Below are positions 1-64,000 of a stretch of 64,000 nt of DNA, one piece after another. Position numbers and translations under genes: made by a program. Below the pieces are notes generated by a model. The model worked only from the letters and a program-made list of their open reading frames with translations, was not told the DNA's origin and made no database searches. Numbering within the stretch: position 1 is the first letter of the stretch; each line of letters opens with the position of its first letter. This DNA is from Podarcis gaigeae (taxonomy: Eukaryota): the NCBI GenBank assembly GCA_964106915.2, contig OZ066918.1. One strand, written 5' to 3'.

Positions 1-1974
1 GCAGGATCCATACCCACATTAGGGGCTTCCATGCTTGAAAATTTCATACAGTTCTGCTAAATACGTAGTTATAGGTGATTCACCAGTTTCAAAGCTCCAA
101 CTTTAAGTGCAGCTAGCGCTAAAACCCCTGCACGTATTGTCAGCATTTCACTCTCCTGTTGCTGGATGTGTGATTGTTACATCACATGTCTGTGTTTACT
201 TTCCAGGCTTGGAAAGTGTGAGAACGGAAGTCAGTCTGATCTCTTCCGCTATATTGTACTTTTATAGTTACTTACTTTCTCTCACTCTTAGATTGCACAC
301 ACCAAAGCTTCACTTCATTTCTGCCATACTCTGCTGATTGAGACTGCACATATCTGAAGATATGTGTCGCCGGGACTGAAGATTTATGGACGTCCCAGGC
401 TGCGCTTCATCAGGAAGACGCCCAGAGAGGTTTGTCTCATTGGGGAGGGGTGTCCCCCCCAGGCGTGTTCCGACACTTATTTGTCTGACATTTGGTAGGC
501 TCCATCCAATCAGAACAGGCTACTAATCCCAGCAAATGTCATCCAATAGTGACCCCCATGCAAAAAAAAGCTGTTTGTTGATTTCCCCATGGTAGTCAGT
601 CAAGAGGCATGAAGTTCCAGCTGTTTCAAAGGCATGTTCTGCGGTGAATCAGGTGATTTTTGAGCTGAATTACCAAATCAGGAACCAAATTGAATCTTGT
701 ATTTGGTGTACACCTGTAATATGGAAATGGCAGCATGGAAATGATAGGGTTTTCTTCTCTCTCTGCTTAGCTGTATAAGCCTAGCAACAAATTAACTAGA
801 GAAAGTTAATCATTTGAATTCCCCCTATAGTCTATGGGACATAATGCAAATGCTTATAATTCATTTATATAACACCATCAATGTGAACTGAAATTAACCC
901 ACTTCTGTGGTTTCTGCCTCCTAAAAGATCATAACAGAAGCAGCAAGTTAATTACATGATGAAAAATTAAATAATTTAAGAATTTTCAAAACTTATTTCC
1001 AAAACTCTTGAAGCGAGAGTGGCTTGCTTTCAAAACACGAGTTTAAAGGTCTGAATTGTGTGTTTGTGAAAAGATTTTCTCATATTTGTAAACATTCACA
1101 TAGGCTGGAGAATCTAGGTTTTTTTCTCCTAGACAGTGCTCTACCAACATGAACAATCTCAAGGTCAATTATTTTTAAAAATGTTAAGATAACAATATGA
1201 GAATATTTGCAATTCTTGTTTCAAAGTGCAAATAGGAAGATGGATTTATTAGTATGGTGCTGATGGAATAAAAAAAAGTTAGAAATCAGTAAACTATCAA
1301 AGCTTGCCAATGTGCAGAAAACGCTGTTGTCAGATTTAAAATGTATTTTTTTCCAGATAATTAAAATGCTGGTTGACACAAGTTAGGGAAAACTCAGAAT
1401 GCTATGGAAACACCAAAAATTTTAGGTAGCAGTGTGAGTTCATTAGGAAAAAAATATGAAAAGCAACAGCAGCATGTCTTTATTGTGGTCAACTAAAACA
1501 TTACAAAATAGTGAGCAAACTTCATAGGATATCAGAACTCAATCATCAGGCTGGTTACCGTAAGTGCCAAAAGGCAGGTGGAAGCATGATGGAAGAGTTT
1601 GTAGACTGGAGATCTGAAGAGGAAAATCTCCACTCTAATTAGGTTGGATGGTCTCATCAGAGGCATACTCAAAAGCAGCATACTCAAATCTATGGTTTTT
1701 ATGTGAGGAAAATACAGGCAGCAAAGAACTCTGAAACTGTATTGGACAGACCAGAGTATGTGCAAAGCAGACCCAGCTCTACAAGTCCATAATTTTCAAG
1801 CAACAGGGCACTAATAAAAGCAATTTCCTAGCTTTCCCCACTCAACACCACCATTTGCTACCACCCAGAAAACACACAAAATATCACAAAGAGCTTCTCC
1901 ATCTCCATTCTGAATATTGTTGTCTTAAACCTGGAGATAGTACTTACCAGTCTACGGCACAGTTGTTACCAAAG

Positions 1975-2215
1975 TTCCAGTTACAGATAGGTAGCCGTGT
2001 TACAGATAGGTAGCCGTGCTCATCACAGCTATCTGCCAATCACCCATTCCCTCCACCCTTCTGAGTAATACCCCTCCCCACCTTCTCACTATATAGAAGG
2101 GTCTGGAAACTTCTGTTTCAGTGTATCTGAAGAAGTGTGCATGCACACGAAAGCTCATACCAAGAACTGACTTAGTTGGTCTTTAAGGTGCTACTGGAAG
2201 GAATTTTTTTTGTTA
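1975..2215 (+). mobile_element. Penelope-like element pLTR fragment carrying a hammerhead motif
   Basis: Flanked by an 11-bp direct repeat TGTTACCAAAG (1964-1974 / 2216-2226). Shares ...GAAAGCTCATACCAA...GTTGGTCTYTAAGGTGCTACTGG with copies at 3739-4010 and 43369-43468. Starts with an inverted, duplicated terminal piece. Confidence 0.75.
2123..2160 (+). ncRNA. Minimal type-I hammerhead ribozyme motif
   Basis: GTAT-CTGAAGA-A-GTGTGCATGCACAC-GAA-AGCT-C-ATAC: stem I, CUGANGA box, palindromic stem II, GAAA box, palindromic AGCU in place of stem III, UC cleavage site. Confidence 0.7.
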
Positions 2216-3727
2216 TGTTACCAAAGGTTTGCAAACCGTCCCAAGAAAGGTCATTCTGATGTTGTGAGGCGTGGGGGGGGGGATCTTTGTTCACTTTCCC
2301 ATAATTTTATACACTTCTATTATGTTGCCTCTTACCTGTTCTCTATACCAAAAAGTCCCAAATTTTGTACCTTTCCTCATTAGGGAGTTGCTCCATTCCC
2401 TTGATAATTTTGGTTGCCTGTTCTGAAGTCAAATGCTCAAACCTACTGATACGAAAAAAGTAAATATATAAGAAACACTATATACCCTTCCATGGTAGAA
2501 CTCTTCCAATTTTGATGTAGTCTATGGTTCCAAGAGTGGTCATAACAAAGCACCTTTTATGAAGTCTTCCGTATCTATTTAATAGGCCCTTGCTGCTGGG
2601 CTCAATGGAGTTGTGTACAGACTCTTCCTAATCACAGTGACATACATCATAAAGGCACAGGAGAAACAAAACAAGGCTAAACTGAAAAGAACATGGCAAA
2701 TTGTTACTCTCGATATTAAAGTTTCACCACTTTAACAAGAGACACTTTTATCATAACCTACTGAAGTATTCCTTAAAACATTCAGTTGTTTCAGTGACAA
2801 GAAACTTCACTGAGATGCAAATCCTTTTGCTGTTACAGCAACATCAAAAAAGGCATAAATATGACAGGCAGCAGAAAACCAAGTCAAATTAGAGAACTTG
2901 ACTTTAGATTCCAGTCTTCCCATCAAAACAGTAAGCAAAATGCTAGTTAAGGGGAGCAGTATAGAGAATCAATCTAGATTCTAATGAACAAAAGGCAAGA
3001 CTAATCACTAATCCTAATGTTTGGCTGGTACTCTTTGCTTCTGTTTAATAGAATCTAAATGCATCCTCTGTTTCCCCTTCTTTGACTAGTGTTCTGTTTA
3101 CTGTAGTGATGGGAAGACTGAAACCTAAAGTCAAGTTCTCAAACCCAGGAGAAACAACTGTCAGTATTGACTGAAGCAAAACACTAGAAAGGATTAAAAT
3201 GAAAGAAAACAATCGCAGAAAGATTTGGCAGATCAAGCTTCGCATGGCCCTTGGCAAAGTGCCCTTGATGGCTGTGGCCTTTTTTCATTTCCCACAATGC
3301 TTTTCAAACAGTGCTGCTCCAAAGCCTTGTGGGAAATTAGAACAGCTGCTGCTACCAGGTAAGCTACAGCTGGGGGTCAATCGTAGGCGTCAGTGTGTCC
3401 TGCCAGCTGCCTGAGGGTGCCAAGTACTGATGCTGGATCATGTTTGGCTGCCCTGTCTACTGTCTCTGTCTCTTGGCTGGCATCCAATGACCGATCCTTC
3501 TCTCTCTTCTGCCAGTAAAGGGGAGGAGAGTAGCAAAGCAGGAGAGAGAACACGCACGACAGCTCAGTCCAGAAGAGTCCTATTGCTGTTGTTGTCTTGT
3601 CTCTCATCAGTTTAAGAGGGAGGAGAGAAAATACTTAGATGCAGCTGCCAAAGGGCACAGCTACATTTCCCAAGCTGGTGAACTATAACAGAGCTATGGC
3701 TGCTCCTGTGTTCTCTATCCTCTAGTG

Positions 3728-4195
3728 CAGGAATGTCCAGTGTGCATGCACACGAAAGGTCATACCAATAACTTAGTTGGTCTCTAAGGTGCTACTGGAA
3801 GGAATTTATTTGTTTTGTTTTGTTTCAACTACGGCAGACCAACACGGCTACCTACCTGTAACTAGAACTATGGAAGGGACCACATTGAGCCACATGAAAT
3901 GGAAGTCCATCAACCTCACCAGGTATCTGAAGAAGTCTGCATGCACACAAAAGCTCATACCAATAACTTAGTTGGTCTCTAAGGTGCTACTGGAAGGATT
4001 ATTTTTTTTTATGAGGTTTCAACTCCCAAGAGACTGCGATCTACTCCCACTATAAAAAAAAAACTGGCAGTGATCTACCCGTTGGATTTGATTGACCAAA
4101 GTTGTTGGGCTTTTTTTGGTGGGGAATCACGCAATCAACCAGGGACGCTCCGCGATAGACCTATAGATCACGACTGACCTATTGGAACATCCCTG
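3728..4195. mobile_element. hAT-type MITE interrupted by a Penelope-like insertion
   Basis: 8-bp TSD CTCTAGTG (3720-3727 / 4196-4203); TIRs CAGGAATGTCCA / TGGAACATCCCTG. Confidence 0.8.
3739..4010 (+). mobile_element. Tandem Penelope-like pLTR pair with two damaged hammerhead motifs
   Basis: Two direct copies, offset 195 nt, of the GTGTGCATGCACAC...AAGGTGCTACTGGAAGG block. Confidence 0.75.
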
Positions 4196-4867
4196 CTCTA
4201 GTGGAAGAGGAAGGTTCCCCCAAATTGCTATTGTGGGACTGGGGCTATTATTGCTATTATTATTTATTGCGTACCCTTTACGCTGAGGTCATAGGGTTGG
4301 TTAGATACTTAAAAAACACAAATTTAAACACAGTTTAAAACAACTTATGTTTTATTCCATATTGTTTGCATGGAAATCCAGCATTATGTCTCCTTTGTAC
4401 AAAGTTCTATCCTTATCCCATCACAAGAACTTGGCATTTTAGTGCTCATATCACTGGAACCTCAAATATTTGTAGAATGTGACAGAATTCAGCTGATGAA
4501 TAGAGCCAACAGGAATAAAAGGTAGCAGTTTGCACAGAGGACAGGTGTAATGTTCCTATCAACAAATGTCAAGTTTAATAGGCAATATTCAGACTGTTTT
4601 AGATAACCACATCAACATCCAGATAAATATCTTAAACAGGGGGGGAAATATTCATCCATCAATTCAGATGACACATAGAATGTTTGCTAAAAAAAAATAG
4701 AATTTCTTAATGAATTTAAAATTTTCAAGTTGAAACACAATGTATGTTCTATACCACCAACACAAAAGCAATTTCCTGCCCGAGCACTAAACAATATTGA
4801 GCAAGTGAAAAGCAAAGGAAATTACTAAGTTTTCCCCCTTAAAATTAAGTGTTTCAATAAACACCTT

Positions 4868-5969
4868 TTTATTTTTCATATTTGCTAACATTACATTTAT
4901 TTGGTCTACCTTTACACATTTCTCTTCAGTACACGCCACACAATCAATACTGTTGTCGATTATTGAAAACCTTTGCAGTTCTTTGGTATTTTATCGAGGA
5001 GGACTCAAAACACATTATGAATACCAAATGTACAGTTCTGAAACCTGTTCAGAGACAACTTTAATCCAGGATTTATTAAAGGGCTTTCCCACTTGTTATG
5101 CTCCCTGACAAGCTGTTGCTTCATCCCGCATTCCTCTGACAGAAATTTGTTCTGGTTTAACAAATGACTGAAGGGAAATTTCATTGTGATGAATGGAGCA
5201 CCGAATATTTAGAAAGAGAGGAAAAAGCAAGACAGAAAACATCCTGTTGCTTTCTGAGATAAAATGAGGATTACCAGATGTGGAGGGGGGGCAGGCAAGC
5301 ATAGAAGCTTGCTGGTATCACAGTATCTTTTAGTATTAGCCACAATATTATATTTATAAAGAGATATAAAATAGCTACAGGTTAATATACTGCAATGAAA
5401 AGTTCTCTCAACCTAAGAATATGAAGGTTTTAAACTGCATAGACTTTACAGCAGGCAGAAGCTGATCCAACCACAGCACCCCCTGGTCTATTACCTCCCT
5501 CTTCAAGACACAATGCTGCAACAAAGCAAATAGCAAAAATAATGTGGACATTGCCACCAAAAAAAAAAAAACCAAACCACTTTTTTTCCAAAAAGGCTAC
5601 TCATCCAGTGACAAGCCACTATGTAGAAGACCAGCAAATAGAAGCTATCACAGTTTTATTTTTAATGAAAAAATTGAAAGTATACAGAGGGGGAATCAGA
5701 AGCAGCAGCAAAAAAGTGATAGAAGTCCAGTGTTTAAGAAACTTCTCTAACCTTCTCATATTCCACTAAGCAATACGGGGACTGTTCTTGGCATACCAAA
5801 ACTCCCTCTAAATCTAATAATCAAAACACACCTCTTCTGCTGCAGGGCCATAAATGTATTTGATTTCTGCAAATCCAGTCTCCCAAGTTGTATGGAGACT
5901 TCCACATCCCAGGCTGGTCACTACTGTCAAACTAAAATTTTATTTGGCTTAACCTTTTCTACTCTCCCT
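4868..5969 (-). other. SEC23IP: Probable non-coding terminal (3'-UTR) exon of SEC23IP
   Basis: Strong minus-strand acceptor T26-GCAG at 5999-5970; donor TTT|GTAAGT at 8552/8551; minus-strand AATAAA at 5072-5077, 4896-4901 and 4868-4873. The 3' end is uncertain. Confidence 0.5.
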
Positions 5970-8578
5970 CTGCAAAAAAAAAAAAAAAAAAAAAAAAAAT
6001 ACAGAAAGATCAAGCAGTTTGTAGCTGCTCTCTATGATACAGAGCTGAAGTTCATGTCGCAAGCATTTGAAAACACTCTCCCTCAGAGGCTCAGAAGATA
6101 TTTCATTATAAAATCTTAATGGTAGGCTTACCAGGTGCAAGGAATTGCTTTATTTCAACAAATACAAATGGATGGATGTAAATTTGTATTAAAGTAGTTT
6201 GAACTTCACAGTTCTTGCAGAAGTGGGACAAATGGTCTTTTTATTAAACGAAAAGGTTGTTATTGCTGTTTACCAATAATATTTCTTTTATAAAAACAAA
6301 CAAACCACAGCCCTTATGGAAAATACAAGTCTGATATATCAGATTATAAAGATTAATTTGCATGCCACACATTTCTTGAAGGGTCATTTATGTTTGGCAA
6401 CTCTTCCACAAATGATTCAAGGCTGGTTTTTTTAAAAAAAAAAAAACAGGTATGTGTACTCTGAACAGTAGGCTTCATTTTCTTTTCCTCCACCCCAGTT
6501 AATAAAAAAAGAAAGAAAACAAAAGTAAAAAATGATGGTATGGAATCTGAGGGCTGTAGATTGAAACCACTTCTGTCATCTGTGATGAGGGAATTGGAGT
6601 TGCCTCTTCAAAAGGTTGTTGGCAGGACAGCAGAAAGATTAGAAAGGCTGGAAGGAAGAGTAAAAAGAAAAGAAGTTGTAATCTATGGCAAACTTGGTTA
6701 GTTTCACAGCTTATGTAAAGGGCTACGACTATCAAGTTAACATGAACATGTATTGAGGCAAGAGGGAGTGCTGTATGGGCAAATGGGGAGAGGCTCAGGC
6801 TGCCCTGTGCTTCAAATGGCCAACTGCACTACTTGTAGAATGTAGGGCCCATAGGGAACCTTTGAGAATCCTGTACAGACACTGTGTGCATCTGGTGAAC
6901 TGGGTATGTTGCATCCTGATGCAGTATAACAATAAGGAAAAAAAACACTGTCAAAATGCACTCTTATTGAACAGCCAGGAAATAAACTTTTAAAGAAGAG
7001 TGTGCTGTCCTTTTTGAAGCAGCCCAGTAATTGTAGACAGCTGGAAAGCCTCTCTCTCCGCCCCCCAACCTGATGGCATTTATATTTTTACCTATGAGCT
7101 CTCTCACAAGGAGATAGCACAGGATCTGCCAACCCCTCCAAAAAGTTATTATTTGTGTACATTGGATGAGTTTACATTTAAGTTATGCATAAGATCAGAG
7201 ACATTTATCTGCATATTTTAGATGTAGCTTCACTTAGCAAGCAAAGCATGAATATGTCATGAAGCAGCATGAAACAGCATGGTATGAGCCAAACTGAGTA
7301 TATTTCACTGAGTCCTGGGAATAATTTCTAGAGCTATGTTTTATTTGTTTACCAGAGCTGCAACAAGTACAGTTAAAAGAAAATATTAAGATATTAAACA
7401 AATGATGCTTAATATTTGATACCCTGGTTCCATAGTGTGTTTAGGGAACCTAACAGAGCCACCCAATTACAAAGTATAAAACAAACACCAAGCACAGTTC
7501 AAATCATTTAAATCTACACACAAATGCACACAAACTGAGACATTTCCCTTGCTAAACAATACTACTATGTCAATTGAACATAACAGATGAGCTGAAATAC
7601 TTGATAACCCATTGAATAATAATTAAAACTAAGTTCAGTGTTTCAGAATTTAATTCAGCAAGGGTATATGTATACATTTAGGATTTATTTTCTGCTGCGT
7701 TTCCCTGCCTCCTTCTCTAACCTGAAGCTGTGAAGAACTAATTTCGAAAGAGAGACGCTATCTAGCTCCTTGCTAGCACAGATGCTGGCACAAATAACAG
7801 AAGTTAATCTCATTCCTGGCTAGTATGAACTTGCAAGTCACTAAAATATGAGCACCACAAAATTACTTTTGCCCACTGCAATACAATGACTTCCATCTTT
7901 TAAACAGATCCCTTACTTATGCTCTCATAGTTGCTGGGAGAGGGGGGGATCACACTGTCATATTTTTAACAATGCAATGCTAAACAGATACCAGAGCTGT
8001 CATAAGCTTGAAATTCCTTTGACAAGGGCTTTAGGTGTTGCTTCAGTGCAGCTTATGCATGCAGTCATAAAAAGATGCAGAAGTTCTGATTTCAATATTG
8101 CAAAGCAGCACAGGAAACTGGAAGCTTGAAGCATTCCCACTTTTTCTTTTCACCACTCTCACAAATATCCAAAGCACATTGTGGATTTGCAGGGTAAGTA
8201 GTAGTCTAACTGCTTCATAGTCCAAGCCACAATCATGGAGAAAGGAAGAAAATGACTTCTAGTATCCTGCCTACTGAAGTCACCTGGAAGGCTGGGATAA
8301 GGGAAATGGCCTTATGCAACTGGATGGGACAAAAAAGTCTACTCCAGGTGCACTTTTCATTGCAAATGCTACACATAAGGAGACCACCTAAGATATTGTC
8401 ACCTGCACACAAGGGAACAAAGTCTCTAAGTTTCAGCCATATAACATTCTCACATCAATAGGAGCTCTCATCACTTCCCTATTCTACAAAAGGAGAGTTG
8501 TACTCTCAAGTAGGGACAACCTGTGCTGCGTTTATATTGAGGATTACTTACAAATTCTGAATGATGGGTATCCATACA

Positions 8579-8660
8579 TCAATGTTGCGGCTGTTCAGGA
8601 CAAACATTCATAGTTCTATATATTTCTTTCAGGAGAAGCAAAGCGGTGTCTTCTGATTCC
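8579..8660 (-). CDS. SEC23IP: SEC23IP coding exon 18 (stop TGA)
   Basis: (W)[26 protein letters not shown]; acceptor TTTGCAG; 82 coding nt. Confidence 0.96.
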
Positions 8661-10002
8661 CTGCAAATAAAAATACTTGCTGATTGCCAAATAATTGCCT
8701 GCTTGAAACCTTTTTGCTATTCAGCATTTTTTTCCCCAAGTGCAGCAGACACAAATACCTAAATATGTAATCTTGCTGACTGAAAGTTTGCCACTGTGAT
8801 GCTTTCATTTGTCCCTTTTATTGCTTCTCAACACCATTCCTTCCATACCTCACAAGCAATCTGTTGCTGGCAGCCTGGTTTCCTCAACAACCTGCATGTT
8901 ACTTTACATTCCATGACATCATCCATCAGTGCCTAACACTGTACTGTCACAAGTGCAATAAAAATATAGATTCCTTTAGCACACTCATTGAGCTCTGTGG
9001 GTGAAGCAGGTCTTTTCCACCCTCCGATGAGCATAGCCTAAATAGCATTGATTTAAATCGATCTACCTGTTCTACACAACCCAGATTACTGTACTGAGCA
9101 GTTGTATTACAAAATTCAAGATTTATATCATTTTTAGAAGTTGTTAAGAACATCTCCAAAGAGAGTTAGCAGCAATCTTTCAAGCAGTGCATTTAATGCT
9201 AGATTATCTCTCCACAGAAGTCTCACCAATTTATTGCTTTTACAGTTATTTATAAAATTGTCTAGGCACTGTCATCAGAAGAAAAAAAACTAGAGAGCTG
9301 ATGCCTAATAAGACACCCTACAAAAAGGGGGGGAGAAGGTTGGGATGGGCAGGAAAAGTAAAGGTCTGCTACATTAATCCTTGCATATGTTCAACCATAT
9401 GCTGCAAATCGCAGGGAACAAGAGTAAATATTGCACAAATACAAAAGGGTTATATTTGTCTACTACCTGGATAACAAGTGGAGCTCTATATGTAAGTAAT
9501 CATTTGCCCCCTTCCTACCAAACTACTTTTAAGAAGCCTACTAATGTTATAATTTATTGATCAATAGATTTTTTTTAATTAAAAGAAGCCCAAGAGTGCC
9601 ACCTTACGGAGAACAATATACAGCTATGTTTTTGGCATACACCAAACAAAACAGATTCCAGCATTAGTCCCACAGCAAACCCGCACAGATGCAGAACAAG
9701 CAGGATAATACGTTTTATTGCACCACCTAGTCAATTAAAATTCCAGAGCAAACTTTAAAATACTGTTTGGATGGTTATTTTAAATGACTAACTGCTCAAT
9801 AGGAAGTATCCTCATGCACTGTTTCTCAAGAAACATAAACCCATACTTAAAAACACTCCCATCACTATCTTTATATTTTGGACACACACACACACACCAT
9901 TAAAAACAATTTGTTTGTCTCCAGAAAAGCACCCTTTACTGGTACACATCAGGCATATTTCTCATGCACACAAGACTTTCAGTTAAATATTAGCACAATC
10001 AC

Positions 10003-10038
<36 letters not shown>

Positions 10039-10046
10039 TAGTAGTA

Positions 10047-10083
<37 letters not shown>

Positions 10084-13000
10084 CAAGTCCTTGTCCTTAT
10101 TTTCTCCACCAAACCCCACTGCTGTAAGCAGCTCTGATCCTGTGGTGTGCCTGCAAAGGGCAGCATTCCACTGGAGAGTGCAAATTCTGTGCTTTGTCTG
10201 GACTGCAGTATGTGGCATTTCACATTAACCTTTTGTGACTGCAAACACTGCACTGGTACAAGCAGAGGGAACTCTTGTAGGTTTACCAACAAGACCACCT
10301 TGGTAGAATGACCGGTCTATCCACTTTCTGCCCTATGCCACAGACCAGAAAACTCTGTTGTACATAAATTTATTCTAGCCCTGAGAAACTCAAGCCAGAC
10401 TAAAAACATTATAGTGAAAAACTCTTTTATCTGGTGCAAAAACTGATCTTATGAACAAAATAAGATGCAACCAATGTGTGGGTATTCACATGCAGCAAAC
10501 TGCGTTGTATATTTGCTGTAATGTTCTGATCCTCAGTGTGGCAGGTGCAACAGTCAGAACAAAAATACAAGTAGCTACCCTCCCAACACCAGCATCACTG
10601 TTGCTTATCTAGATAGGCCTGAGGCAGGGTGGGGGCAAGATCAGGGACATGTGGTTGCACCAGCAAGAGTGACCCTGTCAATCCAGCATGTTCAGCGGTG
10701 CAACCACATGGCCCCGACCTCACCCCCACCCTGCCCAGGTTAGCAGCAATGCCCGTGATGGCTTCTCACCACCCGCTCCTGCACTGCTCCTGCATATAAG
10801 TCCCAAAAAGGCTATCAAAGAAACAGCTAAAATAAATGCAGGAAAGAATGTGAAGCTGTGTGTCATATTAGAATAAAATATTATTACCAGTAGCACAAGT
10901 GACTCTGTAGAGCAAACAAATACTCGTTGAAACTTTCTATGGGTTTTTCTTGCAGCACATAATCAATACGTCGTCCTCCATTTAGCAAACCAACTTTTAC
11001 AGCCAAGTCTTCATCTTTTGAAAGATCTGGGCTTTCAACGATCTTTTCTGTGGCAGCAGAAGGAAACAGAGCATGAAAAGTACATGGTAAATTGAATCTT
11101 TGATGAATTCCTGGTTCTGCCTTTCTGCAGTCTCTATTACACTTTATCCGTTTTAAGCTTGTTGGAATATTGTCTGGGTTGTTACAGCTGTGGGTTCCTC
11201 CTATTATCTACACAATGTGGGAAGGGCTGTAAGCTCAGTAAAGCATCTGCCTTAGAAGCAGGTCGGATTCAACCCCCTGATATCTCCAGGTAGGGCTGGC
11301 AGAGTCTCCTGACTGAGTCCCTAGAGAACTGCATCCCATCATCCCTGACCACTGGTCTTGCTCAGCAAGATGGCCCAATGGTATGTCACTACGAGGCAGC
11401 TCCTATGCGTTCCTAATAGTAAAAAACAGAAGCATAAGTTACGGGAGGTCAAACTTTCAAAGTATTTAATAACAGAACAACAGCCAATATTTGTGTGGTG
11501 TTTCATCATATTAGCTCAAATAAAGTAACAGTCAGAATAGTCTGCCATAAAAGCCAAAGCAAAAAGCTTCCCAAATACAAATTAAATTCTGTGGCTTGTT
11601 TCAGTTACCAAAAGGGATTCTGTGGTTGTGTTTCTCAAACTGCAGGCCTTCATACTATTTTACAAACTACACTTAAAAACTGAGGGGAGGTTCAAAAACA
11701 GTTTGCGGCAAGGAACAGTAGGGACTGTTAATCAAAGAAAAAAGCCAAAACTCCCATCAGGTTTCCAGGACCCATCAAGCCCTTCAGTACTTGTCAATAT
11801 TAATATATTATTTCCATCTGATTACTCTAGCACAAATTCTGATGTTACCAAAAAGCTTTTGCGGCTTTGACAAAAGCAAGGAAAACAGTGGTAAGCCATA
11901 TTAATCACAGACAGGATGAAGCTGGCAAACTGCTGGTCACTCAGAAGAGTATCATCTAGAGACAGTATTACAAGGGCAATTTATTTCAAGAGATATACCC
12001 CACTTTCATGTGGTCTGTACATGAAGTTTTTACAGCTAGCAAGGGGATGCTTGCAATTTGGCCAACAAAAGTTCAAAAGACACAAAGTGAAAAATGTTAT
12101 TGACAAAACTCTCATTCAGACAAAGTGTTCAAAGTAAAAATAAATTTAAAGATTATATGTTGGGGGAGTTACCCAGAGGCTACAGGGTTAGATATTCAGA
12201 ATGATAGGTAAGAATCTGAATCAAGCTTAACTTCCTAATACAAAGGTAATAAAACTGGGGCACGTCCCAGTCACTTAACATTTACAGTAAGGTAAAGGTA
12301 CCCCCGCCCGTACGGGCCAGTCTTGCCAGACTCTAGGGTTGTGCGCTCATCTCACTCTATAGGCCGGGAGCCAGCGCTGTCCACAGACACCTCCGGGTCA
12401 CGTGGCCAGCGTGACATTTACAGTAATTACTGAAAATATAATAGCCATGCAACAACTAACCGTCTGTCTCATCTTTTTCTTCTTCCTGTTTTATCTGATG
12501 AGCTACCTTCTCCAGTTCTGCTTGGAGCTGAATGGAAGATGTATGAGCACGTGCAAAGTCATTCAGGGTTTGCCAAGCACTTTTCAACGAGCTGATGAAA
12601 CCCTGTTTCAGGTCTGATCCCATTCGAGAAAGAGAGTCCTTCAATTCTGAAACAAGAACCATTCTCCAATAATTAGAAATGCCACAGAAATGATGAATTG
12701 TAAGACAAGCATTATTCCACAGGCACCAACTTATTTAGAGCGCATTTAGGAATATAGCTTCTATGAAATGAGCTATTCTGCCACCTTCAGGACAGATTTG
12801 TGTTGTAGAGGTACTGAAGTTCTAAAAGGAACTTGAGACAACTAGTACTTTGGGCAGCCGATACCAAAAAAATGAAATGCATTAAAAATGCAAGGACAAT
12901 ATCCTCAAGCATCCCATGTTATCACAATTCAGTAAAGGTAAAGGGACCCCTGACCATTAGAGGTCCAGTCATGGCCTCTGGGTTTGCGGCACTCATCTCA

Positions 13001-16000
13001 CTTTATTGGCCAATATAGTAGTTGATACTATTTTACAGCTGAAACTTTTTCCATGTGTAGAAATTAAGAGAATTATCTCACTACAAACAATAGGGATTAT
13101 ACAGCTGCCACCACATGCACAGCACTGCAAAAGCATTCATAAAGAGATATAACAGAATATGATCACCATGTCTCCTTACCCATTATATTAAGAGATGTGA
13201 AGACCCCAAAATATTTTTGTTCTGCAAGGCCCAGTGTAGAGGGAAATGGTAAACTGAGAGGGAAAATTGTGAATGGGGAAAGCCTTATGACACATCTGCT
13301 CCTTCAGAATGGTGAGTGAAATTATGCAAAATTTTATTTCTGAGAATGAACCTTCTTCTGTTTGTGTATTATAATCTATAACAATGGTGGAAAACTTCCA
13401 GCCCATGGGTCTAATTAGCCTGTGGGGCCATTTGGGGCAAACCATAGTCACCTGACATCATATGACAACAGGTGTGGAGATTTGTTATCTGATCCAAGCA
13501 TCTCAAAGGTTGGAGTTGATGCCTCTGCTGGTTCCTGTGCTGTCTCTGCCTTTTGCCTTTTACTGTCAAAAAGCAAGCAGGTGCTTCTCTTCAGTCTTAG
13601 TGGTCACACAGAAGTATGACTAAAGGTAAGAAAAATGCTGCCAGCTCTCTGACCATAAAAGGCAGCATTTTCACTACCCTCAATATTCTTCCTTTGCAGA
13701 CACAGCGTGGACACTGAATCACCTGACATCAGGTGATGGACAGTTGAGTGGTCCTGCCCACCTTCTCAAAATGACCCGTGAAGTAGTTAGCCAGTTCTGG
13801 ATCCAGCCTTCTGACTAGATCCCTATATTAGAAAATATATGAATACACTTTATTTACCAAGATGAAGCCTTTTTCTGCCTTTATGATGTGGAACAAGAAC
13901 TGGTTTTACGTCCAAGTCAGGAATAATCATAGGTTCTAGCCTATAAGCAACTGGATCGAGCTGGAAACAAGAAAGAAAGCAGTGATCAATCTAAACATCA
14001 ATCTTGTGGGAGCCTCACATGACCTTTCCCAAAGCCAGTTAAGGAAGGGGACTTAAAAAGCTCTTTCCACAGGAGACCTATTTCTAAAACGAATACTTAA
14101 ATAAAATTTAATGATGCAATAAAAAAGTATGACCATAATCCAGTGCAGAGATGCAACAAACTTAAAACTGCAGTCCTATACCTACTTGCCTGTAAGCCCC
14201 ACTGAGCAGATATGTATATGTACTGCACTGCTATTCCACTGGTTTGCAGGCCCACTGTATGTTACGGGGCTTAAGTAATTATCTTAACTAAATATACATT
14301 GGTACAGAAGTACCTGAAGGTGTGCTAAAAATCCGTTTCAGCCTAACAAATTGTTTTCCTGAGCTTTTAAAAAGATCCAATTAGGTGTTAAATAGATAGT
14401 CAGTCTATAGTCCTTTCGCTGAAAGTGATTGAAAACCTGTGCTTCTCACTAACCGGATGATAGATGTTGAAAAATCCCTTGCAAGTGGGGAGCCTGTAGT
14501 TTTCATCGATTTTTCCCACTCCTCTTACAGTGAGAAATACACCAATTGGCGAACCCAGAGCAAAGAAATTGTCTGGCTCAAAGTCAAGTGCACTATATAC
14601 CACAGACACCTAGAAGACAAAGAATTAAAAAAGAGATGATTAATACCTCCTTCATATGTCAGTCAGCCCACTTGAAAGCCACAGGTGTATCCCACAAGAC
14701 AGATATAAAGGTCTCATCTGATACTAACAAGCCTAGCAAAAACATATTTTATTAAAAACAGTGTTTCTGAGGAATGGATGGTATACAAATACCATATACT
14801 TCCACAACTGAAGTGAATCATCCATTCTCTGGGCCAGGATCCCACCGCTTCCATAACATATGACCCCATCATCATAGCACCAGTTCTGTGAATGGGGTAT
14901 GTGTCAAAAAAAAAAGGCAGTTCCATCAGTGAGGACTATTTTAACTTGCATAAAACTTACCTGACCAGTGCCCACTTCAAAATATTCATAATCTATGTTG
15001 GCAGAGGAAACTGAAGCTCCAACTGGAAGTCTTTTCTTGGATGGATCCTGGAGCATACCAGATTCTGAAGGTGAAGCAAAACTGACTACTTTCTTTGCTG
15101 CCTGCGCAGCCTCTTCCTGTGTCCGCATCATGGCTTCAATTGCTGCCTTTTTCTCCAATGCTGCTTTTCTCTGTTCCTATTGATGCAAAGATTTCAAAAG
15201 CTTTGGAGGAACTTTGGAGGAGGGGAAAGAAACCACCCCCCTGCTATGTCCTATTTAGTTTAATTATTGTATTGTATTATTGTATTCAACCAAGTCTTAA
15301 CTCACTCAAATCACCTTTTAATATTCATTCATTTTAAAATATTTACATTCCGTCTTTAGTGCCCGAGGCAGCATACAAGGCAAAATAAGAAATAAACCTC
15401 AAGAAGTCTACATAACATTACAAGTCAATTAGGTCCATATCAGTCAAATCCCACTAAAAGCTTGGCACAGTGTTCAAATGGTGCTTATCAGGAAGCAAAA
15501 ACAAATAGCCATGCAGAGGGTGTATCACACTCTGGGTGCTGCAACACAGGAGGCCCTGCCTTCATAGCCACATAGGAGCTGAACGTTCTTCAGATCCTCT
15601 GGCACTCAGAGAATACAGCACTTGATGGTTCACAACAAACACTTTGGACTGCATTCAGAAACAAACTAGCAGCCTAGTAAGATCTTTAAGCGCTGAAATA
15701 ATATGATCCATTTGCACTCGATTCTGCTAATCTATGGCTCAAGCCACCCTACACAATTCAGGAAAGCAAGTCATGAGGCTAGATCTCATGCCCTGTATCC
15801 ATGGCTCTCTTGACTCAACACATCTGAACATTTCACATTAAAGAACTACCGTATTGGCCCGAATATAAGCCTCACCTTTAAAATTCATGGGGGGGGGGGA
15901 GAGAAAAAAAAGGCAATACCAAAATATAAGCCGCTCCCTTAAAATTCCGCAGGCACTCACACCCGTTCCATTTTACCATATGTCTGTTTCAGCAGCAATA

Positions 16001-19000
16001 TCGTAAAAGCCAGTTTTTGTAAGGTGGAAAAATTTGGGGGAAAAGTACGGCTTATATTCGGGCCAATACGGTACGATACATGGTAGTTATTCAGCTGGAT
16101 GCGACCAGTACTAAAATTCATAGTATTAAAATTGTAGCCAGTTTTAACTAATTATGTGTACTTCTCAATGAAAGTATTTAATGTGTGAATCAGGTATTGA
16201 TTGTGGAGTATTTTGGAGACGCTACAATATCAAGCTTACATTGTATTCTTTTCTAATAGTTTTGTAAAATAAAACTTTGCAACTCTTGTTACTCTTTTCT
16301 TTCAACACTATTTCCTTTTGCATTGTGTACATATTATGTACGTATTAAGCTTTCTGGGAAGTACAACGTGCCTGTCTGTATTATTCTGACCGATTTCTTG
16401 TCTACTTTGACCAACCCTTTCTTATCCAACTCTCACCATGCCTATTTTTAATTCTTTGAGCAGCTCTATTACACTGAAGTATTACTGCCATAGTTCTGGC
16501 TTGCAAAGCAATCATTCCCTACCTGTTTGGCCGCTCTGTCTTTTACAAAGTTTGCTATCTTCTTTCGCGGCCCAAGAGGTATTCCCATTTCCTTCAGATC
16601 ATCAATCGTACACATCAGCTGTTTTGTAAATATATATATATATATATCAAGGTTTACTTATTCACTTTTTAAGAACACAGTTTAAAATTGCATATTTTAG
16701 TAAAAGAGAGATATCCAACAAACAAAATTCTGGAACCACAAATTCTAACTATTTCAGGCAAAGTAAATAGTGCAATACATGTCCAAATACACTCGTTTAA
16801 CTAAGCCTAAATACATGTAACTTAAATAATAGATATAGTTAATTCATTTAAATATGCCTCCATTTCCCTCCCTGGACCTTAATTCCAGACTGTGAGTATG
16901 GCAGGCTTCTAATCTCACATTCTTCTATAGTTACAAACTAGAGAAATGATCCCTGAAAGTGCTATACACATAGAAGGTATTATATAAAAATAAAAATCTC
17001 TACAGACCTATAGTTTAGACTGGATGCTGGTAATTTTTTCTAAGGTACAGGTTTATGTTGCAAACCCCTCTACTCTTTCTTGCAATGCATGTATAGGTGT
17101 GGGTGTGTGATCCCGTCTCCTGACACAATGTATTTTTATTTTTACGTATCTGGGTGTGTTATGCTGAAACCATTATATCAGCATGGGGAACCTTTCTTCT
17201 TCAAGGGCTGCATTCCCTCAGGGATAATTTATTGGTTGCCACATGCTGGTGGTGGCCAGGGAGAGCCAAAAGTCGAGTGCTCCCTTTCCCCCCCCCCCTC
17301 TTTCTACCACTACGTCCTTACCACCCACATGAAATTAGGCAAAGGACCACACGAAATAAAGTTAAAGTTGCCCACCCCAGGATTACACATTTCCACCTTT
17401 TGTAAAATTAGTCAGCAGTCCATTTTAACTTGCTACCTCCCCGTGCTAATGTAAATACCAGAGATTCTGTGTCAATCTTCTCCGTTTCAAATGTGCTGAT
17501 GTACTCAGACAAGCTAAGCATTTCCAGGGTTCTTTGCAAGGTTGGAATATCGTCCTCCACATCATGCTCATCGTTGGAAACAGAATGTACAGAACCAGCA
17601 GAATTAGACTCTACTGTCATCTTGAAAGAAAGAAAAATATTTGTGATTAAAAAAAACCAATTCCTAACAGTATGTGGAAGTCAAACGTATATCCAGAGAA
17701 ATGTAACTAAGCAATAGCCTTATTCAGGTTATTATTGCAGTGAATAAGAGGCCTGCCTGTTATGCATCACTCTTGACAGCTTCCCTGGGCAGAGTAACTT
17801 CTGCAGCAGATACCCTACCCAAAACCCCTGATCTTCCAGGGATCTTTATTTTGCAAGCAGCTGCCGCATGCAAAAGGCAGCCCGTAAAGTATGTAGACAG
17901 AGAATTGACTAGGCTGTATATTTCCAGTGTTTTGAAGATGGTTTAAACAGTTAAAAGAGCCGGCCAGACAAGTCTTAACGGACAAATGCTTTTTAGCACA
18001 AATACCTGCTGATCATATTCAGCTGCATCCTTCCCAATACCATTGGAAGCAACAGAAGCCACAGAATTAACCGTGGAAGTCCAGTCTTTCTGGTTGGACA
18101 GGATATCAAATAATATTAACGAACCTGGAGAAGCAAAACAAGATGTTTCAGGATAGCATTAATCTTGTCCAAACTTAAATAGAAAGACGTATGCTGACCT
18201 CTTGATCTGTTCTCTCAAACATATTTAGAGTTTCAGATGACCTAGGGGTGTTTCGTGCATGCAAACCAGATTACAGCAATGGTGTGCCCAAGCAGTCACA
18301 AAACCAAACATTGGACAACATCTCTCAAGAACTGTGGAATTTTTAAAAATAGCTTTTTGTTGAAAAAGCTTATCATTTTTAAGTTGTAGCATTACCCAAA
18401 CTATGACCAGCAACAGAGATTCCTCCTTTAAATTCAGGGTTTCTGCTCTTGAAAAGTGCATAGAGACGGTTCATTTCCAGTCCTACTTTATCCACAATCG
18501 TTTGACAGTAGGTGGGGCTACTGTAAAACAGTATGTCAAGCAGAGTCTCGTTGGTGAAATGACGAAGACGTCCAATGGTCGGCAAAGTTATTTTTTTAAT
18601 ATTCCTGGGAACACAAAATCAATAGATTAATAGCCATGTCATTTTCATTACATGACTAAAGAGCTTAGCTAAAAACAGGATGATCCCAATAGCTATTAGT
18701 TACAGTCAAGGTCCTCCAACCTCCAGAGCAGATTTGGGGTGCAGTGCTTCCCTCCCTGTTCCACTAACATAAGCCTTACAGTCAGCTGAGCAACACTGCT
18801 GGATACAGGCCCTACCATTTATATAGAGTCTGCACTATATAGTACTGTACTTTTCACTCTACTAGATGCCTTCATGTATAAGATCCCCCCTATTTTGGGG
18901 GACTCAATTTTAATGAGGGGAGATGACCCAAAGTTGTTGAGCCCCTTCCCCCCACGCAGCTGCAGGCAGGAAACACTCCCTTGATCATTTCCGCGCGCAG

Positions 19001-22000
19001 GTAGGGAGTGTTTCCCTCATGCAGCAGCATTGAAGGAAGTTGCGCTCCAGCCAGCCAGCCGGTTGGCCAGAGAGCACCGCCCCTCATGACGCTGCTGTTG
19101 GATGTAACATTAAACTGCGACTAATCAATAACAGAACCAAATGCTTCTGATCTTATTGTAGCTCCACCAAAAAAGAGTGCAAGTCCAAGGCTGCCTTTGG
19201 CTTGTTTCCATTATGATAAGCCACATAACTCTTAACACAATTATGTTATGATCACTTTTAATAGCATCCGCTAAACCAGATTCAATGATCTCTTTTATTT
19301 TAATGAGACAAGTTATAGTGAGGGTTATAGGACTATTCAGCTTGTGGCAATTCATTCTCAACCTGCAATACACATTTGAGCAGTTTTCAGTGAAAACATT
19401 CTATCACATTATTGTCTCAGCAGCTCATCTCTGGGACAGTGATCAATGATCAAACAACAAGCTAGCCCAGCTGAAACAGATTAGAAGTTTGGAGAATAAC
19501 TGTGTTTTGGTACTTCAGTATTTTAGACCTACCTATCCACTCCAGTTGCATCTCCATGCAGAGTACTATGCCAGTGAACTGGCAGGAACTCGACCCTGCT
19601 CACTTTAAGCTCTTCTACTGACTTTCTAAAATGTGACTGCAACAATTTCAGAGACACTGTCCGAAAATCATCAACTTTAAAAATGGAAGAAAAGAAGAGG
19701 TTAATGTTAACTCCACAAACTGATACCCATTACAAGTATTCAAATATATTTTCCAACAGTTCTTTACACTTTTGAAGTCTTGCTAATCTAATCAAAACTT
19801 TCCAATTCATAAACTGTATGAATAAGTGTAAATTTGTAAAACAATCACTACAATACAAAACAAAAAACATTAATTAGACAGAGCTAAAGTTTCACATTGT
19901 TTCAGTCTGATTTTGCTTTTAAAATCTCATATGACTTTGAAGTGATACCCATTTAAACATTAGAAAGCCACACTGGGGAAACGTTGCAGGAGCAATTCTT
20001 GTATTTTTTCCTTCTGACTGAAGGGGTTGTCATGCCTTCTATTTACAAAATAATTACATCAACAAAACTAAATTATGCTGTTTTCCCCTCACTGACCACT
20101 GGCTAATCTACCTATATAGTAAACATTCCCTTCCTTTCAGAAAGAAAACAACAGTACATCCTTTCATTTCCCATTCCATCCAAATCTATTTTTAATTCAG
20201 TTTTAAAAGGATATTTTGATGCAGCATCCATTGGAGTGATTGAAAGCTGTTTTCACATGATGTCAGAGACTGGCAAGCCACTGATGCAATGCGGGCAGGG
20301 GGCTGGAGTCTGACTCAGGAGAGGGGGGCAGTGTTTTGTGGGGGCCTGTTCTGGCCAGGAGGCAAGAATCAGAGGCAGAGGAAGCTTCAGAGCTGGAGGG
20401 TGGAGAACAGGATGAGTCAGAAGAGGAGGAAGAGGCAGGTCAGGCAGGAGAAGAGCTGGGTGCTTCCCCACCCTCTCTTGCACCACTGTCTCCCAGAACC
20501 TTGAGGAAACTGAGAAAGTTTCCATGCAGGCGCAGTCCTAAGCTAAGTGCACATAGCCTATCAAAGGGAGGTACATGAACTGGTGGAGGGTTGCTGCAAC
20601 ATGGACAGGGGAATAACTGCCTAGCCATTAGACTGATGTGTATAGATATCCAGAGCTGTAGAAGGGACTGGAAGTGTTACCTTTGATACTTCAACTACCT
20701 GCCATGTGCATTCTGCGGCTGGGAAGCACCCTGGACACATGATATCTAAGAAGTGGTGTGCCATAAAAGTCTATGGACCCATGATTTCATGCTCCTATGG
20801 CAAAGGTGGGGAATTTTTTTCAGGATAACAGACACATTCCCTACTAGACATCCCCCTTTCTAGGGAGCCACATGCCAAGGGTGGGCAAGGTGAGGGGCAA
20901 AAATGAATGGGGTGAATGGCACAAGGTGTGTAGGAAAGTGAATGCAACACTTGCCTTTGAACAATAGGCTACATTCCCGCCCCATAAAAGTTTCTACACA
21001 CACATCTCCTATCAGGGTTAATGGTGTTTCTCAAGTACAGAAACTATTTGCAGTTTATCAAAGTAAACAGAAGTTTTTTCTAGCATATTCTTTGTACGTG
21101 CAGAAGCTGAAGCTGGAACATTCTGTACGGAATTCTAGCTGGTCGGCACTTTTCATTTCTGCGAAGAAGCAAGCTGGATATTGTTTTGACTACATCTCAC
21201 TTCAAGGTCACTGGGAACAAACATCAGCTACCCAGCGAGCAGTTTCATTTTACTTTCGATTCTCTCTCTCTCTGCCTGGATTATTTCTTTCTCACTCTCA
21301 GTGTATTCTTGTATAGTGTTGGATTCTATATGAACTGCTTTTTTTGCTCAAGATGCACCTTGTCAAGGCTTTGACAAAGAACCACAAGATTCATGCATTA
21401 GTAAATTATTTTTAGTAAATTATTACTAATGACTCTTCTGTTTTTTATTGGCGTGCACACTACAGCAAGAGGTCTGCGACTCTGCTAATTAACCATTGAG
21501 CCAGGAAATGGGGAACTCTAATCCTAACATCTCTATACCCATATCCAAGCAAGCAATAGGTATTATCAGTTCAAGGACACACTGCAGAATGGTGTGGAAC
21601 ACAGCTGCTGAGGAGCAGGTTGGGGAGGTGACAGAACGGGGTTGGGTACCCCTAGGGCCAGACAGAGAGACCTGGACGCATGTATTCAACCCCCATGGTT
21701 TATGTTCCCCACTTCTGCATTAATCAACAATAACGTAACTTCACGATGATATATAAATGCTGACAAGAGTAAATTACGACACAGTAAGATATCAGCAAAA
21801 GAAACTCCTGCACACACACGGTCTAAACACACACCACATTCAACGATGCTTCTGAATCGCAGGTCACAGACAGGGCCAATGCCATGGACCATGAATACTA
21901 GATGATCGATTTGAGACACCTCACCTATAAAAGTGAAAAGAAATAGCAACAGTTTTCATTAAATAGCAATGGGAATCTCTAGCCTTCTTTTTGTTTCTGG

Positions 22001-25000
22001 AATATAACGCCCATCATTTCTGACCACGCCAAATGGGTTTCATGGGACTTGGACTTAAGCAACATCTGAAGAGCCTGAGGATTCCTGACCATGTGTTAAA
22101 TGCTCTGGGGAAAGGTTCCTTCTCCAATCCAGTCTGAGGCCTTGCCACAAGAAACCAACCAGCATGGCCAATTGGCTTCCAGAGCAGGACCTGAACTACA
22201 GCACAACTTGCCAGCGAACTACACTGTTAACTGCATAGAGGCGGAAGATCCCCATGTTCCCTCCTCACCCCCCACACAACAGACACAGGCTGGTAGCAGG
22301 GACCCACAGCTAAATTTTAAAAAGGAACAAGCTTAGGAAAGTGACAGATTTTAATATAAATATTTATTGCCTTCAGATCATATCTCTAAAGGTGCATTTG
22401 TCTATTTCCATATTTTTTTTGTTGTTGTTCACCGCTTGGAGGACCATTTGAGATGAGGAAGCAATTTAAAACTTGTAATATTAATAAAGTAAGGAATAGA
22501 TGGGAGGGTTCTCCTCCCCCAAATAAACCTGAATTTATCTCCATGGAACTACCTCATTAGGCCCCTTGCTGGCAAAGTCAAATCAGAAAAGTCCAACAAA
22601 CTCTGCTACACTTAGGGCATGGAAAAAGTATGGTCCTCATTCTACCCCATTATTTATTAAAGGGGAGGGATAAGGTAATATGAGAGCCCTCTGTCCTAAA
22701 CCACTCACCAACTGGAATTTCCTCATGATCCTCATCAATTCCACGTTTTACCACTCTTGGCCTAGTCTGCCCATCTTGTATGGTACCCCATTCATCTGGT
22801 ATTGAAGAAGGCTGGAACTGAACTATAACCTGAAAAAAATCAGTGGACAACACACTACATTTAAACACTTGGAGTTGCAACCAGAGGTGCATTCAAGGAA
22901 AAGGGTGGGTGGAAAATGACTCTTCTGCATCTCTAGCCCCCAAGGGTCAGGAGATCCTGCAGAGTGGGATCAGTTGTGGCACTGAGGAAGAGACTATGAG
23001 AAATTGGAAGTGGAGGCAGTCACCTTCTGTGAACAGAAGCTCAAGTTACGCTGAGTTTTACATACTGCTCTAACCACACATGCAATGCTATTGTGCAATA
23101 AAAAATCTTATTACCTTAGGATTATGCATAACAATAGTTTCTCCACTTGGAAATTCCAGTCGCCGATGCCACTGATTTGTGGTAACAGCTTTCTTATACT
23201 CTGCCTGGGGGAAAAACAGTTTTGCAAAATCACAAAGAAACTAAGCATCAAGATGTCATGTCAAAGGACAGTGCCATAAACAGCTTATACCACATTCATT
23301 TATTGACAATCCTGTAGTATCAAAACTCCAATATTTTTAGTTTAGCTTGCACAACAGAACTTCCCTATCCTCTGATTCCCTCTGTAGTCCCTCATGTCCT
23401 TGAAACCTCCTCTGGAGGATCCCTCCAGCTTGCTGCCAGTACATATTGGGGGGCATGTGGTGGGGGCACAGAGGGGAGGGGGGGAGAGGGAAGTCATAAC
23501 ACATGAGCAGAAATCTATTCAAACAATGCTGAATGCCACTGTGTACATTACTGTTTCCATGTACTTATTCAGTGTTTTTCTAGCCTGCTTGCTAACCCAA
23601 ATTCCCAAGTTGGCCTGCATTTTATAATACAGAGTAGGAGCAAAAGGAATATGTATGTTTTCCCCCAGGCCTTAGATATTCTGCTACTCTGAGGCTGAAT
23701 CTCAGAGTAGGTTGAGCATCAACATAAAGTTCAATTTACCCCATTTAAAGACAAATAGCGGTAGTGCAGAACATCCTAATCTCCTTTATGTTTATTAGAA
23801 ATATCAGTGAATAACCAGGACCATGTGGATGAAGCACACTTCACTGATCTTACAACAGTATTTGAGATGCAAAATAATAATAATAATGTTGGTCATTGTA
23901 CAACACCACCAGCAGTAACAATAGCAATAATACAGACCGGGATTTCTTCCACATTTTATCAACACTCCACAGTGAGTATTTTTTATCTTCCCATAAAATC
24001 TGAGCCCTTTCAAATTTCAATTTTCAGTAAGCCATCACACACATTTATTATGCAGTCAATTGAAGAAGAAGAAGAAGAAGAAGAGGAGGAGGAGGAGGAG
24101 GAGGAGGAGGAGGAGTTTGGATTTGATATCCCTCTTTTCACTCCCTTTAAGGAGTCTCAAAGCGGCTAACATTCTCCTTTCCCTTCCTCCCCCACAACAA
24201 ACACTCTGTGAGGTGAGTGGGGCTGAAAGACTTCAAAGAAGTGTGACTGGCCCAAGGTCACCCAGCAGCTGAATGTGGAGGAGTGGAGACGCGGACCCGG
24301 TTCCCCAGATTACGAGACTACCGCTCTTAACCACTACACCACACTGGTGTACACTCACCTCTAGCTTTTCGCTGAAATCCTCAGTGTAAGGAATAAACTT
24401 GCTGTCTTGATCTCCCTTATAAAACCAAGTACATCTTCTCACTTCAGATGGCTCTTCTTCCCAGTATACAGCTTTCCTTACTCGGTCATAGAGATAAACA
24501 TCATAACGTCCTCCGTCAGTACTAAGGACAACATTCTCTGGATCAGGTTGCACTAGAAGCATTAAAAAATGTTTTATTAGCTTGGAATCCTTCAATTGAT
24601 AAGCTAACACATATTTAGAAACAAGAAGGAAATATTCACTTTTCCTTCTCTTCAAATTTTATATTAGAACAATGAAACAGAGAGGTCAAACCAAATGTGT
24701 TACTGGGAAACTTGGCACTTTTGAAAGATTTCTAGACTTGTCACTGCATGTCTCTTTTCCCAGTTGTTCCACTATGTTCACTGGTGTGGATCCGAATGTA
24801 GGCAGTATAAAACACAAGCATTCTCACAGGCAATAATTCTGTGATATGATTGTCATCTTCAAATATCTGAAGTGCTGCCGCCTGGAAGATGGAGCAAGCT
24901 TGTTTTCTGCTACTCCCAGAGGGAAGACCCAAACCAATGGATTGCAATTACAAGAAATGAGATTCTGATTCAACATTAGGAATGACTTTATGACAGTTAA

Positions 25001-28000
25001 GAGCTGTATGGCAATGGAATGGACTCCATCAGGAGGTGGGGGACTCTCCTTCATTGGAGGTTTTTCAAAAGGAGATTGGATGGCAATCTGTCAGGGATTA
25101 TTTAGTTATGATTCTTGCATTCCAAGGGGTTTGGACTAGATTACCCTAGTTGGGATATCTTCCATTTCTACAGTTCTGTGAACTGGCTACCAGCAAACTA
25201 TGCCTTTCTAATTGCTCACATAGAAGTTGCCAAGATGAATGAAGCAAAGAGCTGCCTATGAAAACAAAATCAGGACATGGGATTTATACACAAAAGTGAA
25301 TCTGAACGTGGAACTGAACATATATCACGTTCCCATTTAAGAAACACCAGCATAAGAATATGTAAATATATGCAAATGTATAGAGAAGTCTTCTTCAGCT
25401 TGGTGCCTTCCAGATGTTTTGGACTGAACACTGGTAACACTGTCTGCGGCTGATTGGAGTTGCAGACCAAAATGTCTGGAGGGTACTAGATTGGGACGGG
25501 TTAGTATTTCTGCCTTCTCATTGTAAACCATCAGCAATTTGTTATTCCTCTTTATTTTCAAAGCCAAAAAGCCATCACATAAATGAAAAGTGCAGAGGTC
25601 TTACCAGAGTTATAAACTTCCTCTAGTGTTGTAGAATCTAGGACACTGAATGGCATCCATAGCTCCTTGTTTTCCACCTCCTTGCAATAAAACCAATGGG
25701 GCTGAACTGGCTCATATTGGTTATGTAGTAAGATGGGAGGTGCTTTCACCAAAGGGCCTGCTGACAGGGGAGCCACAGGCGGCATTGGTGACTGAGGCGA
25801 AGAAAACTGAAAATGAAACCAGTTTAAATGTATACAATTCTTAATTTTAAAAGGTTATTATAAACACAAAATCCACTGCCCTCCAGATTACATTGATCAT
25901 GTACATTATTATCATACATTTATTAAATTCTAGAATTGGTCAGATCCAACAAAATGATCCTTAGATTCTTCATTCCATACATCTGATTACTATGTCATTA
26001 AATACAAGCTTGATTCAGAGTGAGGTGCCTTCTCCAAAGCTCTCTATCAACATCTACCGTATCTAACCGAAATCTGGGTGCGTCCTATGGGGCGAATGCA
26101 GGCTTTCGCTGAAGCTTGGAGAGCCAGAGGGGTTGGTGCGCACCGAACCCTCTTGCTCTCCAGGCTTCAGGAAGACATCCGCAGCCTAGGCAGCCCGGCG
26201 GGAGTTCCCGCATGGCTGTCTAGACTGCGGATAACAGCCTGTTTCCCGGAGCGCCGGGCGCGCTGAAAGCAGAGCGCCCGGCGCTTCGAGAACACATCCA
26301 CAGCCTAGGCAGCCCTGCGGGAGTTCCCGCAGGGCTCCCCAGGCTGTGGATAGCAGTGTGCTTCCGGGCGCACGGGGCGCCCTGAAGCAGAGCGTCCCAC
26401 GCGCCTGGCAGACATCCGCAGCGTGGGGAGCCCTGCAGGAGTTCCCGCAGGGCTCCCCACGCTGCGGATAGCAGTCTGCCGCCCAGCGCGGGGCGCGCCC
26501 TGAAGCAGAGCGCCCTGAAGCAGAGCGCCCCTCGCGCCGGGCAGGCATCGGCCAGCCCCACAAGCTCGGGGGACAGCGGGGAGGAACAGCGCCGCCATCC
26601 CGCTGTTCCCCGACCTGGTTTTGGGGGAGAAATAAAGGAAAACATTTTTTCCTTTATTTCACCCCAAAAAAACTAGGTGCGTACTATGGGACAGAGCATC
26701 CTATGGGATGAAAAATACGGTAATTCAGTGTAGGTTTCAAATTTATCAAGTTTAATGCAAAACCTAATTTGTGTCTGTATATGTAGGCATGTTTGGGTCA
26801 AATATTTTCTAATGTCTATCATTTGATTTGCTTAAATATCATCAATACTCTCTTCCCTGATGGCTGGTGCCAGTTCACAATTATTCTGGTACTACAGTGC
26901 TGCTGTTTTATAGATTACTTTATTTCTACTTTTTCAATGAAAAGCAGTCTAGAAGTGATTTTATTAACAAAAATTAAGAATATTCCATATAATCAAGAAC
27001 AATCTTATTTTCCTATTTTATCTTTGCCCTGTGATCTGGCAGTGTTCTGTAAAGTTTCAGGCAAAGTTAGAGGGTTCCAAAAGGAAGCTTTTGTAGCATA
27101 ACTCTCATTGTTCATCATACTAAATTAATGCTTTAAAATACTGCCATTTCTTGTTTTGTCTGTCAACTGATCAATATTTTCCAATTCTCTTTCCCTCCCC
27201 CTGAATTTAGTAATTACTACTTTGAACCAATGGAGGTTCTGGAAGATGCAGGGCAGGGCAAGCTAGGTCACGAGAGGACCCTTAAAAGTTTTATACCAAT
27301 TCCAAAAGCTAAAAATCACTTTCCGTACCGGTGGCAGTGTCCCTGGAGTCGCATACATGTGCATAGGTGGTACAGAGGCTGGAGGCTGAACGTTCTGGGT
27401 GGGTGTTTGTGTCTGTTGAAGTTGCGGTGGAGTGATGTAAGGATTAGCTCTACTGCTTAAAGTAGTATGGCGATATGGGTTGTAGCCTTGCTGCGATATG
27501 GCATGAGGAGGAGTTGAGAAGCCAGCTGGTGGAGGACCAGTGTATGAACCAATTCCTGAAGCAGGCGGCGCATTAAAAGGCTGTGATTTGGAAAGAGGAG
27601 CTGAGAAAGCATTTGGCCCATCTTGTGATCCAGGCAGAAGTGGGAGAGAAGCTGAAGTCTTAGAGAAAACAGATGTTCCAGCTTGGGGTGGGGATGTTGC
27701 GCCTAAGGATGGCTGCCCAATGCTTCCAAAGGGATCACTGCTGCTAGGAACTTGGGAGAAATAACTGAAAGTTGGCGGGGGGTTAGGATTTGCAGAAGTC
27801 TGCCCCAGGAAGCTGTCTTCTTCACCAACATCAGTCGTATCATCTACAACAAAGGATACAAGGATTACTGAAAGAAAGGGAAGCTTATGTGGAGAAACTA
27901 TTGGTAGTACTGTCCGTTTTAAACATTTCCCCCAAAATAGGAAAATTTATCCAGTCCCGTTCCTTTCTTGTTCACTGCAGCACATTATCTTGGAGAACTG

Positions 28001-31000
28001 AGACTTTTCCTTGTATGAAGGTTTTCTGGTTTCAGTTCCAAAAGCAGAATTTTGAATCACCTATTAAATTGACAAAATCACTTGGCCAACTAACTCACTA
28101 GTGCTTTTAATGTGTTAGGCTTATGCATATATCATTACTTAAAAGAACCTTCTGAGACACGCTTTCAAGTGGTTTGCATACCACACTGAGAGATGTATTC
28201 TCTGTGGTGACATTCCAGCCCCTGGACTCTTTCCATTCTGATATTTACAAATCGTGAGTCTTAACATTTTTTTGAAGCACTGTGAAAACACTTTATTTAG
28301 ATACATGTTTACTGAATAGTAAACGCAGGTGGCACTGTGGGTTAAAGCCTCAGCGCCTAGGACTTGCCGATCGAAAGGTCGGCGGTTCGAATGCCTGCGG
28401 CGGGGTGCGCTCCCGCTGCTCGGTCCCAGCGCCTGCCAACCTAGCAGTTCGAAAGCACCTCCGGGTGCAAGTAGATAAATAGGGACCGCTTACCAGCGGG
28501 AAGGTAAACGGCGTTTCCGTGTGCGGCTCTGGCTCGCCAGAGCAGCGATGTCACGCTGGCCACGTGACCCGGAAGTGTCTCCGGACAGCGCTGGCCCCTG
28601 GCCTCTTGAGTGAGATGGGCGCACAACCCCAGAGTCTGTGAAGACTGGCCCGTACGGGCAGGGGTACCTTTACCTTTACCTTACTGAATAGTAATATATA
28701 CACTTTTTTAAAATAACACATTCTGAGTGCATTGTGCTTTTAACATTTCTCACAAGTGTTTGTTAACAGTGTGGTATGATTCAGAGAGCCTGCCAATTTG
28801 AGATACATGCAGGAATACACACTGTCAATGTGCATCCCTATATATATATATTGCCTGTACCTGCAGGTGAATTTTAATTGCCCAGACATTTAACTCAGTT
28901 CTTTAGAACTGTGCTTTCATCCTTCCCCCTGGATAAATTGTATACTTTTCTTTTGAAAATTACTTCAAATAGTAACAAATAATGAGAGACTTCAAAGCAG
29001 GTTGTCAAACATTGCAGTGTTGTTATTTTATTTCCGCTCTTTAATATGTCTTGCTATTCTGCCTTTTACACTACTGTCACATTTAGACACAAACACATTT
29101 AGAGCAAATACTATTTTTTGAACTACTTCCTCTTACATAAACCTAGAATTTTCAAATGACATTGCTGGCATAAATTGCAGATTATTCCCAAACATAATTA
29201 GCTATAACATAACCTTCATTTGCAATCTCTCACACTACCCAAAAGCGAATCCAAGCTTCCAAAGGCCTCTGAAATGCACATATCAATGTCTATAGTGGTA
29301 CCTTGGTTTACGAACTTAACCCGTTCCGGAAGTCCGTTCTTAAACCAAGGCATGCTTTCCCATAGAGGCGGGGGACTTAATTTACACTCAAAAGGAAGCA
29401 AAACATGTTCTTATTCCAAGGCAAAGTTCACAAACCAAAACACCTACTTCCGAATTGTTCATAAACTAAGCTGTTCTTAAACAAAGGAACCACTGTAGCA
29501 ATGTCTAAGATGAAGCATTTTGCTTTTCCTAAGAGGTTTGTGGGGAAATCACAATCCACAATTTTACCCTATTAGAAGAACAGAAAAGGTAGGACTTCTG
29601 TCTAATTCACACCAGCAAATGTTTTATCATCAAAAGTAGTCACATCATCTTCAATAAGAACAAGATGAAAAGAACAAGACATGAAAATAAACAAACCCTA
29701 CTCTAAAAAACTCTTAAGCACAAATAAAAAGTAGTGAGGACTGGCTCACTACTTTCAGGCAAAATGAAAGTGGATGCCAGGACTCCCACACTGACAAGAT
29801 AATCAAGAATCCAGCCTGAGGGATTAACGAAGCACAGAACTTGTTATTGTTTTCACAAAGAACTGCAACTCTCTGGAGGAGTTTGAAAACACCCAGTGAC
29901 AAACTTTCCCCAAAATTCAGCATAAGTAATTATATTCTCTTTAATGCATGAACTTGATCAGCAGGTGTAAACAGGCAAGTTTGCCTGTTACCATGTGTGC
30001 TCAGTATCTGCATTTATCATGCATGGTTATCAGCAAAAAACGTAGTCCTAAAACTAAATATTACAGGACAACACAGAATACACTCAGCAGCCAAGCACCA
30101 ATAACAGCGGCCACAATCAGTGTTAAGAGTGTTATTCTCTAACCTGCCTGTTAGTACAGCAGAGTCATTAAGGATGTAGCTAGCCTAATTCAAGAGCTAC
30201 CTAGTATTCTCTCAAAAAATGTTGCCCCTAGGAAATGCCTCACCACTATAAGATAGTGACAAACTTTCCCCAAAATTCAGCATAAATAATTATGCTGGAT
30301 CCTTTCCCCACTCCCATTCCCCAAGGGCCAAGGTTGACAAGTGAGCCTTACCCTTGCAGAAGCCACATTAGTTCTCCTTCAGCAAGGTTCTTTCTTTTAT
30401 ATACTTAGTTATTTCATCTTTAGCAATACTAGTTTGCGATGCTATAGCCTATAATTTCCAGGATCCCCCTTGGGTCCTTTTTAAAAAAACAAACCTGATG
30501 TTACATTAACAGCTTCCCAGGCATCAGATTTGGAGGCTAATCTCCATACATCTCTGTGCTATTCTCCCATGTTTCTCAGTGCTACAGACTACAGACCCTC
30601 CCCGAAGCCCCATCATCAACAGGTTCTCCCAGCCACGAATCACCACCATAACATGCCTGTGCCTTCCAATCCTTTGTTTCAAGAAAAAATATATACAAAT
30701 GCCAACTCAGTCTGGAAACAATACTTATTAACTGGGAATGCCCTTCCCCCACCTCACCCCCAAATTCGTTGTCATCAGGCAGTGGGAAGCAGAGTGGCTC
30801 CTTAAAAGACCTACCGGCAGTGGCATAGCGTGGGGGGTGCAGGGGGGGCCAGCCGCACCGGGCGCAACATCTGGGGGTTAGGGTTAGGGGCGCAAATCCA
30901 TGGGTTAGGGGGCACAAATTATTTGCCTTGCCCCGGGTGCTGACAACCCACGCTACGCCACTGCCTACCGGTTCATTGTTATATAAACTTTTACAAGCTG

Positions 31001-31842
31001 CAGTCATCGGATGCTTGAATCTGGCAACTTATAGGCAGACGCAGGGGGACGCATACCCCTAAACATTTTGTGAATCTTTGTACTTTTGTCCATTTATTGT
31101 ATTTATTTTCCCCGATGTGAACTATAAAATGGTGATTTTCTTGAGTCAGAATGAAAATACCCCTAAACTTTTTTTAATAAAAAAAAGCACTGCTTATAGG
31201 GAAGGGGAGAACAGGACCAGAGCCTGTGTGACATCTCTATGGAAAGGCTGAGAGGCGACCATTCACATCAAGAGCAACTGGTAAAAGACCTGCAGGCGGC
31301 TCTTGGCCGGTGATGCTTCCGGCTCATAGACGCCACTAGCGGGTCCGACGTCCGGCACGAATTAAGCCACGACACCTTCTCGATCACGGGCTTCCTTTCG
31401 GAGGCACGCAAGCCACTTCCCTCCCAAGTCCCTCCAAAGGCATCACTTTCATACAAACAAGCTTCCCGTGCCTATGTGCCCAGTTGGCGAGTCCCCCGCG
31501 AGAGGAACGGGGAGATGGGCGACACCACCTGCAAACAAACGGGCGCGCCTTTTCATCTGCCCACGAGTCCCTCGGGCGCGAGCAACCCACAGAAAAGCAA
31601 CCCTGGTGTATGTGGCGGGGGGGTACCTACGAAGATGTCCAAGCCGAGTTACCTGCGGGCAGGAGACCAGGCCCCGAGGCGGCGGCAGCAGCAGCGGCTG
31701 GAGGAGGCGGAGGGGCAGGGGCTTGGCTGACGGGAATGAAGGGAACCGTGAAATTGAACTCGGTGGCCGACGAGGAGAAGAGCAAGTTCGTGCCAGCCGA
31801 GGAGGAGCCGCCAGCCGCCACGGAGGCTTTCGGGGTAGCCAT
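8579..31842 (-). CDS. SEC23IP: SEC23-interacting protein (p125, intracellular PLA1/DDHD family), whole gene span; 18 coding exons, 1010 aa
   Basis: The exons below join in consistent phase with GT-AG ends (total 3033 nt). The protein has a Pro-rich N-terminus, a GHSLG lipase motif, a SAM-like segment, a DDHD region and the C-terminus [27 protein letters not shown], matching recalled human SEC23IP. Confidence 0.97.
10003..10082. repeat. Compound microsatellite (AGT)n(AAT)n
   Basis: Seen directly. Confidence 0.97.
10888..11047 (-). CDS. SEC23IP: SEC23IP coding exon 17
   Basis: [14 protein letters not shown]...[32 protein letters not shown]; CCACAG / GTAAT; 160 nt. Confidence 0.96.
11224..11416 (+). 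mobile_element. Degenerate tRNA-derived SINE with a CR1-like tail
   Basis: A-box-like GCTCAGT, B-box-like GGATTCAACCC, tail AGGCAGCTCCTATGCGTTCCTA; resembles a recalled common lizard SINE. Confidence 0.55.
12291..12413 (-). mobile_element. 5'-truncated Sauria-type SINE
   Basis: Reverse complement of the 3' third of the copy at 28323-28680; (TACCTT)n tail; 13-bp TSD ACATTTACAGTAA (12278-12290 / 12414-12426). Confidence 0.88.
12461..12646 (-). CDS. SEC23IP: SEC23IP coding exon 16
   Basis: [37 protein letters not shown]...EEEKDETD; TTTCAG / GTTAGT; 186 nt. Confidence 0.95.
12932..13011 (-). mobile_element. Short 3' fragment of a Sauria-type SINE (different subfamily)
   Basis: GTAAAGGTAAAGGGACCCCTG...CTCTGGGTTTGCGGCACTCATCTCAC resembles the SINE 3' end. 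Confidence 0.65.
13858..13960 (-). CDS. SEC23IP: SEC23IP coding exon 15
   Basis: [34 protein letters not shown]; TTCCAG / GTAAAT; 103 nt. Confidence 0.96.
14454..14609 (-). CDS. SEC23IP: SEC23IP coding exon 14 (start of DDHD domain)
   Basis: [30 protein letters not shown]...[13 protein letters not shown]; TTCTAG / GTTAGT; 156 nt. Confidence 0.96.
14961..15176 (-). CDS. SEC23IP: SEC23IP coding exon 13
   Basis: [12 protein letters not shown]...[11 protein letters not shown]...[10 protein letters not shown]; AATAG / GTAAGT; 216 nt. Confidence 0.92.
15849..16071. mobile_element. Tc1/mariner-superfamily (pogo/Tc2-like) MITE
   Basis: Perfect 22-bp TIR CCGTATTGGCCCGAATATAAGC; TA TSD on both sides. 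Confidence 0.92.
16523..16618 (-). CDS. SEC23IP: SEC23IP coding exon 12 (SAM domain, C-terminal half)
   Basis: [32 protein letters not shown]; AAACAG / GTAGG; 96 nt. Confidence 0.95.
17459..17620 (-). CDS. SEC23IP: SEC23IP coding exon 11 (SAM domain, N-terminal half)
   Basis: MTVESN...[28 protein letters not shown]; TTCAAG / GTATTT; 162 nt. Confidence 0.92.
18006..18124 (-). CDS. SEC23IP: SEC23IP coding exon 10
   Basis: [17 protein letters not shown]...EYDQQ; CTCCAG / GTATT; 119 nt. Confidence 0.93.
18396..18604 (-). CDS. SEC23IP: SEC23IP coding exon 9 (ends in the GHSL(G) lipase motif)
   Basis: [28 protein letters not shown]...[10 protein letters not shown]; CCCAG / GTAAT; 209 nt. Confidence 0.96.
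19533..19674 (-). CDS. SEC23IP: SEC23IP coding exon 8
   Basis: [16 protein letters not shown]...[23 protein letters not shown]; TTAAAG / GTAGGT; 142 nt. Confidence 0.95.
20261..20737. mobile_element. Solo LTR
   Basis: TGTC...GACA termini; 5-bp TSD CATGA (20256-20260 / 20738-20742); GA-rich interior. Confidence 0.7.
21835..21924 (-). CDS. SEC23IP: SEC23IP coding exon 7
   Basis: [30 protein letters not shown]; TTATAG / GTGTGT; 90 nt. Confidence 0.95.
22709..22829 (-). CDS. SEC23IP: SEC23IP coding exon 6
   Basis: [40 protein letters not shown]; TTTCAG / GTGAGT; 121 nt. Confidence 0.96.
23115..23204 (-). CDS. SEC23IP: SEC23IP coding exon 5
   Basis: [30 protein letters not shown]; CCCAG / GTAAT; 90 nt. 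Confidence 0.96.
24062..24115. repeat. (GAA)7(GAG)11 microsatellite forming the SINE tail
   Basis: Seen directly. Confidence 0.97.
24116..24347 (-). mobile_element. tRNA-derived CORE-type SINE (Squam3/MIR-like)
   Basis: Minus strand: A box TGGTGTAGTGG, degenerate B box, CORE-like GGGTGACCTTGGGCCAGTCAC...CCTCACAG, microsatellite tail. Confidence 0.8.
24359..24552 (-). CDS. SEC23IP: SEC23IP coding exon 4
   Basis: [24 protein letters not shown]...[10 protein letters not shown]...FSEKLE; CTAG / GTGAGT; 194 nt. Confidence 0.96.
24840..25181 (+). mobile_element. CR1 LINE 3' fragment
   Basis: CR1-like ORF2 end and 3' UTR (...ACTCTCCTTCATTGGAGGTTTT...TTGGACTAGAT...TTCTACAGTTCTGTGA); degenerate. 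Confidence 0.75.
25605..25806 (-). CDS. SEC23IP: SEC23IP coding exon 3
   Basis: ...[30 protein letters not shown]...EVYNS; TTTCAG / GTAAG; 202 nt. Confidence 0.94.
26057..26720. mobile_element. GC-rich non-autonomous Tc1/mariner (pogo/Tc2-like) element with internal tandem hairpins
   Basis: TA|CCGTAT...ATACGG|TA ends; subterminal GGTGCGTMCTATGGG repeated at both ends; three internal units of about 118 nt. Confidence 0.8.
27329..27843 (-). CDS. SEC23IP: SEC23IP coding exon 2 (Pro-rich region)
   Basis: [15 protein letters not shown]...[16 protein letters not shown]...GYNPYRHT...[10 protein letters not shown]; acceptor TTGTAG, donor GTACGG; 515 nt. Confidence 0.92.
28323..28680 (+). mobile_element. 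Near full-length Sauria-type SINE
   Basis: tRNA-like head (A box TGGCACTGTGG, B box GGTTCGAATGCC), (ACCTTT)n tail, 14-bp TSD TTACTGAATAGTAA (28309-28322 / 28681-28694). Confidence 0.92.
29293..29495. mobile_element. Tc1/mariner (Tigger-like) MITE
   Basis: (C/T)AGTGGTACCTTGG...GGAACCACTG with TA TSD; same family as 44883 and 53178. Confidence 0.85.
30818..30963. mobile_element. hAT-type MITE
   Basis: 17-bp TIR CAGTGGCRTAGCGTGGG; perfect 8-bp TSD CCTACCGG. Confidence 0.9.
31036..31192. mobile_element. hAT-type MITE with most of the left TIR deleted
   Basis: Perfect 8-bp TSD CTTATAGG (31028-31035 / 31193-31200); CAG...AAAAAAGCACTG ends. Confidence 0.75.
31653..31842 (-). CDS. SEC23IP: SEC23IP coding exon 1
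   Basis: [38 protein letters not shown]...LLPA; donor CAG|GTAAC; 190 nt. Confidence 0.93.
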
Positions 31843-32162
31843 GGCTGTGGCGCTTCCACGTCTCCGGGCTGCCTCTCGGGTTCCTCTGGCGGCCGGGCCG
31901 GCCCCTTCCGCCCGCCTCTAAGATGGCGGCGCCGGCGCCTCCCCCTCATCTCCCGCCAACCCAAGCCCGCGCTGAGGGGAAGGGGGAAGTGAGGCGGAGA
32001 GAAGGAAAGTCAGCTCGGCCTCGGGCGCGCCGCTATCGACGACGACAACGCCTCTTCGCGAAGCACCAGCCCGCCGAAGCGCGCCATTGCCCGCCGTCGG
32101 AGGGATACTGAGCGACCGTCGGTGAAAACCCGCGTGTGCCTCCCGGTCCGAGAGCCGACGAC

Positions 32163-32220
32163 ATGCCGTGTGTGGCGGACTGGCTGAACTGCCCCCTCAG
32201 TATCGTGCAAGGCATCTTCG
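32163..32220 (+). CDS. MCMBP: MCMBP coding exon 1
   Basis: [19 protein letters not shown]; donor G|GTAAG; 58 nt. Confidence 0.94.
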
Positions 32221-35200
32221 GTAAGCGAAGGGGGAACCGGACTTGGGAGGGCGGCGAGGCAAACGAGCAACGCCGAGAAGGCTTCGGGAAAGAGAAGCGA
32301 GGGAGGAGGACGAGGAGCCGGGGCTGAGACAAACCAGCTGGGCCGGGATCAACCCGGAAGAAGGAGTCGGCTGCGCATGGAGGGAGCCGGAGGGGCGGCA
32401 GGGCAAAGTGGGCCTAGCTGGGCAGAGCTGGAAGGCGTTAGTGGGGAGCTCGGCCTTGCCCAGCGAGAGGGCAGCGGACGCCTGGCTCCCACTCTTCGGC
32501 GGGATCGCATGGCTGTTGTGGTTGTGAAGCGCCCTGAAAGCAGACCAGGAACGGGGATAAGAGTGCCTCTGAGCATGTGTAGTATGCCTTTTCGCGTGCT
32601 AAAGAATCGGGAGGTTCCAAGGAGCCTTCAACATCACTACCCCCCCCCCCGAGGGTAATCGCCAGATCAGAGCCCTCTGTCAGAATAAAGTGAGGACGTG
32701 GTATTAGGCTGGTGCATGTCAAAGCCCAGTTAGGCAGGTAAATACCACGCCGTCTGGCTTCTACATGTTTTGTTCCTTACCAGTATCAGTTGCTGGGGTA
32801 TTTAACTAGGGTGTCTGTGTCTCCCAGGATGTGTGGATTTAAACCAAGCCAATTGAAATAAATGACCATTGATTTAAACAACCAAACGAGAGCCACTAAA
32901 ATCAAGTAGCTTATTGATTGGTATGAATAACGACAGCCTGCTATAGTAACAATTAACTTGCAAACATATGTTTTAAGGAAATGAATGCCTAATATCTTCT
33001 ACAGTACAGAATTTATATTGTTGCACACCACCACGATCTCCGAGCAGTGTGAGATTCAAGGGGTTCCAGGCTTTTCCAGGTCATGTTCCTTCAGAATGAA
33101 GTATAGCAGAGACTCTGCTGTCTTTAGGGTATATGGTTTATTTACACGTGTATATGACCCAAGTCTATGATGGAGAGGTTCGTGGCATTAACACACCCTA
33201 AGACGGTCTTGCTTCTCTCATAGCCCCATCCTTGGATTCCAGCAGAAATCACACACAGCTCTGTCTCCCAGCTGCCTAGCCTCCAGTCTGCCAGGTTTTA
33301 GCTTCTAGCTCACATAATAACTTCTGGTCTTTGTAACTACCAGCGAGTTGAAAGTTGGGGCAGAAAGCCACTTCCTTTGTAACCTTAGAAGGGGGCTCAA
33401 GTATACAGCCTGTCTACCCCCCCCCAGCTCAATAACAATATATAGATTGTGAGCAGGTAGTAAAATTGAATGGTTTCTGCTTGGCTTTCTCTGCGTACAT
33501 GCATAGGCACTAAGCAAGATTAGTTACATAGCGACTAAGTTGGCTGTCCTACCCACCCCGCCCTTCACACCAGGCGAGAAAGCAGGCTAGATTGGTGGGG
33601 GAATCCATCCCCCCAGCCTTGCTGGATTCCACTACTGTAGATATTTCTGTTCAGTCCACTAAAAGTTCAGGCAAGCAGGAGTACCAAAATGGAGTGTTCC
33701 AGAAGAGGGGATAAGCTAGCCCAGGGTCTTCTGAATTGTGAGCCACCCCTGTCATCACTTGAGGGTGATTTACCTCCCCCCCCCCCCCGTCTTGCTGGCT
33801 TTCTTCTCTGACCAGCATGAGTGACAGATGCAGTGGTGCATCCATCACACATCACTGCTACCCAACTAGGGTTTGGGTTGTCTTTCTATTGTCTAGAATT
33901 TTTCAGAGGCTACAGCTACTTAGTTAATTGGCAAGAACAGTTTGTTCTTCATGACATAGAAAGTATATATCAATCCTATTTGACGGTGATGTGGGATATT
34001 TGGGAAATTTTGGGAGACTTTTCTGATGCTATAGAGTAGGGGTGGATAACTTCTTGCCCATGGGTCAATCTTGGGCCTCCATGGAATCCAATTTGGCCCC
34101 ATGGCCATTTTCCCCAAAACACATCAACCCACCCATCATGGAGGGCAGGAGAACAGGGTCCAACCCTGCATTGGCTGCATGCCCTGTTGCTAGAAGCAAA
34201 CAGGATCATGCAGCCAAGGCAGCAGGATTTAATCCCCACTCATCAGCTGAAAAGAAACTGAGATATGAAAGCTAGGCACTAAATGGCACCTTAAACCTGG
34301 TTATGGGCGCAACAATGGAATGTCTAGGTGCACTTTTTTTTAACAAGAACACAAAGCTGAAAATGAATGAACTGCAGCTAAAATATTATGTTTGTTTTTC
34401 ACATGGTCTAGTCCTTCCCCTGCCCACCCCCCTAATATTCTTAAGAGGGTCTCTTCTCCAATCTTCAGAAAGTAGCTGGAAGTGGGGAGGCAGAAAAAGG
34501 TCATCCTTTCCTTCCACTCTGCAGTTTTAATCTGAAATCTTAGGCACATTATTGTGCCCAGCGCTCAGAAACTGTTCACGCTAATGAAATTCCCTGTCGC
34601 AAAATGCACCTTCAACAATGGGAGTTTTGAACACTGTACATTGATTCAGATCTTCTGGTGTCTTTCTCCTCTTCCACCGTCTCTCTACCACTTGTTTGCT
34701 TAAAGGAGAAGCGTGAAGCTGCTTCAAAGAGTGATATTTCAAAGAGGCTCAAACAGGAGCGTGGGAGCTGCCTTAAAGACCTTTGCAAACAGCAAAATGG
34801 TTTTGAAGCTGCTGTAAGTTCCTAAGTGCCTGATAGCCAACAGGCTGCCCACTACTTGGAAACCTCACACAAGAAATACGACGTGACCACCCGTCATTTA
34901 TGTGATATTGTGATTCCCTAATATTTTATTTGCAATTGGCATCCATTCAATGTTAACAGTGAACTTGTGAAATTGATTATTTTTCTCCTGAAAAATAAAA
35001 CACTGGAAAATTTTCTGTTTCTGAAATTTTTTCGCCCCACATTTGATTGACAGACTAAATCAAGGATTCAGAACCTGTGGCTCCCCGTGTGTTGCTGGAA
35101 CACAACTCCCATCATCCCTGAAGACTGGCCATACTGCCTAGAGTTGATGGGAATCAATAAGTTGATGGGAGTTGGAGTTCAGCTGCATCTGAAGACCACA

Positions 35201-38200
35201 CATTCCCTATCTCTAGTCTAAATATTCAGTTTGCTTAATTTAATGCAGTAGCATTTTTCTTGTTCATGAACTCCAGCAATTGGTATTCAGAGGCATGCTG
35301 TCTCCAAAACTAATAAATGTTAGCCTTACTACTTGAATCAAGCTCTTTATTTTTTCCAATAACTAATGCTATCTGACAATATTCTTGCAAAAATTGTGTT
35401 TGCAGTTAAGTCAGGATTCTATTTTATTGCCCAAATACATTGGATTCTTGAATGTTCTAAAATAGTTCAATTTCATTTGGTTTTTTCCTAGCTCAAAATA
35501 GTCTGAATCCTGAATGGGAGAGAAAAGTAACGGAATACTTCAGAGAGAAGCTGAAAGAAAATAATGCTACTAACTGGGTAAAAATGGGCTTACTTATTTA
35601 CATATCTAGGTCCTACCCTTTTGCTTTGGTGGCAGTACACTTGTGTTTTACACAATATCTTCCTGTAACATTGCTTTAAATAAATTTGCAAACTGAACTG
35701 AGAAAAACTACTAAAAGGATTTTAAGGCTCCAAGCAGATGGGCGGAGCAGTCCTAACCAAGCAGATACAAAGGCGTATCTCGGTATGTTAAATTGCATTC
35801 TAACTGCTCCTGCTTGATGGGGTGCAGGGGAAATGCAAACCTTCATTTTCTATCCTTTCATTGACTCTTATTCGGGGAATTTAGTTACACCTGCATTTTA
35901 GCTGATGTAAATTACACCAATCTCTGTGGGTAAAACCAATGAATTAAGGGAGTTGTGATGCAGCATAAGATTCTTTATCCCTCTCCCTGCACACATTTCC
36001 CATTCTTGACATGCCCCCTTTTTGCCCTTTACACCAGCATAACTTAAGCCGATTTAATTTATGCCACCAGGGCTTTCCTTCAGCCGGTGTAAACAGATAC
36101 ACTGGGGTAATTTATTTACATCAGCTTAAGGGCATCTCATTTTGGGAGTGGGACGACATACCACATCCTAACTTCTCCCACTTGGCATATCTGATGTTAG
36201 GGTTTCACTATAAGTGCAATAGGAACTGAAAATCTTTATTAGAGAAGAGCAAAGTTAACAGACTATAACTTCATTGAAAAGACAGTAAGTTGAATGCACC
36301 TCTAATTATATTCCCCACGTATAACTGGGACTTGTAGGTATTGTTAACCTCATGATAAGACACAAAAATATAAAAAATAAGTAGCTGGTGGAGGCTGGTC
36401 AGAGTTTTTGTTAATTCTACTATAGAGATTTTGAGCAGGAATAGTCAGGATGCAGAATTGCCTACTCTGCCTGTTTAATTTCATTGCATTGGTAGCAGTG
36501 TTTCTTAGCCTCTAGGACAGGCATCCCCAAACTCGGCCCTCCAGCTGTTTTGGGACTACAGTTCCCATCATCCTTGACCACTGGTCCTTTTAGCTAGGGA
36601 TGATGGGAGTTGTAGTCCCAAAACAGCTGGAGAGCCGAGTTTGGGGATGCCTGCTGTAGGATAAGTCTTCGCAGTGGCATACTGTAGAAGAGGGGGCCAC
36701 AAACCCTTTTGAACTAATGGGCAAATTTTGGATTTTGAGAGAGCATTGTGGGTGCCAGTCACAACATGGCTGCCATGGGAGATGGATATGTCATAACACA
36801 AAATTAGAATATAATCATAGCGAAGCTTTTCCCACAAATGTATTTCCATACTAGGAAAAGCTTACCCTGTCAAACTTCTGCCTTATAGCTGTTAAAGGCA
36901 CAACCTTGCTTTTCCCCTGTGCCAACTTTACCTAACGCCTAAGCTGCCAACCTGTACCCACCTACCTGGGAGTTTAGGGTAAAAACATGTTGTAGGTAGA
37001 ATTAGACATGAACACAAAGGGGAAGTCACATGAGCATACCAGATTAGAATAATAAGCATTCCAGAAAGAGCACTATTTCTGATGACAAGTTGTTTGAATG
37101 ACACTCGGTGTTGGCTTAGTTGAGATTAAATATTTGAACATCAGTGTTCTCTGGTAAATTCATCCCCATCCCCAAAGTACAAAAGAGTAAACTGAAGTGT
37201 GATTATAGCTCAGCAGCTTGATAGCCTGAGAGACTGGATAATTGGCAATTAAGCCTTGTAATGAAGGGCATACAGTGAATTCAGAAAACGAAGGTTTGAA
37301 TGGTGACAGTACCGTGCTGTATTAATACAGTTTTACTGTTTATCATTGTTATTCAAAATGATATGGATCTGTTCATGGCTCTTAGCACCTGCATTTATCA
37401 AAAAGAAAAGTAGATGTTAGCAGAAGTGGTTTAACCAAAGAGCCACAGCATTTCCCAGGTCAAAATCTAGCAGTAAAAGACTTCTAAAAAGCTGGACCTA
37501 TCTTAGAAAACACATCTGTATATCTATTATACCGGTTATCTATTATACACAGTATTAAAAATATTGTGAACTTGACAACATTTTTTTCTCCACTGGCTGA
37601 TGTAAACAAACAATAAGGCTGCTGCTAGATTAAAAAAATATAATGTATATTCTTTAGTATAGATTGATTTCCTCATGATTCCTAATTACTATATAAATTA
37701 AGATTTCATTAGAGAGTAAAATTCTGTATATGTCACGTGAAAGTAGTAGTATTTCAATATTATTATTTTCTTCTACAGGTGCCTTCATTGAATGATGTCC
37801 CTCTACATTATCTGAAGCCAAACAGTTTAGTGAAATTTCGCTGTATGGTTCAAGATATGTTTGATCCTGAATTTTATATGAATGTTTATGAAACAATTGA
37901 CATACATACTAAATCATGTGTAAGTGGTTCTTCTTTATTATGGTCCTTATTGCTTTCTCACATGCACAGATACGTGCTCTCTCTGTGTGTGCTTGCCTTA
38001 CTAATCAGCCATGATTTATGGTGGCCATCATCCACCTCCTCTCTCAAATCTTCTGCTTATTGTTCCATGTCACATGGGGCTTTTGCAGAAGTTCGACAGA
38101 GGGTGAAAGAGGGGGGGAAACCCAGCCACTTCCCTTTCCACAACTCCTCCTGACACACACAGGGTATCAGCAACCAATCCATGCTTTTAAAAATCCATCA

Positions 38201-41200
38201 ACAGTTCATCAATGAAGAGCACCCCATGCTTGAGTAATCTGAAATAAGAAGAATGTGCAGGGATGGTGAGTAATCAGTCTTCCTCCTTAGGAAAGAGGAT
38301 TCTTCATTCTGTTTTAACTGTGGATAGGTGCATCATTATCATGATCCAAACCCTGGCATTTCTTGTGCTGGGCATATGCAGTGATTTACTCAAGGACTGA
38401 GACCTACAGATATTCCCACCAAGACTGAGAAGACCCTACTTAGATGGACGACTTCCAGGTCTCAGTCTCCTTAAAGAAACAGGCATGTCTGCGGCATAAA
38501 AGTATATCTTGGACTTGCTCTCAGCTGAACTGCTTTGCATATTAATTACCACGGCAGAAGGTTCAGCAGTGCCTCTTGGGAAGCAAGGCCACCACATCAA
38601 TTATTGGTATAACTGAAGGGGTGTGCCTTTTTTAATATGAAATTTACATAATCATATTTTGTATATTAGCCTCCCAATAGATCCTGAACATCTGTGTCAG
38701 GCATAGCCACAAGCCATCATGATTTAGCTCTTCATCTGTAGGAGTATTTTGTAGCTGCTTTCAGAAGGGGGCTATAGGCCAGAATTTTTCCCATATTCAA
38801 TTCTTTGTCAGATTTATTTTGATCTTTACTTTGAAATATGTATCGCAATGCTGATACTTAAAGCATAACCACAATTGAAGAGATTTCTGTTATGCATAGA
38901 AATGAATGTGAACTGATGTAGGATACAACAGTGATCTCACATTGTCCTCTTTTTAATAGGTTTTGCATTTTGGAAAATACAGAGATGTAGCAGAATGTGG
39001 GGTGAGTGATAATATGGCAAATATAGCTCCCTGTCCCATCCCCCCGCCCATTTTCGGTTTTGGGTTTGAATAATCCCCAGAATCCATAGGGGAGATGGTT
39101 TGGTTGGGCAAGCTGTAATGCTTGCACTGACAGAACGATTAGAAGAGTGACACTGAATTCCTCCCTTTGAATAAAAATCTAGCAGTTTGGGGGTTTTAAG
39201 TGTAGGTTTTAAAGGGATAAACCTGAACCTTGCAAGTGATGTTTCTTACTTCTGTGCAGTAAGTCGTCCCATATATATATGTGCCTCTCCCTTGCTTCTC
39301 TTGCACCTCTCTCTAAAGAAAAAAATAGTACTTCAAAGAAGTCTATTTCAACAAGGATATGCATGCAGGGATATTTTTCTGTATTGACAAAATGTTGATT
39401 CCAGCACCACAACTAAGAATGTATTTAGTGGTGTATTTGATAATGCCTCTGTCCTGTATTACACAACCAAGACAGTGACGTGGAAATAGAACAGACTATC
39501 AAATTGTAGAAGGTTTTGATGATCTGATCCTTTTGGTGCATCTAGTACTGAATTATTTCCATTAAAAAAAATATATAGAAAGTCTCATTTATGCCTACAT
39601 TCTAGGAGAATAGCCACATTGGTCTGCTGCTGTAAAAACAAGTCTTGTGACATGAGCTTTCACGAACAAGACAAGACCTTCATCAGATGCATGAAGTAGG
39701 CTTTTGATTATGAAAGCTCATGCTGCAATGATGCTGTTGCCACAGAATGTTTATTTTTCTTATTAAGATAGTTATCTGAAAATTCACGGTTCTTTGCAGC
39801 TTTGAGATTTAGTTATAAACACATAGGATCCGTAATAAAACATTGCAGTGTGAAGTCTCATTTACAGGCTTCCAACAAACCAGCCATGCCCTTCTTCAAG
39901 ATCCTCATTTTCACTCTTATGTTGTTCTTCCAACCCAGTCAGCATTTTATGGCTAGTGAGCATGTTGAGTCTTCCATGGGTCATTTTAGGTCAAAGCCCC
40001 CTCCCATTTTTAGATTCCCCCCCTAAATATTTTGATTGGTACTCCTGCAAACTTTCGGATTCCTCCACATCTGCTGATATATCCTTCTTGCACATGGATG
40101 TTGCCGTTTTGGCATCCAGAGAATGGGGCTTTTATTAAAGTATATTGATTGATTCAACATTTTAATTTAATTTGAGCTTTGATTCTTACATTATACTGGG
40201 GGTTTTGTCTGAGTGATGCAAACACTGATGAGTCATTATGGCATATACTATCAAATTGTTAAATAAGCCCGTTTTGTTTATCTATTTATTTTTGTGACTG
40301 TTAGTATCATAGTTCTGCAACATTAACTATCAAAACCTGTGATTATGATGAAGCAGTTATTCCAGTTTCTAAGAATAAAACCTGCATGATTTTTGTTCCA
40401 TAATAGGAAAACTATTTGCAGGTGTTTTGTTCTTGCATTTAAAATGGTTTAAAGCATCAGATGCAACATGAAGATGGTTGTTGGAAGAACATAATATATT
40501 TTATCTTAGTGTGAAAAGGAGTACCACTATATGAATCTGCAATCCTTTTTGGAAACAAAAATACTTTGGTACTCTCAATATTCTAGTAGATTAACTTCTG
40601 TTACAACTGACCAGGTAGGATAGAATTATTGAAGTGAAAGTGGCCAAATATTATTGGATATCTCATATTCTAATGTTCTGTAATGTCACTTGGTTCTTTT
40701 CTAGCCTCACCAAGAAATAGACTTAAACCCTAAACAAATAGTAACGGGAGACAGACAGACTTTATACTGTGTTCCAGTGCCTGGAGAGTCGGCATGGGTG
40801 AAAGAAATATCCTTTGCAGTTCATTGACTGTGCTGTATACTGTTATATAGAAAAATATATATGCAATGTGGGGTGGAGAGAAAAAATTGTAGAGTTGGAA
40901 GAGACCACAAGAGTCCTCTAGTCCAACCTCTGCAATGCATGAATCTTTTGCTCAACATAACCCACAACCCTGAGATTAAGAGCCTTATGATCTACCGACT
41001 GAGCTATCTGTTTAAAGTGCCTTGAAATTTGAAGAAAAGGTGCTGTACTGTTCTACAAAGAAAATTGAAGTGTTTTTTTTTTTTAATTATTCCATAAAAA
41101 TGTAGGGTCGGTTTTTCCAGGCATATCTACACAAACAGATGAGTAGCTTTGTACATTTTTTGAATTTTAGAATACTATTAAATTGAAGTCTTCGGAAAAA

Positions 41201-44200
41201 TATGACTCCCTCTGGTGGTTAATCCAAAAATAACAAATCTATCAAATCTACTATACATTGTAGATTAACTTTTTGAGGGAGAAAGGCAAGCTTGAATTCA
41301 GCTTTTAAGACCAGTGAAATTACTCAGCTAGTGGAAGTATGTTGGGTAATTACTAATTAGCTGTGGTTAATCTTGTAACTGAGGCTGAATTATATCACTT
41401 CAGTGGAGTTTGTTAGATTAGATAGAAAATGTTCCTAAGGAGTTTCATATGCAAGTAGATGCAAGTTATTTTCACAGTTCTCTATAACCTAAGGCTACAT
41501 GTGGAATATGTTCTATTGTTGTATACATCCCATGAGAGAATGGTGCCTTGTTTCCCTGTCTTGTTTTGTTTTAAATAATTCCATACAATTGAAATACCAG
41601 GTCAAATTATGCTGGGTAGATCACATCAGTAAATGCTATTGTCCTTAACTTGAGATTTAAGCCTATACCAGTGCAAGCCAAGCTCGAGTTTGCCCTTCGA
41701 CATCCTATACACCAAGTCGTCACAAGAGGAGTTATGAGGAAGATGAAGATATGGAGTTGCATCCATCTAAACAGAGAGAGCAACATCTGGGTATCAGCTA
41801 ATTAGACATTGATGGTTTTATTTTAAGTTCCTCTTACACCCAAAAGACACTAAAGTCGTATGGCTGAATAGCTGTTTTATTGAAGCACATTTTTTTTGGT
41901 ACTCTGATCCACTTATTGGGCTGCATCTGTGATTCTCTCTCCACTAGATCAAGTGCTCTTGCACTAATGGACTGATGAGTTTTAAATGTTGCATAGCAGA
42001 GGAATCCATCGCAGCAGCTGTGCTAGTGGAAACTTGTGCAACTGATTGGGCAATCTGTTGTGCAACAAAGTTACCAGCATCTTGCTTATGCATTCTCTTG
42101 CACAACAATATTCTACTGGTGCAAAATATTTCACCAGCAAAACAAGTACTGTATGTTTCTAGTTTTGCACTACATTGGATGCACCCCATTACAACGTTTA
42201 CTTTTTTTACCCTAAACCTCTGGCCTTGTAAAGCTTCTGAAAAACTGGAAGTTTTAATTTCAACTTTGATTGGACTTTGATTAGAAACTGCTTCTTCTAA
42301 CTTGCAGGAAGTGTGCCTGATATCCATGGGAGTGGAGAGCCAAAGCGATTAGAAACAGAAGCATCTGCAAGACATCAGACGATCTCCTTAAATTGCTCAC
42401 CTCCGCTAGATCTAAACTTTCCACTTCCAGGAGAGAAAGGCCCTGCATGTCTTGTGAAGGTAATAAGCATATCAAGCAGTATTAAGCATTACCTCATTTA
42501 CATTTGAAATCCATGGATGAAATATGGAGGCTAAGTTCAACCTCCACTGATGAAAATAATAAGCTTCTGAATGCCCATTACTGGGGAGTCATAAGAGTGA
42601 GCATGTGGCTGCAGTCAGGTGCTGTTTGCAGGCTTCTCATAGACATCTGGGTTGGCTATTGTGAGAACAGGATACTGGGCTAGAGAGCCTCTGGCCTGAT
42701 ACAGCAGGGCTCTTCTGTTCTTAAGAAAACCAAAAGAATGTAATCCTTAAAATAAATCCTGCCATTAAATGCACTGTTGACCTAGGGTATATTATTATAA
42801 TTCAGAACACAGAAGTATGTGTAGCTGCAGTTGTACTCACATAAGCAGACACTTGAGATGTCATGTTCCTTTAATCCTATTTATTCAGTTGAAGTTATGA
42901 AGTTATATGTGCATTCTTTAAAAAAAAAACCATGATCATATATTTTATGTGAGTTGACATAGGTGAAACAGCAGGATACTCATATCTCACACAATAAATG
43001 GCAATATGTAAATCTCCAAAGTAGGTCTCCAAAAACTGGAATGTAAGCTAAGAAGTAGACCAACAGTTGGTGTCTGTGCTGGGGGTTGTGCATGTTGATT
43101 AGTAATGCGTTGTGTGTTATGCAGCTCTGGCCATTACTGCTGCATATTTCTGAAATGATTAATATATTCTCTATAAAGAGTAAAGCTCAGTGCTAAACTC
43201 ATGGAAATGGGTAAAATGCAGCTAGTTATTACAGATGTCTGCAAGCAAGAAGTGGCAGATACAATGAAATGTGCAAGAAACCTTCTGCTTGCTCTCTTAA
43301 GTCTCTACGGTTATGTTGAAATCTGCTTTATGATTTTGCTAGAGAAACACACTGGCTGTATTTGGATGAAACAAAATTTTAAAAATCCTTCCAGTAGCAC
43401 CTTAGAGACCAACTAATTTGTTATTGGTATGAGCTTTTGTGTGCATTCACACTTCTGCAGATACCATTTGTATTTGGATGGTTTATTGTCACAGGAATGA
43501 GCTGCAGCAAGCCTCAGGTTTGTGCACTCCCTCCCCTCTCTTCTCATCCACTGTGGTCACAAAGAAAAGATCTAAAGCTGTTGCTTCTTTTTGATTAACT
43601 GTAGTGTACTCAAAGTCCTAAAGTCCTAAACTGCAATTAATATTAATTATGGGTTTGTTGAAACAAACCAGTTTCATAATCCAGAGTTCAAAATCTGATT
43701 TTTTTTTTCAGTACAATATAGTTAAGATTAACCCCATTTTGTCTGCGTTCAGACACTGTGACAAGCTGCAGTTAATCCAAAACAGAAGCAAACACTTCCA
43801 GAGTCCTCCTTGCAGCCATACCAAAAGAAAGAAGGGAAAGTGCAAGAGTATGAGACTTGTTGTGAGGAATGAGGCAGAAATTCAGTTCACACTGCAAATG
43901 TGAACCTAACTAATTTGCAGAACCCAAAACAATACGTGAGCTGAAATGCAGCTATCTCGCTTCTCTGAATTGTGCTGTGTAGTTCTCAACCCAAATTATG
44001 TACAGTATGCATAAATGTGTATAAAACATGCATATATTAGTAAAAATAACATAAGTAATATATACATTAGAAGAAAAGGTTTACAGAAATGTGTGTATTA
44101 GGAGAAATGGGCACTAAAATGTTGGTGAAGTTTTGGGAGACCATTTTAAAAAGAAATTCACAAACTGATGCAGAAAAGTGAAGAACTGAACTTGATATTG

Positions 44201-47200
44201 GAGGAATGAGCATCTGGAAGAAACCGAAATTGAAGGATTCATCCATTCCTACTTGCTGTTGCTCATTCCTGCAAAGATAAGTCCTGGCTTAATATTCAGC
44301 TCTATGCATTATGCTACTATAATCTGTCTCTTCTCTTAAAAATACTCTTTGTGACAGATATATGAAAACGGGGATAGTTTCAAAGTGAATGATGTTCTTG
44401 AGGTGTATGGGATTTTATCTGTCGATCCAGTCCTGAACATGGTGAACAACGAAGATAGGTAACATTTTAATGTTAATAGGATCCACATTTACAGTTATTA
44501 ATGATAATAATGATGAAGGCACACAGATTTGAGCTACAAACAATATTTAAGTATTTTATTTGTAATTTATCAGTATAATAATGGCAGTGTGTCCCTAACC
44601 CTTTGGTCAGTGTGCTTCAGTACTGAAACAGAGAGGAAATTTATATCAGTATCTTTCTTTTGAAGATTGCTGGCAGTCCACAAGCTGATCCTGCTTTGTT
44701 TCCAGTGCAATTCAGTGGACAGGGTGGGACAAGAGTGGGGGAAATTTGGGTTAGAATACCACCTCTTCCATGTATTTGTTGTATGTCTCTCAGCCTCAGT
44801 TTCCCACTTCATAGAATTATGGGGAAGGTGTTTATGAACACCGTAAAGATGATGAAATGTTCTTTAAACCAAATTCACAGCACAGTGGTACCTCGGATTA
44901 CAAACACTTCAGGTTACAGACTCTGCTAACCCAGAAATAGTACCTCAGATTAAGAACTTTGCTTCAGGATGAGAATAGAAATCACGCAGTGGCGGCGCGG
45001 CGGCAGCAGGAGGCCCCACTAGCTAAAGTGGTACCTCGGGTTAAGAATGGACCTCCAGAATGAATTAAGTTCTTAACCCGAGGTACCACTGTATAAATAA
45101 GCAGAAGTATGATGCAGTTTTTGCAATAGCAAGCTAAGCTCATCCTTTACTATGGTGCTGACAGCACATGCCCTGCTGTCTCCTTAAACACACAGCGCTA
45201 TGAGGGTGACAGGCAATGTCAGAAGGAAGACCTCTTCATTTGTTAATCAAGCTCAGCTATGTTGTTGACAGTGTAGCAAGCAGGAAGCCCCCACCCCCCA
45301 GACCAATCTATGGGTCCTTCAGTCTGGCATTGATGTTGTGGAAAGTTACAAGGCATACACACACTTCTTGACCTAGTGGGCTGCCACATCCATGCCAGTC
45401 ACCACACTGGTACCACTCCAGACCCCACTTAGGATTGCTCTGTTAGAATCCTGGAGATGTTCTGTGTATGCAACATTGGGAAGGGTTTCTAGCCATGTTG
45501 CCTTTTTCCTTTCGGCCTCAAGCACCATAGCAAAGAGGCCTATTATGTGTAATACCTTCCTCTGTAGAGCTTATAGCTTCATCCCACAGAAGTACACGGT
45601 GGCAGGTTTTGATTCTAAGTGGGGTTGAAACCTTGTAGTAGCTGTCCTTCCCAGTAGGACTTGCCCCTCCCAATTTTCATGGTGTACATTTTTTAGTCCC
45701 GCTCTATCTGTTTTATATGTCATTGTATTCATTGATAGCACCTGTATAACTGCACGAAATGTGTCTTAAGCTTGGCTGTTTTTATTTACTAGGGAGAATT
45801 CATCCTCTCCAGTGGAGTCTATGGAATGTATGGACACAATGGAAGAACAGAGGGTTCATAGTCCCCCAGCCTCATTAGTTCCCAGAATCCATGTGATTTT
45901 AGCACAGAAACTTCAACACATAAATCCATTATTGCCTGCCTGCCTTAATGAAGAGGAAAGCAAGAGCTGTAAGTAGCTAAGCTATTAAAAGAAAGATGAC
46001 CTCATTACTGATGAATGTCTGCACTGGACTTTATTGTTTCCACTTCCTCATTCACAAAGAAATAAGCTTGTTCCCAGAGTCCTACGTATTCAGATCACAA
46101 AGGTATTCTACTAAACATCTTTTAAGCCTTTGATTTCAAGGTTTTCTAGATTTTCCACAAATACATTGGCATTGTCAGGGTTTTTTTTTTATTTGAGAAA
46201 TGTGACTTGAAATAAGCTTATTCCTGGAAAAAGGCCCCCCATGCCAGTCCTAATTAACCATTGCTCACCCCCTGTAGCAACAGTTAAGGCTCTGGTGTAT
46301 ATTTTGTACTTTTATCTAGTGAACAAATGCATATGAAATATGCAAACATGGGATTATAGTGTGTATGTTACAAAGATCCATACTCCAAATAGTTAAAGAA
46401 GGTTGCTATCAACACTGATCTCTTTGGTTTTTAACTGAGCTTGATTTTGCTTCGTGACACTTGTATTTTTTTAAATAGTTTCTCTTCCTTACGCAAGTTG
46501 TTTATATTTTGGCTACAAGTTTTACTATGAGATCCTTGGTGGAGATGGAGCTATTGAATCCTTTTGTAAACATAGCTGGTAGTTATGAATCCTACAGCAT
46601 ATTTAAGTCCCTTGGCTCAAAAACCATTCAGTTTCCTTTAATGAGGGATTCACTGTGAACAGGATTCACAAATCCAAATCAGCTGTTTTTCAGCAAAGGA
46701 ATGGAAGCTGAGGAAACAGCTCTTAATTACAATATTGAGTAAAAGTCTTTCTCCACCCACCCCCTACAACAGCTGTTTCCCTACTAGATGCTTCTCTGAG
46801 GCAGAAGCCAGCCTCCTAAAAATCAAAGCTCATATTAATGATTATGTACCGTATTTCCCAGCTTTGTTTAAGGAAAATTGGGTGGGGGTTTTTATACATT
46901 GAATTTTCTCACTTAAGCACAAGTGTTAATTAAAAGTGTGGGTTATGCCAGCCATTATGTGGGCACTGAATTTCGCTAGAGAAATGTTTGCATAAAAGGG
47001 GAAGAAAATTAATAAATAAATTGCTTTATTAGCTTCAATTCTGTCCAAATTCAAGTTACCATTCATTCCTGTGTTTGAAAGTAGACAGTAATGAGTAAAG
47101 ATAAAATATTACAATATAATCAGTACTACTTTCTTAATTGTTATTTATTTACAGAGCAATCCAAACAGTGTGGGAGAGGGAGAACTGAAGGGAAACACCT

Positions 47201-48441
47201 TTTTTGGTGCCCTGCAGGACAAAAAGGACCATAAAGCAGTGGGGGTTTGGGGGGGCGCCTGTTACCACCTGCTCTTTCTTTTTCTTCAGGACTTGCATAT
47301 GTTTACTCATTTGGGGGGCATAATGTCAGGAGACTGGGACTTTTTCAGATGTATTACTTTTCCCTGCTCTCCCATGACATACCCCTTTTCCTTTATTGAA
47401 TTCTGTAAGGTGCAGGCTACAGAGGGAGGCCTGCCCACTCAGAGGTTGATTTGAAAAGTGATTGGCCCCTGGCACACTCTCCCAAGGACTGCAAGATTAG
47501 AAAACGTTTATATGCCACCTTTCAATTTTATATTCTCTGTAGTTTACAAATTAAGATTAAAAAGGAGACATTATTAAAATAACCCTCTATTATCCATGTA
47601 CAACATGCTGTTTAATGTCTACATCTGCATGTTCCACTGAGCCATAGTTGAGTGCTGTATGAACTGGCTACATTGCATCTTAGGCTCCCATCCTTTCTCG
47701 CATGCAGCTTCTGCTTTTACATAACCACAGCTGCTGTTTCATTTACACTGTGGTTAATATTAATCATGGTTGATTTTCAAACAAGCCAGTTTCAAACCAT
47801 AATTACTGACAGTGGCCTGCTGAACAAACCATAGTTAAGGCTAAGCACATTTCTAGATCCTGATGAATCTGCAAGCTGCACCTTAAATCAAGAGCAGAAG
47901 CTTGCAAACAGTTCCTCCCAGCTGTGTGTGCAAAAGATAAGGGGAAGCATGCAGCCCAGTGCCTGTATATTGTGCTAAACTATGCTTTAGCGTTACATGA
48001 AAATGTGACCGACAAGTGGCCTCCCCAAACAATTAGTGATGCTGCTGCATGTACACCAATGTGTTCATTAGTCCTGTCCTGCAGAGGGCACCCACAGACC
48101 AGAAACTAAGCAGCAGACCTCTCAAATTCAAACCCAGACTGGCTCATGGAGGCCAGTCTATAGCACAGTATCCTCCTTCAGGGTTAGAGTCACCTCCTCT
48201 TCATGCAAGATCCAAATCCAACCATGCTCTTCTTGCCTCTTGGTGGTAGTATTCTGAGGTTCTATGCTCTTTGTAATGACAGACACCTCCCTGTGTTTTT
48301 GTGTAATCTATATTCTTTAAACATGCACACATATAGTGTTCTGGCTTGTGTAATTATGTACTGCTTTTGCAGACCAGATTTTGTATAGTATTGGTTAGTG
48401 TCGTATGAAAGTATATAATAAGAAAGACATTATGTTAAACC

Positions 48442-48478
<37 letters not shown>

Positions 48479-51400
48479 GTAAGGGCCTATGTTGAGAAAC
48501 TTTGCCCCAACCGTCAGACAAAGTAGCATAGTGTGAAACTTAGGTGGGCAAAGTTTTACAGCAAGATACAAAATTTGCTCTTTTGCTGGATATAGAGCTG
48601 TATGTTGTCCAGTCTTTTCCCCAGTTGATACTCATTCATATAAAAAGAACTGTATTTTATATGACTGTTAGGCAATGGTATTTCTGTCTACTCCCTACTG
48701 TTCTCTGTTAGTTGTTTCTAGTTTTATGTCTGAACTGTCACCAGTCAGAGCAGAGCTTCTTGGCTTCCTCACTCATGCCTTCTTGGGAGACAGCCTGGCT
48801 GCTGAGTACCTTATATTGCATCTCATTTCCACAGTGTAAGTAACCTGGTCAGCTATTTAGAACATTTCATTTTCCCCATACAACCCTTTTTAAATTTAGG
48901 ATTTAGCATGCGGCTCAGCAGATTCTTAAGTGTCAGGGGCTCAAAGAGATAAAATAACATCTATGAACTAATAACCAGAGCAGATGTTTTAATGTATTAA
49001 ACCCAAATACACAGGAATAGTCTTGGGTATATCATTGCCCAAGAAATTGAAGATTTCTGGGAAGCAAGAACTCTGGGAAGCTTTCAAACAATGGTATGTG
49101 TGTGATAAACCATGGTTCATTATGTGCACCAACTTCAGGGTCATGTTCTCCTTCCTCCACCAGTACAGATCTCAGTTTCAATAAACCACAGCTCAGTGTT
49201 GGCTCTGAATCCTAAACTGTGGTTAGTCCTACCTATAGGTAATTCAAACAGACTAGCTTCATAAGCTTTGGCTTGATGGTAGTTTCAACTAACCATATTT
49301 AATACTAGCCACAGTTTGACCAAGTCTGAGCAAAATACTTAACTGCCAACTTACTACTCCTGACTCCACCAGAGGATGGTGGGAAAGCAGTTGAGCCCAA
49401 GGCTCACTGCAGCTAATTCTTGTAAGAGCGAGTGAGAATTTGCTCAAGGGTGGTACATTTTGGACAAATATTCTCCAAATTTACTTCTGTTAAGTTGTAC
49501 CCTATTTTCATCATCTAAGGTTGGGCCTTCAGCTCGCCTCCAGACTGGGCTCCTATAGCATCAGGAAGTTACAGACCTGATTGTCTTATGTGTTCCATAT
49601 GTTAGTTGCATCTCATTCTCATTCTTGTTAACTTGTGTATTTGAGTTTGGATGTTTTGTTTCTCATCTTCCAGTGTCTATTGGGAGAGGAGTAATTAACT
49701 AGATACATAAGCTGTCCTTGCTCCTCACCCAATAAACAATTATAACAAAACCATCCAGAAATATAACTCCTTCAGGGCTTCTCTCCTTCTTAAGAGGTCA
49801 GTGAAAAGGGGGAAGGTTGAGCCAATATTTGTAACTACCTCAGCCTTTCCTGATGATTGAAATAATTGTGGAGGAGAATTTGGAGGTTCTGAATAATTTA
49901 CCACCTGAACCATTGATATCCTCAACTGTGCTCCCAATCATCATTTGCCCTCTACATATGAAGCTGAGGTCTTTTCTGGTATTCAGATGTATAAAACTGA
50001 AGCTCACTTTACAGGGTTTGGGGAGGGGAAACAATTTTTGAGCTTTCTATTAGCCTTCTAGACATCTGCTTTTTTTATTTAAAAAAACCCCCATGAATCA
50101 TGAATTTGCCACTAACTTATTGCAATCACTCTAGCAATTTCAAAATGTCTGCTTTCTCTTTTGTGTGTTGTCTAGCTATGCAAGAAGAGATGTTCTTCCT
50201 CTGGGAAAATTCACAGTCAACTTAAGCGGCTGTCCAAGAAATAATGTCTACACGGAGCACATATACAATATTATTCAGCAGCTAGTGCCTGCAGTAAGAA
50301 TTCTATATATATAAATGCTTTGTGGAGCAACTGATTGTGCAATAGTTCACCTATATGAGTATGTTGATACAGTAGCCACCTAGAAGCTTCATTGCAGAAC
50401 GGGAGGTGTTAGAAGTATACCTAAAAAAGGCAGGTGCACACTTTCCTACAATATTTCTGTTCCAATAGCTGTGAAGACTGCTATTGGAACAGTACTTTCA
50501 GTTCCTTGGTCATAGTAGTAGCCAACACCTAAATGGAGAAATGAAGTATCTGTATGTGGAATTCTGTGGTATATTTTTTGGAATAGAGTTTATTTTGCCT
50601 TACGCAACATCTTTAGTACTCAAGGGTACTATGATAATTTGGAGCTTTAAGGGAACTCAGTAAACACGTAGGACTTGCGTCTTTTAAAACTAATACACAA
50701 AAAACTTAACTCGCTACAGTTCTTTTTTTAAAAAAAAGCTTGCTAATGACATATCTAAGTGTATTGAGAATAAACACTTGTATTCCCCATTCAACTTGTG
50801 ATGTCTGCATGGTTGCTGTTTGATCCTTCCTTTGGAATCCCGCTTGTTATATCTCTGTTGCTGTTTTAGTGTTGTTTTGTCTGTCAAAGGAACACTTCTT
50901 AGCAGAAAGCTCGTAACTTTTTTCCCCCTTGACAGTCCTATCGCCTGCCCATGACCATAGAGAACATGAACTGCTTAAAGTTTAACCCCCACAAGGACTA
51001 CACAGCTAACCGCTTAGTGAGTGGAGTACTACAGCTCGCAAGCAATACCTCCCTTGTGATAGATGAGACTCTGCTTGAGCAAGGACAGCTTGACACTAGA
51101 GGTTGGTATTTGGGTTTCATTCATCCATTCATTATCCCAGTGCAAAGCTCTCTTGCATTAACAGAAATATTAAGAAGAAACTAGATCGCTGCATTTCGAA
51201 AGGATAATGTTGGCTGTTCAGGTTGCACTGTCATTATTTTACAGAGTTATCTCTCAGTTGGCCCATTTTTGGCATCACATCTGTGTCAGTTTAATTGGAC
51301 AGTGTGTCTAACTGGCTCCAGTCTGTAACTTTGTTGCTTAGGGGAGAGTACCTGAACTTCACTACGGTAGCTTTATATATGTTTCTGCCGCCTACTTTTG

Positions 51401-54400
51401 TGTCTGATCATTTTGCTCTGTTTGGAAGCAGTGCTGACTTCATCTCCTTATACTGCTGGCATCCTTGTTTTATAACAGGGGTAGACTCCCAATTCCAAAA
51501 GCCTCAGGCAGGACCTTCTTGCTGGTTAACACAGTGGTCTACTCCCAAAATGTATGTGTGTTTTCTCAAGCTGACAATCCCAATTCTTGAAATAATTGGA
51601 CATTTTATCTAACATGTCAGTGAGATCAGGGTTTTCAACCACTGGTTGGCTTATATCATAACTTCCCTTCTGACAAACAGCAGAGTTCACATAACAGGGA
51701 TTTCCACCTCCTTTGTAAAGATATGGCACAGGGGGCTGCAGACAGAGAATTTGATGGAAGTCGCCCTTTTTCATCAACAGAGTAGCAACCTAGGATCCAA
51801 GCCATTGTCTCTGTAATGTATAACAAATTCTCATACGTGACAACCCATGTCATATGTAGCTAACCAATTTTTACAGGTTAGCATGATTAGAGCAGAGTAC
51901 GTGTGCTTAAAGTACTGCAGAAAATTTGGATTAAAGTCCTTTCATATCCCGTGCTTAGTATCAAGATGGAGGGTTTGATAAATAGGTGCCAGCTGGCAAC
52001 TCAACTGGAAGGAGAGGTTTTTTGCTGATTTCTGCAGCATAAAAGGTGGCTCTGGGGGGAAAGGGAAAGTGACAGAAATTGCTTTCCTTTCCTCCAGCAG
52101 GAACTTCCACTGATTTTGAGTTACTTCTGCAAAAGGAATAAGCCCTCCCATTCACAGAAGGACAAATCTGGATCAGCGCTGTTTTTTTTTAATTTGCTTG
52201 TTGTAAAGGGATTTTTGTACCACCACTGAGAGTTTCCAGGGCAGTTCACAAAAACTTGGCTCAGTGCTCCAACAAAATCTTAAGCCTTTTAATTTAAAAC
52301 CATTACTTAAATCTGCTTAACACTTTAATTCATTGTTCCAGTTACTCCATGCCTTGTTTGTTCTGATCAACCTGACATGTGCGTGGAACAATTTGTTACC
52401 TTGTGTTTGATTTGGCGGGTGGGAATTTGCTCCGTTTTCACTTAACTTAGTACACTTCACAATGTGCTTTTGTGAAAACTTAATAAGGAATTCCTTCCTT
52501 TTTGCCCGTTGGTGGAATGAATGTTCGCTGCTCTGAAGGCAGCTGTTTCCAGCTTTGCTGAGTCATTGCTGCCTTTCCCAGCGTGGGAGCCTCCAGCTCG
52601 AGCCAGTTCTGAACATCCGGTTAGCTTTCTTACTCGGTATTACCAGTATTAGCCTCAGGCATCTATTGAAAAGCTCTGTATTAGGGGGAAACTAAAACTT
52701 AAATCTTTAATTCACTGTATCAGTAGATCATTCTTGGCAGAATAGAGCTTCTGGTGTCATTTAGTTATGTTTCTTAGCTTAAAACAGTGACGCCTCCTTA
52801 TAATATTCTTGGGCTATTTTCGTAACTCCTGTGTAGAACACCCAGGCTATCTTAAACTTCTCTACTAGCAGGTTTTCTGCTTCTGTTGGATCATAAAATA
52901 TTGCAATCATACTTTGTCTTAAAGAGCATGTAATGAGGGCCTAGTCTGCATTTGTTTGTACCTGGTGAAGAGGCTGCAAATGTGAAAAACAGGAGCCGCC
53001 CACAGCCATGAGTTGCTATCACAATCCTTTCTTTCTCAAGGACATAATAAATGAAGGAATGCTCAAGTAGTGCATTTCTGCTTTAAAAGCAGGTGTTGGT
53101 AGGTACAACGTGGTCAGTAGGATGGAATAGTAGTTGCCACCACCTAAGTGGTAGTGCCTCTTGTCTGCTACTGTATACAGTGGTACCTTGGTTTACAAAC
53201 TTAATTTCTTCCGGAAGTCCATTCTTAAACCAAAGCATTCATAAACGAGGCATGCTTTCCCTCCTTCCACCCTCTGGCTTCCGTTCCTCTTCCAAGGCAA
53301 AGTTCGCTAACCGGAAACCTACTTCCGGTTTTGCGGAGTTTGTTGCCCAAATAGTTCGTTAACAGGACTGTTCGTAGACCGAGGTACCACTGTATTAAAG
53401 TTTGGGTGCCCGATTATTCTTCCAAAGCAGCTACTCTATTCCCAGCTTAAGAATGGAAAGTGAAATACCAGTGCACAACAAAAGAGGTTTAAAGAGGTTC
53501 TTAAAGGCAAATCTTTAAAAATGTAGTATAAGTGCTGATAACTGGGAAACACTAGCCTTTGAGTGCTCCAATTGGAGAACAGCCTTTACCAAAGGTGTCA
53601 TGGACTTTGAAGAAGCACAAACTCAGGGCAAAAAGGAGAAACAAGCTAAGAGCAAGGCATGTTTGGCAAACCCTCACCATGATCAACGTCCGCCTGGAAA
53701 CCTATGTCCCCACTGTGGAAGGATGGGTGGATCCAGAATTGGCCTCCACAGTCACTTATGGACTCACTGTTAAGACCATTTTCATGGAAGACCATCTTAC
53801 TTGGCTACCAACGATCGCCAAAGAAGAATTAAATTTCTTTCCCTGATCAGGGAACAAACATGTCATCTATCTCGAGCTTCATATTTGGTCTCTTAGCTTC
53901 TTTTGAAATCATACTGATGCTATAGTAGTACTTGTTCCATGGGCCACAGGGATTGCTACAGCACTTTTCCAGCTGGACATGATGGGTGCCATAGCACCTG
54001 GTGAGATTTATACCCTAGCAAATGGACACTGCAGCACTTCAGGAGGCACAGGGGAAGAATGAATAAGCAAGAACGATGGGATTTCTGGAAACAAAAACTA
54101 TTGCTTATAGATGGAAGTTCATGGAACCCTGAAACTCTCACTATTCCCCCCCCCCCTTTCCAGCACCCTCCTTATTCAGATGACTAGTGCCTGGTGCTGA
54201 AAAGCTGAAATTGCTCTCTTTTTTGTTCTACCACGTAGTTCAACAGATACTGTAGTACCTTGAATTCTTAACTGATATACTGAATAAATAGTAGAAGCTA
54301 TAACAGCAGATGTATACTTGTGCAAAATATAATTCTCCATTCTGTCTCCTTCCAAATAATACTCCAGGATCTACTCTAGGACTTGACCTAATATCCCTTT

Positions 54401-57289
54401 GAACGGGAAAGTGCCATGATACATACAATAATATTACATCATCTTGGAGTAGACTCTACATCCTGAAGTTTGTGTGTGTGTAATATAACATATATTCTTG
54501 TGATTTAAGTAGATAATTTATTCCCAAATAGTAATATACTGCACAAAATAACTGCCAACTGATCATTGAAAGACTGTGTTTTGTTTAAAACTTGAAGACT
54601 TTGCATCTACATTTCAGAGGATTTTTTTTCCCTGTTTCTGTAGGTGTTCACAATGTGACAGCACTAGGTCACCTGATAACTTGGCAGAAGGTGGATTATG
54701 ACTTCAGTTACCACCAGATGGAATTCCCATGCAACATTAATGTCCTTATCACTTCAGAGGGCAGATCGCTCCTACCGGTATGGCAATACTTCACTTTTCC
54801 TCTGCATTTGAAAGCTTGTTAATGAAGAACAAGAGCATACTATCCTAGGCCTACTAATTTTGTGTGTTATCACTACTTGCCACTTTCAACTGCTGTTCAG
54901 TGAAATATGCTATATTTGCTATTAAGATCTCATTTACTTTGAAATGAAAGGGAAAGGTTGGGATGCTGTAGCGATAGGACAACATAGAGTTGGAAGATGA
55001 TGGCCCACACATCGTAGACATTATGTGTGGTGTTCCATTTGTAGATGGAGAGGATAAACCAGATAGGCTAGTTCTTGAACCCCCATTCCTCAAGTTGGAG
55101 CTGTGTAGCAAATACATCTATTTAGGGTTGCCTAAGTTTTGTTAATAGTCTAAACCATATTTGTGCTTTGTTAATAATAATAATTTCCCCCTTTTTTATC
55201 CCTCACTCTCCCACCCGCAAGCTCAGCTCCCCTCTCTGATTTATTTGCACATATTATTCTCTGCATGTTATAAAATTGTAATTGGTTATATTGATTGATA
55301 ATTTGTTCTGTTAAAATTGTTTAATAAATATATATATTATTAATAATATTTTTTACCTCACCCATCTGGCTCATATTACAGCCCACATCGCTTATAGTAT
55401 GGAACTGATAACAGTGAAGGAGAAGTAATGCTGTGCAATATCTTTCCACAGTCCGACTGCCAAGTCCACCTGCAGCCGCAGCTCATTCCCCCCAATATGG
55501 AAGAGTACATGAGCAGCCTTCTCACAGCAGTGCTGCCATCTGTCCTCAACAAGTTCCGCATTTATCTAAGCTTGCTGAGACTGCTGGATTACAGTATATC
55601 TGATGAAGTGACCAAGGTAGAGAAAGCACTTTCCGCTTTACCAGAATCTCTTGTCAAGCAGAGTATATAGTTTGGGACAGAGTCATTCCATCTAGGCTGC
55701 CACCTCCCTTATCCACAATACTCCTTGCCCTAACTATGAAAGGGAATCTACCATTGGGGATTTTGTTGGACTTCAGATATGACTGCTTCAGCCTGTTGCT
55801 TCCTGAAAAATATGAAGAACTGTCCTAGAATCAGTTAAGTTGCTATTATCAAGGGGAGAAAGTGCAGGAGGACATGATCCCTATGAACGGACAGTGCGTA
55901 TTGGCAGCGGAGTAGGCAAGTGTGGTCTCGTCTTCTCATGGGTGGGATAGAACACTCTCTTCATTTTAGAATACTGTCTTCAAGGGATAACGGCACCATG
56001 TAGGGGCCCATTAGGAGCTGTTGTAACACTAGGATACCTGGGAGTAAAGCACTTTGCCATTATATAGGCTTGGAACTATAGTCCCTCCTTCAATGGAAGA
56101 TTTTGCCAATACTACACTGCATTCCTACCTTACAATAGCTAAAAGTAGCATAAAAAAGGGGTAGATGTTTATTTTGTGTAGTGGGGAAATAATTCTTCCC
56201 ACCTGGAATTCAACATGCCTAAAAAGCGCAGTGCTACAAGCAAGGTAATTTGCTATGTAGTTCCAACTCATATTTAAAACATACTTCGAAAGTGCAATAA
56301 TTTTATCACTACATTTAATCAAAACACAACTTCTCTTACAGGCAGTAGAAGATGATTTTGTGGAAATGCGTAAAAATGACCCTGAGAGTATCACAGCTGA
56401 TGATCTTCATAGAACTCTACTTGTGGCAAGGTGAGAATACAAATGCAGAATAGCAAACTGCAAGATGCCATAATTTGCTGAAGAATTGCTTATCCCTTTA
56501 ACTGCTTCAGTTCTCTTCTTGGCCCTTCTTCCCCACCATTGCTCATTTATCTTCCTCCATTTCCTTTTGGAGAGTCACTAAATCTCTTTTTTATGGCAAG
56601 CTGCTGAAAAAAAGTCCTGGTTATGATAATTCTTGACCTGGATTGCCAAGAAATGTAACCTAGACTCGTAGGAGCCTACAAATAAACTATACTATATAAT
56701 ACACTTAAGTAGAACAAGTACATGGCATGCAGACCCAGATTCTGCAAAGGAGGATTATGGGGCTACCTAGAACATGGGTCAGAAAACTAAGGCTGGTGGG
56801 CCAGATCAGGCCTAATTGTCTTCTGGATCTGGCCCGCAGACGATCCGGGAATCGCTGTGTGGATCTCTAGCGCACACATCCTTTCCCACTCCCTCACACG
56901 GTGGTGGCGCCTCCTCCTGACTTTTCCCCACCCTGCCTAGAGGAGGAAGGGGGCTAGGCTTTATTGGTGCCAGCAGCAGCAGTGCTTGAGCGGTCTGAGG
57001 GACAATGGACCAGCCCCCTGCTGAAAAAGTTTGCTGACCCCTGACCTAGAAGCGCAGTTTAGCTTGTTGCTTTCTTGCACAGTTAAGGGATATGGAGTGA
57101 TCACAGATTACAGTTGCAAAGTTAAAACCCGTGTTTCTACAACGTATCTTTCTTGCCTGCAGGTTCCTTTCTCTGAGCGCTGGGCAGACGACGTTGTCAA
57201 GAGAGAGATGGCTCAGAGCAAAGCAATTGGAGGCACAACGTAAAGTGAGACTACAGCAGCAGAAGTGTGTAAATGGAAATGAACTCTAA
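32163..57289 (+). CDS. MCMBP: Mini-chromosome maintenance complex-binding protein, whole gene span; 16 coding exons, 636 aa
   Basis: The exons below join in phase (1911 nt) from [19 protein letters not shown] to [11 protein letters not shown], matching recalled human MCMBP. Intron 5 is U12-type. Confidence 0.97.
33019..33437 (-). mobile_element. Solo LTR
   Basis: TGTTG...TAACA termini; 4-bp TSD ATAT (33015-33018 / 33438-33441); minus-strand AATAAA at 33137-33142. Confidence 0.65.
35492..35577 (+). CDS. MCMBP: MCMBP coding exon 2
   Basis: [29 protein letters not shown]; TTCCTAG / GTAAA; 86 nt. Confidence 0.95.
36518..36653. mobile_element. Palindromic hAT-type MITE
   Basis: Near-perfect 136-bp fold-back; TIR CAGGCATCCCCAAACTCGGC; 8-bp TSD CTCTAGGA / CTGTAGGA. 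Confidence 0.92.
37779..37919 (+). CDS. MCMBP: MCMBP coding exon 3
   Basis: [34 protein letters not shown]...TKSC; CTACAG / GTAAGT; 141 nt. Confidence 0.96.
38960..39001 (+). CDS. MCMBP: MCMBP coding exon 4
   Basis: [14 protein letters not shown]; AATAG / GTGAGT; 42 nt. Confidence 0.95.
39610..39745. mobile_element. Older Penelope-like remnant with inverted hammerhead-like halves
   Basis: Minus strand GCAT-CTGATGA-...-GAAAGCTCATG (39651-39690); partial plus-strand ...GAAAGCTCATGC (to 39723). Confidence 0.5.
40705..40806 (+). CDS. MCMBP: MCMBP coding exon 5
   Basis: [11 protein letters not shown]...[18 protein letters not shown]; acceptor TTCTAG; followed by U12 donor ATATCCTTT; 102 nt. Confidence 0.94.
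40807..41660 (+). other. MCMBP: U12-type (minor spliceosome) intron 5 of MCMBP with AT-AA termini
   Basis: 5' site ATATCCTTT (40807-40815); branch site TCCTTAAC (41642-41649); the intron must end ...GATTTAA at 41660 to join WVKE|AYTS in frame. Confidence 0.9.
40886..41008 (-). mobile_element. Short SINE with a tRNA(Lys)-like head and CR1-like tail, inside the U12 intron
   Basis: Minus strand GATAGCTCAGTCGGTAGA...CTCTTAATCTCAGGGTTGTGGGTT followed by TTGGACTAGA...TTCCAACTCTACAAT. Confidence 0.7.
41661..41790 (+). CDS. MCMBP: MCMBP coding exon 6
   Basis: [43 protein letters not shown]; donor G|GTATCA; 130 nt. Confidence 0.9.
42308..42459 (+). CDS. MCMBP: MCMBP coding exon 7
   Basis: [20 protein letters not shown]...[17 protein letters not shown]; TTGCAG / GTAAT; 152 nt. 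Confidence 0.95.
42563..42723 (+). mobile_element. CR1-type LINE 3' end remnant
   Basis: ...GTGAGAACAGGATACTGGGCTAGA...GCCTGATACAGCAGGGCTCTTCTGTTCTTA tail. Confidence 0.55.
43369..43468 (-). mobile_element. Penelope-like pLTR fragment with a mutated hammerhead motif
   Basis: Reverse complement of the 3922-4010 block; 12-bp TSD TGTATTTGGATG (43357-43368 / 43469-43480). Confidence 0.8.
44358..44458 (+). CDS. MCMBP: MCMBP coding exon 8
   Basis: [33 protein letters not shown]; GACAG / GTAAC; 101 nt. Confidence 0.95.
44883..45091. mobile_element. Tc1/mariner (Tigger-like) MITE
   Basis: TIR CAGTGGTACCTCGG / CCGAGGTACCACTG; TA on the right side. Confidence 0.88.
45793..45968 (+). CDS. MCMBP: MCMBP coding exon 9
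   Basis: ...[42 protein letters not shown]; ACTAG / GTAAGT; 176 nt. Confidence 0.95.
48442..48478. repeat. (AAT)12 microsatellite
   Basis: Seen directly. Confidence 0.97.
48712..48835 (+). CDS. MCMBP: MCMBP coding exon 10
   Basis: [41 protein letters not shown]; GTTAG / GTAAGT; 124 nt. Confidence 0.96.
50176..50293 (+). CDS. MCMBP: MCMBP coding exon 11
   Basis: [22 protein letters not shown]...IIQQLVPA; TCTAG / GTAAG; 118 nt. Confidence 0.96.
50936..51101 (+). CDS. MCMBP: MCMBP coding exon 12
   Basis: [12 protein letters not shown]...[17 protein letters not shown]...[14 protein letters not shown]; GACAG / GTTGGT; 166 nt. Confidence 0.96.
53178..53392. mobile_element. Tc1/mariner (Tigger-like) MITE
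   Basis: TA|CAGTGGTACCTTGG...CCGAGGTACCACTG|TA. Confidence 0.9.
54644..54777 (+). CDS. MCMBP: MCMBP coding exon 13
   Basis: [45 protein letters not shown]; TGTAG / GTATGG; 134 nt. Confidence 0.96.
55452..55616 (+). CDS. MCMBP: MCMBP coding exon 14
   Basis: [20 protein letters not shown]...LNKFRIYL...YSISDEVTK; CCACAG / GTAGA; 165 nt. Confidence 0.96.
56342..56430 (+). CDS. MCMBP: MCMBP coding exon 15
   Basis: [29 protein letters not shown]; TTACAG / GTGAG; 89 nt. Confidence 0.96.
56773..57043. mobile_element. hAT-type MITE
   Basis: 8-bp TSD ACCTAGAA (56765-56772 / 57044-57051); TIR CATGGGTCAGAAAACT / AGTTTGCTGACCCCTG. Confidence 0.85.
57163..57289 (+). CDS. MCMBP: MCMBP coding exon 16 (stop TAA)
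   Basis: [23 protein letters not shown]...[11 protein letters not shown]; acceptor CTGCAG; 127 coding nt. Confidence 0.96.
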
Positions 57290-57527
57290 AGCTACAGCTC
57301 CCATTTTGCTTTGATGACTGCAACTTTTGCCTAATCTGTGGAGCTAGTACAAAGGGTGCTAGCTTATGTTTATATTGGGTTTTGTAGATAATTTGTACCA
57401 GAATGTTATGGCTGTTTTCTCAAACTTGGACACAATTTATGGTGTTCAACAGATTTAACACCGATCATAAAATTTTGGAGCTTGTTTTGTAACTGAACTA
57501 GAAACAATGGAACAATTACTGTTTGAT

Positions 57528-57533
57528 ATTAAA
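57528..57533 (+). terminator. Candidate MCMBP polyadenylation signal (ATTAAA)
   Basis: ATTAAA about 240 nt after the stop, in an AT-rich 3' UTR. Confidence 0.4.
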
Positions 57534-57976
57534 AGTTTACTATAAAAAATGTCTCTCTTTACTAAAGTGCAGTAATCGTTGCCTCACACTAACAGTTCAG
57601 TGAGTTTAAGCTTACTGCCTTATTTGGGTGGGAGTTTGAGGCTTGAATCATGGCCAAGAACTTTAGAAAAGCCTATGGAGTCTCCCAAGTTCTTTGAGAG
57701 CTTCATTCAGCCATTCCTCAGAGGTCTTTACTGAGAATTCTCTCAGTTAAGCCAGTGGCAAGGCTCTGGTATAGCCCCAGAATCATCTCTCCTTCATAGC
57801 ACTCCTGATGAGACAAACCTGACAAACCAAGGCAACTCCTTGGTACAATTTTGATTTTGTGCCTCTGCTTTTCAACATACCATCATACCTGGGTGTAGAA
57901 CCCAAGAGGCAGCCTGCATCCAGAAAGGCTTCCGTTTCCTCAGCAACTAAGTCCTCTCCCAGAGGTCCCATTAGCT

Positions 57977-58223
57977 CAGAGTTTGGCAACCTAAGGCCCA
58001 TGAGCCACCCCCAAACCGAGCCACCCGCTTGGCGAGTCCCCGCGTGCTGCACTAAACCAGCGCAGCACGGCACGGGGGCTCATTTCTGGGGCGCCGGAAC
58101 TCATGTCGGAAATCACATCTGCACAGATGCAGATGCTGGAAATCGTGCGTGCGCGATCCAACCCACAGAGGGATCTCCGCTGGAGTGAACCGGCCCAGTC
58201 AAGGTAAACCTTGCCAACCCCTG
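57977..58223. mobile_element. hAT-type MITE
   Basis: 8-bp TSD CATTAGCT (57969-57976 / 58224-58231); TIR CAGAGTTTGGCAA / TTGCCAACCCCTG. Confidence 0.85.
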
Positions 58224-59909
58224 CATTAGCTGCTTATATTGAGGCAGCTGCCAATGGTGAATGGGCATCACCGTTATGCAGGACAACAGTTTTATATTTT
58301 GCCCGTCCCCCCAAAAAAGTCCTTGGAAAGTTTCAAGGTTCCTGTGGTGAGAGGTGTTCTGCATTATTAGCTTGGAAGAAAGGCCACAGAGCTGCAGTCG
58401 ACTTCATTTGTGCAGCTTCTGCAACATCAGTTCCCCACCCCTCCGTCCTTTGGCAGAACACAACACTACTGAGGGTAATATGTATGTGGGTTTGGTGCAC
58501 CTTGCATAATTTACAGCCTTTGTTGCAGATGTGGCAAGCTTCCATGCATCTAAGGTCACAAGTCCACTGCCACCAATACATCCGTCTGATGTGCAACCTG
58601 GCTGCATCATTGCAATGTTGACACTACATCCAGGTCAAATATATCCACTGTGGCATTCAGAGGTGAATACCTGTTCAGGGAGGAGGCCCTTATTTGTAGA
58701 AACAAAAGAGGGGGTGGAATAGAAGCCAATACTATCAACATATAAGCTACAGATTTAATCAATGCATGAATAATCAACTAATGTCTAACCAGAGGATATT
58801 CCATGTTTGGAATCTTGTAGACTCCCTTAAGGCAAAAGTAGTGGCAAGTCTTCATTCATGCATGGTAGGTGTTTGGACATTCCTGCATCTAGCACCAGTG
58901 TGGTTGGATACCATACATTATGCCTTGGGAGGACTAGGCAAATCAGTGCAGCAGACCTTAAAAGAAATGGGATAAGATACTTTCATAAAAACATCTTCAA
59001 ACTGAAGTTTTTTCTTTTTAAAATCCTAGACTGAATAGAATTAAAATAGGGCTGCGGACTATATAAACTGACTGTTCAAACAACGTCTGAGGAATCAATG
59101 CAAAAGTCTGGTTCATGTATATAACACAAAACTACTGTTTATTCAAGCATGGCATAGCATTAAGTGCAAACCCAGCCCAGCACCTTAACTCATTAAAGGT
59201 AGAATTATACTGAAGTCACTAGTATACCAGGGTTTGTAGCTTTATAAACCATGTTAACGTTAATCATAACCTACTGTCTCACTATCAGAATGCTTATCCA
59301 AATCTCAGCTATCTGAACACAAAGAATTATACCCAAACCTTGCTACACAAACAGCTGATTGAGATATCCAAACAGCCAAAGTTTGCCCATTTCCTTACTT
59401 GTTTGTACTTTGCTGGTTGGTGGCAGCCATTTCCAGCAGAAACCATGGAGGAAGAGAGGGAGCAGCAGAGATCAGACAAATCAGTTTTTCCTTTGACTTT
59501 TGCTGATTCGCTGCAGCAATTTCAGGCAGACACCACAGGAGGGAGGGAAAGAGGGAGGGAACAGACAAATTACAAATTAGGAATGTTCCCATTGGAAATA
59601 ATGGAAATCACTGGCTTATTACTCACCTAGCAAACAATTTCCTAGGAACACATTGTGTCCAGAAAGTGAGGCCTCTGGGTCTTCTCTGGCATAGTTTAAG
59701 TGATCATCTGTCAAATGCTTCAACTTTAACTATAGTCGACATAAACCATGATTTAGCATAATGTGTACACCGAACCAAAGGCAGATACTGAATACGGAGT
59801 CAGTTTCAGACCAACAGTGGGGAGAGGCTGTATCCATTCAGCAACTCAAGAACTAAAAAGGATCTCAGCATTTCAAACACTTACACCAAAATGCATACTA
59901 TTAGTATTT

Positions 59910-59915
59910 TTTATT
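59910..59915 (-). terminator. Candidate INPP5F polyadenylation signal (AATAAA)
   Basis: Minus-strand AATAAA about 1.5 kb after the stop, followed by a TG/T-rich tract (TTTTGGTGT). Confidence 0.5.
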
Positions 59916-61430
59916 AAAATATTTTATATAGGTCTCCCACGTTAAAACAATACAATATTATTTTAAATATACCCACAAATTTATACAGACACTCCAAAAA
60001 AAGGAATACACATTACAGTAATAAGAAATAAATAACAAAATGGAAACAGTATCAAAAGTATTAGACAAGGACAATCAGGTTAAGGTGATGATCACTTCTG
60101 TTATAGCAGAGATATTCAAAGACATCATACCACCATTATGACACTCGTTAACTGCTTAGAACAGTACATGCAGTCTAGCTATAGTACACATGTACTAACA
60201 TACAGAGACCCTGGCTCTAGAATGAGGACTAGTGAGGCTATGAAGCTTAGCAGAATCCAATGATGTTTCTGCTGCTACATTCTACTATAGAACATCAGTC
60301 ACAAGACCCCTCCGGGAAATAACAGAATGAGCTATATAGGAAATTACTTCTTATACATCAGGTTTTTGGAATCAGATTCCCGGGGAAACGTTTAGATGCG
60401 GCCTCATTCCCCACCAGTACTGTGACAAAGCCAGAATTGGTCTCACAACTGATTACAACTACAACTGTTTCGAAACACTTTGCATTAATTGGATTTTAAA
60501 TATCAGCAGTATGATTTTATGGATGAGTATGTTTTAGATTATGTCCTTTTTGGTGCTTTCGTGCTTATTTAGGCAATTGTCTCCTCATATGAACACATTA
60601 GCACATACCTGACATTCAGCATTTTTTTTTAAGTTAGACCTTTGTTTTTCCTCAAAAAGAAAATAAAGGCTGCAGCCTAAGAGTAGGGTGTCAAGTTTCA
60701 CTACAGAAGACACATAATAGTTCGCAGACACACCGTAAGTTTTTTTAAAAGATTATTTATTGTAAGAAAAACCTTTTCAGCAGCTGCCCTGCAAGCTTTT
60801 ACTCATTACTATATTATTGATTGCTCCTAGATACCATAGTTATAAATTAACAGAGGTAGGAAGAAGCAAGGAATCGATGGGAGAGGAAGGAGAGTAAACC
60901 ACCCCCCCACAGGCATAGGTATTTAAGTCCTTCCTCTGCAGAGACCACCTCCCTTAGGAATGCAACTAGAACAACAAGAAAACAAATTTAAAAATATAAA
61001 TAAAAAAAGTTAGTCTGAAAAATAAATAGAATGTCATCTGTGAGTAAAATAGTTCACTGGTACAGTGCAAGATTAATAAGGTTGACAGGTGTTCAGTACC
61101 ACCCCCTTCTACATAAATCAGAAGGCCTATAGAAACTGGTCTCAAAAGATAACTGTGCAATTGATCACGCAAACTTAACATGCACATCAACCACTGGTGT
61201 ATGAGCTACCTGTTTAGTAGTTTTACCTTCACCAGCTCAGCTGCCTGAGGATAATTCTGAAACCTGTTCAGAACCCAATTAGCATCTCCCAAACCTTTCT
61301 GTAAACATAGTTACTGGCATTTTTTTGATACCAATACTTAGTGGCAGTTGGTTCACCCCCTCCCCTCAAGGGGCCGTTACAAACCATTTGTTTAGCAATA
61401 TGTACAACTTAAATCTGAAGCGTGTGCTCT

Positions 61431-62592
61431 CTAGATCTGAATTATCCGCGTCTGACACTGCGTGAACATTTCTCTCAGTTCATTTTGCTGAATTTCATTT
61501 ACGGATTCTGGTTCAGCTGGGCTTTTCTGGACTTTAGCCACCGCAAAGCTGATTCCTTGGGTCAAACCAGCTTGTGTAATATTAGCCACCTGAACCATAG
61601 AGCTGCGAATCTTTGCAAAAGGAGAGACTGCCCTACTGCCATTACTCTCTGCTGGTGAAGGTGTCATATGAAACCCTGACCCAGCTTCCAGTACACTGGA
61701 TGAGGAGCCTGGAGTATTATGAGACTTAGCATTGGTGTTTTCTACTGCTAAGAATTGTGATCCTGACTCTGAAAATGGTACATCCAATTTAGATGGTCTG
61801 GAAGGAGCCTCAACAGCTGTTCCCAAGCAAGATTCAGTTTTCTTAGAAGCGTTATTGCTAATGCGATCCAACTCTTGCTGAGCTTCTTGAGAATTCATCT
61901 CTGTTTCTGAAACACTTGTCATCTTAGTTTGAGCATCCTGCACAAATCTGTGGCAGTAGGCATCAATTGGCTTAGTAAACTCTATTACAGCATTGTCTGT
62001 GGCAGGAGTTTCCTGGGGTCCTTTCCCTTCCGATTCAGACTTGTTAGTTTGGTCTTCATAGTGTGTCACGTGGATTTCTGAAGGAACAGGAATGCTAATG
62101 TTGATGTCAGTGCTGCTTATAGACTGGGACCGACTGCCTAGCCGAGGAGCAGAGGCGATGATACCACAACTGGGCAGAACATAATCTATCTGTCCCACGT
62201 TCTCCAAGGAGTCCATGAACTGCTGGTCATCATCAGATTTGGAATTGGTAAGGTACTCATCAGAATGGAATGAATCATTATCTGAGGAGATCTCAATGTC
62301 AGATTCTACGTTGGCTTTAGCATCTGCCATGGGATTTTCCATGGTTTCAAGACTACTGTCAGATTTCCAAAGATTCACTTTCAAGTTCGGCTTTAAGAAG
62401 TTGACTTTCATTTCAGGCTTCGTAAAGTTCCCCAACTTCCTCAGGTTGCTCATGTTTACATTGGATTTGGTTTGCTTCACTTTCTGATTAAGAGATGAGA
62501 ACTTGCTCATCAAATAGTTTTTTCCTTGGGCTAGGGAGCCTCTGTTTTGGGATCTAATACCAATGATGTCCTCATGGGGTTTGCTGCTTTTC
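61431..62592 (-). CDS. INPP5F: INPP5F last coding exon
   Basis: Acceptor CTGCAG at 62594/62593; in frame with the 360-aa ORF 61431..62513; stop TAG. Confidence 0.95.
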
Positions 62593-63998
62593 CTGCAGAA
62601 TTAAGAAGATCAGTAACTTCCTTTGATAAACATACATTCAAGTATACTTTCAACACATTGCTTAATATTCAGACACGTTCTAATGAATATTTTTTTGTTT
62701 AGTGAGACATAAATACAGCACTAGCTTCTGCTTACTTTTCTCCTAGATAGCTAGGCATTGACAGTCATCTTCCTTCCCTGCACCCAAAGCCCCTTGAAGA
62801 GAGAACACTCCTTGTGGACTTGCTCCCCCAACCTCATTCAGCATGTGTGTGTTTTTAAAAACCCTCTAATGACACACCCCTCTCCCAAGGGGCACAGTAT
62901 CAAAAACTTGTAGATGGGTACTGTAATACTTGTATGCATGTGCAGATAAGCTCTTTGTTACTAATTGTCAGCAGACAGCTGCTTTAAGCAACCAGTACAA
63001 GTATTATGATTCAAGTGATTTGGGACTCCCAATAACTCCTAGAAGGGAAGAGTGTTAACTCACCTCTCCAGTTTCTTCTCAATAATGGCTACATCTAACC
63101 CCATGGCTTGTTTTGTGATTCGCAGCATTTCCGCAATGCACTGAAGAGTATCTGAAATGCACGTTATTTGTCCATTATATCCATGAGCAGAGCATATTCT
63201 CTCTTATTACTTTTGTTTTGTGAAAACTGAGTGTGTAGATGCTTCGGTGAAGCTTTTCTATTGGTCTCACTTTTAACCTGGCAAGGGAGCCATTTAGCAT
63301 AAAGCAATGTGAAATGAGAGACGCCCATCATTCTGCAACTGGCACATTAATGCAGCCATATAGCTGAACACAAGCATAAAAGAATGAGGACTATTCCTAG
63401 TTGTTGACTGGATAAAGTATTATCCCCTCTTAAATGTATCTTTAAATGCAGGTCTGCTTCATTCACATACAAAGCAGGTGGAGTGGGTGTCACTGAAAGA
63501 GCCAAAGGAGAGCAACATAAATGCAAGGGAAGCTTCTCTTCCACCCTGCAGTCTGTCCCTCCTCTTCCTTTTTCCCCAGATATTGAAGGTAGCGAAGCTG
63601 GGAGAACACCATAGTTTGGGCCTTAAAGGAGTTGGCATCTATAATTCATGTTGATTAATTCAATTGATTGACTAAAAAACCAGGCTCTGAAATGTGGAGT
63701 GTTGAGTTTTTCTGCTCAAGTTCTTGAAAAATAGCAATTTCCTTTCCTTCTTGTTCTCAGTGAACCTATTTTGTTTAATTCAACTCAATTGTTCAGCTCA
63801 ATTCTTATAATGAAGTTCTACTTTCTATATGCAGTGCTCTCTTCTAAAAACTTTGTAGAAGTGTGTTACCTTTTCCATCCTCTTCAGGGTTGCGCATCAC
63901 CGCTCTAAGAGTATGGAAATATCCACTTGTGTCTTTGTATTTATAATGGAGCCTCATGCACGAGAACTTGGGCTTCCCAAAGAGAGTTGGTTCGGGAC
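61431..63998 (-). CDS. INPP5F: Phosphatidylinositide phosphatase SAC2, 3' part (last three coding exons; the gene continues beyond the window)
   Basis: GPEPTLFGKPKFSCMRLHY / DTLQCIAEML / KSSKPHEDIIGIRSQN...FTQCQTRIIQI* match recalled human INPP5F; phases are consistent. Confidence 0.95.
63064..63151 (-). CDS. INPP5F: INPP5F penultimate coding exon
   Basis: DTLQCIAEMLRITKQAMGLDVAIIEKKLE; TTTCAG / GTGAGT; 88 nt. Confidence 0.94.
63870..63998 (-). CDS. INPP5F: INPP5F antepenultimate coding exon
   Basis: GPEPTLFGKPKFSCMRLHYKYKDTSGYFHTLRAVMRNPEEDGK; AG at the window edge / GTAAC; 129 nt. Confidence 0.93.
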
Positions 63999-64000
63999 CT

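What the first reader, a model, noticed from the sequence alone, without database searches (positions are those of the whole stretch)
2123..2160. Intact minimal hammerhead ribozyme motif in a Penelope-like repeat
Seen: GTAT|CTGAAGA|A|GTGTGCATGCACAC|GAA|AGCT|C|ATAC. Stem I (GUAU/AUAC) and the CUGANGA and GAAA catalytic boxes are present, stem II is a perfect 14-nt palindrome, and stem III is reduced to the palindrome AGCU before a UC cleavage site. Established: Penelope-like elements carry minimal type-I hammerheads of this kind, which can cleave as dimers, and an extra A after A9 is tolerated in natural hammerheads. Inference: this is the only copy in the window with all core nucleotides and stems intact, so it may still self-cleave after C2156. 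Because both stem II and stem III are palindromic, an intermolecular double hammerhead is plausible.
Basis: partly seen in the sequence, partly recalled or inferred. Interest (0 to 1): 0.7.

Follow-up and report, generated by a model that had tools for sequence, protein, structure and literature searches.

The report
Penelope hammerhead copied from uncut RNA
This is a real but already described kind of self-cutting RNA motif, one of 9,021 identical copies spread by a Penelope-type jumping gene; this lone copy likely does not cut, and the ends of its sister copies show the element likely copies its RNA mostly uncut, from a start just in front of the motif.

Summary
The 38-nt motif is present exactly as described. 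It is a minimal type I hammerhead in the pseudo-LTR of a young Neptune-type Penelope-like retrotransposon (910-aa RT plus GIY-YIG frame found elsewhere in the genome). It is the family's standard sequence: 9,021 exact copies. An older family in the genome keeps the core, with compensatory stem changes. The window copy is a dead 5'-truncated insertion with an 11-bp target duplication. Cleavage at C2156 is unlikely: its only near partner lacks G12, it has no tail, and a downstream segment is predicted to mask its catalytic box. The more informative result is genome-wide. 5,146 copies begin 0-3 nt before stem I, 31 nt after a TATA box, often with an extra untemplated G (69 of 100). Only 153 of 14,229 differ at the cut site. 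So the enzyme likely runs off the capped front of an uncut RNA. The motif class was published in 2014. The scan has noted the same motif and the cap run-off pattern before in other genomes (unreviewed AI notes). Ordinary as a motif; a modest mechanistic lead.

The parts
2123..2160 (+). Minimal type I hammerhead: stem I 2123-2126 with 2157-2160, CUGAAGA 2127-2133, extra A 2134, stem II 2135-2148, GAAA 2149-2152, palindromic AGCU 2152-2155, predicted cut after C2156
   Evidence: Sequence; descriptor scan; 9,021 exact copies
2018..2214 (+). 5'-truncated pLTR of a Neptune-type Penelope-like element (offsets -105 to about +90 from G2123); ends in the T-run, without the tail
   Evidence: 98.4% identical over 193 nt to the full-length copy L138
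1975..2018 (-). Inverted copy of the element's tail (first codons of the ORF), with a 19-bp tandem duplication
   Evidence: Blast to L138 offsets +107..+139; tandem repeat 1980-2018
1964..1974 (.). Left target-site duplication, 11 bp
   Evidence: Identical to 2216-2226
2216..2226 (.). Right target-site duplication, 11 bp
   Evidence: Identical to 1964-1974
2035..2122 (+). Predicted Pol II core promoter: CCAAT box 2036, C-rich box 2071-2079, TATA run 2090-2099, initiator-like 2117-2122; inferred starts at 2120, 2121 and 2123
   Evidence: Positions; TATA register at 2092 lies 31 nt before G2123 and the one at 2090 lies 31 nt before G2121; 5' ends of copies pile up there. Motif names from general knowledge; activity untested
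2175..2191 (+). Segment predicted to pair either with stem I plus the CUGA box (2180-2191 with 2123-2133; ribozyme masked) or, in copies that have the tail, with the tail (2175-2182; ribozyme free)
   Evidence: ViennaRNA ensembles; prediction only
3739..4010 (+). Older short tandem: truncated hammerhead + tail + first ~90 nt of the ORF (3739-3921) joined to a second copy starting at the hammerhead's first base (3923-4010); both hammerheads defective
   Evidence: tblastn to ORF residues 2-35; one of 34 such joints in the genome
43369..43464 (-). Older short copy starting at the hammerhead's first base after an extra G; A6C and G12A

Best explanation
The motif is the minimal hammerhead of a young Neptune-type Penelope-like retrotransposon, sitting in a dead, 5'-truncated insertion that likely does not self-cleave. 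Shown: the sequence, its place in the pLTR (the ORF start lies about 60 nt past the cut site), its copy number, and a sharp 5' boundary of copies 0-3 nt before stem I with extra untemplated letters. Inferred: a TATA/initiator promoter in the pLTR starts the RNA at 2120-2123, so the hammerhead is the very front of the transcript. The element's RT starts at the T-run or at the end of the tail (about +90 or +130), runs to the capped 5' end, often copies the cap as an extra G, then folds back or jumps template. This yields thousands of 90-135-nt stubs and inverted pairs. Because these cDNAs cross the cut site and reach the cap, their templates were uncut. Cleavage is inferred to be rare, and to need a second intact hammerhead or the element's protein, most plausibly on the full-length RNA with a hammerhead at each end, 3,010 nt apart.
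For: Element: L004 and L136-L138 carry RVT_1 and GIY-YIG Pfam matches (E 1.1e-6, just under the curated cut-off, and 1.4e-5) in a 910-aa frame with a C-x4-CxxC linker; L138 has the motif at both ends. Hammerhead under structural constraint: older family and one old copy give 3 of 10 pairs with two-sided changes and 85.7% of cells paired, core columns invariant. 5' ends: 2,539 copies have a non-template base right before G2123, 2,111 before G2121, 496 before A2120, 5,146 in all, against 9,021 exact 38-mers. 34 of 150 copies not chosen by a 5' pattern end at -3..0 and 2 of 150 at the cut site. The letter before G2123 is G in 69 of the first 100 listed (hand count; about 30 expected; p 1e-15). 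Contigs of another organism show the same single G or T inserts at 2123 and 2121 (table 5c). Only 153 of 14,229 copies have a non-C at C17, and 12 of 30 inspected are point mutants. Literature: monomer inactive, dimer weak (PMC4209133); the anole Poseidon hammerhead needs protein, is dispensable for insertion in vitro, and unprocessed RNA is the main template (PMC11167929); an untemplated G is attributed to cap copying in L1/SVA (PMC3287187).
Against: No start site or cap was observed in RNA: in four RNA runs of a related organism no pile-up of molecule ends was listed at the inferred start or at the cut site, and such libraries are poorly suited to show either. The extra letter before G2121 is T in 79 of 100, not G, and before A2120 it is A in 60 of 100; the cap model does not explain this. 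The G could partly reflect 1-nt microhomology with the inverted arm. Counts are arms, not events (inverted pairs count twice); the three patterns differ slightly in length; 3 of 70 inspected boundary loci were point mutants. Junctions at the cut site (about 0.65% visible, 0.83% corrected) are somewhat above neighbouring positions (0.40%, 95% range 0.21-0.70%), so a small cut class is not excluded. Covariation is weak (7 related sequences, three stem II pairs fixed by my search pattern; 10-52 of 500 shuffles reach the observed values). Absence of subfamily-diagnostic changes in the motif (0 of 9) is not significant (p 0.066).
Confidence: 0.8

Rival explanations
1. The window copy is an active ribozyme: it is transcribed from its own promoter and cuts at C2156 as a trans dimer with RNA from any of the other intact copies, or with help from the element's protein.
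For: All core bases are intact; the copy retains the whole predicted promoter; 9,021 identical partners exist; protein-assisted cleavage is shown for the anole Poseidon hammerhead (PMC11167929).
Against: No tail, so the predicted masked fold dominates (P(stem I) 0.002-0.013) and the ORF-start region that the anole protein is thought to bind is absent; the stem II duplex out-competes the double hammerhead; the neighbour at 3923 lacks G12; RNA reads of a related organism do not cover the unique flanks 1001-1500 and 2501-3500 (that organism may lack the insertion).
Confidence: 0.12
2. Cleavage is a real step, but only in the rare route that makes full-length copies: both hammerheads of the 3,010-nt RNA pair, cut and ligate to a circle, and RT around the circle rebuilds the promoter-bearing 5' pLTR. 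This can coexist with the best explanation.
For: Core conserved between families; L138 extends 233 nt upstream of the inferred start, which a linear start-initiated RNA cannot template without a jump; L136 and L137 are almost exactly one unit long (5' ends +91, +81; 3' ends +73, +93); model proposed in PMC4209133; slight excess of junctions at the cut site.
Against: Only 4 near-full-length copies among 10 examined, none starting at the cut site; template jumps from the 5' end are frequent anyway (34 joints to ORF +180..190; L298 jump to +867) and could give the same structures; hammerhead mutants insert normally in vitro in the anole element (PMC11167929).
Confidence: 0.35
3. The sharp 5' boundary is a splice acceptor or an RT stall at the folded hammerhead, not a transcription start.
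For: The bases before 2122 resemble a pyrimidine tract plus CAG, and in D. virilis Penelope an intron ends at stem I (PMC4209133).
Against: A spliced template would carry one constant upstream exon; the 70 boundary loci inspected have varied upstream sequence. A stall would fall on entering the stem from its 3' side, not after leaving it. The two main peaks are 2 nt apart and each lies 31 nt after a TATA register.
Confidence: 0.12
4. The short copies are an independently spreading non-autonomous element (a SINE-like stub or a 190-nt retrozyme).
For: More than 14,000 short copies against 10 that hold ORF position +243; 34 short tandems of about 190 nt, with a 193-nt back-joint also seen in RNA reads (7 and 12 reads).
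Against: The tandem joints come in many different forms, mostly as dimers or trimers, which points to repeated independent jumps rather than one founder; stubs that begin at the start site lack the promoter.
Confidence: 0.1

Closest known systems
[quoted passage not shown]
   Same: 4-bp helix I, long helix II, unpaired base between A9 and G10.1, G10.1-C11.1 pair, palindromic 15.2-16.2 without loop 3, location in pLTRs, mostly as solo truncated copies; reported there for turtles and snakes.
   Different: No structural difference of kind. Added here: position at the inferred transcription start, the 5'-end census, and the predicted tail-dependent fold.
Poseidon element of Anolis carolinensis (PAc; Frangieh et al. 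2024, PMC11167929)
   Same: pLTR hammerhead, optional tail inside the ORF start marking RT start sites, unprocessed RNA as main template.
   Different: This element is Neptune-type (C-x4-CxxC linker). Its ATG lies about 60 nt past the cut site, whereas in PAc the ORF starts at stem II. No biochemistry here.
Neptune-clade EN+ Penelope-like elements (Craig et al. 2021, PMC8557442; Arkhipova et al. 2013, PMC3846280)
   Same: RT then C-terminal GIY-YIG, Zn-finger-like linker, pLTRs, inverted 5'-truncated partner, 30-40-bp tail; TATA plus initiator-like motif in the pLTR as noted for rotifer Penelope.
   Different: Clade assigned from the linker motif only, no tree; no 5' UTR intron found between the inferred start and the ATG.
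Non-LTR retrozymes (Li et al. 2026, bioRxiv 10.64898/2026.07.22.740005)
   Same: Short pLTR-derived tandem units with a hammerhead; about 190 nt here, reptile average 176 bp there.
   Different: Here only 34 joints of varied form, so they look like repeated template jumps, not an amplified family.
Untemplated 5' G of full-length L1/SVA insertions (PMC3287187, citing earlier work)
   Same: Extra G at a fixed 5' boundary, read as a copy of the cap.
   Different: Here it marks 90-135-nt stubs from internal RT initiation near the RNA's 5' end, and a second boundary carries T instead.

Membership tests
Minimal type I hammerhead (min-HHR) | Core C3 U4 G5 A6 N7 G8 A9 ... G12 A13 A14 A15.1 ... U16.1 H17 | tested here: met
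   invariant between two families except N7 and H17
Minimal type I hammerhead (min-HHR) | Helix I of 4-5 bp, helix II closed by G10.1-C11.1, unpaired base after A9 | tested here: met
   two-sided changes at 3 of 10 pairs among 7 sequences
Minimal type I hammerhead (min-HHR) | Palindromic 15.2-16.2, helix III only possible as a dimer | tested here: met
   AGCU in both families
Minimal type I hammerhead (min-HHR) | Self-cleavage 3' of H17 | not testable with these tools
   Needs an assay; genomic junctions at the site are rare
Rfam hammerhead families | Score at a family's gathering threshold | tested here: not met
   No match at gathering or to E=10
EN+ Penelope-like element | Single ORF with RT and C-terminal GIY-YIG | tested here: met
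   (in copies elsewhere in the genome; the window copy has no ORF)
EN+ Penelope-like element | pLTRs as partial tandem, inverted truncated partner, optional tail | tested here: met
   L138; 48 of 97 sampled copies with tail, 49 without; window anatomy
Neptune clade | CX2-5CxxC linker between RT and EN | tested here: met
   C-x4-CxxC in the L136-L138 translations; criterion from PMC8557442 passages
Neptune clade | Placement in an RT phylogeny | not tested
   No reference set was fetched
Non-LTR retrozyme | Amplified tandem array of one fixed hammerhead-bearing unit | tested here: not met
   Window copy is a monomer; 34 genome-wide joints differ from each other

The most novel reading that the evidence does not exclude
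In Neptune elements the hammerhead is the first fold of the capped transcript and is gated by the tail: without the tail a conserved downstream segment masks the catalytic box, and with the tail (the RT start site) that segment is captured and the ribozyme is freed. Cleavage is thus coupled to the RT loading site and reserved for the rare route that makes promoter-bearing full-length copies, while more than ten thousand stubs are fossil strong-stop cDNAs that ran off the cap of uncut RNA.
Probability: 0.25. Interest if true: 0.6.

Novelty: new member of a known kind. Interest (0 to 1): 0.3.

Why it matters
As a motif it matters little: this class was described in 2014 and the window copy is one of 9,021. 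What could matter is the fossil record. The role of hammerheads in Penelope-like elements is still open (PMC8557442, PMC11167929). Here thousands of insertion ends map the likely transcription start to the first bases of the ribozyme and show that most templates were uncut, in line with the one in vitro study, but in a different clade and in vivo. With a young family, intact 910-aa frames and a predicted tail-dependent fold, the question of when the ribozyme cuts becomes directly testable.

Tried and rejected
Rfam: no hammerhead match. Run search: no RNA holder listed; not used as evidence. RNA reads of a related organism laid on L138: both orientations about equally over the motif, 88-91% running on into other sequence, so they mostly come from copies inside host transcripts; uninformative on start or cut. 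A first fuzzy search timed out and was replaced by blast and a Hamming scan. A look-alike at window 55577-55610 has a CUGAUGA box but fails the descriptor: rejected. Splice-acceptor reading of the boundary and back-splice origin of the 190-nt tandem: rejected, junctions vary. Fold-back through stem I as the source of the extra G: rejected, as none of 19 G-preceded loci continues with the predicted letters. A function for the stem II palindrome in dimer formation: rejected; it appears instead as a fold-back point of inverted pairs (7 of 102 rows at +12). Mapping 5' ends of full-length copies: only 10 copies hold ORF +243 and 4 are near full length, too few. The masked fold was not predicted for the two older-family copies folded (L303, L306), which weakens the switch idea. 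No genome-wide count for positions next to the cut site was made; the background comes from 150 local copies only. Sequence look-up in earlier findings: nothing.

Full report
Observation. Stem I is 4 bp, stem II folds as 5 bp plus a CAUG loop, AGCU is the palindromic stem III and C2156 is H17. A minimal-hammerhead descriptor finds only this copy in the window. In 1,437,951 bases of fetched loci (overlapping and enriched for the family) its 326 hits all belong to this one family, and two shuffles of 643,664 bases give none. Rfam has no matching model. The other three window copies are defective.

What it belongs to. The window lies in a 1.51-Gb assembly, likely a lizard (inferred; repeat names recalled, no call names the organism). 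The exact 38-mer occurs 9,021 times, the control 0 times; a 30-nt anchor just downstream occurs 16,709 times. In L004 the same pLTR follows a frame with RVT_1 and GIY-YIG matches. L138 is a full partial tandem: pLTR with hammerhead, ATG about 60 nt past the cut site, 910-aa ORF with a C-x4-CxxC linker, second pLTR with hammerhead, unit 3,010 nt. The linker marks the Neptune type (PMC8557442 passages). Only 10 copies hold ORF position +243 exactly, 4 of them near full length. The window insertion is 1975-2214: inverted tail, then the direct pLTR from -105 to the T-run, flanked by an 11-bp duplication at 1964-1974 and 2216-2226. It lies outside the neighbouring gene: RNA reads of a related organism cover unique sequence from about 4,000 onward in one orientation, which in the usual stranded libraries means a minus-strand transcript, antisense to the motif; the unique flanks at 1001-1500 and 2501-3500 have no RNA depth.

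Is the structure under constraint? A pattern that forces a change at the fourth pair of stem II found 6 places: one old copy of this family with a compensatory pair, and five copies of an older family with the same core, a changed stem I pair and a non-palindromic loop II. On these 7 sequences 85.7% of cells pair and 3 of 10 pairs change on both sides; slid controls give 19-46%. This is supportive but weak: few related sequences, three pairs fixed by the pattern, 10-52 of 500 shuffles reaching the values. Among 16 older copies 9 subfamily-diagnostic columns lie outside the motif and none inside (p 0.066).

Would this copy cut? In the dimer model each cut site is served by the partner's core (from the fold in PMC4209133). 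The neighbour at 3923 lacks G12, so a cis dimer could at best cut the neighbour, not C2156. The homodimer's best predicted fold is a 14-bp stem II duplex (-28.0 kcal/mol) rather than the double hammerhead (-11.1). In context, 2123-2133 is predicted to pair with 2180-2191, masking the CUGA box (P(stem I) 0.013 from 2123, 0.002 from 2120). In the family's RNA that includes the tail, 2175-2182 pairs with the tail instead and P(stem I) rises to 0.73 (0.39 with 190 nt). The window copy has no tail. These are thermodynamic predictions without tertiary contacts, and two older-family copies did not show the masked fold.

What the sister copies record. In 102 tail-anchored rows (97 distinct) 5' ends cluster at the first bases of stem I. 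With an exact backward walk on 150 copies from loci not chosen by a 5' pattern, 34 end at -3..0, 2 at the cut site, 51 run 55 nt or more upstream (inflated by loci chosen for the ORF) and 20 are other subfamilies that fail at once. Genome-wide, 2,539 copies have a non-template base before G2123, 2,111 before G2121 and 496 before A2120. Of 70 such loci inspected, 3 were point mutants. At the cut site only 153 of 14,229 copies have a non-C; 18 of 30 inspected are true junctions, several by microhomology through stem I. That is about 0.65% (0.83% corrected for hidden C), against 0.40% per neighbouring position (95% range 0.21-0.70%): at most a small excess. The two main boundaries are 2 nt apart and each lies 31 nt after one register of the TATA run (2092 and 2090), with CCAAT and C-rich boxes upstream. 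The letter before G2123 is G in 69, A in 17 and C in 14 of the first 100 listed (hand count). An untemplated G is the accepted mark of cap copying in L1 and SVA (PMC3287187 passages). Before G2121 the letter is T in 79 of 100, untemplated in several ORF joints; this is unexplained. Contigs of another organism show the same single-letter inserts. 34 short tandems join ORF +180..190 to the boundary in many forms, including the one at window 3739-4010.

Mechanism. Shown: anatomy, counts, boundary, extra letters. Inferred: transcription starts at 2120-2123; RT starts at the T-run or tail end (48 of 97 copies with tail; internal initiation shown for the anole element, PMC11167929), runs off the cap, then folds back or jumps. 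These templates were uncut. Copies that run upstream of the start come from the 3' pLTR and are compatible with uncut read-through RNA or a re-ligated circle, so a role for cleavage in the rare full-length route stays open.

Comparison and novelty. The motif meets every sequence criterion of the min-HHR of Cervera and De la Pena; activity is untested. It is a new member of a known kind. I found no paper describing cap run-off at the hammerhead of Penelope-like elements in searches, but the library lacks most subscription journals, including the promoter work on Drosophila Penelope. TATA plus initiator motifs in pLTRs are noted in PMC3846280. Papers seen: PMC4209133 and PMC11167929, parts 1-2 of 4 of the text, no figures (three supplements of the latter searched for six terms, no hit; its Fig. 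S2 on copy ends could bear on the claim and was not seen); bioRxiv 10.64898/2026.07.22.740005, abstract, Results part 1 of 2, Discussion; PMC8557442, PMC3846280 and PMC3287187, passages only. Unreviewed notes of this scan report the same motif and a cap run-off pattern in other genomes, and in one genome many copies at the cut site; I reached my reading before seeing them, and they prompted the background estimate.

Verdict. Observation confirmed; interpretation partly supported; interest 0.3.

Noticed in passing
window 4000-32000 (minus) and 37713-38153 (plus), 61431-62600 (minus): Host exons: a WWE-domain exon at 24233-24658 and an MCM_bind exon at 37713-38153. The order fits SEC23IP, MCMBP and INPP5F (names recalled, not from a call). 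RNA depth at 4001-7000 looks like a long 3' UTR ending near the tandem copy at 3739-4010.
   Followed up: partly
G000 genome-wide; loci L246-L265: Copies that begin at G2121 carry an extra T in 79 of 100 cases, untemplated in several ORF joints. Possibly terminal addition of A, or misreading of a modified cap-adjacent A; unexplained.
   Followed up: partly
L216-L245; window 3900-3935; L298: 34 joints link ORF +180..190 to the 5' boundary, suggesting a third RT start or RNA 3' end near +185; L298 shows a jump to +867 and L299/L300 to +522.
   Followed up: partly
L102 4760-4850 (reverse strand; G000:C1:5570058-5570137): Two intact hammerheads in direct tandem only 42 nt apart: a natural dimer and a ready test substrate.
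   Followed up: no
G000:C1:9791983-9792243 (L272): Four hammerhead starts about 75 nt apart in direct tandem.
   Followed up: no
L301, L303-L306: Relics of an older Penelope family with the same core, stem II GTGG..CCAC and a U at position 17; two keep the downstream segment conserved with this family.
   Followed up: partly
window 26164-26530: GC-rich tandem repeat, period 118, 3 copies, 81% matches.
   Followed up: no
window 12289-13011: Another high-copy repeat, heavily represented in RNA reads; likely a Sauria-type SINE (name recalled).
   Followed up: no
L299 and L300 (C32:7.01 Mb and 7.82 Mb); L154 (C29:38.15 and 38.17 Mb hits): Identical insertions with identical flanks at two places: segmental duplication or assembly duplication.
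   Followed up: no
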